This document shows positions 1 to 64,000 of a DNA stretch of 64,000 nucleotides, in pieces. The stretch covers positions 65,090-129,089 of the forward strand of contig CBDBLZ010000017.1 of assembly GCA_965207385.1 (NCBI GenBank), written 5' to 3'. Within the stretch, counting starts at the first letter, position 1, and the number at the start of each line of letters is the position of its first letter. The notes under the pieces are model-generated. The model was not told the origin of the DNA. It made no database searches and saw only the letters and a program-made list of their open reading frames with translations. The position numbers and the translations under genes are program-made. The stretch is from Rhodothermales bacterium. GTDB taxonomy: Bacteria; Bacteroidota; Rhodothermia; Rhodothermales; Bin80.

Positions 1-1303
1 CCGTAATCTTGGGGAACCAGTAATAGATGCCGGCAAACATGGCCAGGATGGTACCCGGTGCCACGACGTAGTGGAAATGCCCAATCACGTAGTACGTGTC
101 GTGCAACGGAATGTCCGTTGGAGCCAGTCCGAGCGGCAGTCCTGTCAGCCCTCCGATGCCAAACATCGGCAGAAAGCCCAGCGCAAACAGCATCGGGACA
201 GTAAAGCGAATCGAGCCGCCGTACAGCGTAATGAAGAGCGCGGACAGGATCACCACCGACGGAATGGAAATGATCATGGTCGTTACCTGGAAGAAGGCGC
301 TGATGGCCGTTCCCATCCCCGTAATGAACATGTGGTGCGCCCACACGATGAACGACATGAAACCCAAGAACAGCAGCGAATACACCATGAGGCGGTAGCC
401 CCAGAGCGGCTTGCGCGTATTGTTGGCAATGACCTCGGCCACGATCCCCATTGCCGGCAGGATTAGCACGTACACCTCCGGGTGAGCCAGGAACCAGAAC
501 AGGTGCTGCCACAGGAGCGGACTGCCTCCACCGGCAACCTCAAGGGGGCCTTCCGTCACCACGAGTCCGCTTGGCAGGAAGAAACTTGTGCCCAGCAGCC
601 GGTCTGCCAGCTGCAGAAAGCCTGCGGCCTCAAGAGGCGGGAATGCGAGCAGCAGCAGGAACGCCGTGACAAACTGCGCCCAGACGAAAAACGGCATGCG
701 AAAGAACGTCATGCCTTCGGCCCGTAGCTGAATGATGGTTGTGATGAAGTTTATGGCACCCAATAGAGACGACGTAATGAGGAAGACCATCCCCCAAAGC
801 CACATCGTTTGCCCCATGGTCTCTATATCCGCCAGCGGAGGATAAGAGGTCCAGCCTGCCTTCGCAGCGCCCTCCGGCACAAAGAAACTGGCCATCATGA
901 TCACGCCACCCCAGAAAAAGAAATGGTAGCTGGCCATGTTCAGGCGCGGAAACGCCATGTCGGGTGCACCAATCTGCAGTGGCACGACGTAGTTGCCGAA
1001 GGCCCCAACAGCAAGCGGCACAATGCCCATGAACACCATGATGGTGCCGTGCATGGCGCCGAACTGGTTGTACAGCTCCGGCGTGAGCGCGCCCAGAAGC
1101 GGAATCTCGACGCCAGGCGAAGCCAGCTGCCAGCGCATGAGCAGCATCAGGACGAACCCGAAAAGCAGGAAAAACAGCGCAGTGATGCCGTACTGAATGC
1201 CGATCACCTTGTGGTCCGTGGAGAACCAGTAGGTCTTCCAGAACCCTTGGTGATGGTCGCCGGCTCCGTTGTGGGCAGCAGATTCTGCGGAGCTATCTGC
1301 CAT
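1..1303 (-). CDS. ctaD: haem-copper cytochrome c oxidase subunit I, N-terminal ~434 codons; the 3' end runs off the window start
   Basis: Absent from the ORF track because there is no stop in the window. Manual reverse translation from the ATG at 1303 gives MADSSAESAAHNGAGDHHQGFWKTYWFSTDHKVIGIQYG. It contains subunit I signatures LFWFLAHPEVYVLILPAMG, VWAHHMFITGMG and HDTYYVIGHFHYVV. Confidence 0.9.
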   Translation of the reverse strand, partial: MADSSAESAAHNGAGDHHQGFWKTYWFSTDHKVIGIQYGITALFFLLFGFVLMLLMRWQLASPGVEIPLLGALTPELYNQFGAMHGTIMVFMGIVPLAVGAFGNYVVPLQIGAPDMAFPRLNMASYHFFFWGGVIMMASFFVPEGAAKAGWTSYPPLADIETMGQTMWLWGMVFLITSSLLGAINFITTIIQLRAEGMTFFRMPFFVWAQFVTAFLLLLAFPPLEAAGFLQLADRLLGTSFFLPSGLVVTEGPLEVAGGGSPLLWQHLFWFLAHPEVYVLILPAMGIVAEVIANNTRKPLWGYRLMVYSLLFLGFMSFIVWAHHMFITGMGTAISAFFQVTTMIISIPSVVILSALFITLYGGSIRFTVPMLFALGFLPMFGIGGLTGLPLGLAPTDIPLHDTYYVIGHFHYVVAPGTILAMFAGIYYWFPKIT

Positions 1304-1420
1304 GGTTTAGTCTATTTCGTGGTGAATGATGGCGCAGCCACAAAAGTAAGAAAGCGTTCAGCAACCGCGCACTTGCCGTCGCTGAACGCTTTCTCATATC
1401 TGGCCGCGAAGCTGGTCAAT

Positions 1421-2200
1421 TCAGCTGGCGGCACTGTAGGTAACGTCTGCCGTTGACGCTTCACCGTCGGTCACGCTGACTGACATCGACTGCTCGCCCA
1501 ACTCCGAGTGCCATGCCGTTACCGTGTACTCGCCTGCCGGAAGACCGCTGATGGTGAAGCTGCCGTCAGCACCCGAGACCCCGAAGTATGGATGGTCGAG
1601 CACGCCTATGTAGGCCTGCATCCACGTGTGTACATCACACTTGACGGAGATCATCACTTCCGGTATGAGAAACGACTTCTCCAGATAATCTCCCTCATTG
1701 GGCGTTGACTCGTTGAATCCGCGGTTGGTCTCGGGAACCGGATGAATGTTGTGCTGGAACGGATCGCTGTTTTCGATCCGGATCATCTGGCCGGTCTGCA
1801 CACCCATGACGTGAGGCACATACATGCATCCTTCCTGGTCCAGTACAGCTGGCTCGGAAGGCGTGGCATAGGAATACCCGTCGGGAAGGCCGCCGGTAAC
1901 ATAAACAAACACGGACTGGAGCCCGCCCGCCTCGCCTACGACAGTGGCGTCGGATAGTGGGTCGGTATCCCGCTCGTCCATGCAATCGGCAGTCATGCGA
2001 AGCGGCATGCGCTCAGGCGGCGTGCCATCGAAGCTCACCATGCCGGTTATGGACCCGGTTCCCATGGGTGTCGAATCCACCGCTTCCGCCATCTCCTCTC
2101 CACCCTCTTCCATTGCAGGATCTTCGGCCGCGCTTCCGCCACCGCCTCCACAGCCTACAGCGAGAAGGGCAAATACCAGTAGTAGTCCGATAGGTCGCAT
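1421..2200 (-). CDS. cupredoxin-like (type-1 copper-like) lipoprotein with a C-terminal Ig-like domain
   Basis: 259-aa ORF with a lipoprotein signal (LLAVGCGGGG). It has a single-Cys C-x2-H-x2-M site (KCDVHTWM) with upstream His (FQHNIHP), as in amicyanin-type sites. The C-terminus GSFTISGLPAGEYTVTAWHSELG is beta-sandwich-like. It lies directly upstream of ctaD. Confidence 0.6.
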   Translation of the reverse strand: MRPIGLLLVFALLAVGCGGGGGSAAEDPAMEEGGEEMAEAVDSTPMGTGSITGMVSFDGTPPERMPLRMTADCMDERDTDPLSDATVVGEAGGLQSVFVYVTGGLPDGYSYATPSEPAVLDQEGCMYVPHVMGVQTGQMIRIENSDPFQHNIHPVPETNRGFNESTPNEGDYLEKSFLIPEVMISVKCDVHTWMQAYIGVLDHPYFGVSGADGSFTISGLPAGEYTVTAWHSELGEQSMSVSVTDGEASTADVTYSAAS

Positions 2201-2391
2201 CTTAATGTTCAGTTGGTTGTTCAGGATGCACGTTGCAGGCGAAAGCCGGAAGAAAGGTGGCAGGACGCCACACTCTCGAATCTCGTCTCGTCGCCCGATT
2301 GATCAAAGCTAAAATCTTGGAAATAAGGCCTTAATGTCAATACGGTGGACAGGGGTTCGCCGATTCTTATTAATGGGAGCAGGAACAGGAC

Positions 2392-2751
2392 ATGGACTGG
2401 GTTTGGGCCCTATACTCCAAGTATATCATGGCTGAGCTTCAGCAGCAGGGCAACGCCGCTCCAACCGACGACGAGATTGAAGCTGCCTTTCTTGCCGCCC
2501 TTGCGGAGTCCAGCATTACCATCCTGGTGCAGGAGCCCTTCCAGAATTCGGTTCGATTCAAGGGGCTGGCGCGGGATATGGTTCTGAATATGTCGGCGCT
2601 GCTGAACGACCCGATGACGTATCTGGCAGAGCGCTTCGGTGGCGGAAAATTCAAGCTGAACTTTCACCGTGGCTGGAGTTTTGTGGCCACGCGCAATTTC
2701 AAGCCGGAAGGAGAGCCCCTTTGGATGGACCTGCCGGAAATTGAATTCTGA
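2392..2751 (+). CDS. hypothetical protein (the start may be MAELQQQ at 2428)
   Basis: 119-aa ORF with coding-like codon usage; no recognisable motif. Confidence 0.5.
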   Translation: MDWVWALYSKYIMAELQQQGNAAPTDDEIEAAFLAALAESSITILVQEPFQNSVRFKGLARDMVLNMSALLNDPMTYLAERFGGGKFKLNFHRGWSFVATRNFKPEGEPLWMDLPEIEF

Positions 2752-2765
2752 CGGAAGGGCAAGCC

Positions 2766-3278
2766 ATGAGACCAACAGGCCGTAGCAGCACGCATCGTGA
2801 ACGCGTTGTGCTGTTCCTGGCATTCCTGACTTCACGGGAGTGCCGCGAGCTCTGCGGGCGGGCGGCAATTCCCGAAGATGTCGCCTCTTCACTGGCAAGC
2901 ATCTGGTTCGATGACCTGTATGTACCGGGCGACAGCTACCTGGATGCGGTCAAGGGCGACAGGGACGTGGACGAAGTCCATCGATTCCAGGGTTCTTTCA
3001 CGGAAAGCGAGCTGCGGTCACTCGAGCGATTCCATGGCTTTTTCGAGCTGCGCGCAGGCTTCCTGTCCAATAGCAGGCAGGGCCGGGCCCACTTTCCGGA
3101 CAACGATTCCTGGCAAGGGCTGATTCGCCACGCGGAACACGTATTGTCGGAACTGGAGCCAAATCCGGGTTACCTGCGGTCGGTATTGGCGGCGCTGGCA
3201 CGCTGCGCAGAGGCAGGCCCGGAATCGCTTGTGCAGGCGTTCAGATCAGTGCCCGGACTGCCGGAGCACCACGGCTAA
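2766..3278 (+). CDS. hypothetical protein
   Basis: 170-aa ORF 14 nt downstream of the previous gene; no recognisable motif. Confidence 0.45.
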   Translation: MRPTGRSSTHRERVVLFLAFLTSRECRELCGRAAIPEDVASSLASIWFDDLYVPGDSYLDAVKGDRDVDEVHRFQGSFTESELRSLERFHGFFELRAGFLSNSRQGRAHFPDNDSWQGLIRHAEHVLSELEPNPGYLRSVLAALARCAEAGPESLVQAFRSVPGLPEHHG

Positions 3279-3394
3279 TCGTACCCGGAGCCGGCAACTT
3301 TGCAGCTGAATGCCGGTCCATCGCCTACGTGCTGGCCTCGCCGGCGCCGTTTCCAATTCATTCACCATGGGGCGGGCAGTTGGCGGATCGTCCG

Positions 3395-4171
3395 CTACTC
3401 GTCCATAAACTGGTATTCCAGGAACTTTACAGAGGCGCCCTCGGGGTCTTCAATCTGGGCCATGCGCCCGACCTCCGGAATATCCATGATCGGCACCTGT
3501 ATCTTCGCGCCGTGAGACTGCGCAGCTTCCAGCGTCTTTTCGATGTCCGCTACAGTTACGTAGCCACTCCAGTGCGACGGTATTCCGGGATCAGGGGACT
3601 GTGCAATGCCGCCAAATTCGACATCCCCGACTCCTACGGTTCGGTAGATGCCGCCCGGGAATTCCCTGCCGGTGACAGTCCATCCGAAAAGCCTGCTATA
3701 GTACTCGGCCGCGCCTTCCGGATCTGGGGTCAGCAGCTCAAACCAGCTGAAGAGCCCGTGTGTGCGGAAGGTTGCCCGAAAATCCTGCAGGCCTCCCACT
3801 CCTTCAACATCCGTGTACTGGATGGCAGCAAGGTACGCACCATAACGGTCGAAGAATCCGCAAAAGGGCCCCGCGGGGCTATCCTCGACTGGCACTACCA
3901 TCTGCAGGTCATTCCCTTCAACCAGTGCGCGAATGTCTTCCACCGTCACGTAGAATGTCCAGCATGGCGGAATGTCCTCGGATGGACACTTCATGATACC
4001 CCCGGCGTTCAGATCTCCAACGCGCAACGTGTGGTAAACGCCATCAGGCGGCATCGGCCATTCCTGGAATTGCCAGCCGAGCACGCTTTCGTAGAAGCCT
4101 CGCGCGTTGTAGGGATCAGCGACCAGCAATTCCTGCCAGCTTATGGCGCCGTGGGTGGCAAAGGGATTCAT
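3395..4171 (-). CDS. VOC (glyoxalase/bleomycin-resistance/dioxygenase) family protein, two tandem VOC modules
   Basis: ORF 3395..4330 trimmed to the internal ATG at 4171 (MNPFATHGAISWQELLV). The repeated pattern FYESVLGWQF...GGIM and YYSRLFGWTV...GGIA is typical of paired VOC domains. Confidence 0.75.
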   Translation of the reverse strand: MNPFATHGAISWQELLVADPYNARGFYESVLGWQFQEWPMPPDGVYHTLRVGDLNAGGIMKCPSEDIPPCWTFYVTVEDIRALVEGNDLQMVVPVEDSPAGPFCGFFDRYGAYLAAIQYTDVEGVGGLQDFRATFRTHGLFSWFELLTPDPEGAAEYYSRLFGWTVTGREFPGGIYRTVGVGDVEFGGIAQSPDPGIPSHWSGYVTVADIEKTLEAAQSHGAKIQVPIMDIPEVGRMAQIEDPEGASVKFLEYQFMDE

Positions 4172-4400
4172 GGCTTGAAGGGAGAGGAGGCAAGAGAATG
4201 CGATGAACCGCCCGGTGTTACAGCGCTCATCTGGCTTTGTTGCGGCTTTGCGACCGGCTGGTCGAGCCAGGCGTATCCTAGGTGTCGACCGGGCTCGGGT
4301 GCCACCGCAGCTTCGTTTTGCAGATGCCATTCAGCCCGCAACAAGGTTCGCCGCTGCCAGTGCCCGCAACCCGGGACAGCAATAACTGTGGGCAATAACG

Positions 4401-5585
4401 ATGGACGTGACTGAAAGGAAGCTTCGCGCCTGGCACTGGCACGTGCAAGGGCTGGACGGAGGACTCAGGGACCACTCCCCTTCCCGCATACTGTCAGCAG
4501 CCGGATGGGCAAGGTCGGTAGGTGGAGCGTGCGTTTACCTAAGCTTGTTTAGCCGTGGAGGCCATGGTCGCGCAGCTGTGGATGCGGCGGCAGCCGACCG
4601 TGCCATCTATGAGCTGCCCAGCGTTCGCGGATGCGTATACGCAATGGCAGATGCGGACGCAGCTTTGGCACTGGCCGCCTGCCGGCCGTTCAAGGACCCC
4701 GAAATCAGAATCGCACGCCGGCTTGGCGTGACGGAAGAGGAGCAGGATCGGCTTTGCGCCGCGATTATGGAAGCGCTGGCCTCCGGCCCGCAGGATCCGA
4801 CCACACTGCGCAAGGCGGTGCGCCGGCAAGTGCGGAATCTTGGCGAAGAAGGCAAGAAGAAGGGACTGTCGACGACGCTGCCCTTTGCCCTTGGCCTGCT
4901 TCAAGCCCACGGAAGAGTGCGACGGATAGCTGCCAACGGTCGCCTTGACAGTCAGCGCTACCTGTACGAAAGATGGGAAGACGCTCCATCGACTGAAACC
5001 GAGCCTGGCGGTCAGCCGGTCCACACCGAAATTGCCCGAAGGTACTTTGAGTGGGCGGCGCCAGCGACACTCGCCGAATTCAGGTGGTTCTCAGGACTTG
5101 GTGCAAAAGCGGCAAGAGCCGCCATCACACCGATTGGGCTTCTGCCGCTCAAATCGGATGACGACAGGCTCCTCTCCAGGCCCCAGCAATTGCGTTTACA
5201 GGACTTCGAGCCTGCATCAGGCCCCGATATCAAGCTATTGAGCAGCCTCGACAGCCTGTTCCTGCTCCGCCGCGATCTTGATGGCATGGTTGCTGCGGAA
5301 GACCGGCAACATCCTCTGTTGCAACATGCGGCGCGCGGGCTGACGAACCTGCCGCATCATCCGATCGTCGATGGTGGCAGACTGATCGGCTTCTGGGAGT
5401 ACGACCCAGCGGAAGGAGCCATCACATGGGCAACATTTGGCAAGCCCGCAGACCCCGTGCGCGAAGCTGTATCTGAGACGGAGACCTTCATCCGAGAGGA
5501 TCTCGGCGACGCCAGGGCGTACAGTCTGGATACGCCGAAGAGGCGGGCAAAACGCATTTCGGCCCTTTCTCGCTTCGCAGCCTGA
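4401..5585 (+). CDS. winged-helix DNA-binding domain protein (YcaQ/DUF1006-like)
   Basis: 394-aa ORF. The N-terminus RKLRAWHWHVQGLDG, the overall length and the C-terminal pattern GFWEYDPAEGAITWATFG resemble the YcaQ-like family, from memory. Confidence 0.6.
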   Translation: MDVTERKLRAWHWHVQGLDGGLRDHSPSRILSAAGWARSVGGACVYLSLFSRGGHGRAAVDAAAADRAIYELPSVRGCVYAMADADAALALAACRPFKDPEIRIARRLGVTEEEQDRLCAAIMEALASGPQDPTTLRKAVRRQVRNLGEEGKKKGLSTTLPFALGLLQAHGRVRRIAANGRLDSQRYLYERWEDAPSTETEPGGQPVHTEIARRYFEWAAPATLAEFRWFSGLGAKAARAAITPIGLLPLKSDDDRLLSRPQQLRLQDFEPASGPDIKLLSSLDSLFLLRRDLDGMVAAEDRQHPLLQHAARGLTNLPHHPIVDGGRLIGFWEYDPAEGAITWATFGKPADPVREAVSETETFIREDLGDARAYSLDTPKRRAKRISALSRFAA

Positions 5586-5610
5586 CCGGCCGGCCAGGTC
5601 GCGGCGTGCG

Positions 5611-6084
5611 TCAGCGGTCGCCGCTATCCTGCTCCACGCAAGACGCCAGGTAGGACCGAATGCCGGCAAAAACCTCCCGCCAACCCTTGACGCACGCGTC
5701 GTGGAAATCATCCGCCTCGGGCCCCATCGGAAACCCGCGCTGCGTCACGCGAAGGAGCGTGCCGGACCCTTCTGCCTCCAGATCAAAATCAATTTCGAAG
5801 CGCGCTTCGAACGGAAGAGGCCCCGGTCTGCCGTAGTAATAGTGATCGGCCAACCCCAAGTGGCTTGGCGCCTTGAGTTCCCGGATCGACGTTACCGTAA
5901 CGTATTCCGGCGCGTCCTCGTCCTCTCCCCAGGCGACGGCATACCTTCCGCCTTGCTGCGGAACGACGATGGCAGAAGCAGCACTCCACCATATGCGTAT
6001 GGCGCTGGGCCGGAGCAGCACCGAAAAAAGCAGATCGGGTGTCGCATCAAATGATTCCTGGTGCCGTAGCGTACGCGTATCCAT
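5611..6084 (-). CDS. SRPBCC/AHSA1 (activator of Hsp90 ATPase homologue-like) family protein
   Basis: 157-aa ORF. The pattern FDATPDLLFSVLLRPSAIRIWW...LLRVTQRGFP...DACVKGWREVFAGIRSYL is typical of the START-like AHSA1 domain. Confidence 0.65.
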   Translation of the reverse strand: MDTRTLRHQESFDATPDLLFSVLLRPSAIRIWWSAASAIVVPQQGGRYAVAWGEDEDAPEYVTVTSIRELKAPSHLGLADHYYYGRPGPLPFEARFEIDFDLEAEGSGTLLRVTQRGFPMGPEADDFHDACVKGWREVFAGIRSYLASCVEQDSGDR

Positions 6085-6914
6085 TTGTATTGCAGGCTGA
6101 ATGTTCGGGACTCAAAGATAATCGTCGGCCGGTATTCCCAGACAACTGACCCGAAGATAACCGGATTCGACGCTAGCGGCGAGACTTGGATGAGGCGCCT
6201 CGCCGAATCCGACCGCTCAGGCACGGGCAAGCGGCAACGTCAGCCCGAAGCACGCCAGGCGGCCGATCTTGTGCCAGCTCGCCCCCTCCGGAGAAGAAGG
6301 GACCATACCGCAGCTGCAGCTTGCAAGAAGGCTACCCGCACGGACCCCTGGAGAAGCGACCGGGCGCTTTCGACGGAAAATCAGAGTATTGTTCGCGTGC
6401 TAAGCCCCGATGGACCATAACGCATGATTTCGGTTGAGTCCGGAGCTGCCGCCATATCCAGCCGCGCGCTTGCCGATCGCAGAGCCGGCTAACGCAAGAC
6501 CTGGTTGCGGCTGCTCCTGCCTTCCCGGTCGCTTCTCCACAGGTCATCCTTGTGATTGCAAGATACGGGTTCGCGGCTTTCGGAATCAGCACACCTGATC
6601 GACGGTGCAGAGATTGACGGCGTCCTTTGCGAGGTCAAGGCCGCTCCCCTGCTGTCAGTCGTTCTCGAGATTTGCGCATCCACCTGCAGGCACCCGCTTG
6701 AGGTGGCCCTCATCCATTGATTCCCGGGACCACCGCCCATGCACCTTCCGCGGAATCGGCTCTAGTGCCGGGCATCATGTGCTCAGCGAGCGATACGGAT
6801 TCCCGAGCCAGACCCGGACAAAATCGAACAATCGGGGCCGATAACATCCAGCCCGCGGTTTCATTGCGACCCGATTCAGGCGCCGCCAAATTCGCCCTTC
6901 ACGGGCAATGGGCC

Positions 6915-7454
6915 CTACGCGACATCGAACAGGTCGGTTTGCCCCCTCGTGATTCTCGCCATGACCTGGGCGTGCGTCAACATCCTTCCCCCCTCATCGA
7001 CGTGCGAGACGGCGACGCCCCGTTTGTCCAGCTCCTTGCCGATCAGCTTGCTGCGGTGGCACCGCTCCGGTCTTAGTTCGCTGCACAGGAGCGCAATCCG
7101 AATTCCCCGCCCGGCAGCCGCCATCACACGCTCCAGTCCCAGCAAAAACTCCGGCCTTCCGGCAAGAATGCCATAGCTCACTTTGCCATGGACATAACAG
7201 TCCGCATCATCCGGCCTCCCGCCCAGGAATGCACCCATGAACGCGTACCGCAGACCAGCCTCACGCAGCAGGCGTTCGAGGGACGCCTTCCTGAAATCGG
7301 GATTGAATCGGGAATAAGGCATCGATCGTACATCGAAAACATGTCCAACCCCATGCAAGTGCAGCAGAGCGACCATCTCCTGGGCAGTCCTGTTGCCATA
7401 TCCGATCGTGCATACGAGACCGGAGTCTGCGGAGTCGCTCATGCCGCGCTCCAA
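6915..7454 (-). CDS. DUF488 family protein
   Basis: 179-aa ORF. TIGYGNRTAQEMVALLHLHGVGHVFDVRSMPYSRFNPDF and LLCSELRPERCHRSKLI match the DUF488 pattern. Confidence 0.75.
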   Translation of the reverse strand: MERGMSDSADSGLVCTIGYGNRTAQEMVALLHLHGVGHVFDVRSMPYSRFNPDFRKASLERLLREAGLRYAFMGAFLGGRPDDADCYVHGKVSYGILAGRPEFLLGLERVMAAAGRGIRIALLCSELRPERCHRSKLIGKELDKRGVAVSHVDEGGRMLTHAQVMARITRGQTDLFDVA

Positions 7455-7569
7455 TACTGTGCCTGGATGAGTGCGCCCGCTACGCGGCAGCGCCGCTCAG
7501 CAGGAAGGAGGCGATTTTCCACACCCTTTACCCGCCGTTGCATGGAAGCGGCACCCTGGCGATTCGTGA

Positions 7570-8040
7570 CTACATGCCCAGGCTACTCTTCACCTCATCC
7601 AACAATTGCGCGTCAATTGCTGAGTGGCCGCGCTGCCGGGCAAACGATTCGATCTGCCTGCGCACCGAGGCCCGCACAAAGTCCGGAATGGCCGCCAGTC
7701 GCGCTTCGGCTTCGGCCGTCCAGGCGGGCGCACCCGACATGTTGTCTGCCGCCGCTACAACGCCGGTAAACGGGCACTTCGAGCCCGCCGCGGGCTCTGG
7801 ATTCCCCTTGCCCGTGGCAAGCGACGAGCGGAGCATTTCCATGGGCTTAGCCTCCTCGGGACGACCCCCGATCTTGACACCCAGGGAGCGCACCATCTGG
7901 GTCTCCATCCTGTTGGTCAGCATGGCCATATCCCGGCTGCAGGAGGGGCATCGATACACAATGGACATGCTGCCATCCTCCGGCCCCAGAGCATTCTCGA
8001 GCAGCATGGGCTCGTCACAGGGTATACAAAGAAACTTCAT
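7570..8040 (-). CDS. zinc-ribbon protein with a C-terminal PCP_red-like domain; last gene of the cydA-like operon
   Basis: 156-aa ORF. The N-terminus is CIPC...CPSC. The C-terminus is PAWTAEAEARLAAIPDFVRASVRRQIESFARQRGHSAIDAQLLDEV. Its start overlaps the upstream stop by 4 nt. Confidence 0.7.
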   Translation of the reverse strand: MKFLCIPCDEPMLLENALGPEDGSMSIVYRCPSCSRDMAMLTNRMETQMVRSLGVKIGGRPEEAKPMEMLRSSLATGKGNPEPAAGSKCPFTGVVAAADNMSGAPAWTAEAEARLAAIPDFVRASVRRQIESFARQRGHSAIDAQLLDEVKSSLGM

Positions 8041-8945
8041 GGGCTTGCAACTTCGCTTTCGACCAACTCCTGCTGCACGGCCTGCCCGATACGTTCGTAT
8101 GCTAGCGCAGCCATGCTGCCAGCTGCCTGGTCAAAGAATGATATGCCTTGATCCGCGCAGGAACGGATCCGCTTGTCAAACGGAACGGCCCCCAGATAGG
8201 GTAAGCCATTCGCAGCTGCAAATTCTTCAGAACCGCGCGCGGAGCCGAACAGCGTCTCCAAACTGCCGCATCGGGAGCAGCAGAAATGACCCATGTTGTC
8301 TACGAGGCCGAGCATGCGGACGCGGCACGCGTCCGCAGCCATGGTGATTGAGCGCCCGACCACCAGATGCGAAACATCGCTTCCGACAGTCACCGCTAGT
8401 GCACCAGAAAGTCCCGGAACCAGCTCCGCCAGATTGGCCAGCCTGTCGCCGCCAGGCGGAAGATCTACCAGCAGCACATCCAGACTGCCCCATTCGGTAT
8501 CCGCCAGCATCTCGCGAAGCGCGCCCATTTCCACCATGGGGCGCCACGCATACGCACCTGTCTGCGTGGGCGCCCGCCATAGAACAGGCGAGGTATCCTC
8601 CAACAGAAACAGGTCCATGGACATGACCCGAATACCCAGTCTGGCGACTGCGGGCAACATGCCCGAAGATCCGGCGCGAGGAGAATGACTCCGGACGCCT
8701 GTCATCTTGGGAATCGAGGCGCCGTGAATATCTGCGTCCAGTATTCCAATCGCCTGCCCCTGTCGTGCGAGCACATCCGCCAGGTTTACGGTAAAGGTGC
8801 TCTTGCCGACTCCTCCCTTGCCGCTCATGACGGCGACGACGTGCCCAATATCTGCCAGACGCTGCTGCAGCTGACGCTGCTGTGCGCCAACCTGCGCCGC
8901 TACATCCGATCCCCCGTCCCCGGCGATATCATGGTAGGACTTCAA
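8037..8945 (-). CDS. Mrp/NBP35 (ApbC-type) P-loop ATPase, Fe-S cluster carrier family
   Basis: 302-aa ORF with a deviant Walker A (MSGKGGVGKSTFTVNLA), DLPPGGDR, and a CxxC pair (FCCSRCG). It has 4-nt overlaps at both ends. Confidence 0.85.
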   Translation of the reverse strand: MKSYHDIAGDGGSDVAAQVGAQQRQLQQRLADIGHVVAVMSGKGGVGKSTFTVNLADVLARQGQAIGILDADIHGASIPKMTGVRSHSPRAGSSGMLPAVARLGIRVMSMDLFLLEDTSPVLWRAPTQTGAYAWRPMVEMGALREMLADTEWGSLDVLLVDLPPGGDRLANLAELVPGLSGALAVTVGSDVSHLVVGRSITMAADACRVRMLGLVDNMGHFCCSRCGSLETLFGSARGSEEFAAANGLPYLGAVPFDKRIRSCADQGISFFDQAAGSMAALAYERIGQAVQQELVESEVASP

Positions 8946-10846
8946 GGCCCCGCCTGCTCGCGCATCATTTCCTCCATCAGCTTCAGTCCTTCCTTGATCC
9001 CCTCCTCAGTGATGCCAAGTGTAATCAGCGTGGTATTCCGGCCTTTCGCGACGGCCTGAACACGCTCCCTGGTGCGGTTTCGCATGAAGCCTTCCGGAAC
9101 CCGGTCGAGGCGCGCCTTGGCCTTGGGTGTCCACAGAAAATCGCCATCGGCTATGAGTTCGTCCGTAGCCGGGGCCGCTGGCGCATCCCGCGGTCCGTCG
9201 CCATTTGCACCGGGCGTCTTGAGCGAGCCCCGCTCGGACAGGTGCCTGGTCTCCTCGTACTGGACTTCCGTCACATCCAGCACCATCTGGCGCGTAATAG
9301 TCGGAACGCGCTGCACGCGCGCGCGCTTCTCGATCTGCGCCTTGGCGCGCCGCATCTGGTACCCGTCAGGAACCTTGCGCAATTCCTCCCTCGCATCCCT
9401 TGTCCACTTCAGCTTTACGTCGTCGAATGTGGCACTCTCCCTGACACCACCTTCCAGCTGCCGGAGCTGCTCTATGGCCTGCTTATCCAGCTTCTGGAAC
9501 GCCTCCCGCGCCGATCCGCACACTGCGCAGCGTACCGGTTCAAAATCACGGGCTGCATAGCCGCACTGCGCGCATATGTAGGTCACGGAATCAGAGGCCC
9601 GAATCTCTTCGGCCGCCGCATCCTCGGCAACTATGCCCATCTTGACCATAGAAGACCGGGGCAGGATGTTGCCCATAGCCTGCTCTACGATCTTGCGCGT
9701 TATGACGCTGTGGCCCCGCTCCATGGCCCACCTGTGAATCGTGGTCCGCGCTATGCCACGCGCAAAATCCGGCGCCGTATTCAAGAGTCGCGTTGCCGGC
9801 TCCGTCCATAGCATCGACGCTTCGGCCGCCACGTCCACGGGCGGCGTAAACCGCTGACTCGAAAGCAATATGTTGCACGGCGCCTGCCGAAGCAGGTTTT
9901 CCGTGTTGCTGCCGATGTCCATGTCGGTGTCGCTGTGCACGCCAATGCGGCCGAGCACCAGGAGCCAGGGCTGTTCGCGGCGCACGTACTGGAGCAACTT
10001 CTCGAAGGCCTTGCCGTCCAGCAGCGTAATCTTGAGGTCCGCTCCTTCTTCCTCGGCAATTTGCCGCGCCACCTCCAGGTGAGACTGGTAGATCTTCGCC
10101 AGGCCCGTATCGATTACTTCCTCGTGCAGCTGTTCCTGCTCCTTGAAGCGAAATACCTTGGATGCCTTCTCGGTGAGCACGTTCACGATGCTGTTGAACA
10201 TCGCATAGTGCAGGTACGGGTCATACACCGATACCGCTTCAACCTGCCGGCCCGTGGCGCGTCCAAGCTGCAGCGCCGTCCTGAGGCCCGCGAAAGATTC
10301 CGGACTACCGTCGATGCCCACCACAATGGAGCCCTTCTCGAGGCTCTTTTCGGGCTCCAGCCGCTTGATCACCAGCGTGTCCGTCCGCACGCGGCGGGTA
10401 ACGCGCTCGCAGACGCTGCCTAGCACACTGTCCTTGACCGCTCCGAGGCCCAGGGCGCCCAAAACGACCAGATCATAGCCGCTGTCTTCGATGTCCTTGA
10501 CAATGACCTTCCAGTTCTTGCCGTCATACATTTTGGGTTCAAAAGGCACACCCGCTTCGCGACAACGCTGGTCGGCAACCACGAGATAGGAATCGGAAAT
10601 CAGCTCCAGGCCCATCGTGATCAGCGTGTCATGAATCTTGCGCTGCTTCTCCATGGCATCTTCCAGCAGATACTCCTCCGGAAGCGTGTACTCCATTTGC
10701 TTGAACCGGTAGTCATGCATGCGCGCAGCGTAGGCATGGCTGCCGGTAATCGAAGCGCCAAACTCCCTGGCGAGCTCGACGGCCATGTCCACGGCGCAAA
10801 TCGAATGCTCCGAATTGTCTACCGGAACGAAAATATTCTTGTACAT
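8942..10846 (-). CDS. multidomain protein: USP-USP, PCP_red-like, CxxC-x11-CxxC zinc ribbon, PCP_red-like, PCP_red-like
   Basis: ORF 8942..10972 trimmed to MYKNIFVPVDNSEHS (ATG at 10846). Two universal-stress-protein-like halves (VVLGALGLGAVKDSVLGSVCERV; LVLGRIGVHSDTDMDIGSNTENLL) come first. Then follow WTEPATRLLNTAPDFARGIARTTIHRWAMERGHSVIT, YICAQCGYAARDFEPVRCAVCG, WTRDAREELRKVPDGYQMRRAKAQIEKRARVQRVPTIT and WTPKAKARLDRVPEGFMRNRTRERVQAVAKGRNTTLIT. Confidence 0.7.
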   Translation of the reverse strand: MYKNIFVPVDNSEHSICAVDMAVELAREFGASITGSHAYAARMHDYRFKQMEYTLPEEYLLEDAMEKQRKIHDTLITMGLELISDSYLVVADQRCREAGVPFEPKMYDGKNWKVIVKDIEDSGYDLVVLGALGLGAVKDSVLGSVCERVTRRVRTDTLVIKRLEPEKSLEKGSIVVGIDGSPESFAGLRTALQLGRATGRQVEAVSVYDPYLHYAMFNSIVNVLTEKASKVFRFKEQEQLHEEVIDTGLAKIYQSHLEVARQIAEEEGADLKITLLDGKAFEKLLQYVRREQPWLLVLGRIGVHSDTDMDIGSNTENLLRQAPCNILLSSQRFTPPVDVAAEASMLWTEPATRLLNTAPDFARGIARTTIHRWAMERGHSVITRKIVEQAMGNILPRSSMVKMGIVAEDAAAEEIRASDSVTYICAQCGYAARDFEPVRCAVCGSAREAFQKLDKQAIEQLRQLEGGVRESATFDDVKLKWTRDAREELRKVPDGYQMRRAKAQIEKRARVQRVPTITRQMVLDVTEVQYEETRHLSERGSLKTPGANGDGPRDAPAAPATDELIADGDFLWTPKAKARLDRVPEGFMRNRTRERVQAVAKGRNTTLITLGITEEGIKEGLKLMEEMMREQAGP

Positions 10847-10919
10847 GAGACCTCCTGGCACCTCGCGCGGCCTTGTCATACCGCCAAGTCCGACGAATGT
10901 GGCAATGGTATGGGACTTG

Positions 10920-11258
10920 TCAGTAGATGTAGGCCATGCGCTCCTGCACGTAGTTGAGTCTGTCCATGACATAGCTCAGCTCGGCGCTGTCCATTTCGCC
11001 GTGCACCAGCGCTGTTGCAAGAATCGCTGAAGCCAGGTGACGCGAGCAGCCGGATACCTCCTGGAGGCGCGCCCTGGCGACGCAGTCGACAAATCTCCGA
11101 AGCTCAAATCTGGCCCTGACCAGAGTATTGCGCTGTTCGACGGCGAGGTCCGGCTTCTCGAGAATGCCGGCGAGTCGCGTGATCTCCAGGGCCAGAATGG
11201 AGGGCGTCATCTGCTGAAACTCCTTCCAGCTCAGGAACTGGATTTCATTTTCAACCAT
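10920..11258 (-). CDS. hypothetical small, probably helical, protein
   Basis: ORF 10920..11321 trimmed to MVENEIQFLSWKEF (ATG at 11258). This start overlaps the ferredoxin stop by 1 nt (TGATG). Confidence 0.5.
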   Translation of the reverse strand: MVENEIQFLSWKEFQQMTPSILALEITRLAGILEKPDLAVEQRNTLVRARFELRRFVDCVARARLQEVSGCSRHLASAILATALVHGEMDSAELSYVMDRLNYVQERMAYIY

Positions 11259-11446
11259 CACACATTCTCCGTCTCCTCTTCGACCGCTACGATGGCATCG
11301 AACTCGCACATCACCAGACATTCTTCAAAGTCGCAGCACGTGTCATCAATCACGTAGACGGGATCGCCCTCGGAAATGGCCGATATAGGACACACGTCGA
11401 TGCACATGTCGCACGCCGTACAAGCTTCGGTAATCGTATACGGCAT
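11258..11446 (-). CDS. small 4Fe-4S ferredoxin
   Basis: 62-aa ORF with CTACDMCIDVCP (CxxCxxCxxxCP) plus a second Cys cluster, CCDFEECLVMCE. It lies 5 nt downstream of the radical SAM gene. Confidence 0.8.
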   Translation of the reverse strand: MPYTITEACTACDMCIDVCPISAISEGDPVYVIDDTCCDFEECLVMCEFDAIVAVEEETENV

Positions 11447-11451
11447 GGCTG

Positions 11452-12687
11452 CTAGACGAGGTGCTTCGGGGCCTCAATCTCTGCCGCCTCCTGGACAAAG
11501 CGGCTGTTTCGCGTCATGCCGGAAAGCGCGCCCGTCATCACAGCCGTGGTGATGCAAGAGAGTCCGTGCCGCTCTGCGTATGCTTCCACGCCCTTGCGCG
11601 TCTTTTCGCGGATGAAGGCGATGGGAATGCGTTCCAGCCGCCGGAGCGCAGGCTCGCCCCAGACCATCGCCGTCTTCGGCAGTGACCTCCCCGCGGGCTG
11701 GTACCTGCAGGCAGGATCCTCCTCCAGATAGTCTCCCGTCATGGCATATGCTCGGCACCGACAGCCCCCGCAAATCTCCTTGAACTCGCAGACCCCGCAG
11801 CGACCCTTGAGGCGGCCTGCGTCACGCAGATCGCGGAAAACCGGTGAATTCTCCCAGATGTCCGTAAACGACCGCTCAAGAACGCTGCCTCCCACCGCAG
11901 TCATGTACGGACACGGGGTAACGTCCCCCTCCGGCGTGATGCGACAATACTGGGTTGCCGCCATGCATCCTCCACTTTCGAGGCCGGCCAGTCCCCTGTC
12001 GTAGGCGATCTGCTTGAACTGCGGCGCACACTTGGAGCGCACCAGCATCGGTCTGTAGTCATCCTGCATGTCGACCAGGCGCTCAAGCATAGCCTCCGTC
12101 CGCGCTGCCTTCAGTTCAGACATGCCCTGACCCCGGCCCGTCTGCACCAGGAAGTACAGGTTGAAAGCCCAGGCTCCCTTTTCTCTTGCAAACGAGAGCA
12201 ATGCGGGGATTTCGTCGTAGTTCTCCTCCATGACGGTCGTCTGCACGAGAACCTCGAGACCGTGCCTGCGGCACGTGTCGATGGCGCGCACGCTGTGCTG
12301 CCAGGCATTTGGTCCGCCGCGAAAGCTGTTGTGCCGCTCAGGATCGATGGAGTCGATGCTGATGCCCACACCCTTTATGCCACAATCGACCATCCGGCCT
12401 GCTACACGGTCGGTTACCAGGACGCCATTGGTGCCCATGACCACCCAGATGCCCTTCCCGGAGGCCCGCTCGGCGATCGCAAAGATATCCCGACGAAGCA
12501 GCGGCTCCCCGCCCGTCAGGATCAACATCTCCGTGCCGAGCGCCTCCATCTCGTCCAGGAGACGGAGACACTCCTCCGTGGTCAGTTCACGCTCCGCCTT
12601 GCGCCCTGCCGACATGTAGCAGTGCGGACAGCGCAGGTTGCACTTCTTGGTCAGATTCCAGGAGATGAGGGAAGGCTTGTACTTCAC
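11452..12687 (-). CDS. radical SAM / SPASM-domain enzyme with a C-terminal PCP_red-like domain (NirJ/AhbD-like architecture)
   Basis: ORF 11452..12897 trimmed to the in-frame GTG at 12687 (V/M-KYKPSLISWNLTKKCNLRCPHCY, i.e. CxxxCxxC). It has LTGGEPLLRRD and GTNG, SPASM cysteines CGVCEFKEICGGCRC, and the tail VWGEPALRRLERIPIAFIREKTRKGVEAYAERHGLSCIT. The longer ORF would overlap the upstream gene by 180 nt. Confidence 0.8.
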   Translation of the reverse strand: MKYKPSLISWNLTKKCNLRCPHCYMSAGRKAERELTTEECLRLLDEMEALGTEMLILTGGEPLLRRDIFAIAERASGKGIWVVMGTNGVLVTDRVAGRMVDCGIKGVGISIDSIDPERHNSFRGGPNAWQHSVRAIDTCRRHGLEVLVQTTVMEENYDEIPALLSFAREKGAWAFNLYFLVQTGRGQGMSELKAARTEAMLERLVDMQDDYRPMLVRSKCAPQFKQIAYDRGLAGLESGGCMAATQYCRITPEGDVTPCPYMTAVGGSVLERSFTDIWENSPVFRDLRDAGRLKGRCGVCEFKEICGGCRCRAYAMTGDYLEEDPACRYQPAGRSLPKTAMVWGEPALRRLERIPIAFIREKTRKGVEAYAERHGLSCITTAVMTGALSGMTRNSRFVQEAAEIEAPKHLV

Positions 12688-12716
12688 AGCGCTGGTAGCG
12701 GCAATGACACGCGCTG

Positions 12717-14255
12717 CTAGACCTTCCTTTGGCGCCACCGAACCAGGCCAATCAGCCCGATCTCGACAAGCAGCACGACAAGCGCCCATGTGGCCATGGG
12801 GCCCGCTGCAGAAGTGGTCTCCAGTGGCGCCAGGTACACGTGATACCAGGCAGACAGTCCGCGCTTGTTGCCGCGCTCGCCACTCGCGCCGTCCCATACA
12901 GAGAACGAGACGGGCGTAAAGGCGCTCTCGGCGAAATATAGCCCGCTTGGCCGCTCGCGCGCGCCCTTGAAGATGACGGTCCAGACGCCGTCACCATACT
13001 GCAGGTAATGCTCAAGTACCTCGTCTGACTCCGCTATGGAGCCCGACCCCGACCCGATGAGAACTTGCGCCTCTTCTGCTGCCATGTCGGCAAACCAGAT
13101 GGCCATGGGGTTCCTGTCGTCCCCAAACATGAAATAGGGGCGCTCGAGTCCCTCGGGTGTGGTGGCGGGCAATAGCAGGGCCACGGCGTCGGAATACAAC
13201 AGGCTGTCGGGGGCCGCCGTTGAATCAAACGGCGGCACCGCCATGGCCGGATGGTTCGAACCTGTTGCCTCAGCCGTCATGTCGTGCCACGAGAGCATGA
13301 AGGCAATGTCATCCTCGTTGTAGACGGCACTGACCGAAACGCCGTTTACACCGGGATAGAAGGACCGGCCCGGCTCAATGACCTGTGCCACGATGGGGAA
13401 ATAGGCCGTCGGGGCACCGTCAAAGAGCGCCGGCCCGCGCGTGATATCAAGCTCCTCGCTGAGGCCCAGACCTTCCACCACCGTTCCGTATTCGGGCTCA
13501 TCGCGCGATAGTGACCACACGTAGTCTACCAGCGCCCAGCGGTCCTCCTCCTCGATCGTCTGGGCATAGGAAGGCATCGGAGTGCCGTTTAGCCCCGTGG
13601 TAAACGTGCGGTACACGTCTTCGCGCGTCGGGCTCGCCCGGAATGTCCAGCGCTTGGTCAGGTCAGCCGGACGGATGGGGTATCCCCAATCGTCCACGAG
13701 ATCCGGTGCGGAAAACCCGTTTGCGCGACCGTTGTCACCGTGGCAGTCGGCGCACTGGTTGGCTTCGTACACTTCGCGTCCTCGCTCCAGCCTGCCCTCG
13801 TCAAAGGGCGGGGCATCGGGCACCTCCATTACCTGGGGCGTACCGTAGGGACCGGCAAAGGCCGGCTCGAAAGTCTTGATGTAGTATGCCAGATTGGTGA
13901 TCTCCGACTCGCTCAGGATTCCCTCCCAGGCCGGCATGCTGGTATAGGGCATGCCCAGGCGTATGCTGCGCGCAATGTCCTCCGTGGTCGGAAGCTCACC
14001 ACTGGCCGTGGAGCGAAACTTGAAGTTTCCCGAAGCAAAATCGCGCGGCGTCGGGCGCACGTACTGCGTTGCCACGGCCACTGCATCCCCTTCGGAGCCG
14101 TGGCAATGGGCACACTTAGCATCATACACCTCCTTGCCGGCAGAGCGCTGCTGCTCAGTACCCAGGTCGGGTTCCTGGGCAAACGCCACGGACGCCCACA
14201 ACAGCGCGCCAAATGCTAGGGCGGCAGTCCTCATGGTGCCATATCTCCTCATCAA
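12717..14255 (-). CDS. dihaem cytochrome c fused to an EB_dh/DOMON-like domain (tentative), with a C-terminal TM anchor
   Basis: 512-aa ORF with a signal peptide (AFGALLWASVAFAQE), CAHCH and CADCH sites, and MPAWEG. The C-terminal half is beta-rich (SVSAVYNEDDIAFMLSWHD...VSFSVWDGASGERGNKRGLSAWYHVYL). The final segment is hydrophobic (WALVVLLVEIGLIGLV). The start overlaps the upstream stop by 4 nt. Confidence 0.7.
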   Translation of the reverse strand: MMRRYGTMRTAALAFGALLWASVAFAQEPDLGTEQQRSAGKEVYDAKCAHCHGSEGDAVAVATQYVRPTPRDFASGNFKFRSTASGELPTTEDIARSIRLGMPYTSMPAWEGILSESEITNLAYYIKTFEPAFAGPYGTPQVMEVPDAPPFDEGRLERGREVYEANQCADCHGDNGRANGFSAPDLVDDWGYPIRPADLTKRWTFRASPTREDVYRTFTTGLNGTPMPSYAQTIEEEDRWALVDYVWSLSRDEPEYGTVVEGLGLSEELDITRGPALFDGAPTAYFPIVAQVIEPGRSFYPGVNGVSVSAVYNEDDIAFMLSWHDMTAEATGSNHPAMAVPPFDSTAAPDSLLYSDAVALLLPATTPEGLERPYFMFGDDRNPMAIWFADMAAEEAQVLIGSGSGSIAESDEVLEHYLQYGDGVWTVIFKGARERPSGLYFAESAFTPVSFSVWDGASGERGNKRGLSAWYHVYLAPLETTSAAGPMATWALVVLLVEIGLIGLVRWRQRKV

Positions 14256-15079
14256 TGCGGCATGCCCTGAGCGCGCGGCTCAAAGCCGGTGTATTCGTAA
14301 AGAAAAATGATCACGTCCCAGATTTCCTCCTCCGTCAGGAATAGCTCCCAGGCCGGCATGGCGCTCGACCATGGCGTGGACTCCGACGGCAGTCCGGGCG
14401 CTCCCTTGGCAATGCGCCAGAACAGATAGGATTCCTGCAGCATGGCGATGGTGGTGGCATCATTGAAGTTTGCCGGAATGGGATCATATCCGTGTGCAAA
14501 CATGCCCGCTCCTTCCATGTTGTCGCCGTGGCAGTAGAAGCAGTTCTGGAAGTATATGCGGCGCCCGTTCAGGACGTGACGCTCAAAAGCCTCCGGATCC
14601 GACGTCTCGAGCTCCCGGTAGGGATTGACTTCCGTGGCGAGGTTGATCGACCTGCCCTGGAAATTGATGGATCCGGGCGGCGGCGGGTGTATGGTGCGAG
14701 CACTGACAGGCGGCTGTGGCGGCTGCGACATGTCGGAGTAGACCTTGAGCGCCGCAAACAACGGAAGTGCCAGCGTCACCATGAGCAGCGACCAACGGTA
14801 CTTGGGAAGGACGAGGAAATTGACGGCGGAAGTCCGGGCCGAGGCCAGCTCTTCCACGTCGGCTGCCAGGTACGTTGCAAGCGCGAGCGTGATGATCGCC
14901 ATGAAAAGCACGATGATCGAGCTTGGAAGCGGAGGATTGACGCCGAAGCTGAGCCCCAGATACACGGCAGCCCACCATAGGGCAATCCACGCAAGGCGGT
15001 TCAGCTTCAGCCACCGGGTTACCACCAGCTGGATCAGAACCAGTGCAGCGGCAATGCCAAGTACGACTAGCGTATTCAT
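14252..15079 (-). CDS. membrane-anchored monohaem cytochrome c
   Basis: 275-aa ORF with about four N-terminal hydrophobic helices, then CFYCH and SSAMPAWE. Confidence 0.75.
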   Translation of the reverse strand: MNTLVVLGIAAALVLIQLVVTRWLKLNRLAWIALWWAAVYLGLSFGVNPPLPSSIIVLFMAIITLALATYLAADVEELASARTSAVNFLVLPKYRWSLLMVTLALPLFAALKVYSDMSQPPQPPVSARTIHPPPPGSINFQGRSINLATEVNPYRELETSDPEAFERHVLNGRRIYFQNCFYCHGDNMEGAGMFAHGYDPIPANFNDATTIAMLQESYLFWRIAKGAPGLPSESTPWSSAMPAWELFLTEEEIWDVIIFLYEYTGFEPRAQGMPH

Positions 15080-15088
15080 GTAGCCTGC

Positions 15089-15883
15089 CTATAAGGCAGC
15101 CAGGTAGTCGATCAGAATCTGCAATTCTGCCGCCGAGACCTGCTCATGAAACGAGGTCGCGGTCATCATGGCTGACATGACGCCTGCGGCAAACCCCTCC
15201 GTTACGGTCGCGTCCGGGTCCACGATGGATTCGTACAACTCGCCACGGCTCAGCCGACTGCCAACGCCTGCCAGCGTGGGACCGGCACCGACAGCGCCAT
15301 CCAGCGTGTGGCAGGTGTTGCACAGATACGCCGTGAAGAGGGTCTCCGCATCGCGCGGCTCACCCGCTGCCACTGCCGCAGTCGGAGCCGCTGCGGGCGC
15401 GATCTGGCCTTGCCATTCCAGTTCGGTGTCCATGGTCACCGACGGCGTGCCGCCAAGCGACTGCAGATAGGCGATGACAGTCAGAATCTCCGTGTCCGTC
15501 AGTGATATCGGCGGGCGCGCAACGTTGGGCATGCCGGCCACAAAACCCTCCACGACGTAGGCGTTGGGATCGTACATGGACTCCGCCAGATAAACGACGT
15601 CGCTTACTCCTTCCTCCCGCTCGGCAGCGATGGCGCCGATGCCAGCCAGGTCAGGAAAACGGAGCCCCGTCCCGGATTCGCCTACGGTGTGGCATGTCAG
15701 GCACGTTCCCTTGCCCGCTGCAATTTCCTGGCCTACGGCCACCATTTCCTCCGTAGTAAGATTGGCGCCGATCACGATATCCTCGGGCGGATCCGTTCGC
15801 TTCTGCGGTACCCACAGACTGACGTACCAGTAGAAGGCCGATACGATGATCGTAAAGCCGAATATTTGAAGGGCGTGTTTCAC
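15089..15883 (-). CDS. membrane-anchored dihaem cytochrome c
   Basis: 264-aa ORF with an N-terminal TM helix (IFGFTIIVSAFYWYVSLWV) and CLTCH and CNTCH sites. Confidence 0.8.
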   Translation of the reverse strand: MKHALQIFGFTIIVSAFYWYVSLWVPQKRTDPPEDIVIGANLTTEEMVAVGQEIAAGKGTCLTCHTVGESGTGLRFPDLAGIGAIAAEREEGVSDVVYLAESMYDPNAYVVEGFVAGMPNVARPPISLTDTEILTVIAYLQSLGGTPSVTMDTELEWQGQIAPAAAPTAAVAAGEPRDAETLFTAYLCNTCHTLDGAVGAGPTLAGVGSRLSRGELYESIVDPDATVTEGFAAGVMSAMMTATSFHEQVSAAELQILIDYLAAL

Positions 15884-15916
15884 TGCTACTGATGCCTGGC
15901 AGCCGAGGGCTTCGTC

Positions 15917-17647
15917 CTACGCCGGTTTGGGTGCCCACTTCTTCTTGGACGAAAGTCCCGTCAGGAAGAAGACGATGGCAATGAAAAGGAAGAAAATGAT
16001 GACGGTAACCGAAACCACCAGGCCGGCATAGCCAAGCGTGGGAGTAAAGGCGTCCACGGACGTGTCCCTGATGACCCCGTATACGTGCCAGTGCTGCCGC
16101 ATCCCGGCGCGCACATACCCCATCAGACCCATCGTCCACGCGAACGTAATGGCCAGGAAAAACAGCGCATACTGGGACATCGGGGAGATCTTGCCCCAGG
16201 CAATCTCTCCCTTCTTGTCCGCGCCCCGGAAGAGGAAAATGTCAATGACGGTCACGGAAATCATGGCGAAGAGCACCGACATGACCTGCGGCTGCGAAAG
16301 TCCGATCCGCGTCTGGGCATCGACAAAATACCCGTAGACCCCCAGGAAGACCACGAAGATGACCACGATGGCAAAGATGCCAAACTGGATGAGATTGCCG
16401 GCCCTGGCCCAGCTCACGGTGGCGACCTTGTTGGATCTCCGGTACAGCAGGAAGCTTACGTAGGTGGTGAGGATGAGCACGTTCACGGCCGTGTTCTTGG
16501 CCGACATCACGCCCAGTACGTTGAGTATTGGGTGGTGAGAGCCTCCCATGGCCCTGGCCTCCTCCACCGTGGCCACCAGCGAGTGAGGCGTGGCCCAGAC
16601 GATAAAGCACAGCGTGATGACCGCCAGAAGATATTTTATGAACTTTCGATACCGCTCCGCACCGCCGATTCGCCCCATGCTCAGCCACAGGTAGAAGTTG
16701 GCCGCCAGGAACAGATTGCCGATCAGCACGGCCTGTATGATGAACAGCCAGGAAAACGTGCCGCCCATGAGCGTAATGCCCAGGCTCTGATCGTAGGCGT
16801 AGATCTCCACACCGAGCCAGTACCCGGCAAATGGCAGCGGCAACAGGGCGCATATGGCAATGAAATTGCCGATGTAGCCCATCCAGTCATAATGCGCCTT
16901 TTCCTCCAGCGTCTTGGCGCCAAGAAACTTGTAGGCGCCGTAGGCCGCCCCGATGGCCCCGCCAAAGGCCATGTTGGCAATCAGCCGGTGGATGTTGATG
17001 GGCATCCATATGTAATTGTTGATGGCGTCCCAAACGCTCGTCAGATTGCCCAGCTCGTCTATGCCATTGGGCGTGTTCATGAAAGTGAGCCATCCGTTGG
17101 CGATGAACATGATGGCCGTGCCCACGATATTGAGCATCACCCCCAGGAAGAGGTGTACTCTGGGCGAGAATTTGCCCCATCCGTAATAGTAGGCGTAGAG
17201 GAAGAAGGCCTCCAGAAAGAACAGCAGGACGTACGGCAAAAAGGTCCAGCTGAAGATCTTTACCAGGTACTGGGTTAGCGCCGGATAAAAGACCATGAGG
17301 CCAAAGGTGAGCAGCGCACCCAGCGTGGCCGTAAATGAGAAGGAGACAGACAGCAGGCGTGTGAAATCATGCGCCAGTTCATCGAATCTCTTGTCACCGG
17401 TCTTGTAGCCGATGAACTCGATGACGATGGCGAACATGGGCACTGCAAGCACGAATGCCGCGAACATCAGGTGCAGCTCGGCCACGACCCACATGATGAC
17501 CCGGCTGCTGATGAACGGCAGTGCCCGATAGTCTCCCTCGCCCGCTGCCTCCTGGGGTCCGGCCCACGCGGCTTCGCCAGACAGCGCCGCCACAGCCAGC
17601 AAAAGAAGCCCTACGGGCAGTGCGCGAACAAGCCGGATGCGCATCAT
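15917..17647 (-). CDS. cytochrome bd subunit I (CydA)-like membrane haem protein; atypical, with no long Q-loop and no adjacent CydB
   Basis: 576-aa polytopic ORF. FFLEAFFLYAYYYGWGKFSPRVHLFLGVMLNIVGTAIMFIANGWLTFMNTP aligns by eye with E. coli CydA FFLESTFVGLFFFGW...LVANGWMQNP. Conserved His residues occur in AELHLMF and NIHRLIANMAFGG. Confidence 0.75.
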   Translation of the reverse strand: MMRIRLVRALPVGLLLLAVAALSGEAAWAGPQEAAGEGDYRALPFISSRVIMWVVAELHLMFAAFVLAVPMFAIVIEFIGYKTGDKRFDELAHDFTRLLSVSFSFTATLGALLTFGLMVFYPALTQYLVKIFSWTFLPYVLLFFLEAFFLYAYYYGWGKFSPRVHLFLGVMLNIVGTAIMFIANGWLTFMNTPNGIDELGNLTSVWDAINNYIWMPINIHRLIANMAFGGAIGAAYGAYKFLGAKTLEEKAHYDWMGYIGNFIAICALLPLPFAGYWLGVEIYAYDQSLGITLMGGTFSWLFIIQAVLIGNLFLAANFYLWLSMGRIGGAERYRKFIKYLLAVITLCFIVWATPHSLVATVEEARAMGGSHHPILNVLGVMSAKNTAVNVLILTTYVSFLLYRRSNKVATVSWARAGNLIQFGIFAIVVIFVVFLGVYGYFVDAQTRIGLSQPQVMSVLFAMISVTVIDIFLFRGADKKGEIAWGKISPMSQYALFFLAITFAWTMGLMGYVRAGMRQHWHVYGVIRDTSVDAFTPTLGYAGLVVSVTVIIFFLFIAIVFFLTGLSSKKKWAPKPA

Positions 17648-18138
17648 AGACGGTCAATCGGAAAGAGCCGCACCAAAACAACTGCCTGCCATGGACATTG
17701 TCAAGGCAATCCGCACCGGCTCTGAACCCATGAATATCTGTCTGAGACCAACTTTGGCAAAATGTACGAAGCAGCCGGAACCCCGTTCGACCGGTGGGCC
17801 ATATAATAGTGCGTCATAGTCGGAAGCAGGAGTGAATTTTTTTGTTGCTGCCATAGCGGCACTCCTTTTGCCGGCAGCGTTTTGCCTGGCAGTCTGGGGA
17901 GGTGTGTCCCTGCTCAAGCGGATACACCGGAAGGGCCATGCGCTGCGTGCGCTTCCTGTGCCGAGAAAGATCGCTGTCGCCGCGCGTGCCCGGGTCACCG
18001 AGCCGGAGTCGGACGACGGGCCTTGGCCCGATTACACGTATGATTCGGGCATATCGCGCGGCTTTCCGGAAGCATGGGAAGAGGATTTGTTGCTCAGGCG
18101 CAACTAAATTAGCCCCTAACCAGACGGGCACATCCACT

Positions 18139-19305
18139 ATGTTGCAGCGGCTCATCGCCAGGCTGGATGCGTACAGGGAAGTTGCCTTTGACCTGATTCG
18201 CATCTACCTGGGCATCGGGCTCTTTGTCCGGGGCATTCTTTTCGCCTACGATTCCGACGCCTTTGTCGCGCTGCTGCCGACGGGTGCGCCCGCCTGGCTT
18301 ACGCTTTCGTGGGTGCTGACTACCGTGGCGTTCGTCCACATGCTCGGCGGACTGCTGATCGCGGTGGGCTACTGGACGCGCTTCGCCACGCTGGCCCAGA
18401 TTCCAATATTGTTTGGCGCCGTTTTTATCAGCATCGGCGGTCTGTTCTCGCCAGACCAGTCGTTCGAGCTTTCCGCCCTGGTACTTCTGCTACTCGTACT
18501 GGTGCTCATATGCGGCTCCGGAAAGTGGTCCGTTGACTATGCCATTGGAGAGCGCAGGCCATCCATTCAGATCGCCCTTGACCGGATAGCCGAGTACCGG
18601 AATACGGCATTCGATGTCTTGCGGATGTACCTCGGGGTGGCGCTGTTTGTCCGCGGCGTGGTCTTTATTTCCGACGCAGGCGCATTCATGGCCCTTCTCG
18701 GCAATGACTCCGCGGGATTCTTGCAATCCTCCGTCCTGGTGCATTACGTGGCGCTGGGCCACGTATTCGGCGGCTTTATGATGGCGGCTGGACTGCTGAC
18801 GCGCGTGGCGGCATTGGTGCAGATTCCCATTCTCGTAGGTGCCGTCGCTGTCAGCCAGGTGCAGGGCGGTCTCATGGCGGGCACCCAGGGCTTCGAGATC
18901 TCGGCCCTTACCCTGTTTTTGCTGGTCCTGGTGCTGCTGTATGGATCCGGCCAGTGGTCTGCCGACCATTACCTGCTGCGGCGGCCAGCGCCCGCTACCA
19001 GGCGGGAACGTACGGAGCGTGCAACGGAAATACTCTCGCACGACGTGCCGGAGGAGGGTCCCTTCGTGGATCCGGTAGAGATACTGGCCGTACCCGAAGC
19101 CAGAACGGACGCTGCCCTTGCCGCAGCGCTGAAAGACAACCCGCTGGTGGTCACACACGCGCGCTATCCCTTCTGGGGTTGGCTGCTCTTTCTGCTGGAC
19201 GTGACCCCGCGCCCTCGGGAGGTCATCTTCCGGCACATGAAAACGGGGAAGATCATAAAGCGCAGCAAAGATCCTGACGTGCTGCGCCAGTTCCGGTATC
19301 GGTAG
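18139..19305 (+). CDS. tandem DoxX-family membrane protein with a C-terminal soluble extension
   Basis: ORF 17902..19305 trimmed to MLQRLIARLDAYREVAFDLIRIYLGIGLFVRG (ATG at 18139). A second copy of the same pattern follows (IAEYRNTAFDVLRMYLGVALFVRG). Confidence 0.65.
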   Translation: MLQRLIARLDAYREVAFDLIRIYLGIGLFVRGILFAYDSDAFVALLPTGAPAWLTLSWVLTTVAFVHMLGGLLIAVGYWTRFATLAQIPILFGAVFISIGGLFSPDQSFELSALVLLLLVLVLICGSGKWSVDYAIGERRPSIQIALDRIAEYRNTAFDVLRMYLGVALFVRGVVFISDAGAFMALLGNDSAGFLQSSVLVHYVALGHVFGGFMMAAGLLTRVAALVQIPILVGAVAVSQVQGGLMAGTQGFEISALTLFLLVLVLLYGSGQWSADHYLLRRPAPATRRERTERATEILSHDVPEEGPFVDPVEILAVPEARTDAALAAALKDNPLVVTHARYPFWGWLLFLLDVTPRPREVIFRHMKTGKIIKRSKDPDVLRQFRYR

Positions 19306-19357
19306 CGCCGGCTGCTGCCGGCCATGTCATGGCTAATCTCCGCAAGCTGCAGTAGCG

Positions 19358-20314
19358 ATGAGAATCACCGAGATACTGGACCGGGCGAAGGACCCGCTCA
19401 TCTCCTACGAGATCATCCCTCCCGTTCGCGGCAGCTCGGCCGATCAAATCATGGCCGTCGTCGAAGATCTGATGCCGTTCGATCCTCCCTTTATTGACGT
19501 AACCAGCCATTCGGCAGAAGCACACTACGAGGAATTACCCGACGGCACGTGGCGGCGCAGGGTCAAACGCAAGAGACCCGGCACCATTGGCATCTGCGCT
19601 GCCATCCGGAGCCGCTTCGGCGTCGAAACAGTGCCGCACATCCTCTGCCACGGCTTTACCCGCAGCGAAACCGAGGATGCGCTGATTGAACTGAACTACC
19701 TGGGTATCAATAACGTGATGGCGCTCCACGGCGATGACACGGGCTTCCAGAAGACCGTGCCGCCCGGCACGGGAGTCAACACGGCTGCCATTGATCTCGT
19801 GCGCCAGATCGGTGCCATGAACCAGGGCCGCTACCTCGAAGAGCTCATGGATGCGAAGCCGACGGACTTTTGCATTGGCGTAGCCGGATATCCCGAGAAG
19901 CACTTCAAGGCGCCAAATCTTACCTGGGACATCCTGTATCTGAAGAAAAAGGTCGATGCAGGTGCCCATTACATCACCACGCAGATGTTCTTTGATCCTG
20001 AGCACTACGTGGGCTTTGTCGAGCGATGCCGCGCCGTGAATATTGAAGTTCCAATCATTCCCGGCATCAAGGTACTGACAACCAAGAGGCATCTTCACCT
20101 GCTGCCGAGCCGGTTTCACGTGACGGTCCCCGAGGCGCTTGCGGCGGAGGTTGAAGAGGCGTCGCCAGAGCACGTGCGCGATGTCGGCGTCGAATGGGCG
20201 CTTCGGCAATGCGATGCGCTTATGTCGGCCGGCGCGCCGTGCATTCATTTCTACGTCATGCAGCAGTCCGGGCCTGTGCGCCGCGTTGTGGAGGGCTTGC
20301 GCAAGCTGGCCTGA
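19358..20314 (+). CDS. metF: methylenetetrahydrofolate reductase
   Basis: 318-aa ORF with SYEIIPPVRGSS, PFIDVTSH and YITTQMFFD, typical of MetF. Confidence 0.85.
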   Translation: MRITEILDRAKDPLISYEIIPPVRGSSADQIMAVVEDLMPFDPPFIDVTSHSAEAHYEELPDGTWRRRVKRKRPGTIGICAAIRSRFGVETVPHILCHGFTRSETEDALIELNYLGINNVMALHGDDTGFQKTVPPGTGVNTAAIDLVRQIGAMNQGRYLEELMDAKPTDFCIGVAGYPEKHFKAPNLTWDILYLKKKVDAGAHYITTQMFFDPEHYVGFVERCRAVNIEVPIIPGIKVLTTKRHLHLLPSRFHVTVPEALAAEVEEASPEHVRDVGVEWALRQCDALMSAGAPCIHFYVMQQSGPVRRVVEGLRKLA

Positions 20315-20746
20315 TAGAATAGCCGGATCTTCGCAAGGTTGGAATACGGGCGCCAAGCCTCTTGGTTGCCCCGTGAATACCTGCGCGGCAGCCAGCCGGA
20401 GTCGCTCATGGACACGCGCGCGTGCCCGGGTTTGCATTGCAGGCGTGAGCATGTTGACCATGCCTGCAGTCCAGGTAGCTCCCGCCGTGGGTACTGCCGT
20501 CGTACTTACGGAATACTAAGCCCCGTGGTAGACTCAATGGTAGCCAAGGGGGCGCCCAAGCCGGCCGTCAAGGCCACCGGGCCAGCATCCTGGACCGGCT
20601 TCTGGCGGTGTAGCCTGCGCGCAAGGCACATCCGCCTGCCATTGCCTCTGAAGGCGAGCAAAGCCGGCCAGGGAGCGGCAGCCAGTTGGCTTGCATGCCA
20701 GATGCGCAATATGTACTTATAGGGCTGACCGCCAACCTGCCGTTCC

Positions 20747-22057
20747 ATGCGACAATTCCTTCCAGTTTTCCTCGCCTTACTTGCCGGCTGTACCCTGCAG
20801 TACAGCACACCGGAAACCGGGCTCTTTGCAGGAGATCCGTGGCCGGATATCCGCACGCAGCGCATTGAGACGCTACTGCCGCGGGCCATGGACGGCGCAG
20901 GCGTTGACGCCTGGATTACGCTGTGCCGGGAAAACAACAACGACCCCATGGCGCACCACATCGGCTGCGAAAACGCCGGGGGCCTGGCCGCCTTCCTGTT
21001 CTTCCGTACGCAGCAGGGGGTGTATTCCGTGGCCATATCGCCGGTAGGGGAAGCCACGGCGCTGGCCGAGAAAGCCATCATGTCAGAGGTCATTCCCATG
21101 AGCGGACGCGGACTCTGGAGCGAGATCGGCGCCCAGTTTGAACGCTTCCGGCCCGACAGCATCGCCATCAACAGCGGACGCAGCGCCATTGCGGACGGGC
21201 TTTCGCACCGACAGCACACGAGAATGATGCAAGAGCTGGGCGGCGAGTGGACCCGCCGCATGGTTTCATCTGAGCCTCTAATCCTGTCATGGCTGTCGGT
21301 CAAGCTGCCGGACGAGGTCGCAATCATGCGCGAAGCAGCCCGGCTGACGGCCCGCTGGCAAGTCGAGGCCTACGCTGCGGCCATACCGGGCGTCACCACT
21401 GACCGCGACATAGCGGACATGCTGGAGGCGAAGATGGCGGCTGCCGGCGTCGGGGATGCGTGGGCTCCGGAGCAGAACCCGTCCATCAATTCCGGCAAGG
21501 ATCGCGGCCACTCGCATCCGACCGAGCGCGTCATCCAGCCCGGCGACTTCATTCAGACCGACTTCGGCATACGGGTGCATGACCGCTGGGTGACGGACAT
21601 CCAGCGGTTCGCTTACGTGCTGGCCCCGGATGAGACCGCGCCGCCCCCGGACGCCCTGCAGAAATGGGAAGCTGCGCGCGCTGGCAGCCGGGCGGCGTAC
21701 GCGGCCATGGAGCCAGGCGCCACCGGTGCTGATGTGGACCGGGCGCAGCGCATCTCCATGCGGAAGGCAGGCTCCCTGCCCGTGCGCTGGAGCACGGGGC
21801 ACCCCGTCGGCTACTGGGCCCATGACAGCGGCCCGGCGCTAAGCGGCGGCAGGGAAGGCGCAGTGCCGTCAGGCCGCCAGACGCAGCCGCTAGAGCCGGG
21901 AATGACATTCGCCTTCGACGGATTTCATTCGTGGGGGCTGACAGACTCCACCACAAAGACCATTTCCGTAGAGGAGATGGTGGTGATCACGGAGACGGGT
22001 GCGGAGTGGATGACGCCGCCGCAGGAGGAGCTTATTCTGATTCCGTCGCGGCGCTGA
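20747..22057 (+). CDS. M24 family metallopeptidase (Xaa-Pro aminopeptidase-like) lipoprotein
   Basis: 436-aa ORF with a canonical lipobox (FLALLAGCTL). The C-terminal pita-bread-like pattern includes GDFIQTDFG, TGHPVGYWAHD and VEEMVVITETG. Confidence 0.7.
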   Translation: MRQFLPVFLALLAGCTLQYSTPETGLFAGDPWPDIRTQRIETLLPRAMDGAGVDAWITLCRENNNDPMAHHIGCENAGGLAAFLFFRTQQGVYSVAISPVGEATALAEKAIMSEVIPMSGRGLWSEIGAQFERFRPDSIAINSGRSAIADGLSHRQHTRMMQELGGEWTRRMVSSEPLILSWLSVKLPDEVAIMREAARLTARWQVEAYAAAIPGVTTDRDIADMLEAKMAAAGVGDAWAPEQNPSINSGKDRGHSHPTERVIQPGDFIQTDFGIRVHDRWVTDIQRFAYVLAPDETAPPPDALQKWEAARAGSRAAYAAMEPGATGADVDRAQRISMRKAGSLPVRWSTGHPVGYWAHDSGPALSGGREGAVPSGRQTQPLEPGMTFAFDGFHSWGLTDSTTKTISVEEMVVITETGAEWMTPPQEELILIPSRR

Positions 22058-22529
22058 CGCCGGCGGTGCTTCCTCCCGGCGCAAGGTATCGGTCTTCCAG
22101 GGCTCGCATCGCGGCCCTGTCTTCCGTGCCTGCGTCGTCGTAGCCCATCAGGTGCAGGAGGCCGTGCACCACGTAGCGGCCCACTTCCTCTTCAAACGTC
22201 GCACCGAACGCGGCATGGTGCTCGAGCGCGAAGTCCAGATTGACGCAGATCTCGCCGTCCACTTCCGGGCCATCCCCAAGAGGAAAGGACAAAACATCCG
22301 TGTCGTAATCTGCCCCGCGATACGTGCGGTTGAGCATCCGGATGGTGGCGCCGTCCGCGAGGACGATGCCAAGATAGCGGCAGCGCTTGCGCTCCCCGCG
22401 CAAAACCCTGCGCGCCAGTGCACGAAGCGCGGCCTCGTCCACACCGAGGCTCGCGTGCATGCAGGACAGACAGATGCCTTCACCGCGCTCAGGCAGCAAG
22501 GCATCCGAAAGCAACCCGGCGTCCGCCAC
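22032..22529 (-). CDS. ybeY: rRNA maturation RNase YbeY
   Basis: 165-aa ORF with the Zn-binding motif VVHGLLHLMGYDD and TDVLSFPL. Confidence 0.85.
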   Translation of the reverse strand: MADAGLLSDALLPERGEGICLSCMHASLGVDEAALRALARRVLRGERKRCRYLGIVLADGATIRMLNRTYRGADYDTDVLSFPLGDGPEVDGEICVNLDFALEHHAAFGATFEEEVGRYVVHGLLHLMGYDDAGTEDRAAMRALEDRYLAPGGSTAGVSAATESE

Positions 22530-22530
22530 C

Positions 22531-22986
22531 TCAGGCCAGGTCGTTGAAGAGCGTCTCGGTCATGGATAGCGCCACGGCGCTCATGATGAGCTCCGGCGAC
22601 AGCTGCGTAAAGTCTGTGGAGAGCAGACGCTCGTCAAAATTGGCATAGAGCGAGCACGCCGCCTGGCGCTCCACCACAAGGCCGTTCGTGATGCCGCCGC
22701 GGCGCGCAAAGAATATGACCTCTCCCAGTTCCTGGCTCGCAATATAGCCTGTGCATCCCTGCAGTTGCAGAAGCGAACTGGGGGCCATTACCGTTACCAG
22801 CGTATCTGCTTGCTCCTCCTTCATAGCCTTCGGTACAGCGAGGCCACGCGTGATTTCCAGCGTAATGCTGCGCTGCGAAGCTTCATCGTGCAGCTTGAAG
22901 CGGACGCTGCCGCCGTCGGCACGGCCGCCTACCCCAAGCACACTCCCGATGCGGTCAAAGTCCTTGTCCGTAAACTCGAAGTTCAT
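22531..22986 (-). CDS. hypothetical protein
   Basis: 151-aa ORF ending 1 nt before the ybeY start; no recognisable motif. Confidence 0.5.
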   Translation of the reverse strand: MNFEFTDKDFDRIGSVLGVGGRADGGSVRFKLHDEASQRSITLEITRGLAVPKAMKEEQADTLVTVMAPSSLLQLQGCTGYIASQELGEVIFFARRGGITNGLVVERQAACSLYANFDERLLSTDFTQLSPELIMSAVALSMTETLFNDLA

Positions 22987-23009
22987 GGCATCTGTGAAGG
23001 CAATTGCAT

Positions 23010-25919
23010 CTAGGAGCCGCCTGCGCTTTCCGCCTGCTCCCCCGACAGGGAATCCGCCTCATCCGGTCCTTCGAACGTCTGGCGCAACTCCTCGGGTGTA
23101 ATGGGCGCCTCTGCAGCTCCGGTCATCGTTAGCAGCCGATTCTGAAATGCAGCGGCGGCCTCGTAGTCCCGCGCCTCCAAATAGGACATGTAGATGGCAT
23201 CCACAAACGCCGTCGCCCGATCAGTTCCGGCTCCGCGCTCCAGCTGGTGCATGATCAGGTCCTCGGCTCCCTTTGCAAGACCGCTTACGTGGTCCGTGCT
23301 TCCAGCGCTCAGGTAAGCCCTTGCTACCAACAGGAAGGACCGCTCATCGCCGGGGATGGTTTCAAACGGAATCTCCTCCATCATGAAATCCAGCAATTCG
23401 ACAGCCTCGTCGTTGCGCCCGACCTCCGCCAGCTTCATCGCCGTCTGTCCAAAGACGTTGCGGTAGTTGTCCACCATCTGGCGAATGTTCTGGTCGAAGT
23501 AGACATCGGGATCATCCAGGCCCCTGAACCGGAATCTGCGGAGCTTTTCGGGCGTCACGTCCGGCACGACGCGCCCCAACGGCTCATTGTGCCGAACGGG
23601 CACCACGCGTTGCGCCTGTCCTTCGAGCTGAAAATACTCGTTGAGATCCAGCCATCCGTCGGGACTTACGGTGACGGCAAAGTATACGGGGCGCCCCCAT
23701 CCCTGCTGCGCATTCGTGTGCAGAATGTCGAACGCTGCCCTGTCCGCCGCGTACAGCAGCCGCACTTCTTCTCCAGTGGACGGATTCTGGCCCCAGGTCC
23801 TGCCCCTGAGCGTCCAGGTCATGGGGCTCTCGACGCTGTCTTCGAGGGATGCGCCAAGGTATACGTCCGAGAATTCCTCCTGCTGCTTAACGTCCACGGG
23901 AAGCGCGACCGTCTCCGGCCTCCATCGTGTTATTCCCAGGCCCGAGATGGCAGCATCACTCATGGTTATAGGCAGTGGCGCCGACTCGCGCGATGCCTGG
24001 TGCTTGAGCTGCCGGATATACCACGACGTGTTGAGGAGCGACAGATTGACCACGCGTACGTCGCGCCGCACTTGCTCGACTTCCTGGGCATACCACAGCG
24101 GGAATGTGTCGTTGTCCCCGTTGGTGAACAGGATGGAATGCTCGTCCGTGCTAATGAGCATGTTGTAGGCATAGTCCGGCGCCACGTACCGTCCGGAGCG
24201 GTCATGGTCATCATAGTTTTCCACGGCCATCCAGCCCGGCACGGCCAGAAACACCAGCGCGCCCAGCCCAACGAGGGCGTACCGCCGCAGCTCTTGCCAG
24301 CGGCCCTGCATCGAGTCCAGGACCAGCTGCAGCAGCCCCGTTGCCCCGAGGCCTATCCACAGGCTGAAGGCAAAAAAGCTGGCCACATAGCTGTAGTCCC
24401 GCTCCCTGGGCTGCATGGGAGTCTGGTTCAGGTACAGGATGATACCGATGCCGGTGATCAGAAACAGAACCAGCACGCTGAAGGCCCGGCGCCAGTCCCG
24501 CGAAAAATGATACATCATGCCGAAAAGGCCCAGAAGCAACGGCAGCGCAAAATAGCGGTTGCGCCCTGCCCACTCGCTCGGCGTCTGGAAGTAGGTATCA
24601 TACTCGCCGTCGATGAGCCCGAGACCGGTGATGGCCCTTGAGTCCTGCAGGTCCGACTCCTTGCCCGTGAAATTCCACAGGAAGTAGCGCACGTACATGT
24701 GCCCCACCTGGTAGCGCCAGAAGAAGCTCCAATCCGAGTCGTAGCGGGCATACTCGCGCCAGTGCTGCGGCATGGCGGAGTAGCGCCTTGGCAGGTACTT
24801 CTCGGCCGTCTCGCTGACCATGTTTGTGCGGTCGTCGAATGCCGGCCCTTGCAAGAGCGGCGTTTCGCCGTACTGCTCCCTCGTCAGATAGGAAACAATA
24901 GCTGCAGGTGTCTCGGGATCATTCTCGTCAATGGGCGGATTCGAAGCGCTCCGGATGAAAATGAGGGCATACGTCGAGTATCCGATCAGCACCATGAGCA
25001 GACAGAGCGCCGCCAAATTGGCCACGGGCCATCCGCGGCGGTGCGTGTAGTAAACGCTGAAGACCACGAGCGCCACCACGCCGAATAGTGTTACAAGCGG
25101 GGCAGCAGTCCGGCCGGCCATTTCCGGCAGCTTCTGGATGATGCCGGGATAGACAACGAAAAATGCCAGGGACGCCACCAGGAGTGCGGTCAGGATCCCG
25201 CCCCACCGCCTCGTAGACCGCCAGTCAGGCCGGCCTTCCACCGTCCACTCGGACCGGTCGAATTCCTCGAAGAAGATTATGAGGGCGATGAAGAACAGCG
25301 CCAGAAGACTCAGCAGGTGCACGCCGATCGCAAGCCCGAACAGGTAAGCCACGAGCACGAGCACGCGATTGGCACTGAGACCGAACGGGTTGTGTCCGCC
25401 CCGCAGGGAGGCCTCCTCCTTGCGTGCCAGTTCGCTCCAGCGCATGATGAGCCACACCACGAGTGCGGTAAAAAGCATGGAAAGCGCGTACACTTCCGCC
25501 TCCACCGCATTGAACCAGAACGAATCCGTCACCGCAAAGGTACAGGCCCCCACAACGCCTCCCGAAATGGCCAGGAGACGCTGGCTGAACGTCCATTGCC
25601 CGGGATCTCCCTGCCACTGCTGCACCAGCCGTACGATGATCCAGTACGTTAGAAGCACCGTCAGGGCACTTGCCAGCACGGAGAGCAGATTCACGGACAG
25701 CGAGACGTACTCCATGGGCACAAACATGGAAAACAGTCTGCCCACCAGCATGAAGAAGGGAGCCCCCGGAGGGTGCGAAACCTGCAGTCCGTGCGCAATG
25801 GCGATGAACTCGCCGGAATCCCAGAAGCTGGCCGTGGGTGCAACGGTCAGCACGTACAGCACGAGCGCGTAGCCGAACACACAGGCAGCAGCGATGCCGT
25901 GGACCCGATTCCAGTTCAT
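23010..25919 (-). CDS. DUF2723 (glycosyltransferase-like polytopic membrane) protein with a C-terminal TPR-like region
   Basis: ORF 23010..26033 trimmed to MNWNRVHGIAAACVFGYALVLYVLTVAPTASFWDSGEFI (ATG at 25919), the typical DUF2723 N-terminus. This leaves 112 bp to the divergent lptF/G-like gene. Confidence 0.75.
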   Translation of the reverse strand: MNWNRVHGIAAACVFGYALVLYVLTVAPTASFWDSGEFIAIAHGLQVSHPPGAPFFMLVGRLFSMFVPMEYVSLSVNLLSVLASALTVLLTYWIIVRLVQQWQGDPGQWTFSQRLLAISGGVVGACTFAVTDSFWFNAVEAEVYALSMLFTALVVWLIMRWSELARKEEASLRGGHNPFGLSANRVLVLVAYLFGLAIGVHLLSLLALFFIALIIFFEEFDRSEWTVEGRPDWRSTRRWGGILTALLVASLAFFVVYPGIIQKLPEMAGRTAAPLVTLFGVVALVVFSVYYTHRRGWPVANLAALCLLMVLIGYSTYALIFIRSASNPPIDENDPETPAAIVSYLTREQYGETPLLQGPAFDDRTNMVSETAEKYLPRRYSAMPQHWREYARYDSDWSFFWRYQVGHMYVRYFLWNFTGKESDLQDSRAITGLGLIDGEYDTYFQTPSEWAGRNRYFALPLLLGLFGMMYHFSRDWRRAFSVLVLFLITGIGIILYLNQTPMQPRERDYSYVASFFAFSLWIGLGATGLLQLVLDSMQGRWQELRRYALVGLGALVFLAVPGWMAVENYDDHDRSGRYVAPDYAYNMLISTDEHSILFTNGDNDTFPLWYAQEVEQVRRDVRVVNLSLLNTSWYIRQLKHQASRESAPLPITMSDAAISGLGITRWRPETVALPVDVKQQEEFSDVYLGASLEDSVESPMTWTLRGRTWGQNPSTGEEVRLLYAADRAAFDILHTNAQQGWGRPVYFAVTVSPDGWLDLNEYFQLEGQAQRVVPVRHNEPLGRVVPDVTPEKLRRFRFRGLDDPDVYFDQNIRQMVDNYRNVFGQTAMKLAEVGRNDEAVELLDFMMEEIPFETIPGDERSFLLVARAYLSAGSTDHVSGLAKGAEDLIMHQLERGAGTDRATAFVDAIYMSYLEARDYEAAAAFQNRLLTMTGAAEAPITPEELRQTFEGPDEADSLSGEQAESAGGS

Positions 25920-26031
25920 GGGGCTGTCCTGCGGTTCAGACACATAAACTCCTGTAACTCCGGCACTGGATGCGGGTTGCGTTGACGGATTCCAGGCCGG
26001 CGCGCGGGACTCGGTCATACAGGCACAGGCC

Positions 26032-27420
26032 ATGAAGCTGTTTCACCGAATAATCCTGCAGTCGCTGCCCGGACCGTTCCTGGGCTGGCTTGCCGCGCTG
26101 CTCTTTCTGCTGGTGATGCAGTTTTTGATCAAGCACTTGCCGGACATTGCCGGCCGGGGACTCCCCCTGGGCATGATACTGGAACTGATTGCCTACAGCA
26201 TTGCCTACATGGTTGTGCTCGCAGTGCCGATGGCCACGCTGCTCGCCTGCCTCATGGCTTTCGGGCGCCTGATTGAAAGCAGGGCCTACATTGTTATCAG
26301 GAATTCGGGCGTATCGCTCTTTCAGCTCGCCTGGCCCGTGCTGGCTATCGGGGCCCTACTGTCGGCAGGCATGACGTACTTCAACAACGTGATTCTGCCA
26401 GAGTCCAACTTTCGCGCACGGGGCATCTTCCTGGACATCCGGAAGAAGCGCCCGGACTTCGAATTGCAGGTCGGAACGTTTTACGAGGGGATCCGCAACT
26501 ACAGCATCCTGGTCCGCGAGCGAGACGAGGCCACGGGCGAACTGCATGGCATACTGATCTACGACTATTCGCGCGGTAGCCGCAGCGCTGTCACGATCCG
26601 GGCCCGCTCCGCGCGGCTTGTCCCTCGCAGCAACAATGCCGACCTGCTGCTGGAGGATGGCGAAGTGCACCGGCTTGCCTATGCTTCTTCCCTCTCCAGC
26701 CGCGAGCGTTACGAGCGCATGCGCTTCGACCGCCACCGGCTGCGCCTGGATCTCTCCGAATTCGAATTTGAGCGCAGCGACCCGGCAGAAGGCAGCCGGT
26801 CAGACCGGTCTACCCCCACCTCCGCGATGGTAGAGCTGGTGGATTCGCTCGAGGTCGCAGCCGCCGCAACGCGCGATTTGCTTCGGAGCTCGACACTGGC
26901 CGTAGTCCAGGCGGATTCCCTGCACCATGCGGCTCCGGATCATTCGGAGCTTTTCAGCACGCCGCCTTCGCGCGTGGCGCTCGGAGGACTAACCCGGCGC
27001 CAGGGAAGGCAGGTCTACGAGCATGCGGTCGAATCGGCGCGCATTGCACACCGGGACGCCGAACGCCTCGGCCGGCGGCTGTCGCGTGAAGAACGCTGGA
27101 TCAGTCAATACCGCGTCGAAATCTACAAGAAATACGCCATTGCGCTGACCTGCCTGATCTTTGCCCTGATTGGTGCTCCGCTGGGCCTGAGCATCCGCTC
27201 CGGAGGTCTGGGCAAGTCGGCGCTCATCGCGCTCGGACTCTTCCTGTTCTACTGGGTCTTTCTGGTCCAGGGAGAAAAGCTCGCCGACCGCTCATTCATC
27301 AGTCCTTGGGTCGGCATGTGGATGGCCGACATCATCCTGGGCGCGGTGGGCATAGCCCTGTTCCTGTACGTGGCGCTAGATATGAAGACTACGGTGCGAT
27401 CAAGCCGCCGCCGGAGATAG
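26032..27420 (+). CDS. LptF/LptG (YjgP/YjgQ) family permease
   Basis: 462-aa ORF. MKLFHRIILQSLPGPFLGWL, the topology and a central periplasmic beta-jellyroll-sized insert fit the family. Confidence 0.75.
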   Translation: MKLFHRIILQSLPGPFLGWLAALLFLLVMQFLIKHLPDIAGRGLPLGMILELIAYSIAYMVVLAVPMATLLACLMAFGRLIESRAYIVIRNSGVSLFQLAWPVLAIGALLSAGMTYFNNVILPESNFRARGIFLDIRKKRPDFELQVGTFYEGIRNYSILVRERDEATGELHGILIYDYSRGSRSAVTIRARSARLVPRSNNADLLLEDGEVHRLAYASSLSSRERYERMRFDRHRLRLDLSEFEFERSDPAEGSRSDRSTPTSAMVELVDSLEVAAAATRDLLRSSTLAVVQADSLHHAAPDHSELFSTPPSRVALGGLTRRQGRQVYEHAVESARIAHRDAERLGRRLSREERWISQYRVEIYKKYAIALTCLIFALIGAPLGLSIRSGGLGKSALIALGLFLFYWVFLVQGEKLADRSFISPWVGMWMADIILGAVGIALFLYVALDMKTTVRSSRRRR

Positions 27421-27423
27421 GGC

Positions 27424-28092
27424 ATGCTGCATCTCGTTCCCACCCCGGTCGGCAACCTCGAGGATATCACGCTGCGTGCGCTCAAGACGCTGCAAAGCGT
27501 GGACCTGATTGCGTGCGAGGATACGCGACGTAGCGCGGTCTTGCTTCGGCACTACGGCATTGCTACGCCGACCACAAGCTACCACGACCACAACGAGCGG
27601 AAAAAGGCCCCGCGACTGGTGGCACGCATGCTGGCCGGCGAACAGGTGGCGCTCATTTCGGACGCCGGCTCGCCGGGTGTTTCAGATCCTGGCTTCTACC
27701 TCGTGCGCGCCTGCCTGAAAGAAGGCATCGTAGTCTCCGCATTGCCCGGGGCGACGGCTTTTGTACCTGCCCTGACGGCAAGCGGACTGCCTTGCGAACG
27801 GTTCTCCTTCGAAGGATTTCTGCCGGCGCGCAAGGGTCGCGCGCGCCGGCTGCGCGCCCTGGCAGACGAGACCCGCACCGTGGTTCTCTATGAGGCGCCG
27901 CACCGCCTCCTGCGAACCCTTGCAGATCTGGAACAGGCATGCGGCGCGGATCGTCCCGCAGTCATCGGGCGCGAACTGACCAAGAAGTTCGAGGAATTCC
28001 GCCGGGGAACACTGGGTGAGATTCGCCGCATCTTTGCCGACGAGGCTTCCCTGCGCGGCGAGATGGTCATTATCATGGGCGCTGCCCCGTAG
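27424..28092 (+). CDS. rsmI: 16S rRNA (cytidine1402-2'-O)-methyltransferase
   Basis: 222-aa ORF with LHLVPTPVGNLEDITLRALKTLQSVDLIACEDTR and ISDAGSPGVSDPG. Confidence 0.9.
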   Translation: MLHLVPTPVGNLEDITLRALKTLQSVDLIACEDTRRSAVLLRHYGIATPTTSYHDHNERKKAPRLVARMLAGEQVALISDAGSPGVSDPGFYLVRACLKEGIVVSALPGATAFVPALTASGLPCERFSFEGFLPARKGRARRLRALADETRTVVLYEAPHRLLRTLADLEQACGADRPAVIGRELTKKFEEFRRGTLGEIRRIFADEASLRGEMVIIMGAAP

Positions 28093-28107
28093 CCGCCTGA
28101 CGCTCCC

Positions 28108-28744
28108 ATGACGACAATTGCCAGCTTCACCTGCAACCCGTTCCAGACCAACTGCTTTCTGGCGCACAGCGCCGGAGAGGCCGTGCTCGTGGATGCCAGC
28201 TCATACGGACCCGAAGAGCACGCCGGAATCGAGCAGTACGTGGAAGAGCATGGACTCAAGGATCCGGCACCTGCTGCTGACGCATGCGCACATCGACCAC
28301 CTTTACGGATGCACCCATTTCGAGAAGCGTTACGGTCTATCGTGGCAAATCCATCCGGAAGCAAGTCCCATGCTGAAACAGGCGGCTGTTCAGGCCATGC
28401 TTCTGGGTGCCCCGCGGGTGAGCGTGCCTGGGACCCGCCCCACGCTGCAGGATGGCGACACGATCCGTTTCGGCACCTCCACGTGGCAGATTCTGCACAC
28501 GCCGGGGCATGCACCCGGATCTGTCTGCTTTGTGGACGCCGAGAGCGGCTTTGTCCTGGTGGGCGACGTACTGTTCATGGGTTCCATCGGGCGCACGGAC
28601 CTTCCAAAGGGCTCACTGCCGCTTCTCATGCGATCCATATTCGACAAGCTGATGCCCCTGCCGGACGACATGGTGGTCTACTCCGGCCACGGCCCCGCGA
28701 CTACGATCGGGCAGGAAAGAAGAACCAATCCCTTCTTGCAATAA
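28108..28744 (+). pseudogene. MBL-fold metallo-hydrolase (glyoxalase II-like) interrupted by a 1-nt frameshift at ~28261
   Basis: The N-terminus is in frame 28108 (MTTIASFTCNPFQTNCFLAHSAGEAVLVDAS...EEHGLK). The rest is in frame 28118 (IRHLLLTHAHIDHLYG...HTPGHAPGS...SGHG). Removing one G from aaGGatc restores HGLKIRHLLLTHAHIDH. Confidence 0.8.
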
Positions 28745-29004
28745 TCGCAGTGTGGACGGGCAGAAACTCAGCCGACCGTGCACACCCGATTGGGGCAGAA
28801 TGAACAACGTGCGGACCTGCCGTTTGGCATGACGCATAGGGCCTCACACGCTGCGCCCGGCCTCCGGCGGGTTTTGAACCAGCCGCCGGTTGGGGCATGC
28901 CAGGCCTGCCGCCACGCCAGGGACTGGTCAGGCGCAATTCGGCCGCCGATCCGCGCTTCTGTCTGGCACGAGAGACAGGGTGGGCCGAACAGCGACCGAA
29001 CCTT

Positions 29005-31134
29005 ATGGCGGCAAAGCCGGGTATCACGGCCATTATGCAAGAAACCGTGGCGGGGCAGCCATGCTCCGGACCTCCGGCGTCGCCCGGCGCCACGCTGGTC
29101 ACCGTAATCATTGTCAATTACAATGTCCGAGAACTGCTGCAGCAGGCGCTCAGGAGCGTCCAGCGAGCCGCAGCCGGACTGCGGGCTGAGATTTTCGTCG
29201 TGGACAATGATTCAGTGGACGGTTCTGTCGACATGCTACGCCGGGAGTTTCCGGACGTCCATGTGATCGAAAACAAGCAGAATGTCGGCTTTGCCGCGGC
29301 CAACAACCAGGCCATCCTGGCCTCCAGGGGCAAGTACCTGCTGATTCTCAATCCCGACACCATAGTTCAGGAGGACACGCTGGAAGCCCTCGTCGGCTTC
29401 ATGGACAAGCATCCGCAGGCAGGTGCCGCAGGCTGCAAGATCCTCAACCCGGACGGTTCCTTCGCCAGGGAAAGCCGCCGCGCTTTCCCGACGCCCAGAG
29501 TGGCCTTTTATCGGATGACGGGACTCAGCCGGCTGTTTCCCCGGAGCAAGGTATTCGGGCGGTATAATCTCAGCTATCTGCCCATCGACGAGATCGCCGA
29601 GGTGGATGCGCTGAGCGGCTCGTGCATGATGGTGAGGCGGGCGGCCCTCCTTGGGCCGTGGCCGGCCGCTCCCGCCCCGGGCGAAATCCCGGATGCCGAG
29701 GCCTACCAGGGTGGCGGACTGATGGACGAGGGATTCTTCATGTACGGAGAGGATCTGGACTGGTGCTACCGCATTCAGCGCTCCGGATGGAAGATCTTCT
29801 ATACGCCTGAAACCCAGATTATCCATTACAAGGGGGCCAGCACCCGGAAGAGCGAGCTGCGTTACGTGCGGCTGTTTCACGGCGCCATGCTTCGCTTTGC
29901 CGATAAGCACCTGCAGGATTCCTATCCCCGCTTCTTCCTCTGGGTGCTCCGGCTGGCCGTCCTTTTCCGCGCCCTGGCGGCGGCGGTCGGCCATGCGCTC
30001 AGGCGCCAGCTGCTTCTGGATTTCCTGCTATTGGCAGCGGCCGTTTCCGCCCTCGGATGGTTCCGTTCCGTGTCCCTGGTTACCGGGTTTCCACCCGTCT
30101 ACTACGCCGTCATTGCCCCGGGCTTCGCCATGCTGGCGGTGTGCACCATCGGCGCCATCGGCGGGTACCGGGGACGCAGTACCCGGCTGGGCCCCGTACT
30201 GGTCGGCGTGGCCACAGCCGTCGTGCTGCTTTCTGCTGCCTCCTTCTACTTCAAGCAGATAGCCTTTTCCAGGGCCGTGGTACTGGCCTGTCTGCCAGCA
30301 GGCGTATTGCTGTTGGCTGCCGTGCGACTGCTTCGCCGCGGCAAGAGGCACCTTCGCGGACGCACGCTGTTTGTCGGCCACCCGGACGAGGCTTCACATC
30401 TCAGGCGGGCCCTCCATGCAAGCGGCACGCCACCCTATGAACTGGTAGGTTACGTCGCCGCGAAGTCGGGGCGGCACGCCGGCGCCAGCGGTGCCATGAC
30501 GAGGCTGGGCTCGCTCCACCAGCTCAGGGACATCGTGAAGCTGCACCGCATCAGCGATGTTGTATTTGGTGCATCGAGCCTTTCGAACAAGACCATATTC
30601 ACGCTCATGCAGCGTTTGCACGGACTGCCCGCCCAGTGCCGCATCCTGGCAGAAGGCCCGCTGCAGATTATCGGCAACTCGCTGGACCGGAGCCATTCGG
30701 ACGGGACGCTGCTGGAAGCCGAGGAGGCTATCGGAGCCCTTCGAGGCTCCAACTGGCTATTTGACAGCAGCGTCGCGCTGCTGGGGGCCGTCCTGCACCC
30801 GGCGATTGCTGCCACCGCCCGCCTGCAGGGAACGTCGTCCTTCTGGCGGTCGCTGGCCCTGCGCACACGTCAGTGGCCGACCGTCCTTGTGGGACGCCGC
30901 TCCGTCGTCGGCTACCGCTCGAAGGACAATTACATTCCTCCCGGCGAGTGGCGCCTCAGGGAAGGTGTATTCACCGTAACCGAAGCCCTGGACAGAAACC
31001 GGCCCGTGAGCCCGGAGGAAGCGGAGCAAGCGTACTGGTATTACGTTAGGAACCAGTCTGCTTTCCTCGACTGGATCATTGTGCTGCGGGCTATTCGTTT
31101 GATGAAACACGGGCATCGCCGCCCGCTTTCCTGA
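29005..31134 (+). CDS. family-2 glycosyltransferase fused to a polytopic membrane region and a C-terminal cytoplasmic domain
   Basis: ORF 28897..31134; the start is uncertain (29005 or 29035). The GT2 core is VTVIIVNYNVRELL...VVDNDSVDGS...NVGFAAANNQ...LNPDT...GEDLDWCYR, followed by about 6 hydrophobic helices. Confidence 0.7.
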   Translation: MAAKPGITAIMQETVAGQPCSGPPASPGATLVTVIIVNYNVRELLQQALRSVQRAAAGLRAEIFVVDNDSVDGSVDMLRREFPDVHVIENKQNVGFAAANNQAILASRGKYLLILNPDTIVQEDTLEALVGFMDKHPQAGAAGCKILNPDGSFARESRRAFPTPRVAFYRMTGLSRLFPRSKVFGRYNLSYLPIDEIAEVDALSGSCMMVRRAALLGPWPAAPAPGEIPDAEAYQGGGLMDEGFFMYGEDLDWCYRIQRSGWKIFYTPETQIIHYKGASTRKSELRYVRLFHGAMLRFADKHLQDSYPRFFLWVLRLAVLFRALAAAVGHALRRQLLLDFLLLAAAVSALGWFRSVSLVTGFPPVYYAVIAPGFAMLAVCTIGAIGGYRGRSTRLGPVLVGVATAVVLLSAASFYFKQIAFSRAVVLACLPAGVLLLAAVRLLRRGKRHLRGRTLFVGHPDEASHLRRALHASGTPPYELVGYVAAKSGRHAGASGAMTRLGSLHQLRDIVKLHRISDVVFGASSLSNKTIFTLMQRLHGLPAQCRILAEGPLQIIGNSLDRSHSDGTLLEAEEAIGALRGSNWLFDSSVALLGAVLHPAIAATARLQGTSSFWRSLALRTRQWPTVLVGRRSVVGYRSKDNYIPPGEWRLREGVFTVTEALDRNRPVSPEEAEQAYWYYVRNQSAFLDWIIVLRAIRLMKHGHRRPLS

Positions 31135-31140
31135 CTCTGT

Positions 31141-32136
31141 ATGGCAAAGCCCGCCCACAAATATCTTTTGGACTTCGAGAAACCGCTCGTCGAACTTGAG
31201 GAGAAGCTCAATGAGATGAGAGCGGTGGACACGTCGCGCGGCGACGTGGACCTGTCGGAAGAAATTGCGGCGCTGGCGGCCAGGGTGGACGAGCTCCGCG
31301 CGTCCATCTACCAGAATCTGACCCGGTGGCAACGCGTCCAGATTGCGAGGCATCCGCTCAGGCCATACACGCTGGATTATATCGAAGCCATCACGAGCGG
31401 CTTTGTGGAAATGCATGGCGACCGCGCCTTTGCCGATGACCGCGCCATCGTTGGCGGCTTCGCAATGCTGACGGGCAGCACCTTTGGCTATCGCGACCGG
31501 GCAGTGCTGGTGATCGGGCACCAGAAGGGGCGCGATACCAAGAGCCGCAAATTCAGGCGGTTCGGCATGCCCAACCCGGAGGGATACCGAAAGGCGGGGC
31601 GGCTCATGAAGCTGGCAGCAAAGTACAACAAGCCGGTTGTATGCCTGATTGACACGCCCGGCGCCTATCCCGGGATGGAAGCCGAGGAACGAGGCCAGGC
31701 CGAGGCCATAGCCCGCAATCTCTTCGAAATGGCCCGGCTACCGGTTCCCATTGTGATTGTCATCATTGGCGAAGGGGCCTCGGGAGGAGCCCTCGGGATC
31801 GGCGTCGGCGACCGGCTATTGATGCTTGAGAACGCCTGGTACTCCGTTATAGCACCTGAAAGCTGCTCGTCGATTCTATGGCGCTCCTGGGACTACAAGG
31901 AGGAAGCTGCCCGCGCCCTGAAGCTGACGGCGCCGGACCTGATTGAGCTCGGCGTCATCGATACCATCGTGCCGGAACCAACCGGTGGCGCGCACCGTGA
32001 TCCGGAGACGGCCTTTCGCGCCGTGGGTACCGCTGTCTGCAATGTCCTCAGGGAACTCGAGCCGCTCTCAACGGAAGAGTTGCTGGATGGGCGTCTTGCG
32101 CGGCTGGATAAAGTCGGAGTGTTCGAAGAGGGGTAG
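31141..32136 (+). CDS. accA: acetyl-CoA carboxylase carboxyltransferase subunit alpha
   Basis: 331-aa ORF with [37 protein letters not shown] and [11 protein letters not shown]. Confidence 0.9.
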
Positions 32137-32549
32137 GATGCAAGCGGCGTTCTGGCTGTAGCCGGAGCCAACCGTGTCTTGCCTGAGACGACGGGCGGGC
32201 GCCCGTGGCGGCGTCTCGTTCGAGAAATGCTGCATTCGTCGAATCACAGGGCTGGCGCCAGGCGATGCTGCTGCTCTTTGAAGGGTCCTGCGCGCTAGGC
32301 CGAACGATCCTCGTTTGCTACTCCCTTGCAGGCTGGACAGGGCGATTGCTTCCGGGACGATGTGTACCACCACCGCTTTCGTCGGGAGCGGGAGCTATGC
32401 GCGCCTCACCTTCAGTACCTTTCGTGTGGCAGAATAGGTTTGCTCAGGTCCAGGTCCGAGGACGATTGCTGCGTTAGAAGGCATAAACCCGCGTACGTCG
32501 TCAGGCCCAATCCTTTAATGCACCAGACAGTGGAATCCCGTATCAATTC

Positions 32550-32888
32550 ATGATGGAGGCGAAGAAGCGCAGCGTCCAGGAATATGAGGATTTACATGGT
32601 CGCAATCCGTACAAGAAATGGTTCGATGACCTCAATTACCATGCTGCCACCAAAGTGGCTGTGGCGCTTGCCCGGTTGAAGCAGGGCAATCTTTCCAACG
32701 TTAAGGCCTTGCGACGCGGCGTCTTCGAGCTTCGTATCCACTTCGGTCCAGGCTACCGAATCTACTTTGGCAAGGACGGCGACACGCTAATTGTTCTTCT
32801 CGGTGGCGGAACGGAAAAACGTCAGTCTGGTGACATAAATCGTGCGGAACGCCGCTGGCAGCAATACCTTCGACGTAGAACAGGATAA
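32550..32888 (+). CDS. type II toxin-antitoxin system toxin, RelE/HigB-like (addiction module killer family)
   Basis: 112-aa ORF with GVFELRIHFGPGYRIYFGKDGDTLIVLLGGGTEKRQSGDI, the characteristic killer-protein pattern. Confidence 0.75.
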   Translation: MMEAKKRSVQEYEDLHGRNPYKKWFDDLNYHAATKVAVALARLKQGNLSNVKALRRGVFELRIHFGPGYRIYFGKDGDTLIVLLGGGTEKRQSGDINRAERRWQQYLRRRTG

Positions 32889-32893
32889 AGGCT

Positions 32894-33211
32894 ATGCCAC
32901 TGACGCGGGACTACAGAGAGACGATTCGAGAGAGAATCAAGCGGGATCCGGAATTCCGTGAAGCACTTTTGCAGGAAGGTGTGGAGTGTATGTTGGGAGG
33001 CGACCTTGAGACTGGCAAGGCGGTGCTGCGCGACTACATTCTGGCCACCATGGGATTCAAGGATCTGGGCTCTTTGACCAACAAGTCCCCGAGGAGCCTG
33101 ATGCGCATGCTGGACGCACAAGGAAATCCTCAGGCCCGCAATCTATTCAAGATTGTCCAGTGCATTCAGGAACGCGAGGGCCTGCACTTGAGGGTGCACG
33201 CCGTTAGGTAA
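32894..33211 (+). CDS. type II antitoxin, HigA-like HTH (addiction module antidote family)
   Basis: 105-aa ORF 5 nt downstream of the toxin, with DPEFREALLQEGVECMLGGDLETGKAVLRDYI and RSLMRMLDAQGNPQARNLFKIV. Confidence 0.7.
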   Translation: MPLTRDYRETIRERIKRDPEFREALLQEGVECMLGGDLETGKAVLRDYILATMGFKDLGSLTNKSPRSLMRMLDAQGNPQARNLFKIVQCIQEREGLHLRVHAVR

Positions 33212-33879
33212 CCTGTGAAATGGTCGCTCCCTTTGCGACCGCGTTTCGAATCGCACGCACGGCTTTGCCATGCTGCTTAGCATGGATGTGTATCCGGTCC
33301 ACTCTAGAGGTCATTCCCGCAGGACGGTCACCCTTCAGGAAGGGTGCCGTCTGATTGAGGGTAAGATCTGGAGAGACTGCGCTGCCGTGAATCCCTTGTA
33401 CAGAATTCGTTACGGGTTGGCGAAAGAGCCGCCTTCTCGTATGCCACGCTGCCCAATTCATGGAGCGCCGGTTCGGCCGATTTCATTGCGAATGTACGGC
33501 GCTTGACTGAATCACGGGGTCAAGAGGGTCGAGTAATTCCGGGCGTCCCGTGAGTCGATTCTTGGTGAGGGTCGCCAATATACTCCCATGAAGGTCAAAT
33601 ACCGGCCCCTCCGCTTTTCGATGAGTCTTGTCGGGCACTGCTCGGTTGCAGGCACAGCTCCGGGCAAGAACCGATCAACAATCACATCGCACACTGGTAC
33701 AATTCCGGACATACAGGCATAATCGTTGACCCTGCGAGCCAGAATAGCGCCATCAAGGCGGGACTCTTCGGCTCAGGCGGTCTCGTGTGAAATATGAACC
33801 ACTCGCGACGCGCCCCAAACGCCTGAATCAGGTCCAAATACAAGTACTGTCCCGCCAATTAAAGGCTCGTGACGTCACC

Positions 33880-34779
33880 ATGCAGCCCGAATACGCCGAA
33901 TTCGTTCGTCGATTGGAAGTCAGCGGTGTTCTCGCCAAGCTCCTGGAAGAGGACGTGGGGCACGGAGACGTTACCTCTGAATCTACCATCCCACCCACAT
34001 CGAACGGTCTCGGTTCATTCTTGGCAAAGGACGGCGGAATCCTTGCCGGCTGCGCCGTGACGGAACGACTGTTCAGACTGACGGATGCTGACGCCGAGGT
34101 TCAGTGGCTTTACGCAGACGGCAACGAGATGGCACAAGGAGCGGTGATCGGCTCGGTTCGCGCTCGTACGCGCGCACTGCTCATGGCCGAGCGTTTGGCG
34201 CTTAACATCCTGCAACGCATGAGCGGCATTGCCACCGCGACGCGCCGTATGGTTCATGCCGCTGCGCCTTTCCGTGTTCTCATTCGCGACACACGAAAGA
34301 CCGTGCCCGGACTGCGGCTGCTGGACAAGTGGGCGGTTCGCATCGGTGGCGGTGAAAACCACCGGATGGACCTCTACGACCGGATCCTGATCAAGGACAA
34401 CCACATAGCTGCGGCAGGCGGGATCCGGGCGGCTCTGCAGGCTGCGCGCCGCCACGTGCATTCGACGGGCAAGGTAGTGGGTATCGACGTTGAGGCCCGC
34501 ACACTGGAAGAGGTCTCGGCCGCGCTTGCCACGGGCGGATTCGACGTATTGCTTCTGGACAACATGGCGCGTACGGATGTGGACGGGAATCTCGACGCAA
34601 GCATGCTCCACTCGGCCGTGCAGCTGGTCGCGGGCCAATTCCGTACCGAAGCTTCCGGCAACGTGACGCTTGAAACCGTCGCCCAAATTGCTGCTACGGG
34701 CGTGGACTTCATTTCTGTCGGCAGCCTCACCCACTCCGTGAAAGCGCTCGATATATCATTCGAAATCGAGGCCCTCTGA
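33880..34779 (+). CDS. nadC: nicotinate-nucleotide pyrophosphorylase (carboxylating)
   Basis: ORF 33787..34779 trimmed to MQPEYAEF (ATG at 33880). It has EDVGHGDVTSE, TRKTVPGLR, GGGENHR, ILIKDNH and LLDNM. Confidence 0.85.
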   Translation: MQPEYAEFVRRLEVSGVLAKLLEEDVGHGDVTSESTIPPTSNGLGSFLAKDGGILAGCAVTERLFRLTDADAEVQWLYADGNEMAQGAVIGSVRARTRALLMAERLALNILQRMSGIATATRRMVHAAAPFRVLIRDTRKTVPGLRLLDKWAVRIGGGENHRMDLYDRILIKDNHIAAAGGIRAALQAARRHVHSTGKVVGIDVEARTLEEVSAALATGGFDVLLLDNMARTDVDGNLDASMLHSAVQLVAGQFRTEASGNVTLETVAQIAATGVDFISVGSLTHSVKALDISFEIEAL

Positions 34780-34803
34780 GGCGGCCGCGCTGCCTTTCGA
34801 TCC

Positions 34804-35922
34804 ATGCCCGATTCCTCCTTCATTTACCATTGCGAGAGCCGGACGTACGACTTCGGTCCCTCCCATCCGTTCAGTCCGCTGCGGCAGGCTCTGGTGCTTG
34901 ACCTCCTGGACACGTTCGACGCCCTGCCTGCCGCGGTGGAGCCGGGCGTGGCAGGCCGCGGCGATGTACTCTCCGTGCACGACGAAGCATTCGTCGGCCA
35001 GGTCGTTGCTGCCTCCAGCGGCCAGTCCAAGCCGGATGCGGGCCGATACGGCATCGGAACCATGGACGTGCCCGCCTTCGAAGGCATGGACCGTGCCGCA
35101 CGCATCCTCGTCGGAGGGACTCTGACGGCGGCCCGCATGGCGGAGCCCGGAAAACCGGCGCTGCACCTGGGCGGAGGCCTGCATCACGCCATGCGCGGAC
35201 GCGCCGCGGGCTTTTGCGTCTACAACGATGTCGCCATTGCCATCCTGGATCTCGTTCGCCGAGGGCTGAGGGTGGCCTACGTTGACATTGACGCACACCA
35301 CGGTGACGGCGTGCAGAGCATTTTCTATGACGATGCACGCGTACTTACCATAAGCCTGCACGAGTCCGGCCGGTACATCTTTCCCGGTACGGGCTTCGTG
35401 GACGAGATCGGAAATGGCCCGGGCCGCGGCTACTCGCTCAATGTTCCGCTTGCCCCCCGCACGAACCACGAAAGCTACCTTGAAGTCTTCGATCTGGTGG
35501 TGCCGACGGCGCTCAAGCACTTCGGAGCAGACGCGCTGGTCGTCGAGTGCGGCGCCGATGCCCATGCAAGGGACCCGCTTGCCCATTTGCGCCTCGACTC
35601 CCGGACTTTCGTCGAGCTCTTCGACCGGCTTTTTACGCTGGCGGAGACCTGCTGCGGCAACCGCCTCATCCTGCACCTGGGAGGTGGCTATGACCTTGAC
35701 GCCACCGTCAGGATCTGGACCATCCTGGCCCTGCGCCTGCAGGGGCTTCCCCTGCCGGAGCGACTTCCCGCCACGTGGGTATCACGGTGGGAAAGAACCC
35801 TTGGGACAGACCTGTCGACCGGACTGCAAGACGCCGCCCACAGCCCGTCCGTCGGCGCCGCTTCGCGGCTGAACCGGCATGAGGCGCACAGGCTGCTGGA
35901 CCTTGTAGGTAACTACTGGTAA
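34804..35922 (+). CDS. histone deacetylase family protein (AcuC/acetoin utilisation-like)
   Basis: 372-aa ORF with GGGLHHAMRGRAAGFCVYNDVA, DIDAHHGDGVQ and GGGY. Confidence 0.8.
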   Translation: MPDSSFIYHCESRTYDFGPSHPFSPLRQALVLDLLDTFDALPAAVEPGVAGRGDVLSVHDEAFVGQVVAASSGQSKPDAGRYGIGTMDVPAFEGMDRAARILVGGTLTAARMAEPGKPALHLGGGLHHAMRGRAAGFCVYNDVAIAILDLVRRGLRVAYVDIDAHHGDGVQSIFYDDARVLTISLHESGRYIFPGTGFVDEIGNGPGRGYSLNVPLAPRTNHESYLEVFDLVVPTALKHFGADALVVECGADAHARDPLAHLRLDSRTFVELFDRLFTLAETCCGNRLILHLGGGYDLDATVRIWTILALRLQGLPLPERLPATWVSRWERTLGTDLSTGLQDAAHSPSVGAASRLNRHEAHRLLDLVGNYW

Positions 35923-37172
35923 TGGCTGCCATGACCAACGCACTGCAAGTGAATGGCGCGCGGCTGAGGAGTACGTTTGGTGACCTGACCCGCGCCGGCG
36001 CCACGGCACAGGGAGGGCTGGACAGGCCGGCTCTCAGCGAGGCCCACCTTGAGGCGCGGTTCACGTTTGAGCAGATGATTGCGGAGCGCGGCTTCCGGCT
36101 TCGCCGGGACACGGCCGGCAACCTCTCCGCCTGCCTGTCCTGCGGCCTGCCGGATGCCCCGACGCTGGTGCTGGGCTCCCACCTGGATTCAGTCCCCAAT
36201 GGCGGCAGATTCGACGGGACGCTCGGCGTGGCGGCGGCATTCGAGGCGTTGGAATGCATCCGCGAAAGCGGCGCGCCGCTGCGCTGCGACCTCGAAGCCA
36301 TTGACTTCACGGACGAAGAAGGGACGTGGGTCTCGCTGATGGGCAGCCGCGCGGCAACAGGCGTACTCAAGGCAAAGGATCTCCGCAATCCGAGAGGATC
36401 GCGCGAGGCATTCGACAAAGCCCTTGCGCGTGCGGGCCTGACGGCAGAGGGTATTCTGGGAGCAAGCCGCGCTCAGGAGAATCTCGCCGGATACCTGGAA
36501 ATGCACATTGAGCAGGGCACAAGGCTGGAAAAGGCGGCTGTAGACATTGGCGTCGTCAGCGGGATGGTGGGCATATCCATGTATCTCGTGACTTTTGGGG
36601 GGCGGGCCAATCACGCCGGCACGACGCCCATGCGCCAGCGCCGAGACGCTACGCAAGGCGCGGCGGCCCTGGCGCTGGAAACAAGGCGCACCGTCATGCA
36701 GGACTTTCCGGACTGCGTGGCCAACGTCGGCAAGATGACCTTTGCGCCAGGCTCCTTCAACATTGTGGCCGAGCGTGTAACAGCCTACCTTGAAATTCGC
36801 AGCCAGGACCCGGCGCGCATCGAGGCCCTGGAGTCTGCGCTGCGCGAGCTGGCCGGCCGCATTGCCGAGGAGCACCGCCTGACGGTGGACTTCGCCTTTC
36901 TCGAGTGCGTGGAGCCACAGGAAATGCACGCCCAAATATGCCGGAGCATCGAGCAGGCTGCCGCAGGATTGGGGCTGACCTCGATGCGGCTGCCGTCACT
37001 GGCCGGCCACGATGCCCAGTCCATGGCACGCATTTGCCCCTCCGGGCTCTTCTTCGTGCCTTCCATAGGCGGATTCAGTCATTCTTCCCTTGAAGCAACA
37101 GACTGGGATGACTGCCTGCGCGGTGCCAACACATTGCTGCATACCGCGCTAAGGCTGGCATCGCACCGATAG
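35922..37172 (+). CDS. M20-family Zn-dependent amidohydrolase (allantoate amidohydrolase / N-carbamoyl-amino-acid hydrolase type)
   Basis: 416-aa ORF with GSHLDSVPNGGRFDGTLGV, FTDEEG, GRANHAGTTPM and SLAGHDAQ. The start overlaps the upstream stop (TAATG). Confidence 0.8.
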   Translation: MAAMTNALQVNGARLRSTFGDLTRAGATAQGGLDRPALSEAHLEARFTFEQMIAERGFRLRRDTAGNLSACLSCGLPDAPTLVLGSHLDSVPNGGRFDGTLGVAAAFEALECIRESGAPLRCDLEAIDFTDEEGTWVSLMGSRAATGVLKAKDLRNPRGSREAFDKALARAGLTAEGILGASRAQENLAGYLEMHIEQGTRLEKAAVDIGVVSGMVGISMYLVTFGGRANHAGTTPMRQRRDATQGAAALALETRRTVMQDFPDCVANVGKMTFAPGSFNIVAERVTAYLEIRSQDPARIEALESALRELAGRIAEEHRLTVDFAFLECVEPQEMHAQICRSIEQAAAGLGLTSMRLPSLAGHDAQSMARICPSGLFFVPSIGGFSHSSLEATDWDDCLRGANTLLHTALRLASHR

Positions 37173-37195
37173 ACTCGTCCGACTCGCGCCCGTTT

Positions 37196-38593
37196 ATGCT
37201 CCGAGAGCTCAGCCGCCTTTTCCAGCGCCTGCTGTTTGCCGCCGATATCGCACTGGTCTGCCTGGCGTGGATTGCGGCCTATTATCTGAGATTCGAGGTT
37301 CTTGCTGACTGGCCAGTGCCGCTTCCCGAGTGGCTGCCTGTGGGAAGGTATCTCTCCTTTCTTCCGTGGATCGCAGGCGTTGCGGCCATCGTGTTCTGGT
37401 CTTCCGGCCTCTACATTGCCGACCGGGCCCAGCGGCTGACGCAGCTCATTGCCAGCGTCGCCAAGGCCTTCGGCGTGGCGCTGCTCATTCTGATGGCGTT
37501 CTTTTCCCTGTACCGCAATCTGTATGTCTCGCGCCTTACGATCATACACTTTGCTTTCCTGACACCGGTCTTCATGGTGGCCCTGCGGCTCGCATTGTAT
37601 TTCTTTGTGCGACGCGCCCGGAGCCAGGGCAGAAACCTCAGGAGAGTGCTTGTCATCGGAGCAGGCGTTGCAGGCCGCAGGTTGGCCGCCTCGTTTGAGG
37701 CCTACCCCTGGATGGGCTACAAGGTGGTCGGCTTCCTGGACGACCACAAGCGTACTGAACCGGACGTTTTGGGTCCCACGACAGAAGCGGCGCGTTTCGT
37801 GGACGAGGCCAGTCCGGCTATTGACTACGTGTACATTGCCCTGCCGCTGTCTGCGGCAGGGCGCATTGAAACCCTACTGGGCGAGCTTTCCACCCGGCTT
37901 GTGCATGTTTGCCTGGTGCCGGACCTCTTGCAGTACGACATCATCAACAGCCGCATTACCGAAGTGGACGGCCTGCCGGTTCTGCATATAGCGGACGAGG
38001 CTCCCCTGGATGTGGGGCGCCTTGCCAAGCGCACCTTGGACGTGGTATTCTCGGCACTGGTACTCATTGCCCTGCTGCCGGCGTTGCTGCTCATCGCGCT
38101 CGCAGTGCGGCTTTCCTCTCCGGGGCCCGTCTTCTACCGCCAGGAGCGCATGGGTCTAAACGGCCTCCGGTTCCAGATGCTCAAGTTCCGGTCGATGCCG
38201 GTTGACGCCGAGGCGGCCACGGGAGCGGTATGGGCCAGTTCTGCAGACAAGCGACCAACGGCCATAGGCAAATGGCTACGGCGCACTTCACTCGATGAGC
38301 TACCGCAGTTCATCAATGTCCTCAAGGGTGACATGTCCGTGGTGGGCCCTCGCCCGGAGCGGCCCGTGTTCATCGAGCAGTTCAAGGACCAGGTGCCCCG
38401 CTACATGCTGAGGCACAAGATGAAGGCGGGCATCACGGGATGGGCCCAGGTGAACGGATGGAGAGGCAATACGTCTATCGAGAAGCGTATCCAGTACGAT
38501 CTCTATTACATCCGGAACTGGTCACTCGGGCTGGATCTGAGGATCATGCTGATGACGGTGTGGAAGGGTTTTCTCAGCAAGCACGCATACTGA
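37196..38593 (+). CDS. polyprenyl-phosphate hexose-1-phosphate transferase (WcaJ/WbaP-type sugar transferase)
   Basis: 465-aa ORF with SSPGPVFYRQERMGLNGLRFQMLKFRSM, LDELPQFINVLKGDMSVVGPRP and DLYYIRNWSL. Confidence 0.85.
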   Translation: MLRELSRLFQRLLFAADIALVCLAWIAAYYLRFEVLADWPVPLPEWLPVGRYLSFLPWIAGVAAIVFWSSGLYIADRAQRLTQLIASVAKAFGVALLILMAFFSLYRNLYVSRLTIIHFAFLTPVFMVALRLALYFFVRRARSQGRNLRRVLVIGAGVAGRRLAASFEAYPWMGYKVVGFLDDHKRTEPDVLGPTTEAARFVDEASPAIDYVYIALPLSAAGRIETLLGELSTRLVHVCLVPDLLQYDIINSRITEVDGLPVLHIADEAPLDVGRLAKRTLDVVFSALVLIALLPALLLIALAVRLSSPGPVFYRQERMGLNGLRFQMLKFRSMPVDAEAATGAVWASSADKRPTAIGKWLRRTSLDELPQFINVLKGDMSVVGPRPERPVFIEQFKDQVPRYMLRHKMKAGITGWAQVNGWRGNTSIEKRIQYDLYYIRNWSLGLDLRIMLMTVWKGFLSKHAY

Positions 38594-38597
38594 AGAC

Positions 38598-40595
38598 GTG
38601 ATCCAGCTGCACGGCATTTCCCTGGCGTTCGGAGGCCGCAGCATCCTGGATGGGCTCTCCTGGACCATCAAGCCCCAGCGCCGTATCGGGCTCATCGGTG
38701 CCAACGGCGCAGGCAAGACTACGCTGCTGCGGGTGCTCGCGAGGCTGCAGGAAGCGGACGAGGGCCACGTCGCTGGCGATGTGAAGGTGGGCTATCTGGC
38801 CCAGGATGCCCAGGAAGTCTCTTCTTCGCGCACCGTGCTGGAGGAGGCCTTGCAGGCCTTCGCTCACATTGAGCAGCTGCGGGACCAGGAGTATCGGACC
38901 ACGCTCGAACTGGAACGGCAGGCGGACCCCACTTCAGAAGGCTACAGCAAGCTTCTGCAGAAGCTGGACCGCGTGCAAACGCAGCTTGCCGCGCACGACA
39001 CGTCGCGCTTCCGGCCACGGACCGAAGCCGTCCTTGCCGGGCTCGGCTTCGAGAATGCGGACATGGATCGTCCGCTAAGCGCACTGTCGGGAGGATACCG
39101 GATGCGTGTCTCCCTGGCCCAGATCCTGCTTCGCCAGCCCCAGCTGCTTCTCTTGGACGAGCCCACCAACCATCTGGACATCGTCAGCATTGCCTGGCTC
39201 GAATCGTATCTGAAGAGCTACGGCGGAAGCGTAGTCTTCGTATCGCACGACCGGTACTTTCTGAACCGGATGGCTACATCCATTGCACACCTGTGGCGCG
39301 GCAGGATCACCGAATATGCGGGCAATTATTCATTCTTCCTCGCCGAGCGAAAGAAACGCCGCGTCCTGGAGCAGGCGGCATACGAGAACCAGCAGCGGGA
39401 AATCGCCCAGACCCGGCGCTTCATCGAACGCTTCCGGTACAAGAACACCAAGGCACGCCAGGTGCAAAGCCGCATCAAGCACCTTGCCCGAATGGAGCGA
39501 CTGCTGCCTCCCGAGTCGGACGAAGCGGAGATAACCATCCGATTCCCGACACCTCGCAAATCCGGACGCACCGTTTTGGAGCTGTCCGAGTTCTCCAAGT
39601 CATACAACGACAACCCGCCCGTATTTGAATGCGCGGGACCCTTGCACATTGAACGTGGAGACAAGGTTGCGCTCATCGGCAAGAACGGTGCCGGAAAGTC
39701 CACGCTTGCCCGAATCCTGCACGGGACAGAACCCTTCGACGGCACGCGGAAGGTGGGCCACAACGTCGATCTGACCTTTTTTGCGCAGCACCAGGCTGAA
39801 TCCCTGGCGCCGCAGCACACGGCACTCGAATCGCTTCAGCAGGTCTCGGTCGGCAAGACCGAGGGTGAGCTCCGCTCGCTTCTGGGCGCATTTCTCCTGC
39901 GGGGTGATGATGTCTTCAAGCCGGTGAACGTGCTTTCCGGGGGCGAAAAAAGCCGGCTTGCGCTTGCCCGCACCCTCGTCAACCCCGCCAACTTCCTCAT
40001 CCTTGATGAGCCCACCAACCACCTGGATATCCAGTCCATCCAGGTCCTGATCGAAGCGCTTCGGCAGTACCAGGGTACGTTCGTCGTGGTAAGCCATGAC
40101 CGGCATTTTCTGGACCGGATCGTCAACGCAATCTGGTACGTGGAAGGCGGCACCGTAAATGCTTACAAGGGCAATTACACGGATTCTGAGTGGTACCGGC
40201 AGCACGGGACCATGCGTCAAGGACAGGGTGCCACCGCCCGTGCTGCCCAATCGGAGCCAGCCAGGCGGGCGCGCAAGGGCGGGCCCAAGTCGAAGGAGCA
40301 GAAACGACGCGAAGCAAGGGAGCGGCAGCGGGCGTACGAGGCGGCGTCGCAGCCTGCGCCTGCCGACTCGCTGCCCGGGTCCGGCATACGCGCGCTTTGC
40401 AGCGAAACGGAAAGGGCCATCCAAGCCGCGGAAGAAAAGCGCAGCCAGGCAGAAGCTCTCCTGGCCGACCCGGCCGTCTATGCGGATCCTGAACGCGCTG
40501 CCGACGTCACCTCCCGGTACGCAGCGCTGGATCGGGACCTGAAACAGCTCTATGCACGGTGGGAAGAACTGGTGGAACAACTCGAAGTCACCTGA
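38598..40595 (+). CDS. ABC-F family ATPase (Uup/YheS-like)
   Basis: 665-aa ORF with two ABC cassettes (GANGAGKTT / LSGGYRM; GKNGAGKST / LSGGEKSR), no TM segments, and a charged C-terminal coiled-coil tail. Confidence 0.85.
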   Translation: MIQLHGISLAFGGRSILDGLSWTIKPQRRIGLIGANGAGKTTLLRVLARLQEADEGHVAGDVKVGYLAQDAQEVSSSRTVLEEALQAFAHIEQLRDQEYRTTLELERQADPTSEGYSKLLQKLDRVQTQLAAHDTSRFRPRTEAVLAGLGFENADMDRPLSALSGGYRMRVSLAQILLRQPQLLLLDEPTNHLDIVSIAWLESYLKSYGGSVVFVSHDRYFLNRMATSIAHLWRGRITEYAGNYSFFLAERKKRRVLEQAAYENQQREIAQTRRFIERFRYKNTKARQVQSRIKHLARMERLLPPESDEAEITIRFPTPRKSGRTVLELSEFSKSYNDNPPVFECAGPLHIERGDKVALIGKNGAGKSTLARILHGTEPFDGTRKVGHNVDLTFFAQHQAESLAPQHTALESLQQVSVGKTEGELRSLLGAFLLRGDDVFKPVNVLSGGEKSRLALARTLVNPANFLILDEPTNHLDIQSIQVLIEALRQYQGTFVVVSHDRHFLDRIVNAIWYVEGGTVNAYKGNYTDSEWYRQHGTMRQGQGATARAAQSEPARRARKGGPKSKEQKRREARERQRAYEAASQPAPADSLPGSGIRALCSETERAIQAAEEKRSQAEALLADPAVYADPERAADVTSRYAALDRDLKQLYARWEELVEQLEVT

Positions 40596-41792
40596 TGCCC
40601 CGCCTGCGGCCATTTCCCGGCAGCCTCGGCATGGTTGCTGCCTTCTTCTGCGTGATCGGGCCTCCGATAGCGATGGCGCAGATAGACCGCCTTCCCCATG
40701 CCGACACGAGCCGCGGAAACTACTTCGGCGCGGCCGTGGCCATCGACGGAAACCGGATTCTGGTTGGGGCCCACGGCGAAACCAGCTGCGCCGCGAACGG
40801 AGGGGCCGCCTACGTGTTCGAAAGGGATTCCCCGACCGGCACCTGGAACCGGGCGGCACGCCTGGTAGCAACGGACTGCCGCAGCAACCTCTCGTTCGGG
40901 CGCGCGGTGGCACTCAGCGGTGAGCGTGCCCTTATAGCCTCGACTAGCGAGTTCTTCGCGACTGTCCGGGGCAATGCCGTCTACGTTTTCGAGCGCGACT
41001 CCGCCGGAGTTTGGGTGCAGACCGAGCGGCTGGTACCCTCATCCGACGCAGAGGAAGGGCCCGCTGGCGCTGCCGTGGACCTTGATGGCACTCGCGCGCT
41101 CATCACTACATGGGGAGATCCGGCCCGACCGGGCCGTCACGGGTCGGCCTACGTCTATGAGCGCGATGACGGCAAGTGGAATAAGGTGGCGCGGATTACA
41201 GGCGAGAGCCGCGCCGGCGTCTTCGGCGGTGCCGGCGCGCTAGCCGGCGACATGATGATCGTTACCGGCTCCACGTATTTTCAGAACCGGCCGGGCTTCG
41301 CCTACATTATCCGGCTGGGCCCGGACGGTTCGTGGCACCAGACGCAGCGGATTGCCAACCTGGACGACTTCTTTATTTCCATCGACATAGAAGAGAGCCA
41401 CCTCATCATAGGAGAAAGCAGGGACGGACCCGCCAATTCCGGCCTGGCCGCCGTGCATGTTCGGGATTCCACGGGTCTCTGGGGTCTGGCGGCCACGCTC
41501 AAACCTCCTTCACCCTACCGGGACGGCAGCTTCGGGACGGAAGTTGCCATAAGTGCAGACCGCGCCCTGGTGGTTGGATACGACGAGCAGTTGAGACTCC
41601 AGTACAACGTCCACCGCGTGGTGTACGTTTACGGGCTCGAACCCGATACCGGCGCGTGGACGTATCGCAGCATCATCGACCTGGGAGAGGCGGCCTTCGG
41701 GACCGCACTGGATCTCGACGGCCGCCTGGCCGTCATCGGAGCAGGCGTCGGGCGATATTGCCGGTGCCGCCTACGTCGTCCATCTTCATTAG
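40595..41792 (+). CDS. secreted seven-bladed FG-GAP-like beta-propeller repeat protein; the last 14 codons are reachable only after a +1 shift at ~41750
   Basis: The start MPRLRPFPGSLGMVAAFF overlaps the ABC-F stop. There are seven repeats of the form FG..V...G...LVG....G.AYVF (AAYVF, AVYVF, SAYVY, FAYII, LAAVHV, VVYVY). The seventh, GDIAGAAYVVHLH followed by a stop, is in the +1 frame. As given, the frame reads through into the next gene. Confidence 0.55.
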
Positions 41793-41803
41793 CGCCTGAT
41801 ACG

Positions 41804-42730
41804 ATGCAAAGACCTGGCATCATCGTGCTGGCAAGCTTGCTGGTGTTTGGATGCTCCTCGCTGGAGGCGCCTTCCCGGCAAGCTCCCGGCTACGTGCGCG
41901 CATCGGACCATTTCCGGTCATTCGACGCGCCGGCCGCGCTGTCAGACTACCTGCGCGCCAGCTCGGATGCCGGCCCACTAGTGGCCGCACTGCGCGGGGG
42001 CACAGAGGCGGGCTTTCCGGAACATGCGCTGGCTTCCTTCGACCGGGCGCTCCGCCACGGTCCCGTGGTTATACACGCCGACATACGCCTGACACAGGAC
42101 GGCGTACCCGTCCTCATGCACGACGAGACCCTGGACCGGACGACGACCGGAAGCGGACCTGTCCAGGAGCGCAGCTTTGCCACAGTGCGGTCCCTCCTTC
42201 TGCGCGATGCCTACGGCGCCATCACGCCATTCCGCGTGCCGACACTCGAAGAAGCACTGGCGTGGTCGCGCGGCCGCGCCATCCTCCTGTTGGACGTGCT
42301 GGACGCGAGATATCTGGAAATGGTTTTGGACGCCGTGCGCATGCGCGCGGCTGAAGGTCGTGTCATCGTAATGACGCACACGCTCATGGACGCCCTTAAT
42401 GTGAGTGCGCGTGCTTCCGAAGTGACCATTGCCGCGCATGTTGAGGGTCTGGCCGAACTGAATGCTCTCCTGGCAGGCGGCATCGATCCTTCACGCCTGG
42501 TTGTTTTCGCAGGAAGTGGCGATGTGCCAGCCGAGATCGCCGACCTTGCACGCCGGCACGACATCCGCGTGATGCTGGCCACCTTCGGCGAGACGGATGT
42601 GCGCGCACGATCCGCGGGCTCGGCCGTGTACCACTCCCTTCTGGAGCGTGGCGCAGGCATATTGCTGACACAAGAGGTTGCACTTGCTTCACGGGCAGCA
42701 GGCACCTTCCACGCAATACTTTCACGCTAG
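41804..42730 (+). CDS. glycerophosphodiester phosphodiesterase (GDPD) family lipoprotein; active-site motifs appear non-canonical
   Basis: It has its own ATG at 41804 and a lipoprotein signal (MQRPGIIVLASLLVFGCSS). ADIRLTQDGVPVLMHDETLDRTT is GDPD-like. The usual HRG...PEN positions read LRGG...PEH. Confidence 0.65.
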   Translation: MQRPGIIVLASLLVFGCSSLEAPSRQAPGYVRASDHFRSFDAPAALSDYLRASSDAGPLVAALRGGTEAGFPEHALASFDRALRHGPVVIHADIRLTQDGVPVLMHDETLDRTTTGSGPVQERSFATVRSLLLRDAYGAITPFRVPTLEEALAWSRGRAILLLDVLDARYLEMVLDAVRMRAAEGRVIVMTHTLMDALNVSARASEVTIAAHVEGLAELNALLAGGIDPSRLVVFAGSGDVPAEIADLARRHDIRVMLATFGETDVRARSAGSAVYHSLLERGAGILLTQEVALASRAAGTFHAILSR

Positions 42731-43287
42731 TGGCCGCACCGAACGTAGTGGAGGCCCTGGCGGTTGCCACCGGCTTTCTGTGCGTCTGGCTATACATACG
42801 GCAGATTGTGTGGTCATGGCCGGTAACCATCGTAAGTGCAGCACTCTTCTTTGCGCTCTTTCTTGAGGCGCGCCTTTACGCCAACATGGGGCTCCAACTG
42901 GTTTTCGTGGGCGTAGCCGTCTATGGATGGCACCAGTGGCTGCGTGGCGGCGCAGAAGGAAAGGGAGTGACCGTTCGACGTACGCCCGGCAAAGAGGCTG
43001 CCGTGCTGGCTGCGGTCACGGCTGGAGCAAGCCTCAGCCTCTTCCTTGTTCTTCGTTCGTACACGGACGCCAGCGTGCCGCTCTGGGACTCCATTGCCAC
43101 GGCGCTCAGCCTGGCGGGGCAGTGGATGCTGGCAAGAAAGAGGCTGGAGAATTGGCTGGTCTGGATCGCGGCCGATCTCATTTTTGTCGCTATATATTTG
43201 ACGGCTGGCCTGTACCTTACCGCTGGCCTCTACGCCGCCTACCTCGGCCTGGCCGTCAAAGGCTATCTCACTTGGCGAAGTCCGTAA
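42730..43287 (+). CDS. pnuC: nicotinamide riboside transporter PnuC
   Basis: 185-aa ORF with a GTG start sharing 1 nt with the upstream stop. It has VWLYIRQIVWSWP, YGWHQW and WLVWIAADLIFV. Confidence 0.75.
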   Translation: MAAPNVVEALAVATGFLCVWLYIRQIVWSWPVTIVSAALFFALFLEARLYANMGLQLVFVGVAVYGWHQWLRGGAEGKGVTVRRTPGKEAAVLAAVTAGASLSLFLVLRSYTDASVPLWDSIATALSLAGQWMLARKRLENWLVWIAADLIFVAIYLTAGLYLTAGLYAAYLGLAVKGYLTWRSP

Positions 43288-43425
43288 GTTGCCGGAAAAC
43301 TCCCCGGGCAGGCGGCGCATTGCGCAGCGGTTTCCCGGGGAAGCGCCCCGGACTGCCGCAACAACGGCCGGGCTACGGCGTGCAGACTGCAGCCAGGGCC
43401 CTTTTCACGTTAAACCCCGCAGACC

Positions 43426-43749
43426 ATGACGGAATCCCATACCCAGTCAGTTCTCAATAGCCTCAGTGAAGCCGAGAGGGCTGTGTTCCAGTCCGAATTC
43501 AATCGAAGCCGCAAGGATCCGACGCACGGGCTCCTCTTCTGCATGATTCTCGGCTTTATCGGCGGACAGAGGTTTTACCTCGGACAGGCAGGCCTGGGCA
43601 TTCTCTACCTTGTCTTCTTCTGGACCGCGATCCCGCTGATCGTCTCCATCGTGGAGTGCTTTTACATAGTGGAACGCGTGCATGCCCACAACGACCAAAT
43701 CGCAAGCGAGATCATCGCCAGGATTAGCAGGCAACGGGCGGCACCGTGA
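43426..43749 (+). CDS. TM2 domain-containing membrane protein
   Basis: 107-aa ORF with GFIGGQRFYLGQAGLGILYLVFFWTAIPLIVSIVE. Confidence 0.75.
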   Translation: MTESHTQSVLNSLSEAERAVFQSEFNRSRKDPTHGLLFCMILGFIGGQRFYLGQAGLGILYLVFFWTAIPLIVSIVECFYIVERVHAHNDQIASEIIARISRQRAAP

Positions 43750-44001
43750 TTTGAGCGGCGAGAATCCGGCAATGCGCCGGGTGCCGTGCGTGCTCCAACC
43801 GGCGCTGCATGCGAAACGCTTCCGGCACGTGGCGCAACGGGCCGCGGCGCGGGCCCGCTGCATGACAATTTCCTTGCACCTCACGTGCCTGCCAGGCACT
43901 CCGCCACAGCTACAAAGCGCGGCAGGGCCCCATGCGCGAAGAGAGGGCGGCTCCGCTTTCAGGCCAGTACAGCACCACGCGCGGCGTCCGGCCGGGCCGG
44001 C

Positions 44002-45639
44002 CTAACGCACCACCGTCATGGTCCGCGACTGGCCAGCACGTCCAGACTCCAGCCGGTAAAGGTACCTTCCGCTCGGAAGGCCTTGCGCAAAGAAGCGCAC
44101 CTCGTGCAGCCCCGCAGGCCGCGTAGCGTCCACCAGCGTCCGCACGAGACGGCCCTGCAGGTCGAACACGCGCAGGCGGACGTGATCCGTTCGCCGCAGC
44201 GAATACTCGATGCTGGTTACGTCCGCAAACGGATTCGGGTAATTCTGGCGCAGCTCGAATTGCTCCGGCAGCTCTCTGCGCTGCGTGCGCGTCACGAGAG
44301 GATCCGCCGGATCGGCGATCACTCCCATCGACTCGAATGAGCCCCCAAGCACCGTCTCACTTGCTGAAGCGCTGAAACCAAACCAGTCTCGCAGTACGGT
44401 CGCATACACGGAGCGAAAATCTACGCCGTGCTTCAGATTGCCGGCGCCGTCTAGGTCGCTCAGCGACGGCGCGTTGCCGAACAGCCCGCCATTTGCACCG
44501 GGGCCGAAGAGAAACAGCGGTGCAGCCGTCCCGTGATCGGTCCCTAACGAGCCGTTTTCTTCCACGCGCCGTCCAAATTCCGAAAAGGTCATCACCAATA
44601 CGTCTTTTCCCAATCCGGCGGCTCTCAGATCGCGAAGAAACATCGGTACCGCTTCTGCAAGCTGCCCGAGCAGATTGGCGTGCCTTCCGTACGTGGCCCC
44701 CTGCGTGCCGTGGGTGTCGAAACCTCCGATACTCACATGGTACACCCTCGCACCCAGGTCGCCCTTGATCAGGCGCGCCACAACGGACAGCTTGTAGGCC
44801 AAGCTGTTGTAGTCCTGGGCGGAATACTCTACTTCATTACGTCCGGCTTCTGCGGCTGCATGTATGGCCTTGCCGTAGCGAAACGCATCATTCGCTACGC
44901 GCCTCACATAGGACATCTCGTGCCCGTAGGCCGTGTCCGGGATGCCGTCCTCGTCGTATATGCGCCCGGACCTGACAAGCCGCTCGAAACGAGCCGCGCT
45001 TGCAACCGACATGCCCATATTGCGGACCGATCCCTGGAAGAGCACGCCTGGAAGGCCTCCGATCTGTACGGCAAGCGGATACGGCGTAGGATCGCTGACA
45101 AAGTCCGGGTATTCCGTCTCGAGCTGCCTGCCCGTCCATCCACTCAGTTCGTGATTGTCGCCGGGCCGGCCGCTCATCCAGATGTCTGTTCCCCTGAAAT
45201 GAGACAGGCTGGAGGATGGATACCCCACCGCCTGGACGATGGCCATCCGCCCGTCGCCATAGAGTCCCGCAAGCGGGGAAAGTGCGGGATGCATCCCGAG
45301 CGTGGGCGTAAGCGGCAGGGCGACGCTCTTGGGTATGGCCAGGCGCGGACGGGCCCTGAAATAGTGGCCGTCCTCGACCGGAATGATGGTATTGAGACCG
45401 TCGTTGCCACCCTCCAGCTGGATCAGCACCAGGATCCTGTCCGAAGAGCCCCGACGCAGGTGCTCCAGCAGCGGGCTGCGTCCAAGGGCCGTAACGGCGG
45501 TGGAGCCGAGCATGACGCTAGCGCCTGCGGAAAGACCGAGGCCCATGACGAAGTCCCGCCGAGACCATCGGCGGTGCTCCGCCTCGTGCGCGCACCCGTG
45601 TTCCGGGCAACTGCCGAATCTCATGCCGCGCTTGGCCAT
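44002..45639 (-). CDS. DUF1501 family protein with an N-terminal Tat signal and a C-terminal T9SS type-A sorting domain
   Basis: ORF 44002..46071 trimmed to MAKRGMRFG (ATG at 45639, 5 nt after the DUF1800 stop). It has the twin-arginine motif WSRRDFVMGLGLSAGA and the DUF1501 core GGNDGLNTIIPVED. The tail is QNYPNPFADVTSIEYSL...VRLRVFDLQGRLVRTLVD...SGRYLYRLE. Confidence 0.8.
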   Translation of the reverse strand: MAKRGMRFGSCPEHGCAHEAEHRRWSRRDFVMGLGLSAGASVMLGSTAVTALGRSPLLEHLRRGSSDRILVLIQLEGGNDGLNTIIPVEDGHYFRARPRLAIPKSVALPLTPTLGMHPALSPLAGLYGDGRMAIVQAVGYPSSSLSHFRGTDIWMSGRPGDNHELSGWTGRQLETEYPDFVSDPTPYPLAVQIGGLPGVLFQGSVRNMGMSVASAARFERLVRSGRIYDEDGIPDTAYGHEMSYVRRVANDAFRYGKAIHAAAEAGRNEVEYSAQDYNSLAYKLSVVARLIKGDLGARVYHVSIGGFDTHGTQGATYGRHANLLGQLAEAVPMFLRDLRAAGLGKDVLVMTFSEFGRRVEENGSLGTDHGTAAPLFLFGPGANGGLFGNAPSLSDLDGAGNLKHGVDFRSVYATVLRDWFGFSASASETVLGGSFESMGVIADPADPLVTRTQRRELPEQFELRQNYPNPFADVTSIEYSLRRTDHVRLRVFDLQGRLVRTLVDATRPAGLHEVRFFAQGLPSGRYLYRLESGRAGQSRTMTVVR

Positions 45640-45644
45640 AGCAA

Positions 45645-47282
45645 TCAGGTAAGCTGGTATTCCGGAAGCTGCGTCAGGTACAGCAGGTATCGCGTCATAG
45701 CGAAGGCAATGCCCTGCCGATACAGATTCCACGAATACCAGGGGGCGCTGCCGAGAAAGATCTTGGCAAGGTCCCGCACGTGCGCGGGGCCGTTCGCAAT
45801 CTCCTCCGGAATGGGAAAGCTGTCGAGGTCGCCGGCAAATTGCTCCGGCGCATCCAGGCTGAGCTCCGACAGCGGCGCTGCAATAAAGTGCTCCGCGAGC
45901 GCAACAGGCGCGTTGAAGGCAACCAGCGGATCCTCCGCGTCCAGAAGCTCCCGGGCAAGCGGCACCAGGTTCAGCGGACGGTTCGCTACGCCGCCACGCA
46001 CCAGGAAATCCAGCTCCTTCCAGCGCTGCGGCAGCGACGAGGTAGATATCCAGGTCCGGTAACCGGGCCATCCCGCCACGTTGGGCGGATTGAGCAGCCG
46101 CTGGCCGAGAATCCTCAGACTATCCGCCACACGGTACAGCCCGGTCCGTTCCACGTCGATATGACCCAACTCTTTCATCAGACCGACAACCAGGGCTGCC
46201 GGACTCTTGATCTTGGATCCGATGACCTCCTCTGCATAGAAATGCCGGCTGGCCAGGATGGCCTGCACCACCGGAGCAATCTCGAATCCGCTGTCCAGAA
46301 AGATGTCGGCCAGCGAGGCCGCTATCTCGTCCGTGGGGGTTTCGTAGACAAACTCCCGGTAGAGCTTCCTCGCCATGAAGTCCGCGATCTGCCGGGCCCT
46401 GGCTTCGAAGATGAGATCATGCACACCCCTGTAGTCGTACCGACCGCGCTGGCCGAACAGCTCCTTTTCGCTGGCATCGCCCCTGCTGTGGCTATACCGG
46501 GCCTCGAACCTCTGGTAGTCCACCTGCCATCCCGCCAGGGCTCGTGACAGCTCGACAATGTCCTGCTGCGTGTAGTTCGAGGCTCCGCCGGCGTCCAGCT
46601 GCCCCATGGTGTAGAGCTCCAGGAGCTCCCGGGCATAGTTTTCGTTGGGTTCCTGGCGTGTGCTGAGCCGGCCATCCAGGTAGACCAGCATGGCCGGACA
46701 CACGCCGATGCGGATGACGAAGTCCTTGAAATTGCCCAGTGCGCTCGCCTGAATCAGCTCTACGTACTGGTAGGCCATGATGGCGAAGAAGTACGTCTCC
46801 CTTTCCGTAGCGAAATGGTCGTGCCAGAATAGCGCGAGCTTCTCGCGGAGCCCGCCACGGACCATTGCTTCAATCCAAGAGGCCACCATTGCCGCGAACC
46901 ACGGTCCCTGCAAATTGGCGTACTTGCGTCTCTCTTCATCTGTCCCGCCCCAGGGCGGAAAGTAACCGGCCCATGCCGGCGGCTCTATTACCGGTGCAGC
47001 CAGTGCCTCGCGGACGATGCGCGAAGCAGCCTGATCCGCGGGCATGCCAACCAGTTCCGTTACCTGCTCGTTGGCGGCGCCAAAGGCCGCTCTTCGCAGC
47101 AGATGAATGGCCTGCGCACGCGTAAGCGGTTCCACTTTCGGCTCCAGGCCATAAGCCGTCTGCAGCGCCGGCGGCGCATTGGAACGGGCATTGCCGGCGG
47201 CACGAGCGCCACGCGGCCGTCCGTACCTGACAGGTGGCTCGTAGACAGGACCGCTCATTGCTCTTCCATGCGTAGTTGGCAT
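45645..47282 (-). CDS. DUF1800 family protein
   Basis: ORF 45645..47630 trimmed to the ATG at 47282 (or 47258). LTRAQAIHLLRRAAFGA and FWHDHFAT are the family hallmarks. Confidence 0.75.
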   Translation of the reverse strand: MPTTHGRAMSGPVYEPPVRYGRPRGARAAGNARSNAPPALQTAYGLEPKVEPLTRAQAIHLLRRAAFGAANEQVTELVGMPADQAASRIVREALAAPVIEPPAWAGYFPPWGGTDEERRKYANLQGPWFAAMVASWIEAMVRGGLREKLALFWHDHFATERETYFFAIMAYQYVELIQASALGNFKDFVIRIGVCPAMLVYLDGRLSTRQEPNENYARELLELYTMGQLDAGGASNYTQQDIVELSRALAGWQVDYQRFEARYSHSRGDASEKELFGQRGRYDYRGVHDLIFEARARQIADFMARKLYREFVYETPTDEIAASLADIFLDSGFEIAPVVQAILASRHFYAEEVIGSKIKSPAALVVGLMKELGHIDVERTGLYRVADSLRILGQRLLNPPNVAGWPGYRTWISTSSLPQRWKELDFLVRGGVANRPLNLVPLARELLDAEDPLVAFNAPVALAEHFIAAPLSELSLDAPEQFAGDLDSFPIPEEIANGPAHVRDLAKIFLGSAPWYSWNLYRQGIAFAMTRYLLYLTQLPEYQLT

Positions 47283-47657
47283 CCTTGAGGATGCCGATCC
47301 GTGACGATGGTTCCGAAAGGACCTTAATCGCGCCTTAGCGGTGCCGGTGCTGTACAAGAAGCGCTGTGTACTTTCTCGAATGGCAGGGCTACCTTGCCCT
47401 GCATCGATTTTCGGCTTGTGCGCCGCTCCCACAAACCGCAAGCTTATCTGCAAGCCGGTCGCAACAGGTGGCCCCACTTCGCACGCTGATACCACCAGCT
47501 GCTTCATTCGGCCGCGATGCGGCGCTGGACCAAGCAGCGGCATTTGATGTAGTGCCGGGCTATCGCAATCGGCCGCGCACGGACACCGATTCGCCCCTCG
47601 GGGCGGCCTGCGAGGAGATAGTCCTTGCAAGCCGCTTTGGCAATTGGCATAGCTGAC

Positions 47658-49481
47658 ATGAATTCTGCGACGCTCGCCGTTCTTGCGTTTTCGCCCATCG
47701 TGGTGGTGGGCCTGTTCCTGGTCGTGCTACGCTGGCCGGCCAGCCGGGCGATGCCGCTTTCGTACGTTGCGGCGGTCGCACTCGCGGCCCTCGTCTGGCA
47801 GGTGGCGGCCCGTCAAATCGCGGCCGCCACGATTCACGGGCTGATTGTCGCCGCCACCCTGCTCTACATCATTTTCGGAGCCATTCTGCTGCTCAACACA
47901 CTCCAGGAAAGCGGCGCGCTCGCAGTCATTCGCGAGGGCCTCACGGGCATTTCGCCGGATCGGCGCATACAGGTCATCATAATAGCCTGGCTATTCGGTT
48001 CTTTCATTGAAGGATCCGCTGGCTTTGGCACGCCCGCTGCCGTCGCCGTACCTCTCATGGTTGGCCTCGGCTTCCCTGCCATGGCTGCCGTCGTCGCGGG
48101 CATGATCATCCAGAGCACGCCCGTTTCGTTCGGGGCCCTCGGAACGCCCATACTGGTGGGAGTCAACACCGGGATATCTGGAGATGCTTCCGTGGCCGCC
48201 GTCGCCGGCGCGGCCGGCCTCGGACCGGAAAGCGCAGAGTGGCTGTCCTATCTGGCCGTGATTGGCGGCAGGGTCGCCCTGCTGCATGCCGTGGCCGGCA
48301 CGCTGATACCGCTACTGGTAGTCTCCCTCATGACGCGGTTTTTCGGCCGCGACAGGTCTCTTGTCGCCGGGCTGCGCGTCTGGAAGTTCGCCCTCTTTTC
48401 GGCCTTTGCCATGACGGTTCCATACCTGGTTGTAGCGAGCGTGCTGGGCCCGGAATTCCCGTCCTTAGCGGGTGGTCTGGTGGGCATGGCCATAGTGATC
48501 CCGGCTGCCAGGGCGGGCCTTTTCATGCCGCGAAAGGACCGCGTATGGGACTTCGGGCCCCGCGCCACGTGGGAGCGAGACTGGACGGGTTCTCTGGAGG
48601 TAGCAAGCACCGACGGCCGTGACCGGCGCATGCACCTGGTAACAGCCTGGGCGCCGTACATGCTGATCGCACTGCTGCTTGTCGCGACGCGCATTCCCGC
48701 ATTCGGCCTTAAGGCGCTGCTCCAGGCGCCCCTGGCGACACTTACGCTACCGAACCTTCTGGGCACCGGTATTTCGTCGTCGATTCAGCCTCTCTACCTG
48801 CCTGGCACCATCTTCGTCGCGGTGTCAATGGCCACCTTTGCCCTGCACCGCATGCAGGCAGGGGCCTATCGGCGCGCCTGGGTCCACTCGGCAAAGACGA
48901 TGATTCCGGCATCTGTGGCTCTTGTATTCACCGTGCCGATGGTACAGGTGTTCATACAGTCCTCCGGGGGCGCGGCAGGTTTCGACGGCATGCCCATAGT
49001 GCTGGCCGAGGGCGTAGCACAGCTGGCCGGTACGGCCTACCCGCTGTTTGCGCCCGTTATTGGCGGATTCGGTGCGTTTGTAGCCGGAAGCAATACCATC
49101 AGCAACATGATGTTTTCGTTGTTCCAGTTCGGGGTCGGCACGCGTATAGGCGTAGATCCAACGTGGATGGTTGCGCTGCAGGCGGTGGGGGGCGCAGCGG
49201 GCAATATCATCTGCGTTCACAACGTCGTCGCGGCCTCGGCCGTAGCGGGACTGGTCGGCAAGGAAGGTTCCATCATACGCAAGACGCTCCCGGCGTTCTG
49301 CTATTACGCTGCGGTGTGCGGCTTCCTGGGCTACGCCATCGTCCGGGCCGCCGAGGCCGGTATCTGGAACATGGGTTTATTCGGACTGGTCACGGTGTAT
49401 GGGCTGATGGCCATGCTCGCCGTCGTGGCGCTCAGGCGCCGCAAGGCTGTTGCAGGGGCATCCTTTCCCCGGCAGTCATGA
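47658..49481 (+). CDS. L-lactate permease (LctP) family transporter
   Basis: ORF 47625..49481 trimmed to [13 protein letters not shown]. It has [22 protein letters not shown] and [18 protein letters not shown], and is polytopic. Confidence 0.75.
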
Positions 49482-49557
49482 GGGATGTCACCAGCCGGAG
49501 CCTGGGTCTCGTCTGAGGCGCTGCCAGCGCGAAGGGACGCCATAAGCTTACCATACC

Positions 49558-50664
49558 ATGCCCAGGAAAACCCGCGCCGCTGTCCTTTTTGAAATAGGCG
49601 AGCCGATGCGCATCGAGGAGCTGGAGCTTGCCCCGCCGGGCCCTGCAGAGGTCCTGGTGCGCATGCTGGCTGCCGGCATCTGTCGCAGCGACTGGCACGT
49701 ATGTACCGGGGACACGCCGCATCCCCTGCCGGTGGCAGTCGGTCACGAGGGCGCGGGCGTGGTGGAGGCCGTGGGACGGGACATTGCGCATCTCGAGCCT
49801 GGCATGTCCGTCATCCTGAGCTGGGCTCCTGCGTGCAAGGCATGCTTTTACTGCCGGAAGGAGCGGCCCGCTTTGTGCGAGGCGTTCACGCCCACCATCT
49901 GGCAAGGTACCATGCCTGACGGAAGAACGCGTTATTCATGGCACGGAGCACCCGTTTATCACTACTGCGGTCTGGGCTGCTTCTCGGAATACACGGTAGT
50001 GCCTGCCGAGGCCTGTATCGCAGTGGCGGAGCCTTTGCCGCCGGCCATAGCTGCGCTTATCGGCTGCGCGGCGGCAACCGGCGTCGGTGCCGTCCTCAAT
50101 ACCGCGCTCGTTGAGGCCGGCTGCAGTGCAGCCGTCTTCGGTGCGGGCGGCATTGGATTGTCAGCCCTGATGGCGCTGGGACTGGCCGGGGCAAATCCTG
50201 TCATTGCCGTCGATACCGAAAAGCGGCGCCAACCGGACGCGCTGGCTCTTGGCGCCACCCATTTCCTTGCAGGAGGTGCCGGAGCTGCCGCGGCCATACG
50301 AGAGCTGACCCGTACGCGAGGCGTCGACTATGCATTCGATGCCACGGGAGAGCCCTCTGTCCAGGAGCAGTGCCTTGCTGCCGTGCGCCCCGGAGGAACG
50401 GCCGTGCTGACAGGTCTGGCACCTGTGGGAAGTACGACCAATCTGCCGGGCGCCGTCATCACGCGGCAGGAGAAGACCGTAAAGGGATCCTACTATGGAA
50501 GCTGCGTCCCGGAACGCGACTTTGCCCGCATAGCCCGCCTGTACGTAAGCGGAAAGCTTGACCTCGACAGGCTCCTCACGCGGACGTACACGCTGCAGGA
50601 AGTAAACCGCGCCTACTCGGATCTCGCAGGGGGGCTGCTCGCCCGGGGCGCAATTGTCTTTTGA
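49558..50664 (+). CDS. zinc-dependent alcohol dehydrogenase family (class III-like)
   Basis: 368-aa ORF with GICRSDWH, GHEGAGVVEAVG, a structural-Zn Cys cluster (CKACFYCRKERPALC) and GAGGIGLS. Confidence 0.8.
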   Translation: MPRKTRAAVLFEIGEPMRIEELELAPPGPAEVLVRMLAAGICRSDWHVCTGDTPHPLPVAVGHEGAGVVEAVGRDIAHLEPGMSVILSWAPACKACFYCRKERPALCEAFTPTIWQGTMPDGRTRYSWHGAPVYHYCGLGCFSEYTVVPAEACIAVAEPLPPAIAALIGCAAATGVGAVLNTALVEAGCSAAVFGAGGIGLSALMALGLAGANPVIAVDTEKRRQPDALALGATHFLAGGAGAAAAIRELTRTRGVDYAFDATGEPSVQEQCLAAVRPGGTAVLTGLAPVGSTTNLPGAVITRQEKTVKGSYYGSCVPERDFARIARLYVSGKLDLDRLLTRTYTLQEVNRAYSDLAGGLLARGAIVF

Positions 50665-50679
50665 CCGGAAGTGGCTCCG

Positions 50680-52464
50680 TCAAGCCGCCGTCCACAACTC
50701 CTGTTCCTGGTACTGCAGTTCATAGAGCCGCTTGTACAGGCCTGCCGAGGCCAGCAGATCCTCGTGCGTACCCTGCTCACGCAGCACGCCCTTGTGGAGC
50801 ACCATAATCCGGTCTGCATGCCGTATGGTCGATAGCCTGTGCGCGACGACCAGAGATGTGCGGCCCTCCATGAGCTTGTTGAGTGCCCGCTGGATGAGCT
50901 GCTCTGTCTCCGTGTCGACGCTCGATGTGGCCTCATCGAGCACCAGCACATCCGGATCAAACACCAGTGCGCGGGCAAAGGACAACAGCTGGCGCTGACC
51001 GTGCGAAAGCGATGCGCCGCGCTCCCGCACGTCGTGGGCATAGCCTCCTGGAAGTCGCTCGATAAACGGGTGCGCGCCTATAAGCTTGGAAGCCTCCCGG
51101 ATGGCAGCCGGAGTGATATCGGGATTCTCAAGCGAGATGTTCCTCTCTACCGACCCGGAAAACAGGAACACATCCTGCAATACCAGTCCGATGCGCCACC
51201 GCAGGTACTTCAGGCGATACCGCTTGATATCCATGCCATCCAGCAATATCTCGCCGCGCTGGATGTCATAGAACCTCATGAGCAGGCTGATGATGGTGGT
51301 TTTGCCGCTGCCCGTGGCGCCCACAAGGGCCACGCACTGCCCCGGCCGTATGGTGAAGGAAACATCGCGGAGCACCCAGTTAGGCTCGTCCTCGCCGGCG
51401 CCGTCGTAACTGAACCACACATTGCGGAATTCGATCAATCCGTCCAGCTTCCTTGACGGCAGGGGATTGGCCGTTTCGGGGAGTGAATGATCCCTGTCCA
51501 GGACACCAAAAATGCGCTCCGCTCCCGCCATAGCCGATTGCAGCGTGTTGAACTGGTCCGACAGGTTGCGTATGGGCTCGAAGAACTGCCGGGCGTACTG
51601 AATGAATGCAATCAGTACGCCCACCGTAAGGCTGCCGCCAAGCGCCTGCACGCCCCCGGTCCAGATGACGAGGCCGATTGCAATGGACGCCAGTATGTCC
51701 ACCGCTGGCCAGAAGAGCGCGTAGTAGAATACGGTCTTGATCTGCGCGATCCGGTGCTCATCGTTGATGGCGCGGAATCTTCGCATTTCTTCGCGCTCCC
51801 GGCCAAACAGTTGCACGATGCTCATGCCGGATACATGCTCCTGCAGGAATGCATTCATCCGGGCCACCTGACGGCGGGTCTCCCGGTACTGCCCGCGCAC
51901 CTTGATCTTGAACCACATGGTTACCCAGAGCATGAGTGGCATGATGCCGATGGTAACCAGCGCGAGCACCCAGTCCAGCGAGAACATGAATGCGGTGATG
52001 AAGATCAGCCGGAACAGGTCTCCCAGGATCACCACCACTCCGGCGGAAAGCACATCACTGAGCGCCTCCACGTCGGCGGTAGTCCGTGTAATCAGCCTGC
52101 CGATGGGCGTTCGATCGAAAAAACTGAGCGCCTGCCGCTGAATGTGGCGGTAGACCCGCACGCGCACATCATAGATAGCCTGCTGCCCGATCCACTGCGT
52201 GAGATAGGCATTGACGAAGGCGAGACTGCCCTCCAGGGCGAGCGCACCCAGCAGCACCACGATCACGGTCCTCAGGCCCAGCAGGTCACCCGGAACGATA
52301 TAGTCATCAATGGCTATCTGAACCAGCTTCGGGCGCAGTGGACCGAGAAAGGCCGTAACCAGAACCAGCACGAACGCCAGACCTACCCACCCCTTGTAGG
52401 GAATCAGGAAGGCAACAATGCGCCGCAACAGCCGCCTGTCAATGCCTTTGCCTTGCTCTGCCAT
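50680..52464 (-). CDS. ABC exporter, fused permease/ATPase half-transporter
   Basis: 594-aa ORF with a six-helix TMD, Walker A GATGSGKTT, LSHGQRQLLSFARAL and LVLDEATSSVD. Confidence 0.85.
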   Translation of the reverse strand: MAEQGKGIDRRLLRRIVAFLIPYKGWVGLAFVLVLVTAFLGPLRPKLVQIAIDDYIVPGDLLGLRTVIVVLLGALALEGSLAFVNAYLTQWIGQQAIYDVRVRVYRHIQRQALSFFDRTPIGRLITRTTADVEALSDVLSAGVVVILGDLFRLIFITAFMFSLDWVLALVTIGIMPLMLWVTMWFKIKVRGQYRETRRQVARMNAFLQEHVSGMSIVQLFGREREEMRRFRAINDEHRIAQIKTVFYYALFWPAVDILASIAIGLVIWTGGVQALGGSLTVGVLIAFIQYARQFFEPIRNLSDQFNTLQSAMAGAERIFGVLDRDHSLPETANPLPSRKLDGLIEFRNVWFSYDGAGEDEPNWVLRDVSFTIRPGQCVALVGATGSGKTTIISLLMRFYDIQRGEILLDGMDIKRYRLKYLRWRIGLVLQDVFLFSGSVERNISLENPDITPAAIREASKLIGAHPFIERLPGGYAHDVRERGASLSHGQRQLLSFARALVFDPDVLVLDEATSSVDTETEQLIQRALNKLMEGRTSLVVAHRLSTIRHADRIMVLHKGVLREQGTHEDLLASAGLYKRLYELQYQEQELWTAA

Positions 52465-52473
52465 GGGCGCTGC

Positions 52474-53394
52474 CTAAGCCGATTTGAGTGCGTAACGCTG
52501 AAGCTCCACCGCGGCCTCTACACAGGGAAACACCTCTTCCGCTTCCCCGACAAGTTCCGTCAGGTCCTTGTACCGTGCGCTGAAATGGCCCAGAAGCAGG
52601 CGCCGGGCACGCGCCTTGCATGCGATGCCAGCCGCCTCGCGAGCGGTCGAATGGCCGGTCTGGCGCGCACGCCTTCGGTGCGCATCCGCAAATGTGGCAT
52701 CGTGCAGGACAAGCGTGGCATCCGCCGCAAGGCGAACCGCTGCCCGGCACGGCTGTGTGTCCATGATATAGGCAAAGGACACTGGCACCGGAGGCGGCGA
52801 GACGACCTCCTCCGGCTGCACGAGGGAGCCGTCATCAAGCGTCACGGCTTCTCCCCGCTTGAGCTTTCTGTAGTGCTCGTGGCGGCTTATGCCCAGGCGG
52901 CGCGCATGCTCCACGTCCAGGTTGCCGGCCCGTGGTCGCTCCTGTATACGATAGCCCAGCGTGAATACGCGGTGATCAAGGGACCTGGCCATTACCGACG
53001 AACGATCATTCTCGTACACCAATCCGGATCCGAATCCTTCCGGGATCGAGACGTGGCGGATCTCGAAGCAGCGATCCGCGTGGCCCAGCCCCGCCATCGC
53101 ATCCAGACTTGCGGCCAGCGGATCCGGCGCAATTATCGAAAGCGGTGCCGTCCGGCCTGAGAGCACCATCGTGGAGAGCAGTCCGAATAGCCCGAAGTAG
53201 TGGTCACCATGAAGATGGGAAATGCAGATCGCTTCGATGCGGCCATGCCGCAACCCGGCATCCATGAGCCGGTTCTGCGTCCCCTCGCCGCAGTCAAACA
53301 GCACGATGCGACCCGCCTGAAGCACGGCGGTTGCCGAGAGGTGGCGCTCGCGTGTGGGCACGGCCGACGCCGTCCCGAGTGGGATTACGGTCAT
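52474..53394 (-). CDS. rnz: ribonuclease Z
   Basis: ORF 52474..53520 trimmed to MTVIPLGTASAVPTRERHLSA (ATG at 53394, 4 nt after the upstream stop). It has ISHLHGDHYFGL. Confidence 0.8.
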   Translation of the reverse strand: MTVIPLGTASAVPTRERHLSATAVLQAGRIVLFDCGEGTQNRLMDAGLRHGRIEAICISHLHGDHYFGLFGLLSTMVLSGRTAPLSIIAPDPLAASLDAMAGLGHADRCFEIRHVSIPEGFGSGLVYENDRSSVMARSLDHRVFTLGYRIQERPRAGNLDVEHARRLGISRHEHYRKLKRGEAVTLDDGSLVQPEEVVSPPPVPVSFAYIMDTQPCRAAVRLAADATLVLHDATFADAHRRRARQTGHSTAREAAGIACKARARRLLLGHFSARYKDLTELVGEAEEVFPCVEAAVELQRYALKSA

Positions 53395-53398
53395 GCGC

Positions 53399-55198
53399 CT
53401 ACAGTGCCTCGAGTTCGGCCTCCAGCAGCTGTTGCCGGTGAAGCCGGGCGTAGAGCCCGCTTCCCTGCACCAGGTCCTCGTGCGTTCCCCGCTCGGTGAT
53501 GCTGCCCTCCTCAAGCACAATGATCAGGTCGGCCTCCTGCACCGTGGAAATGCGGTGACTGACGATGATCAGCGTGTGTCTGCCGTAGCGCCGCCTTAGA
53601 TGTGACAAGATGCGATGCTCCGTGTTGGTGTCCACGCTGCTCAGGGCATCATCAAGGATCAATATGCGGGGATTGCGGAGCAGGGCCCGGGCAAGCGACG
53701 CGCGCTGCTTCTGCCCTCCGGACAGGGTCACACCCCTTTCACCGACAAATGTATCGAGACCGTCCGGAAAATCCGGTACGCTTTCCAGCAGCTCGGCTTC
53801 GGCAACCGCCTGCTCTATGTCTGCCCGCCCTGCGCCCAACCGGCCGAAAGCAACATTACTGGCGATGGATTCGCTGAAGAGGAACACGTCCTGCGGAACA
53901 TGACCGATAGCCGCCCGCAGCATCGATACCGGATACGTGCGCAAATCGCGGCCGTCCACCAACACGCTCCCGGATGTAGAATCATGAAGGCGGGCAATCA
54001 GCTCCACAAGCGTGGTCTTGCCTGATCCCGTTCGGCCCACCACGGCGAGTGTGCCTCCAGCCGGAATTGAGAAGGAAACGTCCCGCAGCGCCCATCTTCC
54101 GGCACCCGGGTATTGAAAGCTCACGTGATCAAACCTGACGGAGCCCGTAATGTCAGGTGCCAAGAAATCCGTCAAATCCGAATCGGCTATCTCCGGCTTG
54201 GTATCGAGAATGGCATGGATGCGACTGATCGAAGCCGAGGCCCGCTGCACCATGGAGATAACGTATCCGAGCGCCGCTACGGGCCACGTGATCAGCGAGA
54301 TATAGATCATGTACTCGACAATGTTGCCGATTGTGATGAAGCCCTCGGTAACCAGCCTGCCGCCCATCCACACGACGAGTATCTGCGAGAGTCCTATCAC
54401 GGTGACAAAGACAGGACGCCAGGCTGCTTCCACCTTCGCCAGGGACAGCATCCGCCCCTTGTATGCTTCGCTTTCCGCCTCGAATGCTCGCGCTTCCGAC
54501 TCCTGGCGCGAATAGGCCTTCAGCACCCGGATGCCGGAGAGGGCTTCCTGCACCCGGCTGGTAAGTTTGGCATACTGCGCCTGCAGGGCCACGCTCCTGC
54601 CGTAGACCATGTGGGCCACAAAGAAAACGGCCACGGCCAGCAGCGGCATGGGCCCGAGCGCATACACCGTCAGCCGGGGAGAGATGATCAGCATCGCGGT
54701 CACGGCCGTGATCACGATCACGGCCGCGCGCGTGATATACATGATGGCCGGACCGATGTAGCGGCGTACCTGCTCGATGTCGCTCGTGGAGCGAGTGATC
54801 ACGTCTCCTGTCGAGGTGCCCACGTAATAACTCCTGGACAGCGTCTGGATGTGGTCGTAGAGCTGATTGCGCAAATCGAACTCAATGTGCCGGGAGGCCA
54901 CAACGACCGTCTGGCGCATCAGGAACGAGCAGACGCCACTGGCCAGGCTCAGGCCGATTACCACAAGGCCAAACACCATCAGCGTGGTGAAAATGTCCGC
55001 ATGGAGCGCGCCCTGTGCCTGCGTATCCTTAAATTGGTGGTACAGGGCGACGAACCTGGGGATGCTGTCTACGGCCTGGCGAACCACCATCGGTACGATG
55101 ATGGCGAAGATGGCAGAAACGATCGTAAAAAGCAGGCCCGGGATATACAGACGCCGATAGGCAACGAAGAAATGATTTAATCGGGCCAGGGGACGCAT
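53399..55198 (-). CDS. ABC exporter, fused permease/ATPase half-transporter
   Basis: 599-aa ORF with GRTGSGKTT, LSGGQKQRASLARAL and LILDDALSSVD. Confidence 0.85.
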   Translation of the reverse strand: MRPLARLNHFFVAYRRLYIPGLLFTIVSAIFAIIVPMVVRQAVDSIPRFVALYHQFKDTQAQGALHADIFTTLMVFGLVVIGLSLASGVCSFLMRQTVVVASRHIEFDLRNQLYDHIQTLSRSYYVGTSTGDVITRSTSDIEQVRRYIGPAIMYITRAAVIVITAVTAMLIISPRLTVYALGPMPLLAVAVFFVAHMVYGRSVALQAQYAKLTSRVQEALSGIRVLKAYSRQESEARAFEAESEAYKGRMLSLAKVEAAWRPVFVTVIGLSQILVVWMGGRLVTEGFITIGNIVEYMIYISLITWPVAALGYVISMVQRASASISRIHAILDTKPEIADSDLTDFLAPDITGSVRFDHVSFQYPGAGRWALRDVSFSIPAGGTLAVVGRTGSGKTTLVELIARLHDSTSGSVLVDGRDLRTYPVSMLRAAIGHVPQDVFLFSESIASNVAFGRLGAGRADIEQAVAEAELLESVPDFPDGLDTFVGERGVTLSGGQKQRASLARALLRNPRILILDDALSSVDTNTEHRILSHLRRRYGRHTLIIVSHRISTVQEADLIIVLEEGSITERGTHEDLVQGSGLYARLHRQQLLEAELEAL

Positions 55199-55242
55199 CG
55201 CTCGTCGAACGCACCCATTCTGGGCCGGATCCTGCTGCTGCC

Positions 55243-56124
55243 ATGCCTCGCTCTATACGTCTGATAGGGGCTCCGATGGACCTCGGACAGGACCTGAGAG
55301 GCGTAGATGTCGGACCCAGCGCACTGCGCTACGCCGGGCTGGCGCATCGGCTTCGTCAGCTGGATCATCACGTGGAAGACTTCGGCAACGTGGAAGTGGC
55401 AGTGCGCGGCTCGCTTGCCGGCCCGTCCTTCATCGAGCCCATCTGCAGCTCCTGCGAAAGGATCTACGAAGCTGTTCGCAATTCGCTTGCCGACGACAGC
55501 CTGCCGCTTGTGATGGGCGGCGATCATTCCATTGCGATAGGCACCATTGGCGGTGCCACCGAGGCCGGGCCGACGGGCGTGCTGTGGATTGACGCACACG
55601 CGGATTTCAATACGCCGGAGTCGTCACCCAGCGGAAACGTGCACGGCATGCCGCTGGCGGTCCTGTGCGGCCAGGGCCCCGCCGCGCTGGTGAACGTGGG
55701 GCGCAAGGGGGCAAAGCTCAGGCCGGAGGACGTGATGATCATTGCCCTCCGGGCCATTGATGCGCACGAGCGCGACATGCTGCGGGAACGGCGGCTGGGG
55801 CTCTACACCATGCGTGAAATCGATGAGCGGGGCATGGGGACCGTCGTCCGGGAGGCGCTGGAGCGCCTGGAGCACCACGACCGGCTCCACGTCAGCCTCG
55901 ATGTCGACAGCGTCGATCCCATGTTCGCCCCGGGCGTGGGCACGCCTGTGCCGGGAGGACTGAATACGCGCGAAGCCCATCTCATGATGGAACTCATTGC
56001 GGAGGACGGTCGGGTCGGCTCCGTCGATGTCGTGGAAATAAACCCGATCCTGGACGTGGGCAACCGCACGGCCGTGCTGGCGGCGCAGCTGCTGGCCTCG
56101 CTCCTGGGCAAGACCATCCTCTAG
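55243..56124 (+). CDS. rocF: arginase
   Basis: 293-aa ORF with GGDHSIAIG, WIDAHADFNTPESSPSGNVHGMPLA, SLDVDSVDP and GGLNTREA. Confidence 0.85.
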   Translation: MPRSIRLIGAPMDLGQDLRGVDVGPSALRYAGLAHRLRQLDHHVEDFGNVEVAVRGSLAGPSFIEPICSSCERIYEAVRNSLADDSLPLVMGGDHSIAIGTIGGATEAGPTGVLWIDAHADFNTPESSPSGNVHGMPLAVLCGQGPAALVNVGRKGAKLRPEDVMIIALRAIDAHERDMLRERRLGLYTMREIDERGMGTVVREALERLEHHDRLHVSLDVDSVDPMFAPGVGTPVPGGLNTREAHLMMELIAEDGRVGSVDVVEINPILDVGNRTAVLAAQLLASLLGKTIL

Positions 56125-56131
56125 ACGGGTC

Positions 56132-56797
56132 CTACTGCACGGGCGCAACGTGCACGGCACTGGCCAGGTGGTAGCCTACCACGCACTCGCGTCCACCGAT
56201 GCGCAGCGTCAGCGGCCCCTTGAACGGCGCCTTCGACACAACATCAACCCTGTTGGAAGGCAGCAGGCCCATTTCCTCCAGGTACTGGAGCCGTTCGGCA
56301 TCGGAATCCGAAACCTCCAGTATGCGCACCGTCTGTCCGGCCTCTATCTGAACCAGCGGTGTGGTGGCGGCCTCGGTCAACTTTAGATCTGCCGACGGAA
56401 TGGGATGCCCGTGCGGATCGTGCGTCGGAAAGCCCAGAAGCTCATCTATCCGCTGCTCAAATTCCTCCGAAATATGGTGTTCCAGGTGTTCAGCTTCCTC
56501 GTGCATCTCTGCCCAGGAATACCCCAGGACCTCTTTCAGGTATGTCTCCAGGAGCCGGTGGTGACGCAGGATCTCCAAAGCTATTTTCTCTCCTGCCGCC
56601 GTCAGGCGCACGCCGCGATAGGATTCGTACTCCACGAGTTTGGCCTTGGCCAGGCGCTGCATCATGTTGGTGACCGAGGCAGACGAGACACCAAGAGCAC
56701 GGGCGAGGTCCGTCGTAGAGGCCTTGTCCTTTTCCAGCTTGTAGATTGCCTTCAGATAGTCCTGGACCGCGGGGCTGAGAAGTGGCGTACGGGACAT
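56132..56797 (-). CDS. DtxR/MntR family metal-dependent transcriptional regulator with a C-terminal FeoA/SH3-like domain
   Basis: ORF 56132..57286 trimmed to MSRTPLLSPAVQDYLKAIYKL (ATG at 56797). It has VSSASVTNMMQRLAKAKLV, HEEAEHLEHHIS and PTHDPHGHPIP. Confidence 0.85.
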   Translation of the reverse strand: MSRTPLLSPAVQDYLKAIYKLEKDKASTTDLARALGVSSASVTNMMQRLAKAKLVEYESYRGVRLTAAGEKIALEILRHHRLLETYLKEVLGYSWAEMHEEAEHLEHHISEEFEQRIDELLGFPTHDPHGHPIPSADLKLTEAATTPLVQIEAGQTVRILEVSDSDAERLQYLEEMGLLPSNRVDVVSKAPFKGPLTLRIGGRECVVGYHLASAVHVAPVQ

Positions 56798-56805
56798 AAC
56801 GCCAT

Positions 56806-57540
56806 GTGCAACCGGTGGACGCAAACCCGGATCCCCCTGGCATGCCAGACCACGTTCCACGCCACAACCTGAGTATTCGCCAGACGGCCGATGGCGCTGC
56901 CACGCTCTACTCACGCGCCTACGGGCAGACGTACCATAGCGAGCACGGTGCCATTCTCGAGGCGCGCCACGTGTTTCTTCGGGGAACGGCCTATCGCCCG
57001 CCGGCACGCGTACTGGAGGTAGGATTTGGCGCCGGGCTGAATCTCCTGGTAACGGCCTCCGAGACGCAGGAGCACGTCCTGCGCTACACCGCGCTGGAGC
57101 GCTATCTGCCGCCTGCGGACCTGCTGCAGGTACTCGATTACGGCGCCGTCGTCGGCAGGCCGCGGCTATGGGCAGCTCTTGTAGATTGGCGGCGCACCCT
57201 TCCCTTGGACGTGCCGGTCGGCACCTACCGCTTCTCGTGCATGGGCTGCGAGCTTGATCTGCTGATGGGCGAGGCCACCGAATCAAAGCTCCCGGCCCGC
57301 ACGTTTGAGGCCGTGTACCTGGATCCGTTCAGCCCAAGGGCCAATCCCGAGTTGTTCACCCCCGGGTTCCTGTCCGCGCTCTACCGGGCTACGACCCCGG
57401 GCGGGCGTATTGCGACCTACTCTGCTGCCGGGGCCGTGCGACGTGCCCTTGCTGCCGCGGGATATGAGGTGAGGCGCGAGGCCGGCCCGCCGGGCAAGCG
57501 CGAGTTTCTGACAGGGCTCAGGAATGAGTCCTGTCCGTAA
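56806..57540 (+). CDS. mnmD: tRNA (mnm5s2U34) methyltransferase MnmD (stand-alone MnmC methyltransferase domain), full length
   Basis: 244-aa ORF (alternative start at 56842) with TLYSRAYGQTYHS, VLEVGFGAGLN and AVYLDPFSPRANPELFT. Confidence 0.75.
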   Translation: MQPVDANPDPPGMPDHVPRHNLSIRQTADGAATLYSRAYGQTYHSEHGAILEARHVFLRGTAYRPPARVLEVGFGAGLNLLVTASETQEHVLRYTALERYLPPADLLQVLDYGAVVGRPRLWAALVDWRRTLPLDVPVGTYRFSCMGCELDLLMGEATESKLPARTFEAVYLDPFSPRANPELFTPGFLSALYRATTPGGRIATYSAAGAVRRALAAAGYEVRREAGPPGKREFLTGLRNESCP

Positions 57541-57925
57541 TTACTATGCGTCCGTCCTGCTCCAGCGTGGCCCACTGGCCCGAGCGCAGCCGGCAAAAGT
57601 CGTCCTCCGACAGGCTTGCAACCGGCAGCACCTTGCCGTAGAGCTCCTCGGCCACAATCGAGGCCAGGGTCAGGAAGGCGTCCGGGCCGCAGGCAATCAC
57701 GGCGGCCGGCGCCGTCCCCCGCCGCAGGGACTCCAATAGGACCGCCGTGGAGGTGCTTGAGCCGCGCGTGGCGGGAAGCGCGAGGATAGAAGCAGCGGCA
57801 ACGCAGCCCGAAAGCGGATGCCTGCGGTCAATGATCTCACCGGTTGCAGCATCGTAGCCGCCCCAGAAGCTGAGCGGCTCCCGGCTGGCCAGCACCTTGC
57901 CGGCTGCCGGTCCCGCTACAAGCAT
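57518..57925 (-). CDS. DUF126 (aconitase X swivel / small subunit) protein, copy 1
   Basis: ORF 57518..58120 trimmed to MLVAGPAAGKVLASREPLSFWGGYDAATGEIIDRRHPL (ATG at 57925). Confidence 0.7.
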   Translation of the reverse strand: MLVAGPAAGKVLASREPLSFWGGYDAATGEIIDRRHPLSGCVAAASILALPATRGSSTSTAVLLESLRRGTAPAAVIACGPDAFLTLASIVAEELYGKVLPVASLSEDDFCRLRSGQWATLEQDGRIVITDRTHS

Positions 57926-57936
57926 ACGTGCCCGGA

Positions 57937-58455
57937 TCAACCCTTCCACGGCTCTTCGCTCAGCGTTACCCGCCCGCTCGCGGCGGACTCCACGCAGTCC
58001 CGCAGGCTCCCGCACACCACGCGGGTCCCCAGCAGCCCCGGCGCATAGTATGCGTACTTGGCAGAATTGGTCATGATGGTCCGCACGCGCCGCGGCAGCA
58101 TGGGCGTGGTCAGAATGCACGTATCCACGGTCACCGCGCCGCCGAATGCTTCCAGGCGCGCCAGATATCCCATTCGCTTTGCCAGCTGCCGCATCGCGCG
58201 GCTTGAGGTAACCAGGAATTGCACATCATCGTGCCTTTGCCGTCCCTTGAGAAGAGGGGCCAAACGGCCAAACTCGGTGATGGAAAAATGCGGACTCCCC
58301 AGAATCACCATGTCCAGCGCTGCACCCTCTGCCGTAGTGAGCTCGCACCTGGCATCCCTCAGACGGTCCAGCGTAACCTCCACCGTCCGCTCCGGCGCAT
58401 GGCCCTGGAAAGCTGCCTCCGCGGTAGGCGCCTCAGGCGTTACTCCCACAAGGTG
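57937..58455 (-). pseudogene. 3' fragment (C-terminal ~172 codons) of a DUF521 (aconitase X catalytic subunit) gene
   Basis: It aligns with residues ~248-419 of the full-length copy at 62725..63984, with 11 aa differences in 172. Similarity stops at ~58455. The first ~37 codons of ORF 57937..58566 are island sequence. Confidence 0.8.
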
Positions 58456-59494
58456 CAATTCAACAAGCCCTGGCCCACCGGGGCCGACATGCTCTGCAAT
58501 AGCCAACAACCCTGGTTGGGCTATGTCTTGGATTGATCGTGATAGTGCCAAGCATCGCGGATTCACTTCGCTTTGCTGTTCATGCGTGAATCGGCAGCCT
58601 GGGCCTATGGGCGTCCCTGAAATGGAGCGGATTCATGGCGCGTAGGTGTGATGCGTGCTCACCAGGATTTGCATGGCCATGGCTTCTGCCGGCTCGCGCA
58701 AGACCGCTGACTGCACGGGCGCTCTCGGTTTCCAGGCGTTGATGGACGATACTGGCGCTGCACTTGCAAGATCACCTCCTGGCCAGGCAGACCGTCAGCA
58801 GCAGGCGCAAGAGCTGCATCGAATCCTTCGTGCAGCTGACGCCGAAGCGGCAACAGGCAATGTAGCCGCTCGGCGTCTCCCTCGGATACAACTCACGGCA
58901 GGCCGCAGCCAAGGACAACACTCTCAGAGCGCAATTCCTCCAGGATGTGCTATTGGCGCCTCGTCCCTGCCTATCCGATTCTTGGAAATTCGGTCACGAC
59001 ACGGTCTCTGCGACGCGCAACATTCTGCCTGCCATTGATATCAACAATATTGCCATACAATTCTATTTTGTTGCCATATTTATAGCACGTAGTATTCACC
59101 ATTATATCTGTAATGGCGTCATATCATTGAAATTCCGACTTACGACGATTGCTCTCGGGACAGGACTGGTTAAGAGCGGTGGAAAGGATACGGGCTCGGA
59201 GGAAGCCCTGCTAAGCAGACGTGATTCAGTCCCTTCATGGCTACCACCGTCGTCGACTTCATAACACCAAAGTGGTCGGGCTCAACGGAATGTGCAGCAA
59301 TTCCGGAGAATGACGCGAGCAAGCTTGGAGACTTCACGCACTATCCCTCTTCGCGGGCAGGGCGCATGCCACCCGATTGGAGGTTGTCGGCGTCGCTGCC
59401 ACGGAAGCATGATTTGGGCTCTGGAACGACAGTATTGGGATGAGGCCTCGCGGCCAGCTTCCGTTTGGGCGGCAGTTTGGAGGAGTGAAAACCG

Positions 59495-61309
59495 ATGAAA
59501 TTCATGTTACCTGAGACACTCAGCCCTGAAAGGACCAAGCGGATACTGTTGACGGCGGTTGTTGCGGCGACCATTTTCGTTCGCTGCGACAGCTTCAACA
59601 TTGCCGACGTGGATTCGGCGACCGATTCCGCCTCGCTGATAGAATCGGTCAGGACGTACTACGAAGCGGCGATTCAGCCGAACGGGCTTGATGGACAAAT
59701 CGGCGGCAAGATCTCTGGCGACAGCATCAGGGCCGCCGTCCTAGCAGAGATGGTACGACAGTACCCGCCCGACTGGACCCAGGCCGTGACGTGGAGAGAC
59801 GGCAACGAATATCACCTTGCAACCATACTTGGCGCCGGCAAGCCCTCGATCAATCCCGCACAAGACAGCATTGCGGTGGTGCGAACTCTGGTTGCGGATC
59901 TTAATGAAGATGGGAAAGTCACCGATGCCCTTCTGGTCGAGTTCGCCAGTTCCGACCCGCTTGACCCAGCTTCCTTTGCTCATTACGTGAAACAGTGGTT
60001 CACTCAGGACTACGGCGATAACAAGGTCCTGGCCGCGGAGTATTCTCTTGGATACGAGGGATCACAGGCCTACTTATACAACCCATCGGACAGCGTACTT
60101 ACACCAGCCAGCTTGTCGCTGGAAAAGCGCAGGACGGCAGGCAAGGCAGCAAGGGAGGACGGTGTATTCTGCTGGTATTCCCTTGTTGAATTTGGCGAAA
60201 TATGTGGGGAACATCCTACCACAGGGGTTGAGGAGTGTAATGCCCGATATAGGTGGGAACTAACCTGCGTGCAGATGGATTCCGGAGGAGGGGAAGATGG
60301 AGGTGGAGGGGGCGGAGGCGGAGGTGATGACGGCAATGGCGACAGTGTAGGTACGGGAGGTGGAGGTGACGATGGAAAAGACGATGATGGTGAAGACACC
60401 AGTGATTCACTCTACTTGTCCTGCGACTCCTCTGTCGAACGAGGCCGCACGGCCGGGTGCACTGTCAACGCTCCGGATGACGGCAAGGGTTTGAACCCGG
60501 ACCAACTCACGTATGACTGGTCTTCCTCGAGTGGAGCGACATTTACCGGTACGGGGACCGGCGGCAATGAGTGGAGGGGCACCGCAACGGAATCCGTCAC
60601 GGTCAGCGTTGCGGTAGTTTCTCAGGGATTCTCTGATTCCCAGGAAATCACCGTTAATGCACGGTCAGGTTGGGGTGTAGGTCAAGCTAGTGTTACAAGC
60701 GTGACGTATGCGAACTTGGGTTCGATTTTGGGACGGTACACTGTCCCTTCAATCGCTACTCCAACTTTTGGAGACCCTGTCGCAGGTGGTGGACCATGGT
60801 CGGGGCGCTTCGCCTCCGGAAGTGCGCCGTCGTTTTCCGGTGACATTCAAATTAATGACAACTACGGCGGCGGGAGCAACACTTACCGAAATGCAAGGCG
60901 GGACGGCTGCCTGAGTGCACGGAACCAGGCGCAAGAATATGAAACATATAGCAGCATCAATTCCATGTGTGGGACGACTGCAGACATGAATGCCTACGAA
61001 CAGCAGATCCGGACTCACGAGTACGGACACCACAATAACCTCAATAGCTGCTTCGGCGAGGCGCAGGGAGTTAAGGCAATGGCGAGCATGGAAGCCATTG
61101 TCGGCGAGTCGGCTGCCGCCGTAGGAACAGCTTTGGGCAACGAGTGGTCAAGCTTCTACTCAAATTATCTTGGGCCTGCCATGGCGTGGTCACCTGCTGC
61201 GCCGGGAGGAGTTGAATTCTACCACGCCAGAAACAAGGGTCTTGTTAGCGAGCACTGGTCCTTGGGCGTGCCCGCTACCGCCGGACACACGAACGCGAAT
61301 TGCAACTAG
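59495..61309 (+). CDS. secreted, lipoprotein-like multidomain protein with a Gly/Asp linker, an Ig-like segment and a C-terminal HExxH (zincin-like) domain
   Basis: 604-aa ORF with GGAGGAG 10 nt upstream. The N-terminus is hydrophobic and ends in a Cys (LLTAVVAATIFVRCDSF). HEYGH is at 61016-61030 (IRTHEYGHHNNLNSCFGE). Confidence 0.65.
   Translation: MKFMLPETLSPERTKRILLTAVVAATIFVRCDSFNIADVDSATDSASLIESVRTYYEAAIQPNGLDGQIGGKISGDSIRAAVLAEMVRQYPPDWTQAVTWRDGNEYHLATILGAGKPSINPAQDSIAVVRTLVADLNEDGKVTDALLVEFASSDPLDPASFAHYVKQWFTQDYGDNKVLAAEYSLGYEGSQAYLYNPSDSVLTPASLSLEKRRTAGKAAREDGVFCWYSLVEFGEICGEHPTTGVEECNARYRWELTCVQMDSGGGEDGGGGGGGGGDDGNGDSVGTGGGGDDGKDDDGEDTSDSLYLSCDSSVERGRTAGCTVNAPDDGKGLNPDQLTYDWSSSSGATFTGTGTGGNEWRGTATESVTVSVAVVSQGFSDSQEITVNARSGWGVGQASVTSVTYANLGSILGRYTVPSIATPTFGDPVAGGGPWSGRFASGSAPSFSGDIQINDNYGGGSNTYRNARRDGCLSARNQAQEYETYSSINSMCGTTADMNAYEQQIRTHEYGHHNNLNSCFGEAQGVKAMASMEAIVGESAAAVGTALGNEWSSFYSNYLGPAMAWSPAAPGGVEFYHARNKGLVSEHWSLGVPATAGHTNANCN
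60278..60410 (+). repeat. purine-rich low-complexity tract encoding a Gly/Asp linker
   Basis: It encodes DSGGGEDGGGGGGGGGDDGNGDSVGTGGGGDDGKDDDGEDTSDS and produces poly-Pro/Ser shadow ORFs on the opposite strand. Confidence 0.85.
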
Positions 61310-61311
61310 CC

Positions 61312-61923
61312 ATGAAAGCCTTAGCGGTTACACTCTCATTCCTGCTGCTTCCTCTTGCCTCGTTCGCGCAGTCCAAAGCGGGCATGATCATGAAGGGGGG
61401 CATCTTCCTGAAACCTACACCGCCGGTTGCACTTGACCAGCTTGTCGAGAAACGAAATATCGATCCCGCCATAGCTGTGCTTACGCAGAAGTTTGAACCG
61501 CGCCCCGTCCCCGAGCTCGATGCCTTCGCGGATCAGCTTGTTCGATTAATGCTTGAGCACCAGGACAGCACCACAAGGTCACATGCACGCCGCGCACTTT
61601 ATGAGGCGGGTAAGGCTCGGTCCGGCGGGACACCCTACTCCAGGGCGACGGAGATATTCATAGAGATGTATGAGTCTGTCAGCAAGGACGAGGATCACCT
61701 AAAGCCAGACGGATATTTGCTTACCGTGTATAATTCAGGGGGCGAAGATTACGTGCATAACCTGTTCGAGACCAGTCCGCAGCCGCCCGCGTGCCGGATA
61801 GGCTACGATACGCCCTGTCCGCACAAGGGGCCTTGGTGCAACGCAGCTTACGTGCTTACGGTGACCAAGAATCTCCCGGACCCTAAGCTCTGGGAGGACA
61901 GGTGTATGCCCATTGTTGAATAG
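61312..61923 (+). CDS. secreted hypothetical protein, partner of the HExxH protein
   Basis: ORF 61300..61923 trimmed to MKALAVTLSFLLLPLASFAQS (ATG 2 nt after the upstream stop). It has a Sec signal peptide and four Cys near the C-terminus. Confidence 0.6.
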   Translation: MKALAVTLSFLLLPLASFAQSKAGMIMKGGIFLKPTPPVALDQLVEKRNIDPAIAVLTQKFEPRPVPELDAFADQLVRLMLEHQDSTTRSHARRALYEAGKARSGGTPYSRATEIFIEMYESVSKDEDHLKPDGYLLTVYNSGGEDYVHNLFETSPQPPACRIGYDTPCPHKGPWCNAAYVLTVTKNLPDPKLWEDRCMPIVE

Positions 61924-61943
61924 GGCGGGACGCCATGCCCACG

Positions 61944-62328
61944 GCAAGCCCCGGCTGTGGGCAGCGCTGGAAGAATGGCGGCCCACCCTTCCCTTGGACG
62001 TGCCGGTCGGCACCTACCGCTTCTCGTGCATGGGCTGCGAGCTTGATCTGCTGATGGGCGAGGCCACCGAGGCAAGGCTTCCGGCCCGCACGTTTGAGGC
62101 CGTGTACCTGGATCCGTTCAGCCCAAGGGCCAATCCCGAGTTGTTCACCCCCGGGTTCCTGTCCGCGCTCTACCGGGCTACGACCCCGGGCGGGCGTATT
62201 GCGACCTACTCTGCTGCCGGGGCCGTGCGACGTGCCCTTGCTGCCGCGGGATATGAGGTGAGGCGCGAGGCCGGCCCGCCGGGCAAGCGCGAGTTTCTGA
62301 CAGGCTCAGGAAAGCGTCCTGTCCGTAA
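61944..62328 (+). pseudogene. 3' fragment of an mnmD-like gene (C-terminal ~125 codons), with a 1-nt deletion before the stop
   Basis: GKPRLWAALEEWRPTLPLDVPVGTYRFSCMGCELDLLMGEATEARLPART aligns with mnmD residues ~118-244. There is no N-terminal half. The deletion (acaggGctc to acaggctc) removes the stop and creates the chimeric ORF 61913..62527. Confidence 0.8.
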
Positions 62329-62713
62329 TTGCTATGCGTCCGTCCTGCTCCAGCGTGGCCCACTGGCCCGAGCGCAGCCGGCAAAAGTCGTCCTCCGACA
62401 GGCTTGCAACCGGCAGCACCTTGCCGTAGAGCTCCTCGGCCACAATCGAGGCCAGGGTCAGGAAGGCGTCCGGGCCGCAGGCAATCACGGCGGCCGGCGC
62501 CGTCCCCCGCCGCAGGGACTCCAATAGGACCGCCGTGGAGGTGCTTGAGCCGCGCGTGGCGGGAAGCGCGAGGATAGAAGCAGCGGCAACGCAGCCCGAA
62601 AGCGGATGCCTGCGGTCAATGATCTCACCGGTTGCAGCATCGTAGCCGCCCCAGAAGCTGAGCGGCTCCCGGCTGGCCAGCACCTTGCCGGCTGCCGGTC
62701 CCGCTACAAGCAT
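62306..62713 (-). CDS. DUF126 (aconitase X small subunit) protein, copy 2
   Basis: Identical to copy 1 except for two C-terminal residues (IAITDRTLS versus IVITDRTHS). Confidence 0.7.
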   Translation of the reverse strand: MLVAGPAAGKVLASREPLSFWGGYDAATGEIIDRRHPLSGCVAAASILALPATRGSSTSTAVLLESLRRGTAPAAVIACGPDAFLTLASIVAEELYGKVLPVASLSEDDFCRLRSGQWATLEQDGRIAITDRTLS

Positions 62714-62724
62714 ACGTGCCCGGA

Positions 62725-63984
62725 TCAACCCTTCCACGGCTCTTCGCTCAGCGTTACCCGCCCGCTCGCGGCGGACTCCACGCAGTCCCGCAGGCTCCCG
62801 TACACCACGCGGGTCCCCAGCAGCCCCGGCGCATAGTATGCGTACTTGGCAGAATTGGTCATGATGGTCCGCACGCGCCGCGGCAGCATGGGCGTGGTCA
62901 GAATGCACGTATCCACGGTCACCGCGCCGCCGAAAGCCTCCAGGTGCGCCAGATGCCCCTTTCGCATTGCCAGCTGCCGCATCGCGCGGCTTGAGGTAAC
63001 CAGGAATTGCACATCAACGTGCCTATGCCGTCCCTTGAGGAGGGGGGCCAAACGGCCAAACTCTGTGATGGAAAAATGCGGACTCCCCAGAATAACCATG
63101 TCCAGCGCTTCGCCCTCTGCTGTTGTGAGCTCGCGCCTGGCATCTCTCAGGCGGTCCAGCGTCACCTCCACCGTCCGCTCCGGCGCTTGGCCCTGGAAAG
63201 CTGCCTCCATGGTCGGCGCCTCGGGCGTTACGCCCACGAGGTGGAAGAGGGCAACCGCGCCCGAAGAGGCCATGGCTGCACCCAGCGCTTTCAGCGCGTC
63301 CTCGTCCGGCCGCACGTCCAGCCCCGCAAGCACCGGCACGGCATCCCTGGCTTCCTTTCCCACGAGGTGCCCCAGAACGCCGAAAAAGCCGTCGTCTTCC
63401 TGCACGGCCACCGGCACATCCACCAGCCGAATGAGGATACGTCCGGCCCTGTTCTCCTTCAGATGCAACCCGGCTGCCGGTGCCCGCCCCGTGATGGCGG
63501 CACAGATATCCAGAAGATCCGGGTACCGTTCGGTCCTGGCTCCCAGTACGGAATTGGCAAACACCACCGCACTGGATTCTCCCCAGGCCACCTGCTGTCC
63601 GAAGCTCGGGCGCGCGGCCTCCTGGTACGGAGCGCAGGTCCAGGTCGGCCGGCATCCCATTGCGGTGTAGGCCTTCATCTGCCTCCGTGCCGGCTCCGCC
63701 CAGTCCGCAGGGACGCTCCAGGCCTGCCAGCCGTGCACGTCCACGCCGCTCACGTTCAGCGTAGTCGGTACCACAACGCGCGCGCCGAGACCCGCCAGCC
63801 GCTCCGCGTATTCGAGCGTGGCCTGCCCCTGGTAAAGGCTGCTGTCCACGTGTGCGGCTTCGATATCGAGCAGGCTGTCGGTACGGAAAGCGGGCAGCAT
63901 GCGCACCAGGATGCGCATGGCCATGGCTGCTGCCGGACCCCGCTCTCCTGCGAGCGCGGCCCGGTCTGCTTCGCTGAGCTGCAT
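62725..63984 (-). CDS. DUF521 (aconitase X catalytic / large subunit) protein, full length
   Basis: 419-aa ORF with VDSSLYQGQATLEYAERL, PTWTCAPYQ, ESSAVVFANSVLGARTERYP and a C-terminus ending SEEPWKG. Confidence 0.75.
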   Translation of the reverse strand: MQLSEADRAALAGERGPAAAMAMRILVRMLPAFRTDSLLDIEAAHVDSSLYQGQATLEYAERLAGLGARVVVPTTLNVSGVDVHGWQAWSVPADWAEPARRQMKAYTAMGCRPTWTCAPYQEAARPSFGQQVAWGESSAVVFANSVLGARTERYPDLLDICAAITGRAPAAGLHLKENRAGRILIRLVDVPVAVQEDDGFFGVLGHLVGKEARDAVPVLAGLDVRPDEDALKALGAAMASSGAVALFHLVGVTPEAPTMEAAFQGQAPERTVEVTLDRLRDARRELTTAEGEALDMVILGSPHFSITEFGRLAPLLKGRHRHVDVQFLVTSSRAMRQLAMRKGHLAHLEAFGGAVTVDTCILTTPMLPRRVRTIMTNSAKYAYYAPGLLGTRVVYGSLRDCVESAASGRVTLSEEPWKG

Positions 63985-64000
63985 GGTACGTTGACTCCGG

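Follow-up and report, generated by a model that had tools for sequence, protein, structure and literature searches.

The window analysed here, a 64,000-nucleotide stretch of a Rhodothermales contig, contains a pair of tightly coupled genes within an insert bracketed by two direct repeats. The features of this region are as follows.

57153 to 58455, no strand: left direct-repeat copy, 1303 nt (self-BLAST, Pfam names)
58456 to 59494, no strand: non-coding 5' part of the insert (six-frame translation, tblastn, composition)
59495 to 61309, plus strand: gene for a 604-aa protein, from ATG 59495 to TAG 61307-61309 (read from the sequence)
59495 to 59587, plus strand: lipoprotein-type signal peptide, residues 1-31, putative lipobox cysteine Cys31 (sequence pattern)
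59588 to 60280, plus strand: family-specific N-domain, residues 32-262, ending in a Cys-rich segment (...C226...TC258V) (conservation)
60281 to 60412, plus strand: low-complexity linker of 44 aa, rich in Gly and Asp, residues 263-306 (read from the sequence)
60413 to 60679, plus strand: Ig-like (PKD/Big-like) beta-sandwich, residues 307-395 (AlphaFold2 model, Foldseek)
60680 to 61306, plus strand: C-terminal HExxH domain, residues 396-604, about 200 aa (profile search, alignments, AlphaFold2)
61307 to 61311, plus strand: stop codon TAG and 2-nt spacer before the ATG of the partner gene, a tight coupling (read from the sequence)
61312 to 61923, plus strand: gene for partner A, 203 aa, from ATG 61312 to TAG 61921-61923 (read from the sequence)
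61942 to 63243, no strand: right direct-repeat copy (self-BLAST, Pfam names)

The insert (58456-61941) has a GC content of 0.562, the lowest among 243 overlapping 3.5-kb stretches of the window (mean 0.615, sd 0.016), and the GC3 of its two genes is 0.60 and 0.65, as compared with 0.75-0.79 in the neighbouring genes. These values agree with the first-pass annotation, which had placed the pair in a low-GC insert. The flanking repeats are 96.5% identical over 1303 nt by self-BLAST, and their differences are clustered at both ends. The left copy comprises the 3' part of a Methyltransf_30 gene, a whole AcnX-swivel gene and the 3' part of an AcnX gene, which is truncated here; in the right copy the Methyltransf_30 gene is truncated and the AcnX-swivel and AcnX genes are intact. 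The 5' part of the insert contains a degraded transposase-like remnant at 58752-58883, which matches a partial ORF of the related locus L009 by tblastn (E 1.6e-7) and is interrupted by an in-frame stop, and a 111-nt AT-rich core at 59030-59140 (32% GC). The last ~200 nt upstream of the ATG are kept in another related locus, L011, and blastn aligns 59296-59964 with this locus at 75.7%. Most related loci are flanked by IS110, IS66 or DDE transposases or by a phage-type integrase, and their distribution is patchy, in differing chromosomal neighbourhoods.

The 604-aa protein starts with MKFMLPETLSPERTKRILLTAVVAATIFVRC/DSFNIADVD, the slash following the cysteine at residue 31 (...AATIFVRC/DS). In relatives, this cysteine and a subsequent D-S/N are kept at the homologous position (FVSC/DN, FARC/DS, FTSC/DS, LTQC/DS and FVCC/DS). 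The Arg at position -1 of the lipobox is atypical. From this pattern we infer that Cys31 may be lipidated. The N-domain is kept in 19 proteins, with the motifs YPPDW, AVVRTLVAD, LVEFxSxDPL and YVKQW; it has no Pfam or PDB match and could be a delivery or 'escort' domain. The G-rich linker was found in at least 90% of the 57 diverse family members that we aligned. The strands of the Ig-like domain lie at residues 8-89 of the AlphaFold2 model, with a pLDDT above 90, and Foldseek matches them to Ig, PKD and Big domains; sequence matches to PKD are weak (E 0.05-0.08). In the 57-sequence alignment, C310, R316, G317, C322, W342 and W360 of this domain, including a conserved cysteine pair (C310 and C322), are at least 90% conserved. 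This five-part layout had been described by the first-pass annotation, and every feature is present where it was placed: a hydrophobic N-terminus ending in Cys and followed by acidic residues, an unknown domain of ~220 aa (~230 aa by our delimitation), the 44-residue linker, the Ig-like stretch and, in the C-terminal domain, an HEYGH motif at 61016-61030, corresponding to residues 508-512.

A lone HExxH motif is weak evidence, as by our own estimate it occurs by chance in roughly 1% of proteins of 600 aa. In this family the motif is not a chance occurrence, because H508, E509 and H512 are invariant in alignments of 57 and 90 sequences and because an extended signature, VNxxCGT...HExxH[EQ]x[SG]xNxC, is common to all 109 motif-bearing relatives. 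Also invariant are C472, N489 and C492, while C519, E533, W588, C603 and a GxGPW motif are at least 90% conserved; the conserved cysteines of the domain are thus four (472, 492, 519 and 603). The AlphaFold2 model of the Ig and HExxH unit (pLDDT 94.3, pTM 0.88) places the motif on a long helix (model residues 196-222) and E533, 21 residues after H512, on the next helix. E533 is a candidate for the third zinc ligand, and we predict that the C-terminal domain is a zinc metallopeptidase and the toxin module of the protein.

Known families offer no counterpart. Pfam and NCBIfam gave no match to the 604-aa protein at E<=1, and by sequence the HExxH domain belongs to none of their curated peptidase or toxin families; PHROGs, PADLOC and the PDB sequences matched neither the 604-aa nor the 203-aa protein. 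No Pfam family covers the HExxH domain in any of the 57 diverse members, and PDB searches with profiles of 6 and 90 sequences (E<=10) matched no chain except PKD domains. The Foldseek matches listed for the two-domain model are either Ig-like or of low TM: the Ig-like domain dominates, and no metallopeptidase or zincin was among the best 50 matches listed in PDB or BFVD. As to the zincin-like C-terminal toxin of the first-pass annotation, the HExxH motif is invariant and lies on a helix in the model, and the zincin fold is a prediction that these Foldseek matches did not confirm. The same searches, covering both the C-terminal domain and the partner, matched no housekeeping peptidase family in Pfam, NCBIfam or PDB.

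Partner A, already noted as a 203-aa product encoded 2 nt beyond the stop codon, starts with MKALAVTLSFLLLPLASFA/QS, which by pattern alone is a Sec-type signal peptide (AxA/Q). The closest relative, L001/L002, keeps the 2-nt spacing. Elsewhere, annotation puts the two genes about 10-17 nt apart, or about 100 nt in L013, where the start of the partner may be miscalled. Alignments of A-homologues (A6 and A9) conserve the signal peptide as well as C161, C169 and C176, and the conserved cysteines of partner A are four. AlphaFold2 models it as an all-alpha, helical-repeat protein (pLDDT 84.8), for which Foldseek gave only weak ARM/HEAT-type matches (E of 0.13 or above) and Pfam, NCBIfam and PDB none. 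We predict that partner A is a periplasmic immunity protein, or inhibitor, of the HExxH domain.

Searching exhaustively with a profile of the C-terminal domain, with representative clusters at 50% identity, we recovered 188 clusters of the Ig and HExxH family, 136 of them at E<=1e-10. Among these, the HExxH domain lies nearly always at the extreme C-terminus, and the Ig and HExxH unit is joined to at least eight unrelated multi-member N-terminal classes, plus singletons. The first-pass annotation had proposed to look in other genomes for this C-terminal domain on different N-termini, which is what we found. Lipoboxes, recognised by their pattern, occur in about 25 intact N-termini of the other classes, where they have the typical forms LGC, AVC, SGC and AGC. 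Several relatives (L006, L007, L011 and L012) are split by frameshifts or stops, which may reflect either genuine decay or errors in long-read sequencing.

The N-terminal region of the window's protein is itself found with more than one C-terminus. In most loci, the N-domain and linker are fused to the Ig and HExxH domains; in L008, L011 and L012, they are fused instead to Peptidase_M15_3, an endolysin-like domain. In L011 this match is above the gathering score (E 3.3e-12, 46.9 bits against a cut-off of 23.2), and the domain also matches the endolysin phrog_894 (E 5e-9); the Peptidase_M15_3 match has an E of 3.4e-4 in L012 and of 5e-3 in P0008. The downstream gene changes together with this C-terminal 'warhead'. 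An A-homologue directly follows the HExxH gene in 9/9 cases with readable downstream DNA, and an unrelated signal-peptide protein of type B follows the M15 gene in 3/3, both counts coming from loci that are not phylogenetically independent. The nine include two pairs in a 68%-GC genome in which the N-terminus is unrelated, the N-domain profile giving no match in either HExxH gene, and in which the A-profile matches at E 4e-23 and 1e-24. Beyond the signal peptide, A and B have no detectable relation. Hence, the partner is strictly co-conserved with the HExxH unit in these nine cases, even where the N-terminus is unrelated. The outcome that the first-pass annotation had set against its own proposal, a housekeeping peptidase family with a partner that is not co-conserved, was not what we found.

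The DNA of L006 and L012 matches at 85.6% over 1197 nt through the linker, and the similarity stops at the linker end; the warheads are fully divergent, and similarity resumes in the A gene (80.4%). This alignment shows, as far as DNA comparison can, that the end of the Gly/Asp linker is a swap junction for C-terminal cassettes. Moreover, cassettes are left behind downstream: the order is M15, B, M15 remnant (8931-9137), B and A in L012, and M15, B, A and a truncated A in L008, and two A genes lie in succession in L006. The window itself has no orphan cassette. In some relatives the partner is tandemly duplicated and whole toxin-partner pairs are paralogous. Conserved sets of cysteines are found in both the toxin domain and A, and signal peptides on both A and B, in keeping with a location outside the cytoplasm.

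What defines polymorphic toxin systems is a variable C-terminal toxin with its immunity gene directly downstream, accompanied by orphan cassettes (Zhang, de Souza, Anantharaman, Iyer and Aravind, 2012; PMC3482391). The loci compared here present alternative, unrelated C-termini on one N-region, a warhead-specific downstream gene, and orphan or displaced cassettes. On this comparative evidence, we consider that the gene pair is probably a toxin-immunity module of the polymorphic-toxin type, in a lipoprotein-borne form, and that it represents a previously undescribed, widespread toxin family built like polymorphic toxins. Modularity and co-conservation of the partner thus support the earlier proposal of a polymorphic-toxin-like lipoprotein with a cognate immunity protein or inhibitor in acquired DNA.

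The alternative offered in that proposal was a surface metalloprotease with a dedicated chaperone or inhibitor. As an immunity protein would itself inhibit, the inhibitor version adds no mechanism of its own; it is the housekeeping, non-antagonistic role that is disfavoured. In such a role, a surface or secreted lipoprotein metalloprotease would serve nutrient acquisition, surface-protein processing or envelope remodelling, and the partner, a dedicated periplasmic inhibitor or chaperone, would only keep the enzyme from acting too early on its way out of the cell. Periplasmic inhibitors of this kind exist for some secreted metalloproteases, such as Inh/AprI with the serralysins. The signal peptide of the partner, the tight gene coupling and the invariant HExxH all fit, and Ig-like domains are common in surface enzymes. 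However, a housekeeping protease is difficult to reconcile with a warhead that is swapped for an endolysin-like M15 domain while the adjacent gene changes simultaneously, with orphan A genes and a toxin remnant plus B cassette downstream, with tandem partners and paralogous pairs, or with a patchy spread over varied neighbourhoods adjoining transposases and integrases. We therefore regard this explanation as unlikely.

We give still less credit to the possibility that the HExxH domain is not an enzyme, being a structural metal-binding or adhesive module in a pair with an unrelated role, or, separately, that part of the local arrangement was created by the assembly. The lack of a zincin fold in the Foldseek results and of any family match would suit a non-enzymatic domain, but in 90 diverse sequences H, E and H are invariant and a Glu is conserved at gluzincin-like spacing, which points to catalysis. 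As for the assembly, the 96.5%-identical flanking repeats of 1.3 kb could stem from two strains wrongly joined in a metagenome assembly; even if the duplication were so explained, the gene pair would not be an artefact, because it recurs intact in many independent assemblies. Least probable is an effector against eukaryotes (grazers or hosts) or extracellular substrates, surface-anchored like Amoebophilus APD1/APD2 and with the partner as export chaperone: the combination of lipobox, conserved N-domain and polymorphic C-termini is known from host-directed effectors of a Bacteroidetes endosymbiont (PMC3482391), but warhead-specific signal-peptide partners kept as orphans are a prediction of self-protection and not of chaperoning, the alternative warhead is of a bacteria-targeting peptidoglycan peptidase or endolysin type, and the relatives come from environmental Rhodothermales MAGs without evident host association.

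The toxin-immunity reading can be placed among several known systems. Zincin-like toxin domains (Tox-MPTase1-5, HopH1 and PVC-metallopeptidase), Imm-HEAT immunity proteins, secreted immunity proteins for cell-wall-directed toxins and lipobox-anchored polymorphic effectors have all been described (PMC3482391). The present loci share with those systems a common N-region with alternative toxin C-termini, a warhead-specific downstream gene, orphans and mobile elements, as well as an HExxH warhead and a helical-repeat immunity candidate. Unlike them, they start with a lipoprotein signal and lack RHS and filamentous repeats as well as markers of T5SS, T6SS, T7SS or PVC. No Pfam model matches the HExxH domain, the Tox-MPTase models included if these are in the library; the extended signature of the domain is its own, and signal peptides, an exception among the immunity proteins of that survey, are found on the immunity candidates here.

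The overall logic is that of SitA/SitI of Myxococcus, lipoprotein toxins delivered by TraAB outer-membrane exchange (PMC5562445, PMC8546572). These too combine modular C-terminal toxins with non-homologous families of N-terminal 'escort' domains, have the immunity gene next to them and are carried on mobile elements. An N-terminal lipoprotein signal with a lipobox cysteine, judged by pattern, is common to SitA and to the protein of the window. Nevertheless, the SitA toxins carry nucleases with a cytoplasmic site of action and their SitI immunity proteins are not exported, whereas here the warheads are of peptidase type and the partners carry signal peptides, which would therefore imply a periplasmic or envelope target and no import step. 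Furthermore, the known relatives are in Rhodothermales and not in myxobacteria.

VgrG2b/PA0261 of Pseudomonas aeruginosa provides a parallel for the warhead. In VgrG2b, a beta-sandwich (TTR) domain comes before a zinc peptidase domain whose HExxH is followed further on by a Glu ligand; the peptidase is toxic only in the periplasm, and PA0261, the immunity protein that neutralises it, needs its own signal peptide (PMC6899460). The Ig-like domain, the HExxH with E533 and the signal-peptide partner resemble this arrangement, except that VgrG2b is carried by a T6SS spike, in contrast to the lipoprotein signal and lipobox here, and that the second His and the Glu are 44 residues apart in VgrG2b and 21 here. 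We found no evidence of homology, because the solved C-terminal domain of VgrG2b appeared neither in the PDB profile searches nor among the listed Foldseek matches. The 604-aa protein has no T6SS-related Pfam match, and no T6SS gene is among the annotated neighbours at 13 loci. With regard to M15 (LAS-type) cell-wall peptidases and phage endolysins, the warhead of the sister variant in L011 is a member and the window's protein is not: its domain has HExxH and not the SxHxxGxAxD...HxH pattern.

Taking the pair as a toxin and its immunity protein, the 604-aa protein would be exported by Sec, lipidated at Cys31 and anchored in the outer membrane, its ~230-aa N-domain would serve delivery or entry, and the Gly/Asp linker would be, from the locus comparison, the recombination junction at which warheads are exchanged. 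The warhead would consist of the Ig-like domain and a disulfide-bonded, zinc metallopeptidase-like domain of ~200 aa, with H508 and H512 as predicted ligands, E509 as catalytic base and E533 likely as third ligand. The location of the partner and the alternative M15 warhead lead us to suppose that its site of action is the envelope or periplasm of a recipient cell; the M15 type of that warhead makes a cell-wall or envelope component the most likely substrate. The partner, secreted to the periplasm of the producer, would bind and block the peptidase domain and so shield the producer and its kin, as suggested by its strict co-occurrence with the HExxH unit. Since we identified no secretion or transfer machinery, the delivery step is a conjecture, with vesicles, membrane exchange or release as candidate routes to target cells. 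The module would travel with transposases and integrases, and may have reached this genome as the 3.5-kb lower-GC insert.

A broader and more tentative idea, which we find doubtful enough to put forward only as a possibility, is that lipoprotein-borne polymorphic toxins are a widespread delivery strategy beyond myxobacteria. The undescribed family, present in Rhodothermota and at least one unrelated high-GC lineage, would anchor exchangeable envelope-targeting warheads (a new zinc-peptidase fold and M15) in the outer membrane and pass them on by membrane or vesicle transfer. If so, the toxin would land where it acts, which would account for periplasmic immunity proteins and would make an import step or a dedicated secretion system unnecessary.

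If the toxin-immunity interpretation is correct, the 188 clusters would constitute a new and sizeable toxin domain family outside Pfam, NCBIfam and PDB, modelled with high confidence and marked by a clear signature at the active site, and the A proteins would be new periplasmic immunity proteins of helical-repeat type, forming a family of their own. The pair would also be evidence that a design of lipoprotein, escort domain and swappable warhead, for which the SitA nucleases of Myxococcus are so far the sole case with experimental characterisation, occurs in other phyla with envelope-directed warheads. The warhead would be a new peptidase with a possibly essential envelope target, and how an outer-membrane lipoprotein enters the periplasm of a neighbour without TraAB, T6SS or CDI would become a testable question. 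The comparative data also supply material for experiments: two warheads, each with its cognate partner, together with orphans found in nature and a mapped junction.

The large gene and its partner are separated by two bases (cc), and every element of the five-part layout that the first-pass annotation had read in the 604-aa product lies at the coordinates it gave. Its description of the partner was also correct, as the ORF starts 2 nt past the stop and encodes a 203-aa protein with a signal peptide. This partner defines the family that we call A. The features are as follows.

ATG 59495 to TAG 61307-61309, plus strand: large gene, 604 aa
Residues 1-31: basic n-region and hydrophobic stretch with Cys31 at its end (…AATIFVRC/DSFNIADVD)
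Residues 32-262: conserved N-domain
Residues 263-306: Gly/Asp linker, 44 residues
Residues 307-395: Ig-like segment
Residues 396-604: C-terminal domain; HEYGH occupies residues 508-512 (nt 61016-61030)
ATG 61312 to 61923, plus strand: partner gene (A), 203 aa, starting MKALAVTLSFLLLPLASFA/QS

Neither protein matched any family of Pfam or NCBIfam at E<=1, nor of PHROGs or PADLOC. Searches of PDB chains by sequence with the whole large protein and with the partner gave no real match, the large protein recovering only Gly-linker artefacts, and profiles of 6 and 90 sequences found no PDB relative, with only sub-threshold PKD matches to the Ig-like part. When 57 diverse family members were compared with Pfam, the HExxH domain was again uncovered and only sporadic Big_2 and similar matches appeared. 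The concern that the C-terminal domain would turn out to be a housekeeping peptidase family thus found no support in Pfam, NCBIfam or PDB sequences. The candidate toxin domain, the candidate immunity family and the N-domain are all uncurated. No match came from scans of JGI metagenomes, whether with the N-domain or with the HExxH motif region; a scan of viral contigs with the N-domain was also blank, and hence gave no sign of phage carriage.

A word-indexed search returned just seven relatives of the large protein and one of the partner. When the C-terminal domain was used in an exhaustive profile search, 188 representative clusters were recovered at E<=1e-3, 136 of them at E<=1e-10, with the match nearly always at the extreme C-terminus of proteins of 200-670 aa. 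In alignments of 57 and 90 sequences, H508, E509, H512, N489, C472 and C492 are invariant, and C519, E533, W588, C603 and a GxGPW motif are at least 90% conserved. The family signature reads [VL]NxxCGT-x10-[VI]xxHExxH[EQ]x[SG]xNxC[LIV]. Cys, Trp and Arg-Gly positions of the Ig-like domain are likewise at least 90% conserved, which indicates that the Ig-like and HExxH domains form a single conserved unit (the warhead). The candidate toxin domain and the partner carry four conserved Cys each, and two disulfide pairs in either would fit folding outside the cytoplasm. We also considered that the large protein could be T9SS cargo. This was rejected, as the NCBIfam and Pfam sorting-domain models were unmatched and the C-terminal end is the conserved, presumably catalytic domain itself, finishing in a conserved Cys.

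An AlphaFold2 model of residues 300-604, built from the 90-sequence alignment, reached a mean pLDDT of 94.3 and a pTM of 0.88. In model numbering, a beta-sandwich (8-89) precedes three strands within 100-155 and short helices; a long helix (196-222) bears the HExxH (209-213) plus the conserved N and C, a second helix (224-234) ends at E234, which is E533 of the protein, and a further long helix (241-264) leads to a hairpin at the C-terminus. E533 lies 21 residues past the second His, a His-Glu spacing (H512-E533) similar to that of thermolysin-type gluzincins (H146 to E166). Foldseek searches of PDB and BFVD with the two-domain model confirmed the predicted Ig-like fold of residues 307-395, returning Ig, PKD and Big domains plus low-TM matches; no peptidase was among the matches listed. 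The low-TM matches, to the Nir2 C-terminal domain (TM about 0.2, rmsd 11-16 A), were judged spurious. We infer a zincin fold from the motif, its conservation and the helix placement, and the domain is accordingly a presumed zinc peptidase. The partner was modelled as all-alpha (pLDDT 84.8), with weak ARM/HEAT-type solenoids as its only Foldseek matches (E >= 0.13).

Thirteen loci (designated L001 and so on) were recovered from ENA, Logan and NCBI assemblies, those identified being Rhodothermales MAGs. Family A supplies the next gene after nine of the nine HExxH genes with readable downstream DNA, loci that are not phylogenetically independent. It directly follows the HExxH gene in the window, in L001/L002/L003 (again with a 2-nt gap), in L004 (partial, at a contig end), in L005, in L006 (two tandem copies), in L007 and in L009. 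The co-conservation of a cognate partner with the HExxH unit also holds where the N-terminus is unrelated: on the 3.6-Mb contig of L013 (68% GC), two paralogous HExxH lipoproteins, whose N-terminal region lacks similarity to the window type, are each followed by an A-type gene (A-profile E 4e-23 and 1e-24), and both are counted among the nine.

A second type of warhead has its own partner. In L008, L011 and L012, Peptidase_M15_3 takes the place of the Ig-HExxH unit behind the window-type N-domain and linker (L011: E 3.3e-12, 46.9 bits where the cut-off is 23.2, with the endolysin phrog_894 at E 5e-9; L012: E 3.4e-4; P0008, the L008 protein: E 5e-3). The next gene after these three of three M15 genes, again not phylogenetically independent, belongs to family B, signal-peptide proteins of 271-274 aa with a weak HEAT_PBS match. 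Kinship between A and B was rejected, since profile-profile comparison aligns the signal peptide alone (hhalign probability 25%). L006 (HExxH type) and L012 (M15 type) come from the same sample. A 1,197-nt stretch that opens upstream of the start and takes in N-domain and linker is 85.6% identical between them in DNA; similarity is gone at the linker end and is back at 80.4% in the A gene. This pattern indicates that the Ig-HExxH unit was replaced by M15 and B, with the old A gene retained. The order in L012 is M15, B, an M15 remnant (8931-9137), B, A and a phage-type integrase, and in L008 it is M15, B, A, truncated A and IS110, with no remnant of a displaced HExxH domain in L008. The L013 pairs and the L006/L012 swap count as evidence of two independent kinds.

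The warhead is also combined with different N-termini, as the first reading had proposed to look for. Among 64 members with at least 60 aa before the unit, upstream regions fall into at least eight unrelated multi-member classes plus singletons, with 18 members being of the window type. Typical lipoboxes occur on about 25 intact N-termini, and the large protein of the window is predicted to be lipidated.

The low-GC insert noted at first reading is indeed present. It spans 58456-61941 (3,486 nt) and, with a GC of 0.562, ranks lowest among 243 overlapping 3.5-kb stretches of the window (mean 0.615, sd 0.016). GC3 is 0.60 and 0.65 in the two module genes versus 0.75-0.79 in neighbouring genes. 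On either side of the insert lies one copy of a direct repeat (1,303 nt, 96.5% identity between the copies) that consists of host genes: the 3' part of Methyltransf_30, AcnX-swivel and the 3' part of AcnX.

57153-58455: left copy, where the Methyltransf_30 gene is intact and ends within the repeat, with AcnX-swivel and an AcnX gene that is truncated
61942-63243: right copy, with a truncated methyltransferase gene and intact AcnX-swivel and AcnX genes

Of the 45 differences between the copies, just one lies in the central ~600 nt; the others crowd at the two ends, where identity is about 91-92%, which is more suggestive of recombination or gene conversion than of uniform decay. A left repeat with a truncated AcnX gene, the insert, and a right repeat with a truncated methyltransferase gene make up the arrangement that Campbell-type integration would leave: a circle bearing the module and an internal 1.3-kb fragment of the region, the fragment stemming from a related lineage, would have integrated by a single crossover. 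The duplication might also come from a chimeric assembly of two strains; the gene pair recurs across many independent assemblies and would be unaffected. Towards its 5' side, the insert holds a degraded piece of an ORF, interrupted by an in-frame stop (58752-58883, plus strand), which resembles the C-terminal portion of an incomplete ORF next to the L009 module (3183-3455, minus strand; tblastn E 1.6e-7). The piece has the look of a transposase-type gene end, a hint that the module was once accompanied by an IS element. An AT-rich core of 111 nt (59030-59140; 32% GC versus 62% for the genome) lies about 360 nt before the toxin start, and the 200 nt ahead of the ATG, starting at 59296, share 75.7% identity with the L011 upstream region. 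The module may thus bring its own promoter or regulatory region along. A sigma-70 scan found nothing on the toxin strand, and promoter and terminator scans over the insert remained at shuffle level. The window holds no tRNA or Rfam family, so that the insert is not a tRNA-targeted island. Elsewhere, most loci adjoin transposases (IS110, IS66, DDE/IS4-like, IS21, IS256) or an integrase, and chromosomal neighbourhoods vary from locus to locus.

Polymorphic toxin systems are characterized by a conserved N-terminal region, exchangeable C-terminal toxins, an adjacent specific gene, orphans and mobility (PMC3482391), and the window-type family matches all these defining behaviours. The original polymorphic toxin-immunity reading is therefore supported by modularity, a warhead-specific partner, orphan cassettes and mobility, and we consider that the gene pair probably works as toxin and immunity, with A as the presumed inhibitor of the toxin domain. 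Signal peptides on A and B, together with an alternative warhead of the peptidoglycan-peptidase or endolysin type, indicate that the toxin most likely acts in the periplasm or cell envelope. The anatomy of the pair would also suit a housekeeping surface protease and its protective inhibitor, a reading that leaves unexplained the coordinated swaps of warhead and partner, the orphans, the paralogous pairs and the mobile contexts. An effector directed at eukaryotes, with the partner as its chaperone, is less likely, given that the sister warhead is aimed at bacteria and that warhead-specific partners are retained. The invariant H-E-H and the conserved Glu speak against a non-enzymatic HExxH domain.

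A precedent for a toxin-immunity pair of this kind is VgrG2b, whose C-terminal domain is an HExxH toxin with a beta-sandwich before it and a Glu ligand downstream; it is toxic in the periplasm only, and is neutralised by PA0261, which needs its own signal peptide (PMC6899460). We found no evidence of homology between that domain and ours. The many non-homologous classes of lipoprotein N-termini on one warhead recall the SitA toxins of Myxococcus, with escort domains and modular toxins (PMC8546572, PMC5562445), and the lipobox-anchored effectors APD1/APD2 of Amoebophilus (PMC3482391). The SitA toxins, however, are nucleases that act in the cytoplasm, and their immunity proteins are not exported, and so the window module represents a different variant. 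We regard it as a putative polymorphic toxin-immunity module, lipoprotein-borne outside the myxobacteria and with predicted periplasmic immunity.

Several loci show further peculiarities. In L013, the whole toxin-partner pair is doubled (5603-7906 and 10992-13305; 2.3 kb, with 92.5% identity in DNA and 84% and 91% in the proteins), with a DDE transposase between the copies. The L006 module (toxin, A and A) is enclosed by 912-nt direct repeats (8170-9081 and 13267-14178; 99.7% identity), comparable to those around the insert of the window, and has an array of roughly 60-nt tandem repeats right before the toxin gene (9103-9519) and, downstream, two inverted IS110 copies (14480-16253 and 17870-19643). 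Incidentally, a few kb from the L002 module, a DnaB helicase gene (8504-10861) is split by an intein with a LAGLIDADG endonuclease domain. The gene after A in L001 (2947-4275) and L005 (4091-5317) encodes a 408-442-aa protein (the two weakly similar, blastp E 6e-5) that has no Pfam match and no counterpart in the window, and may be an extra accessory gene of the module. Between an A-type copy (P0016, L012 1-872) and the toxin locus, L012 encodes a 626-aa protein (1126-3006) with a signal-peptide-like segment and almost entirely made of Sel1/TPR-like repeats (AQxxLGxxYxxGxGVEQD), which may be a further immunity-like or adaptor protein. Finally, the toxin gene is split by a frameshift or stop in L006 (~10001-10044), L007 (~11062-11074), L011 (10275-10306) and L012 (7132-7135), all from long-read assemblies; these splits could be sequencing errors, toxin decay with retention of the immunity genes, or switching.
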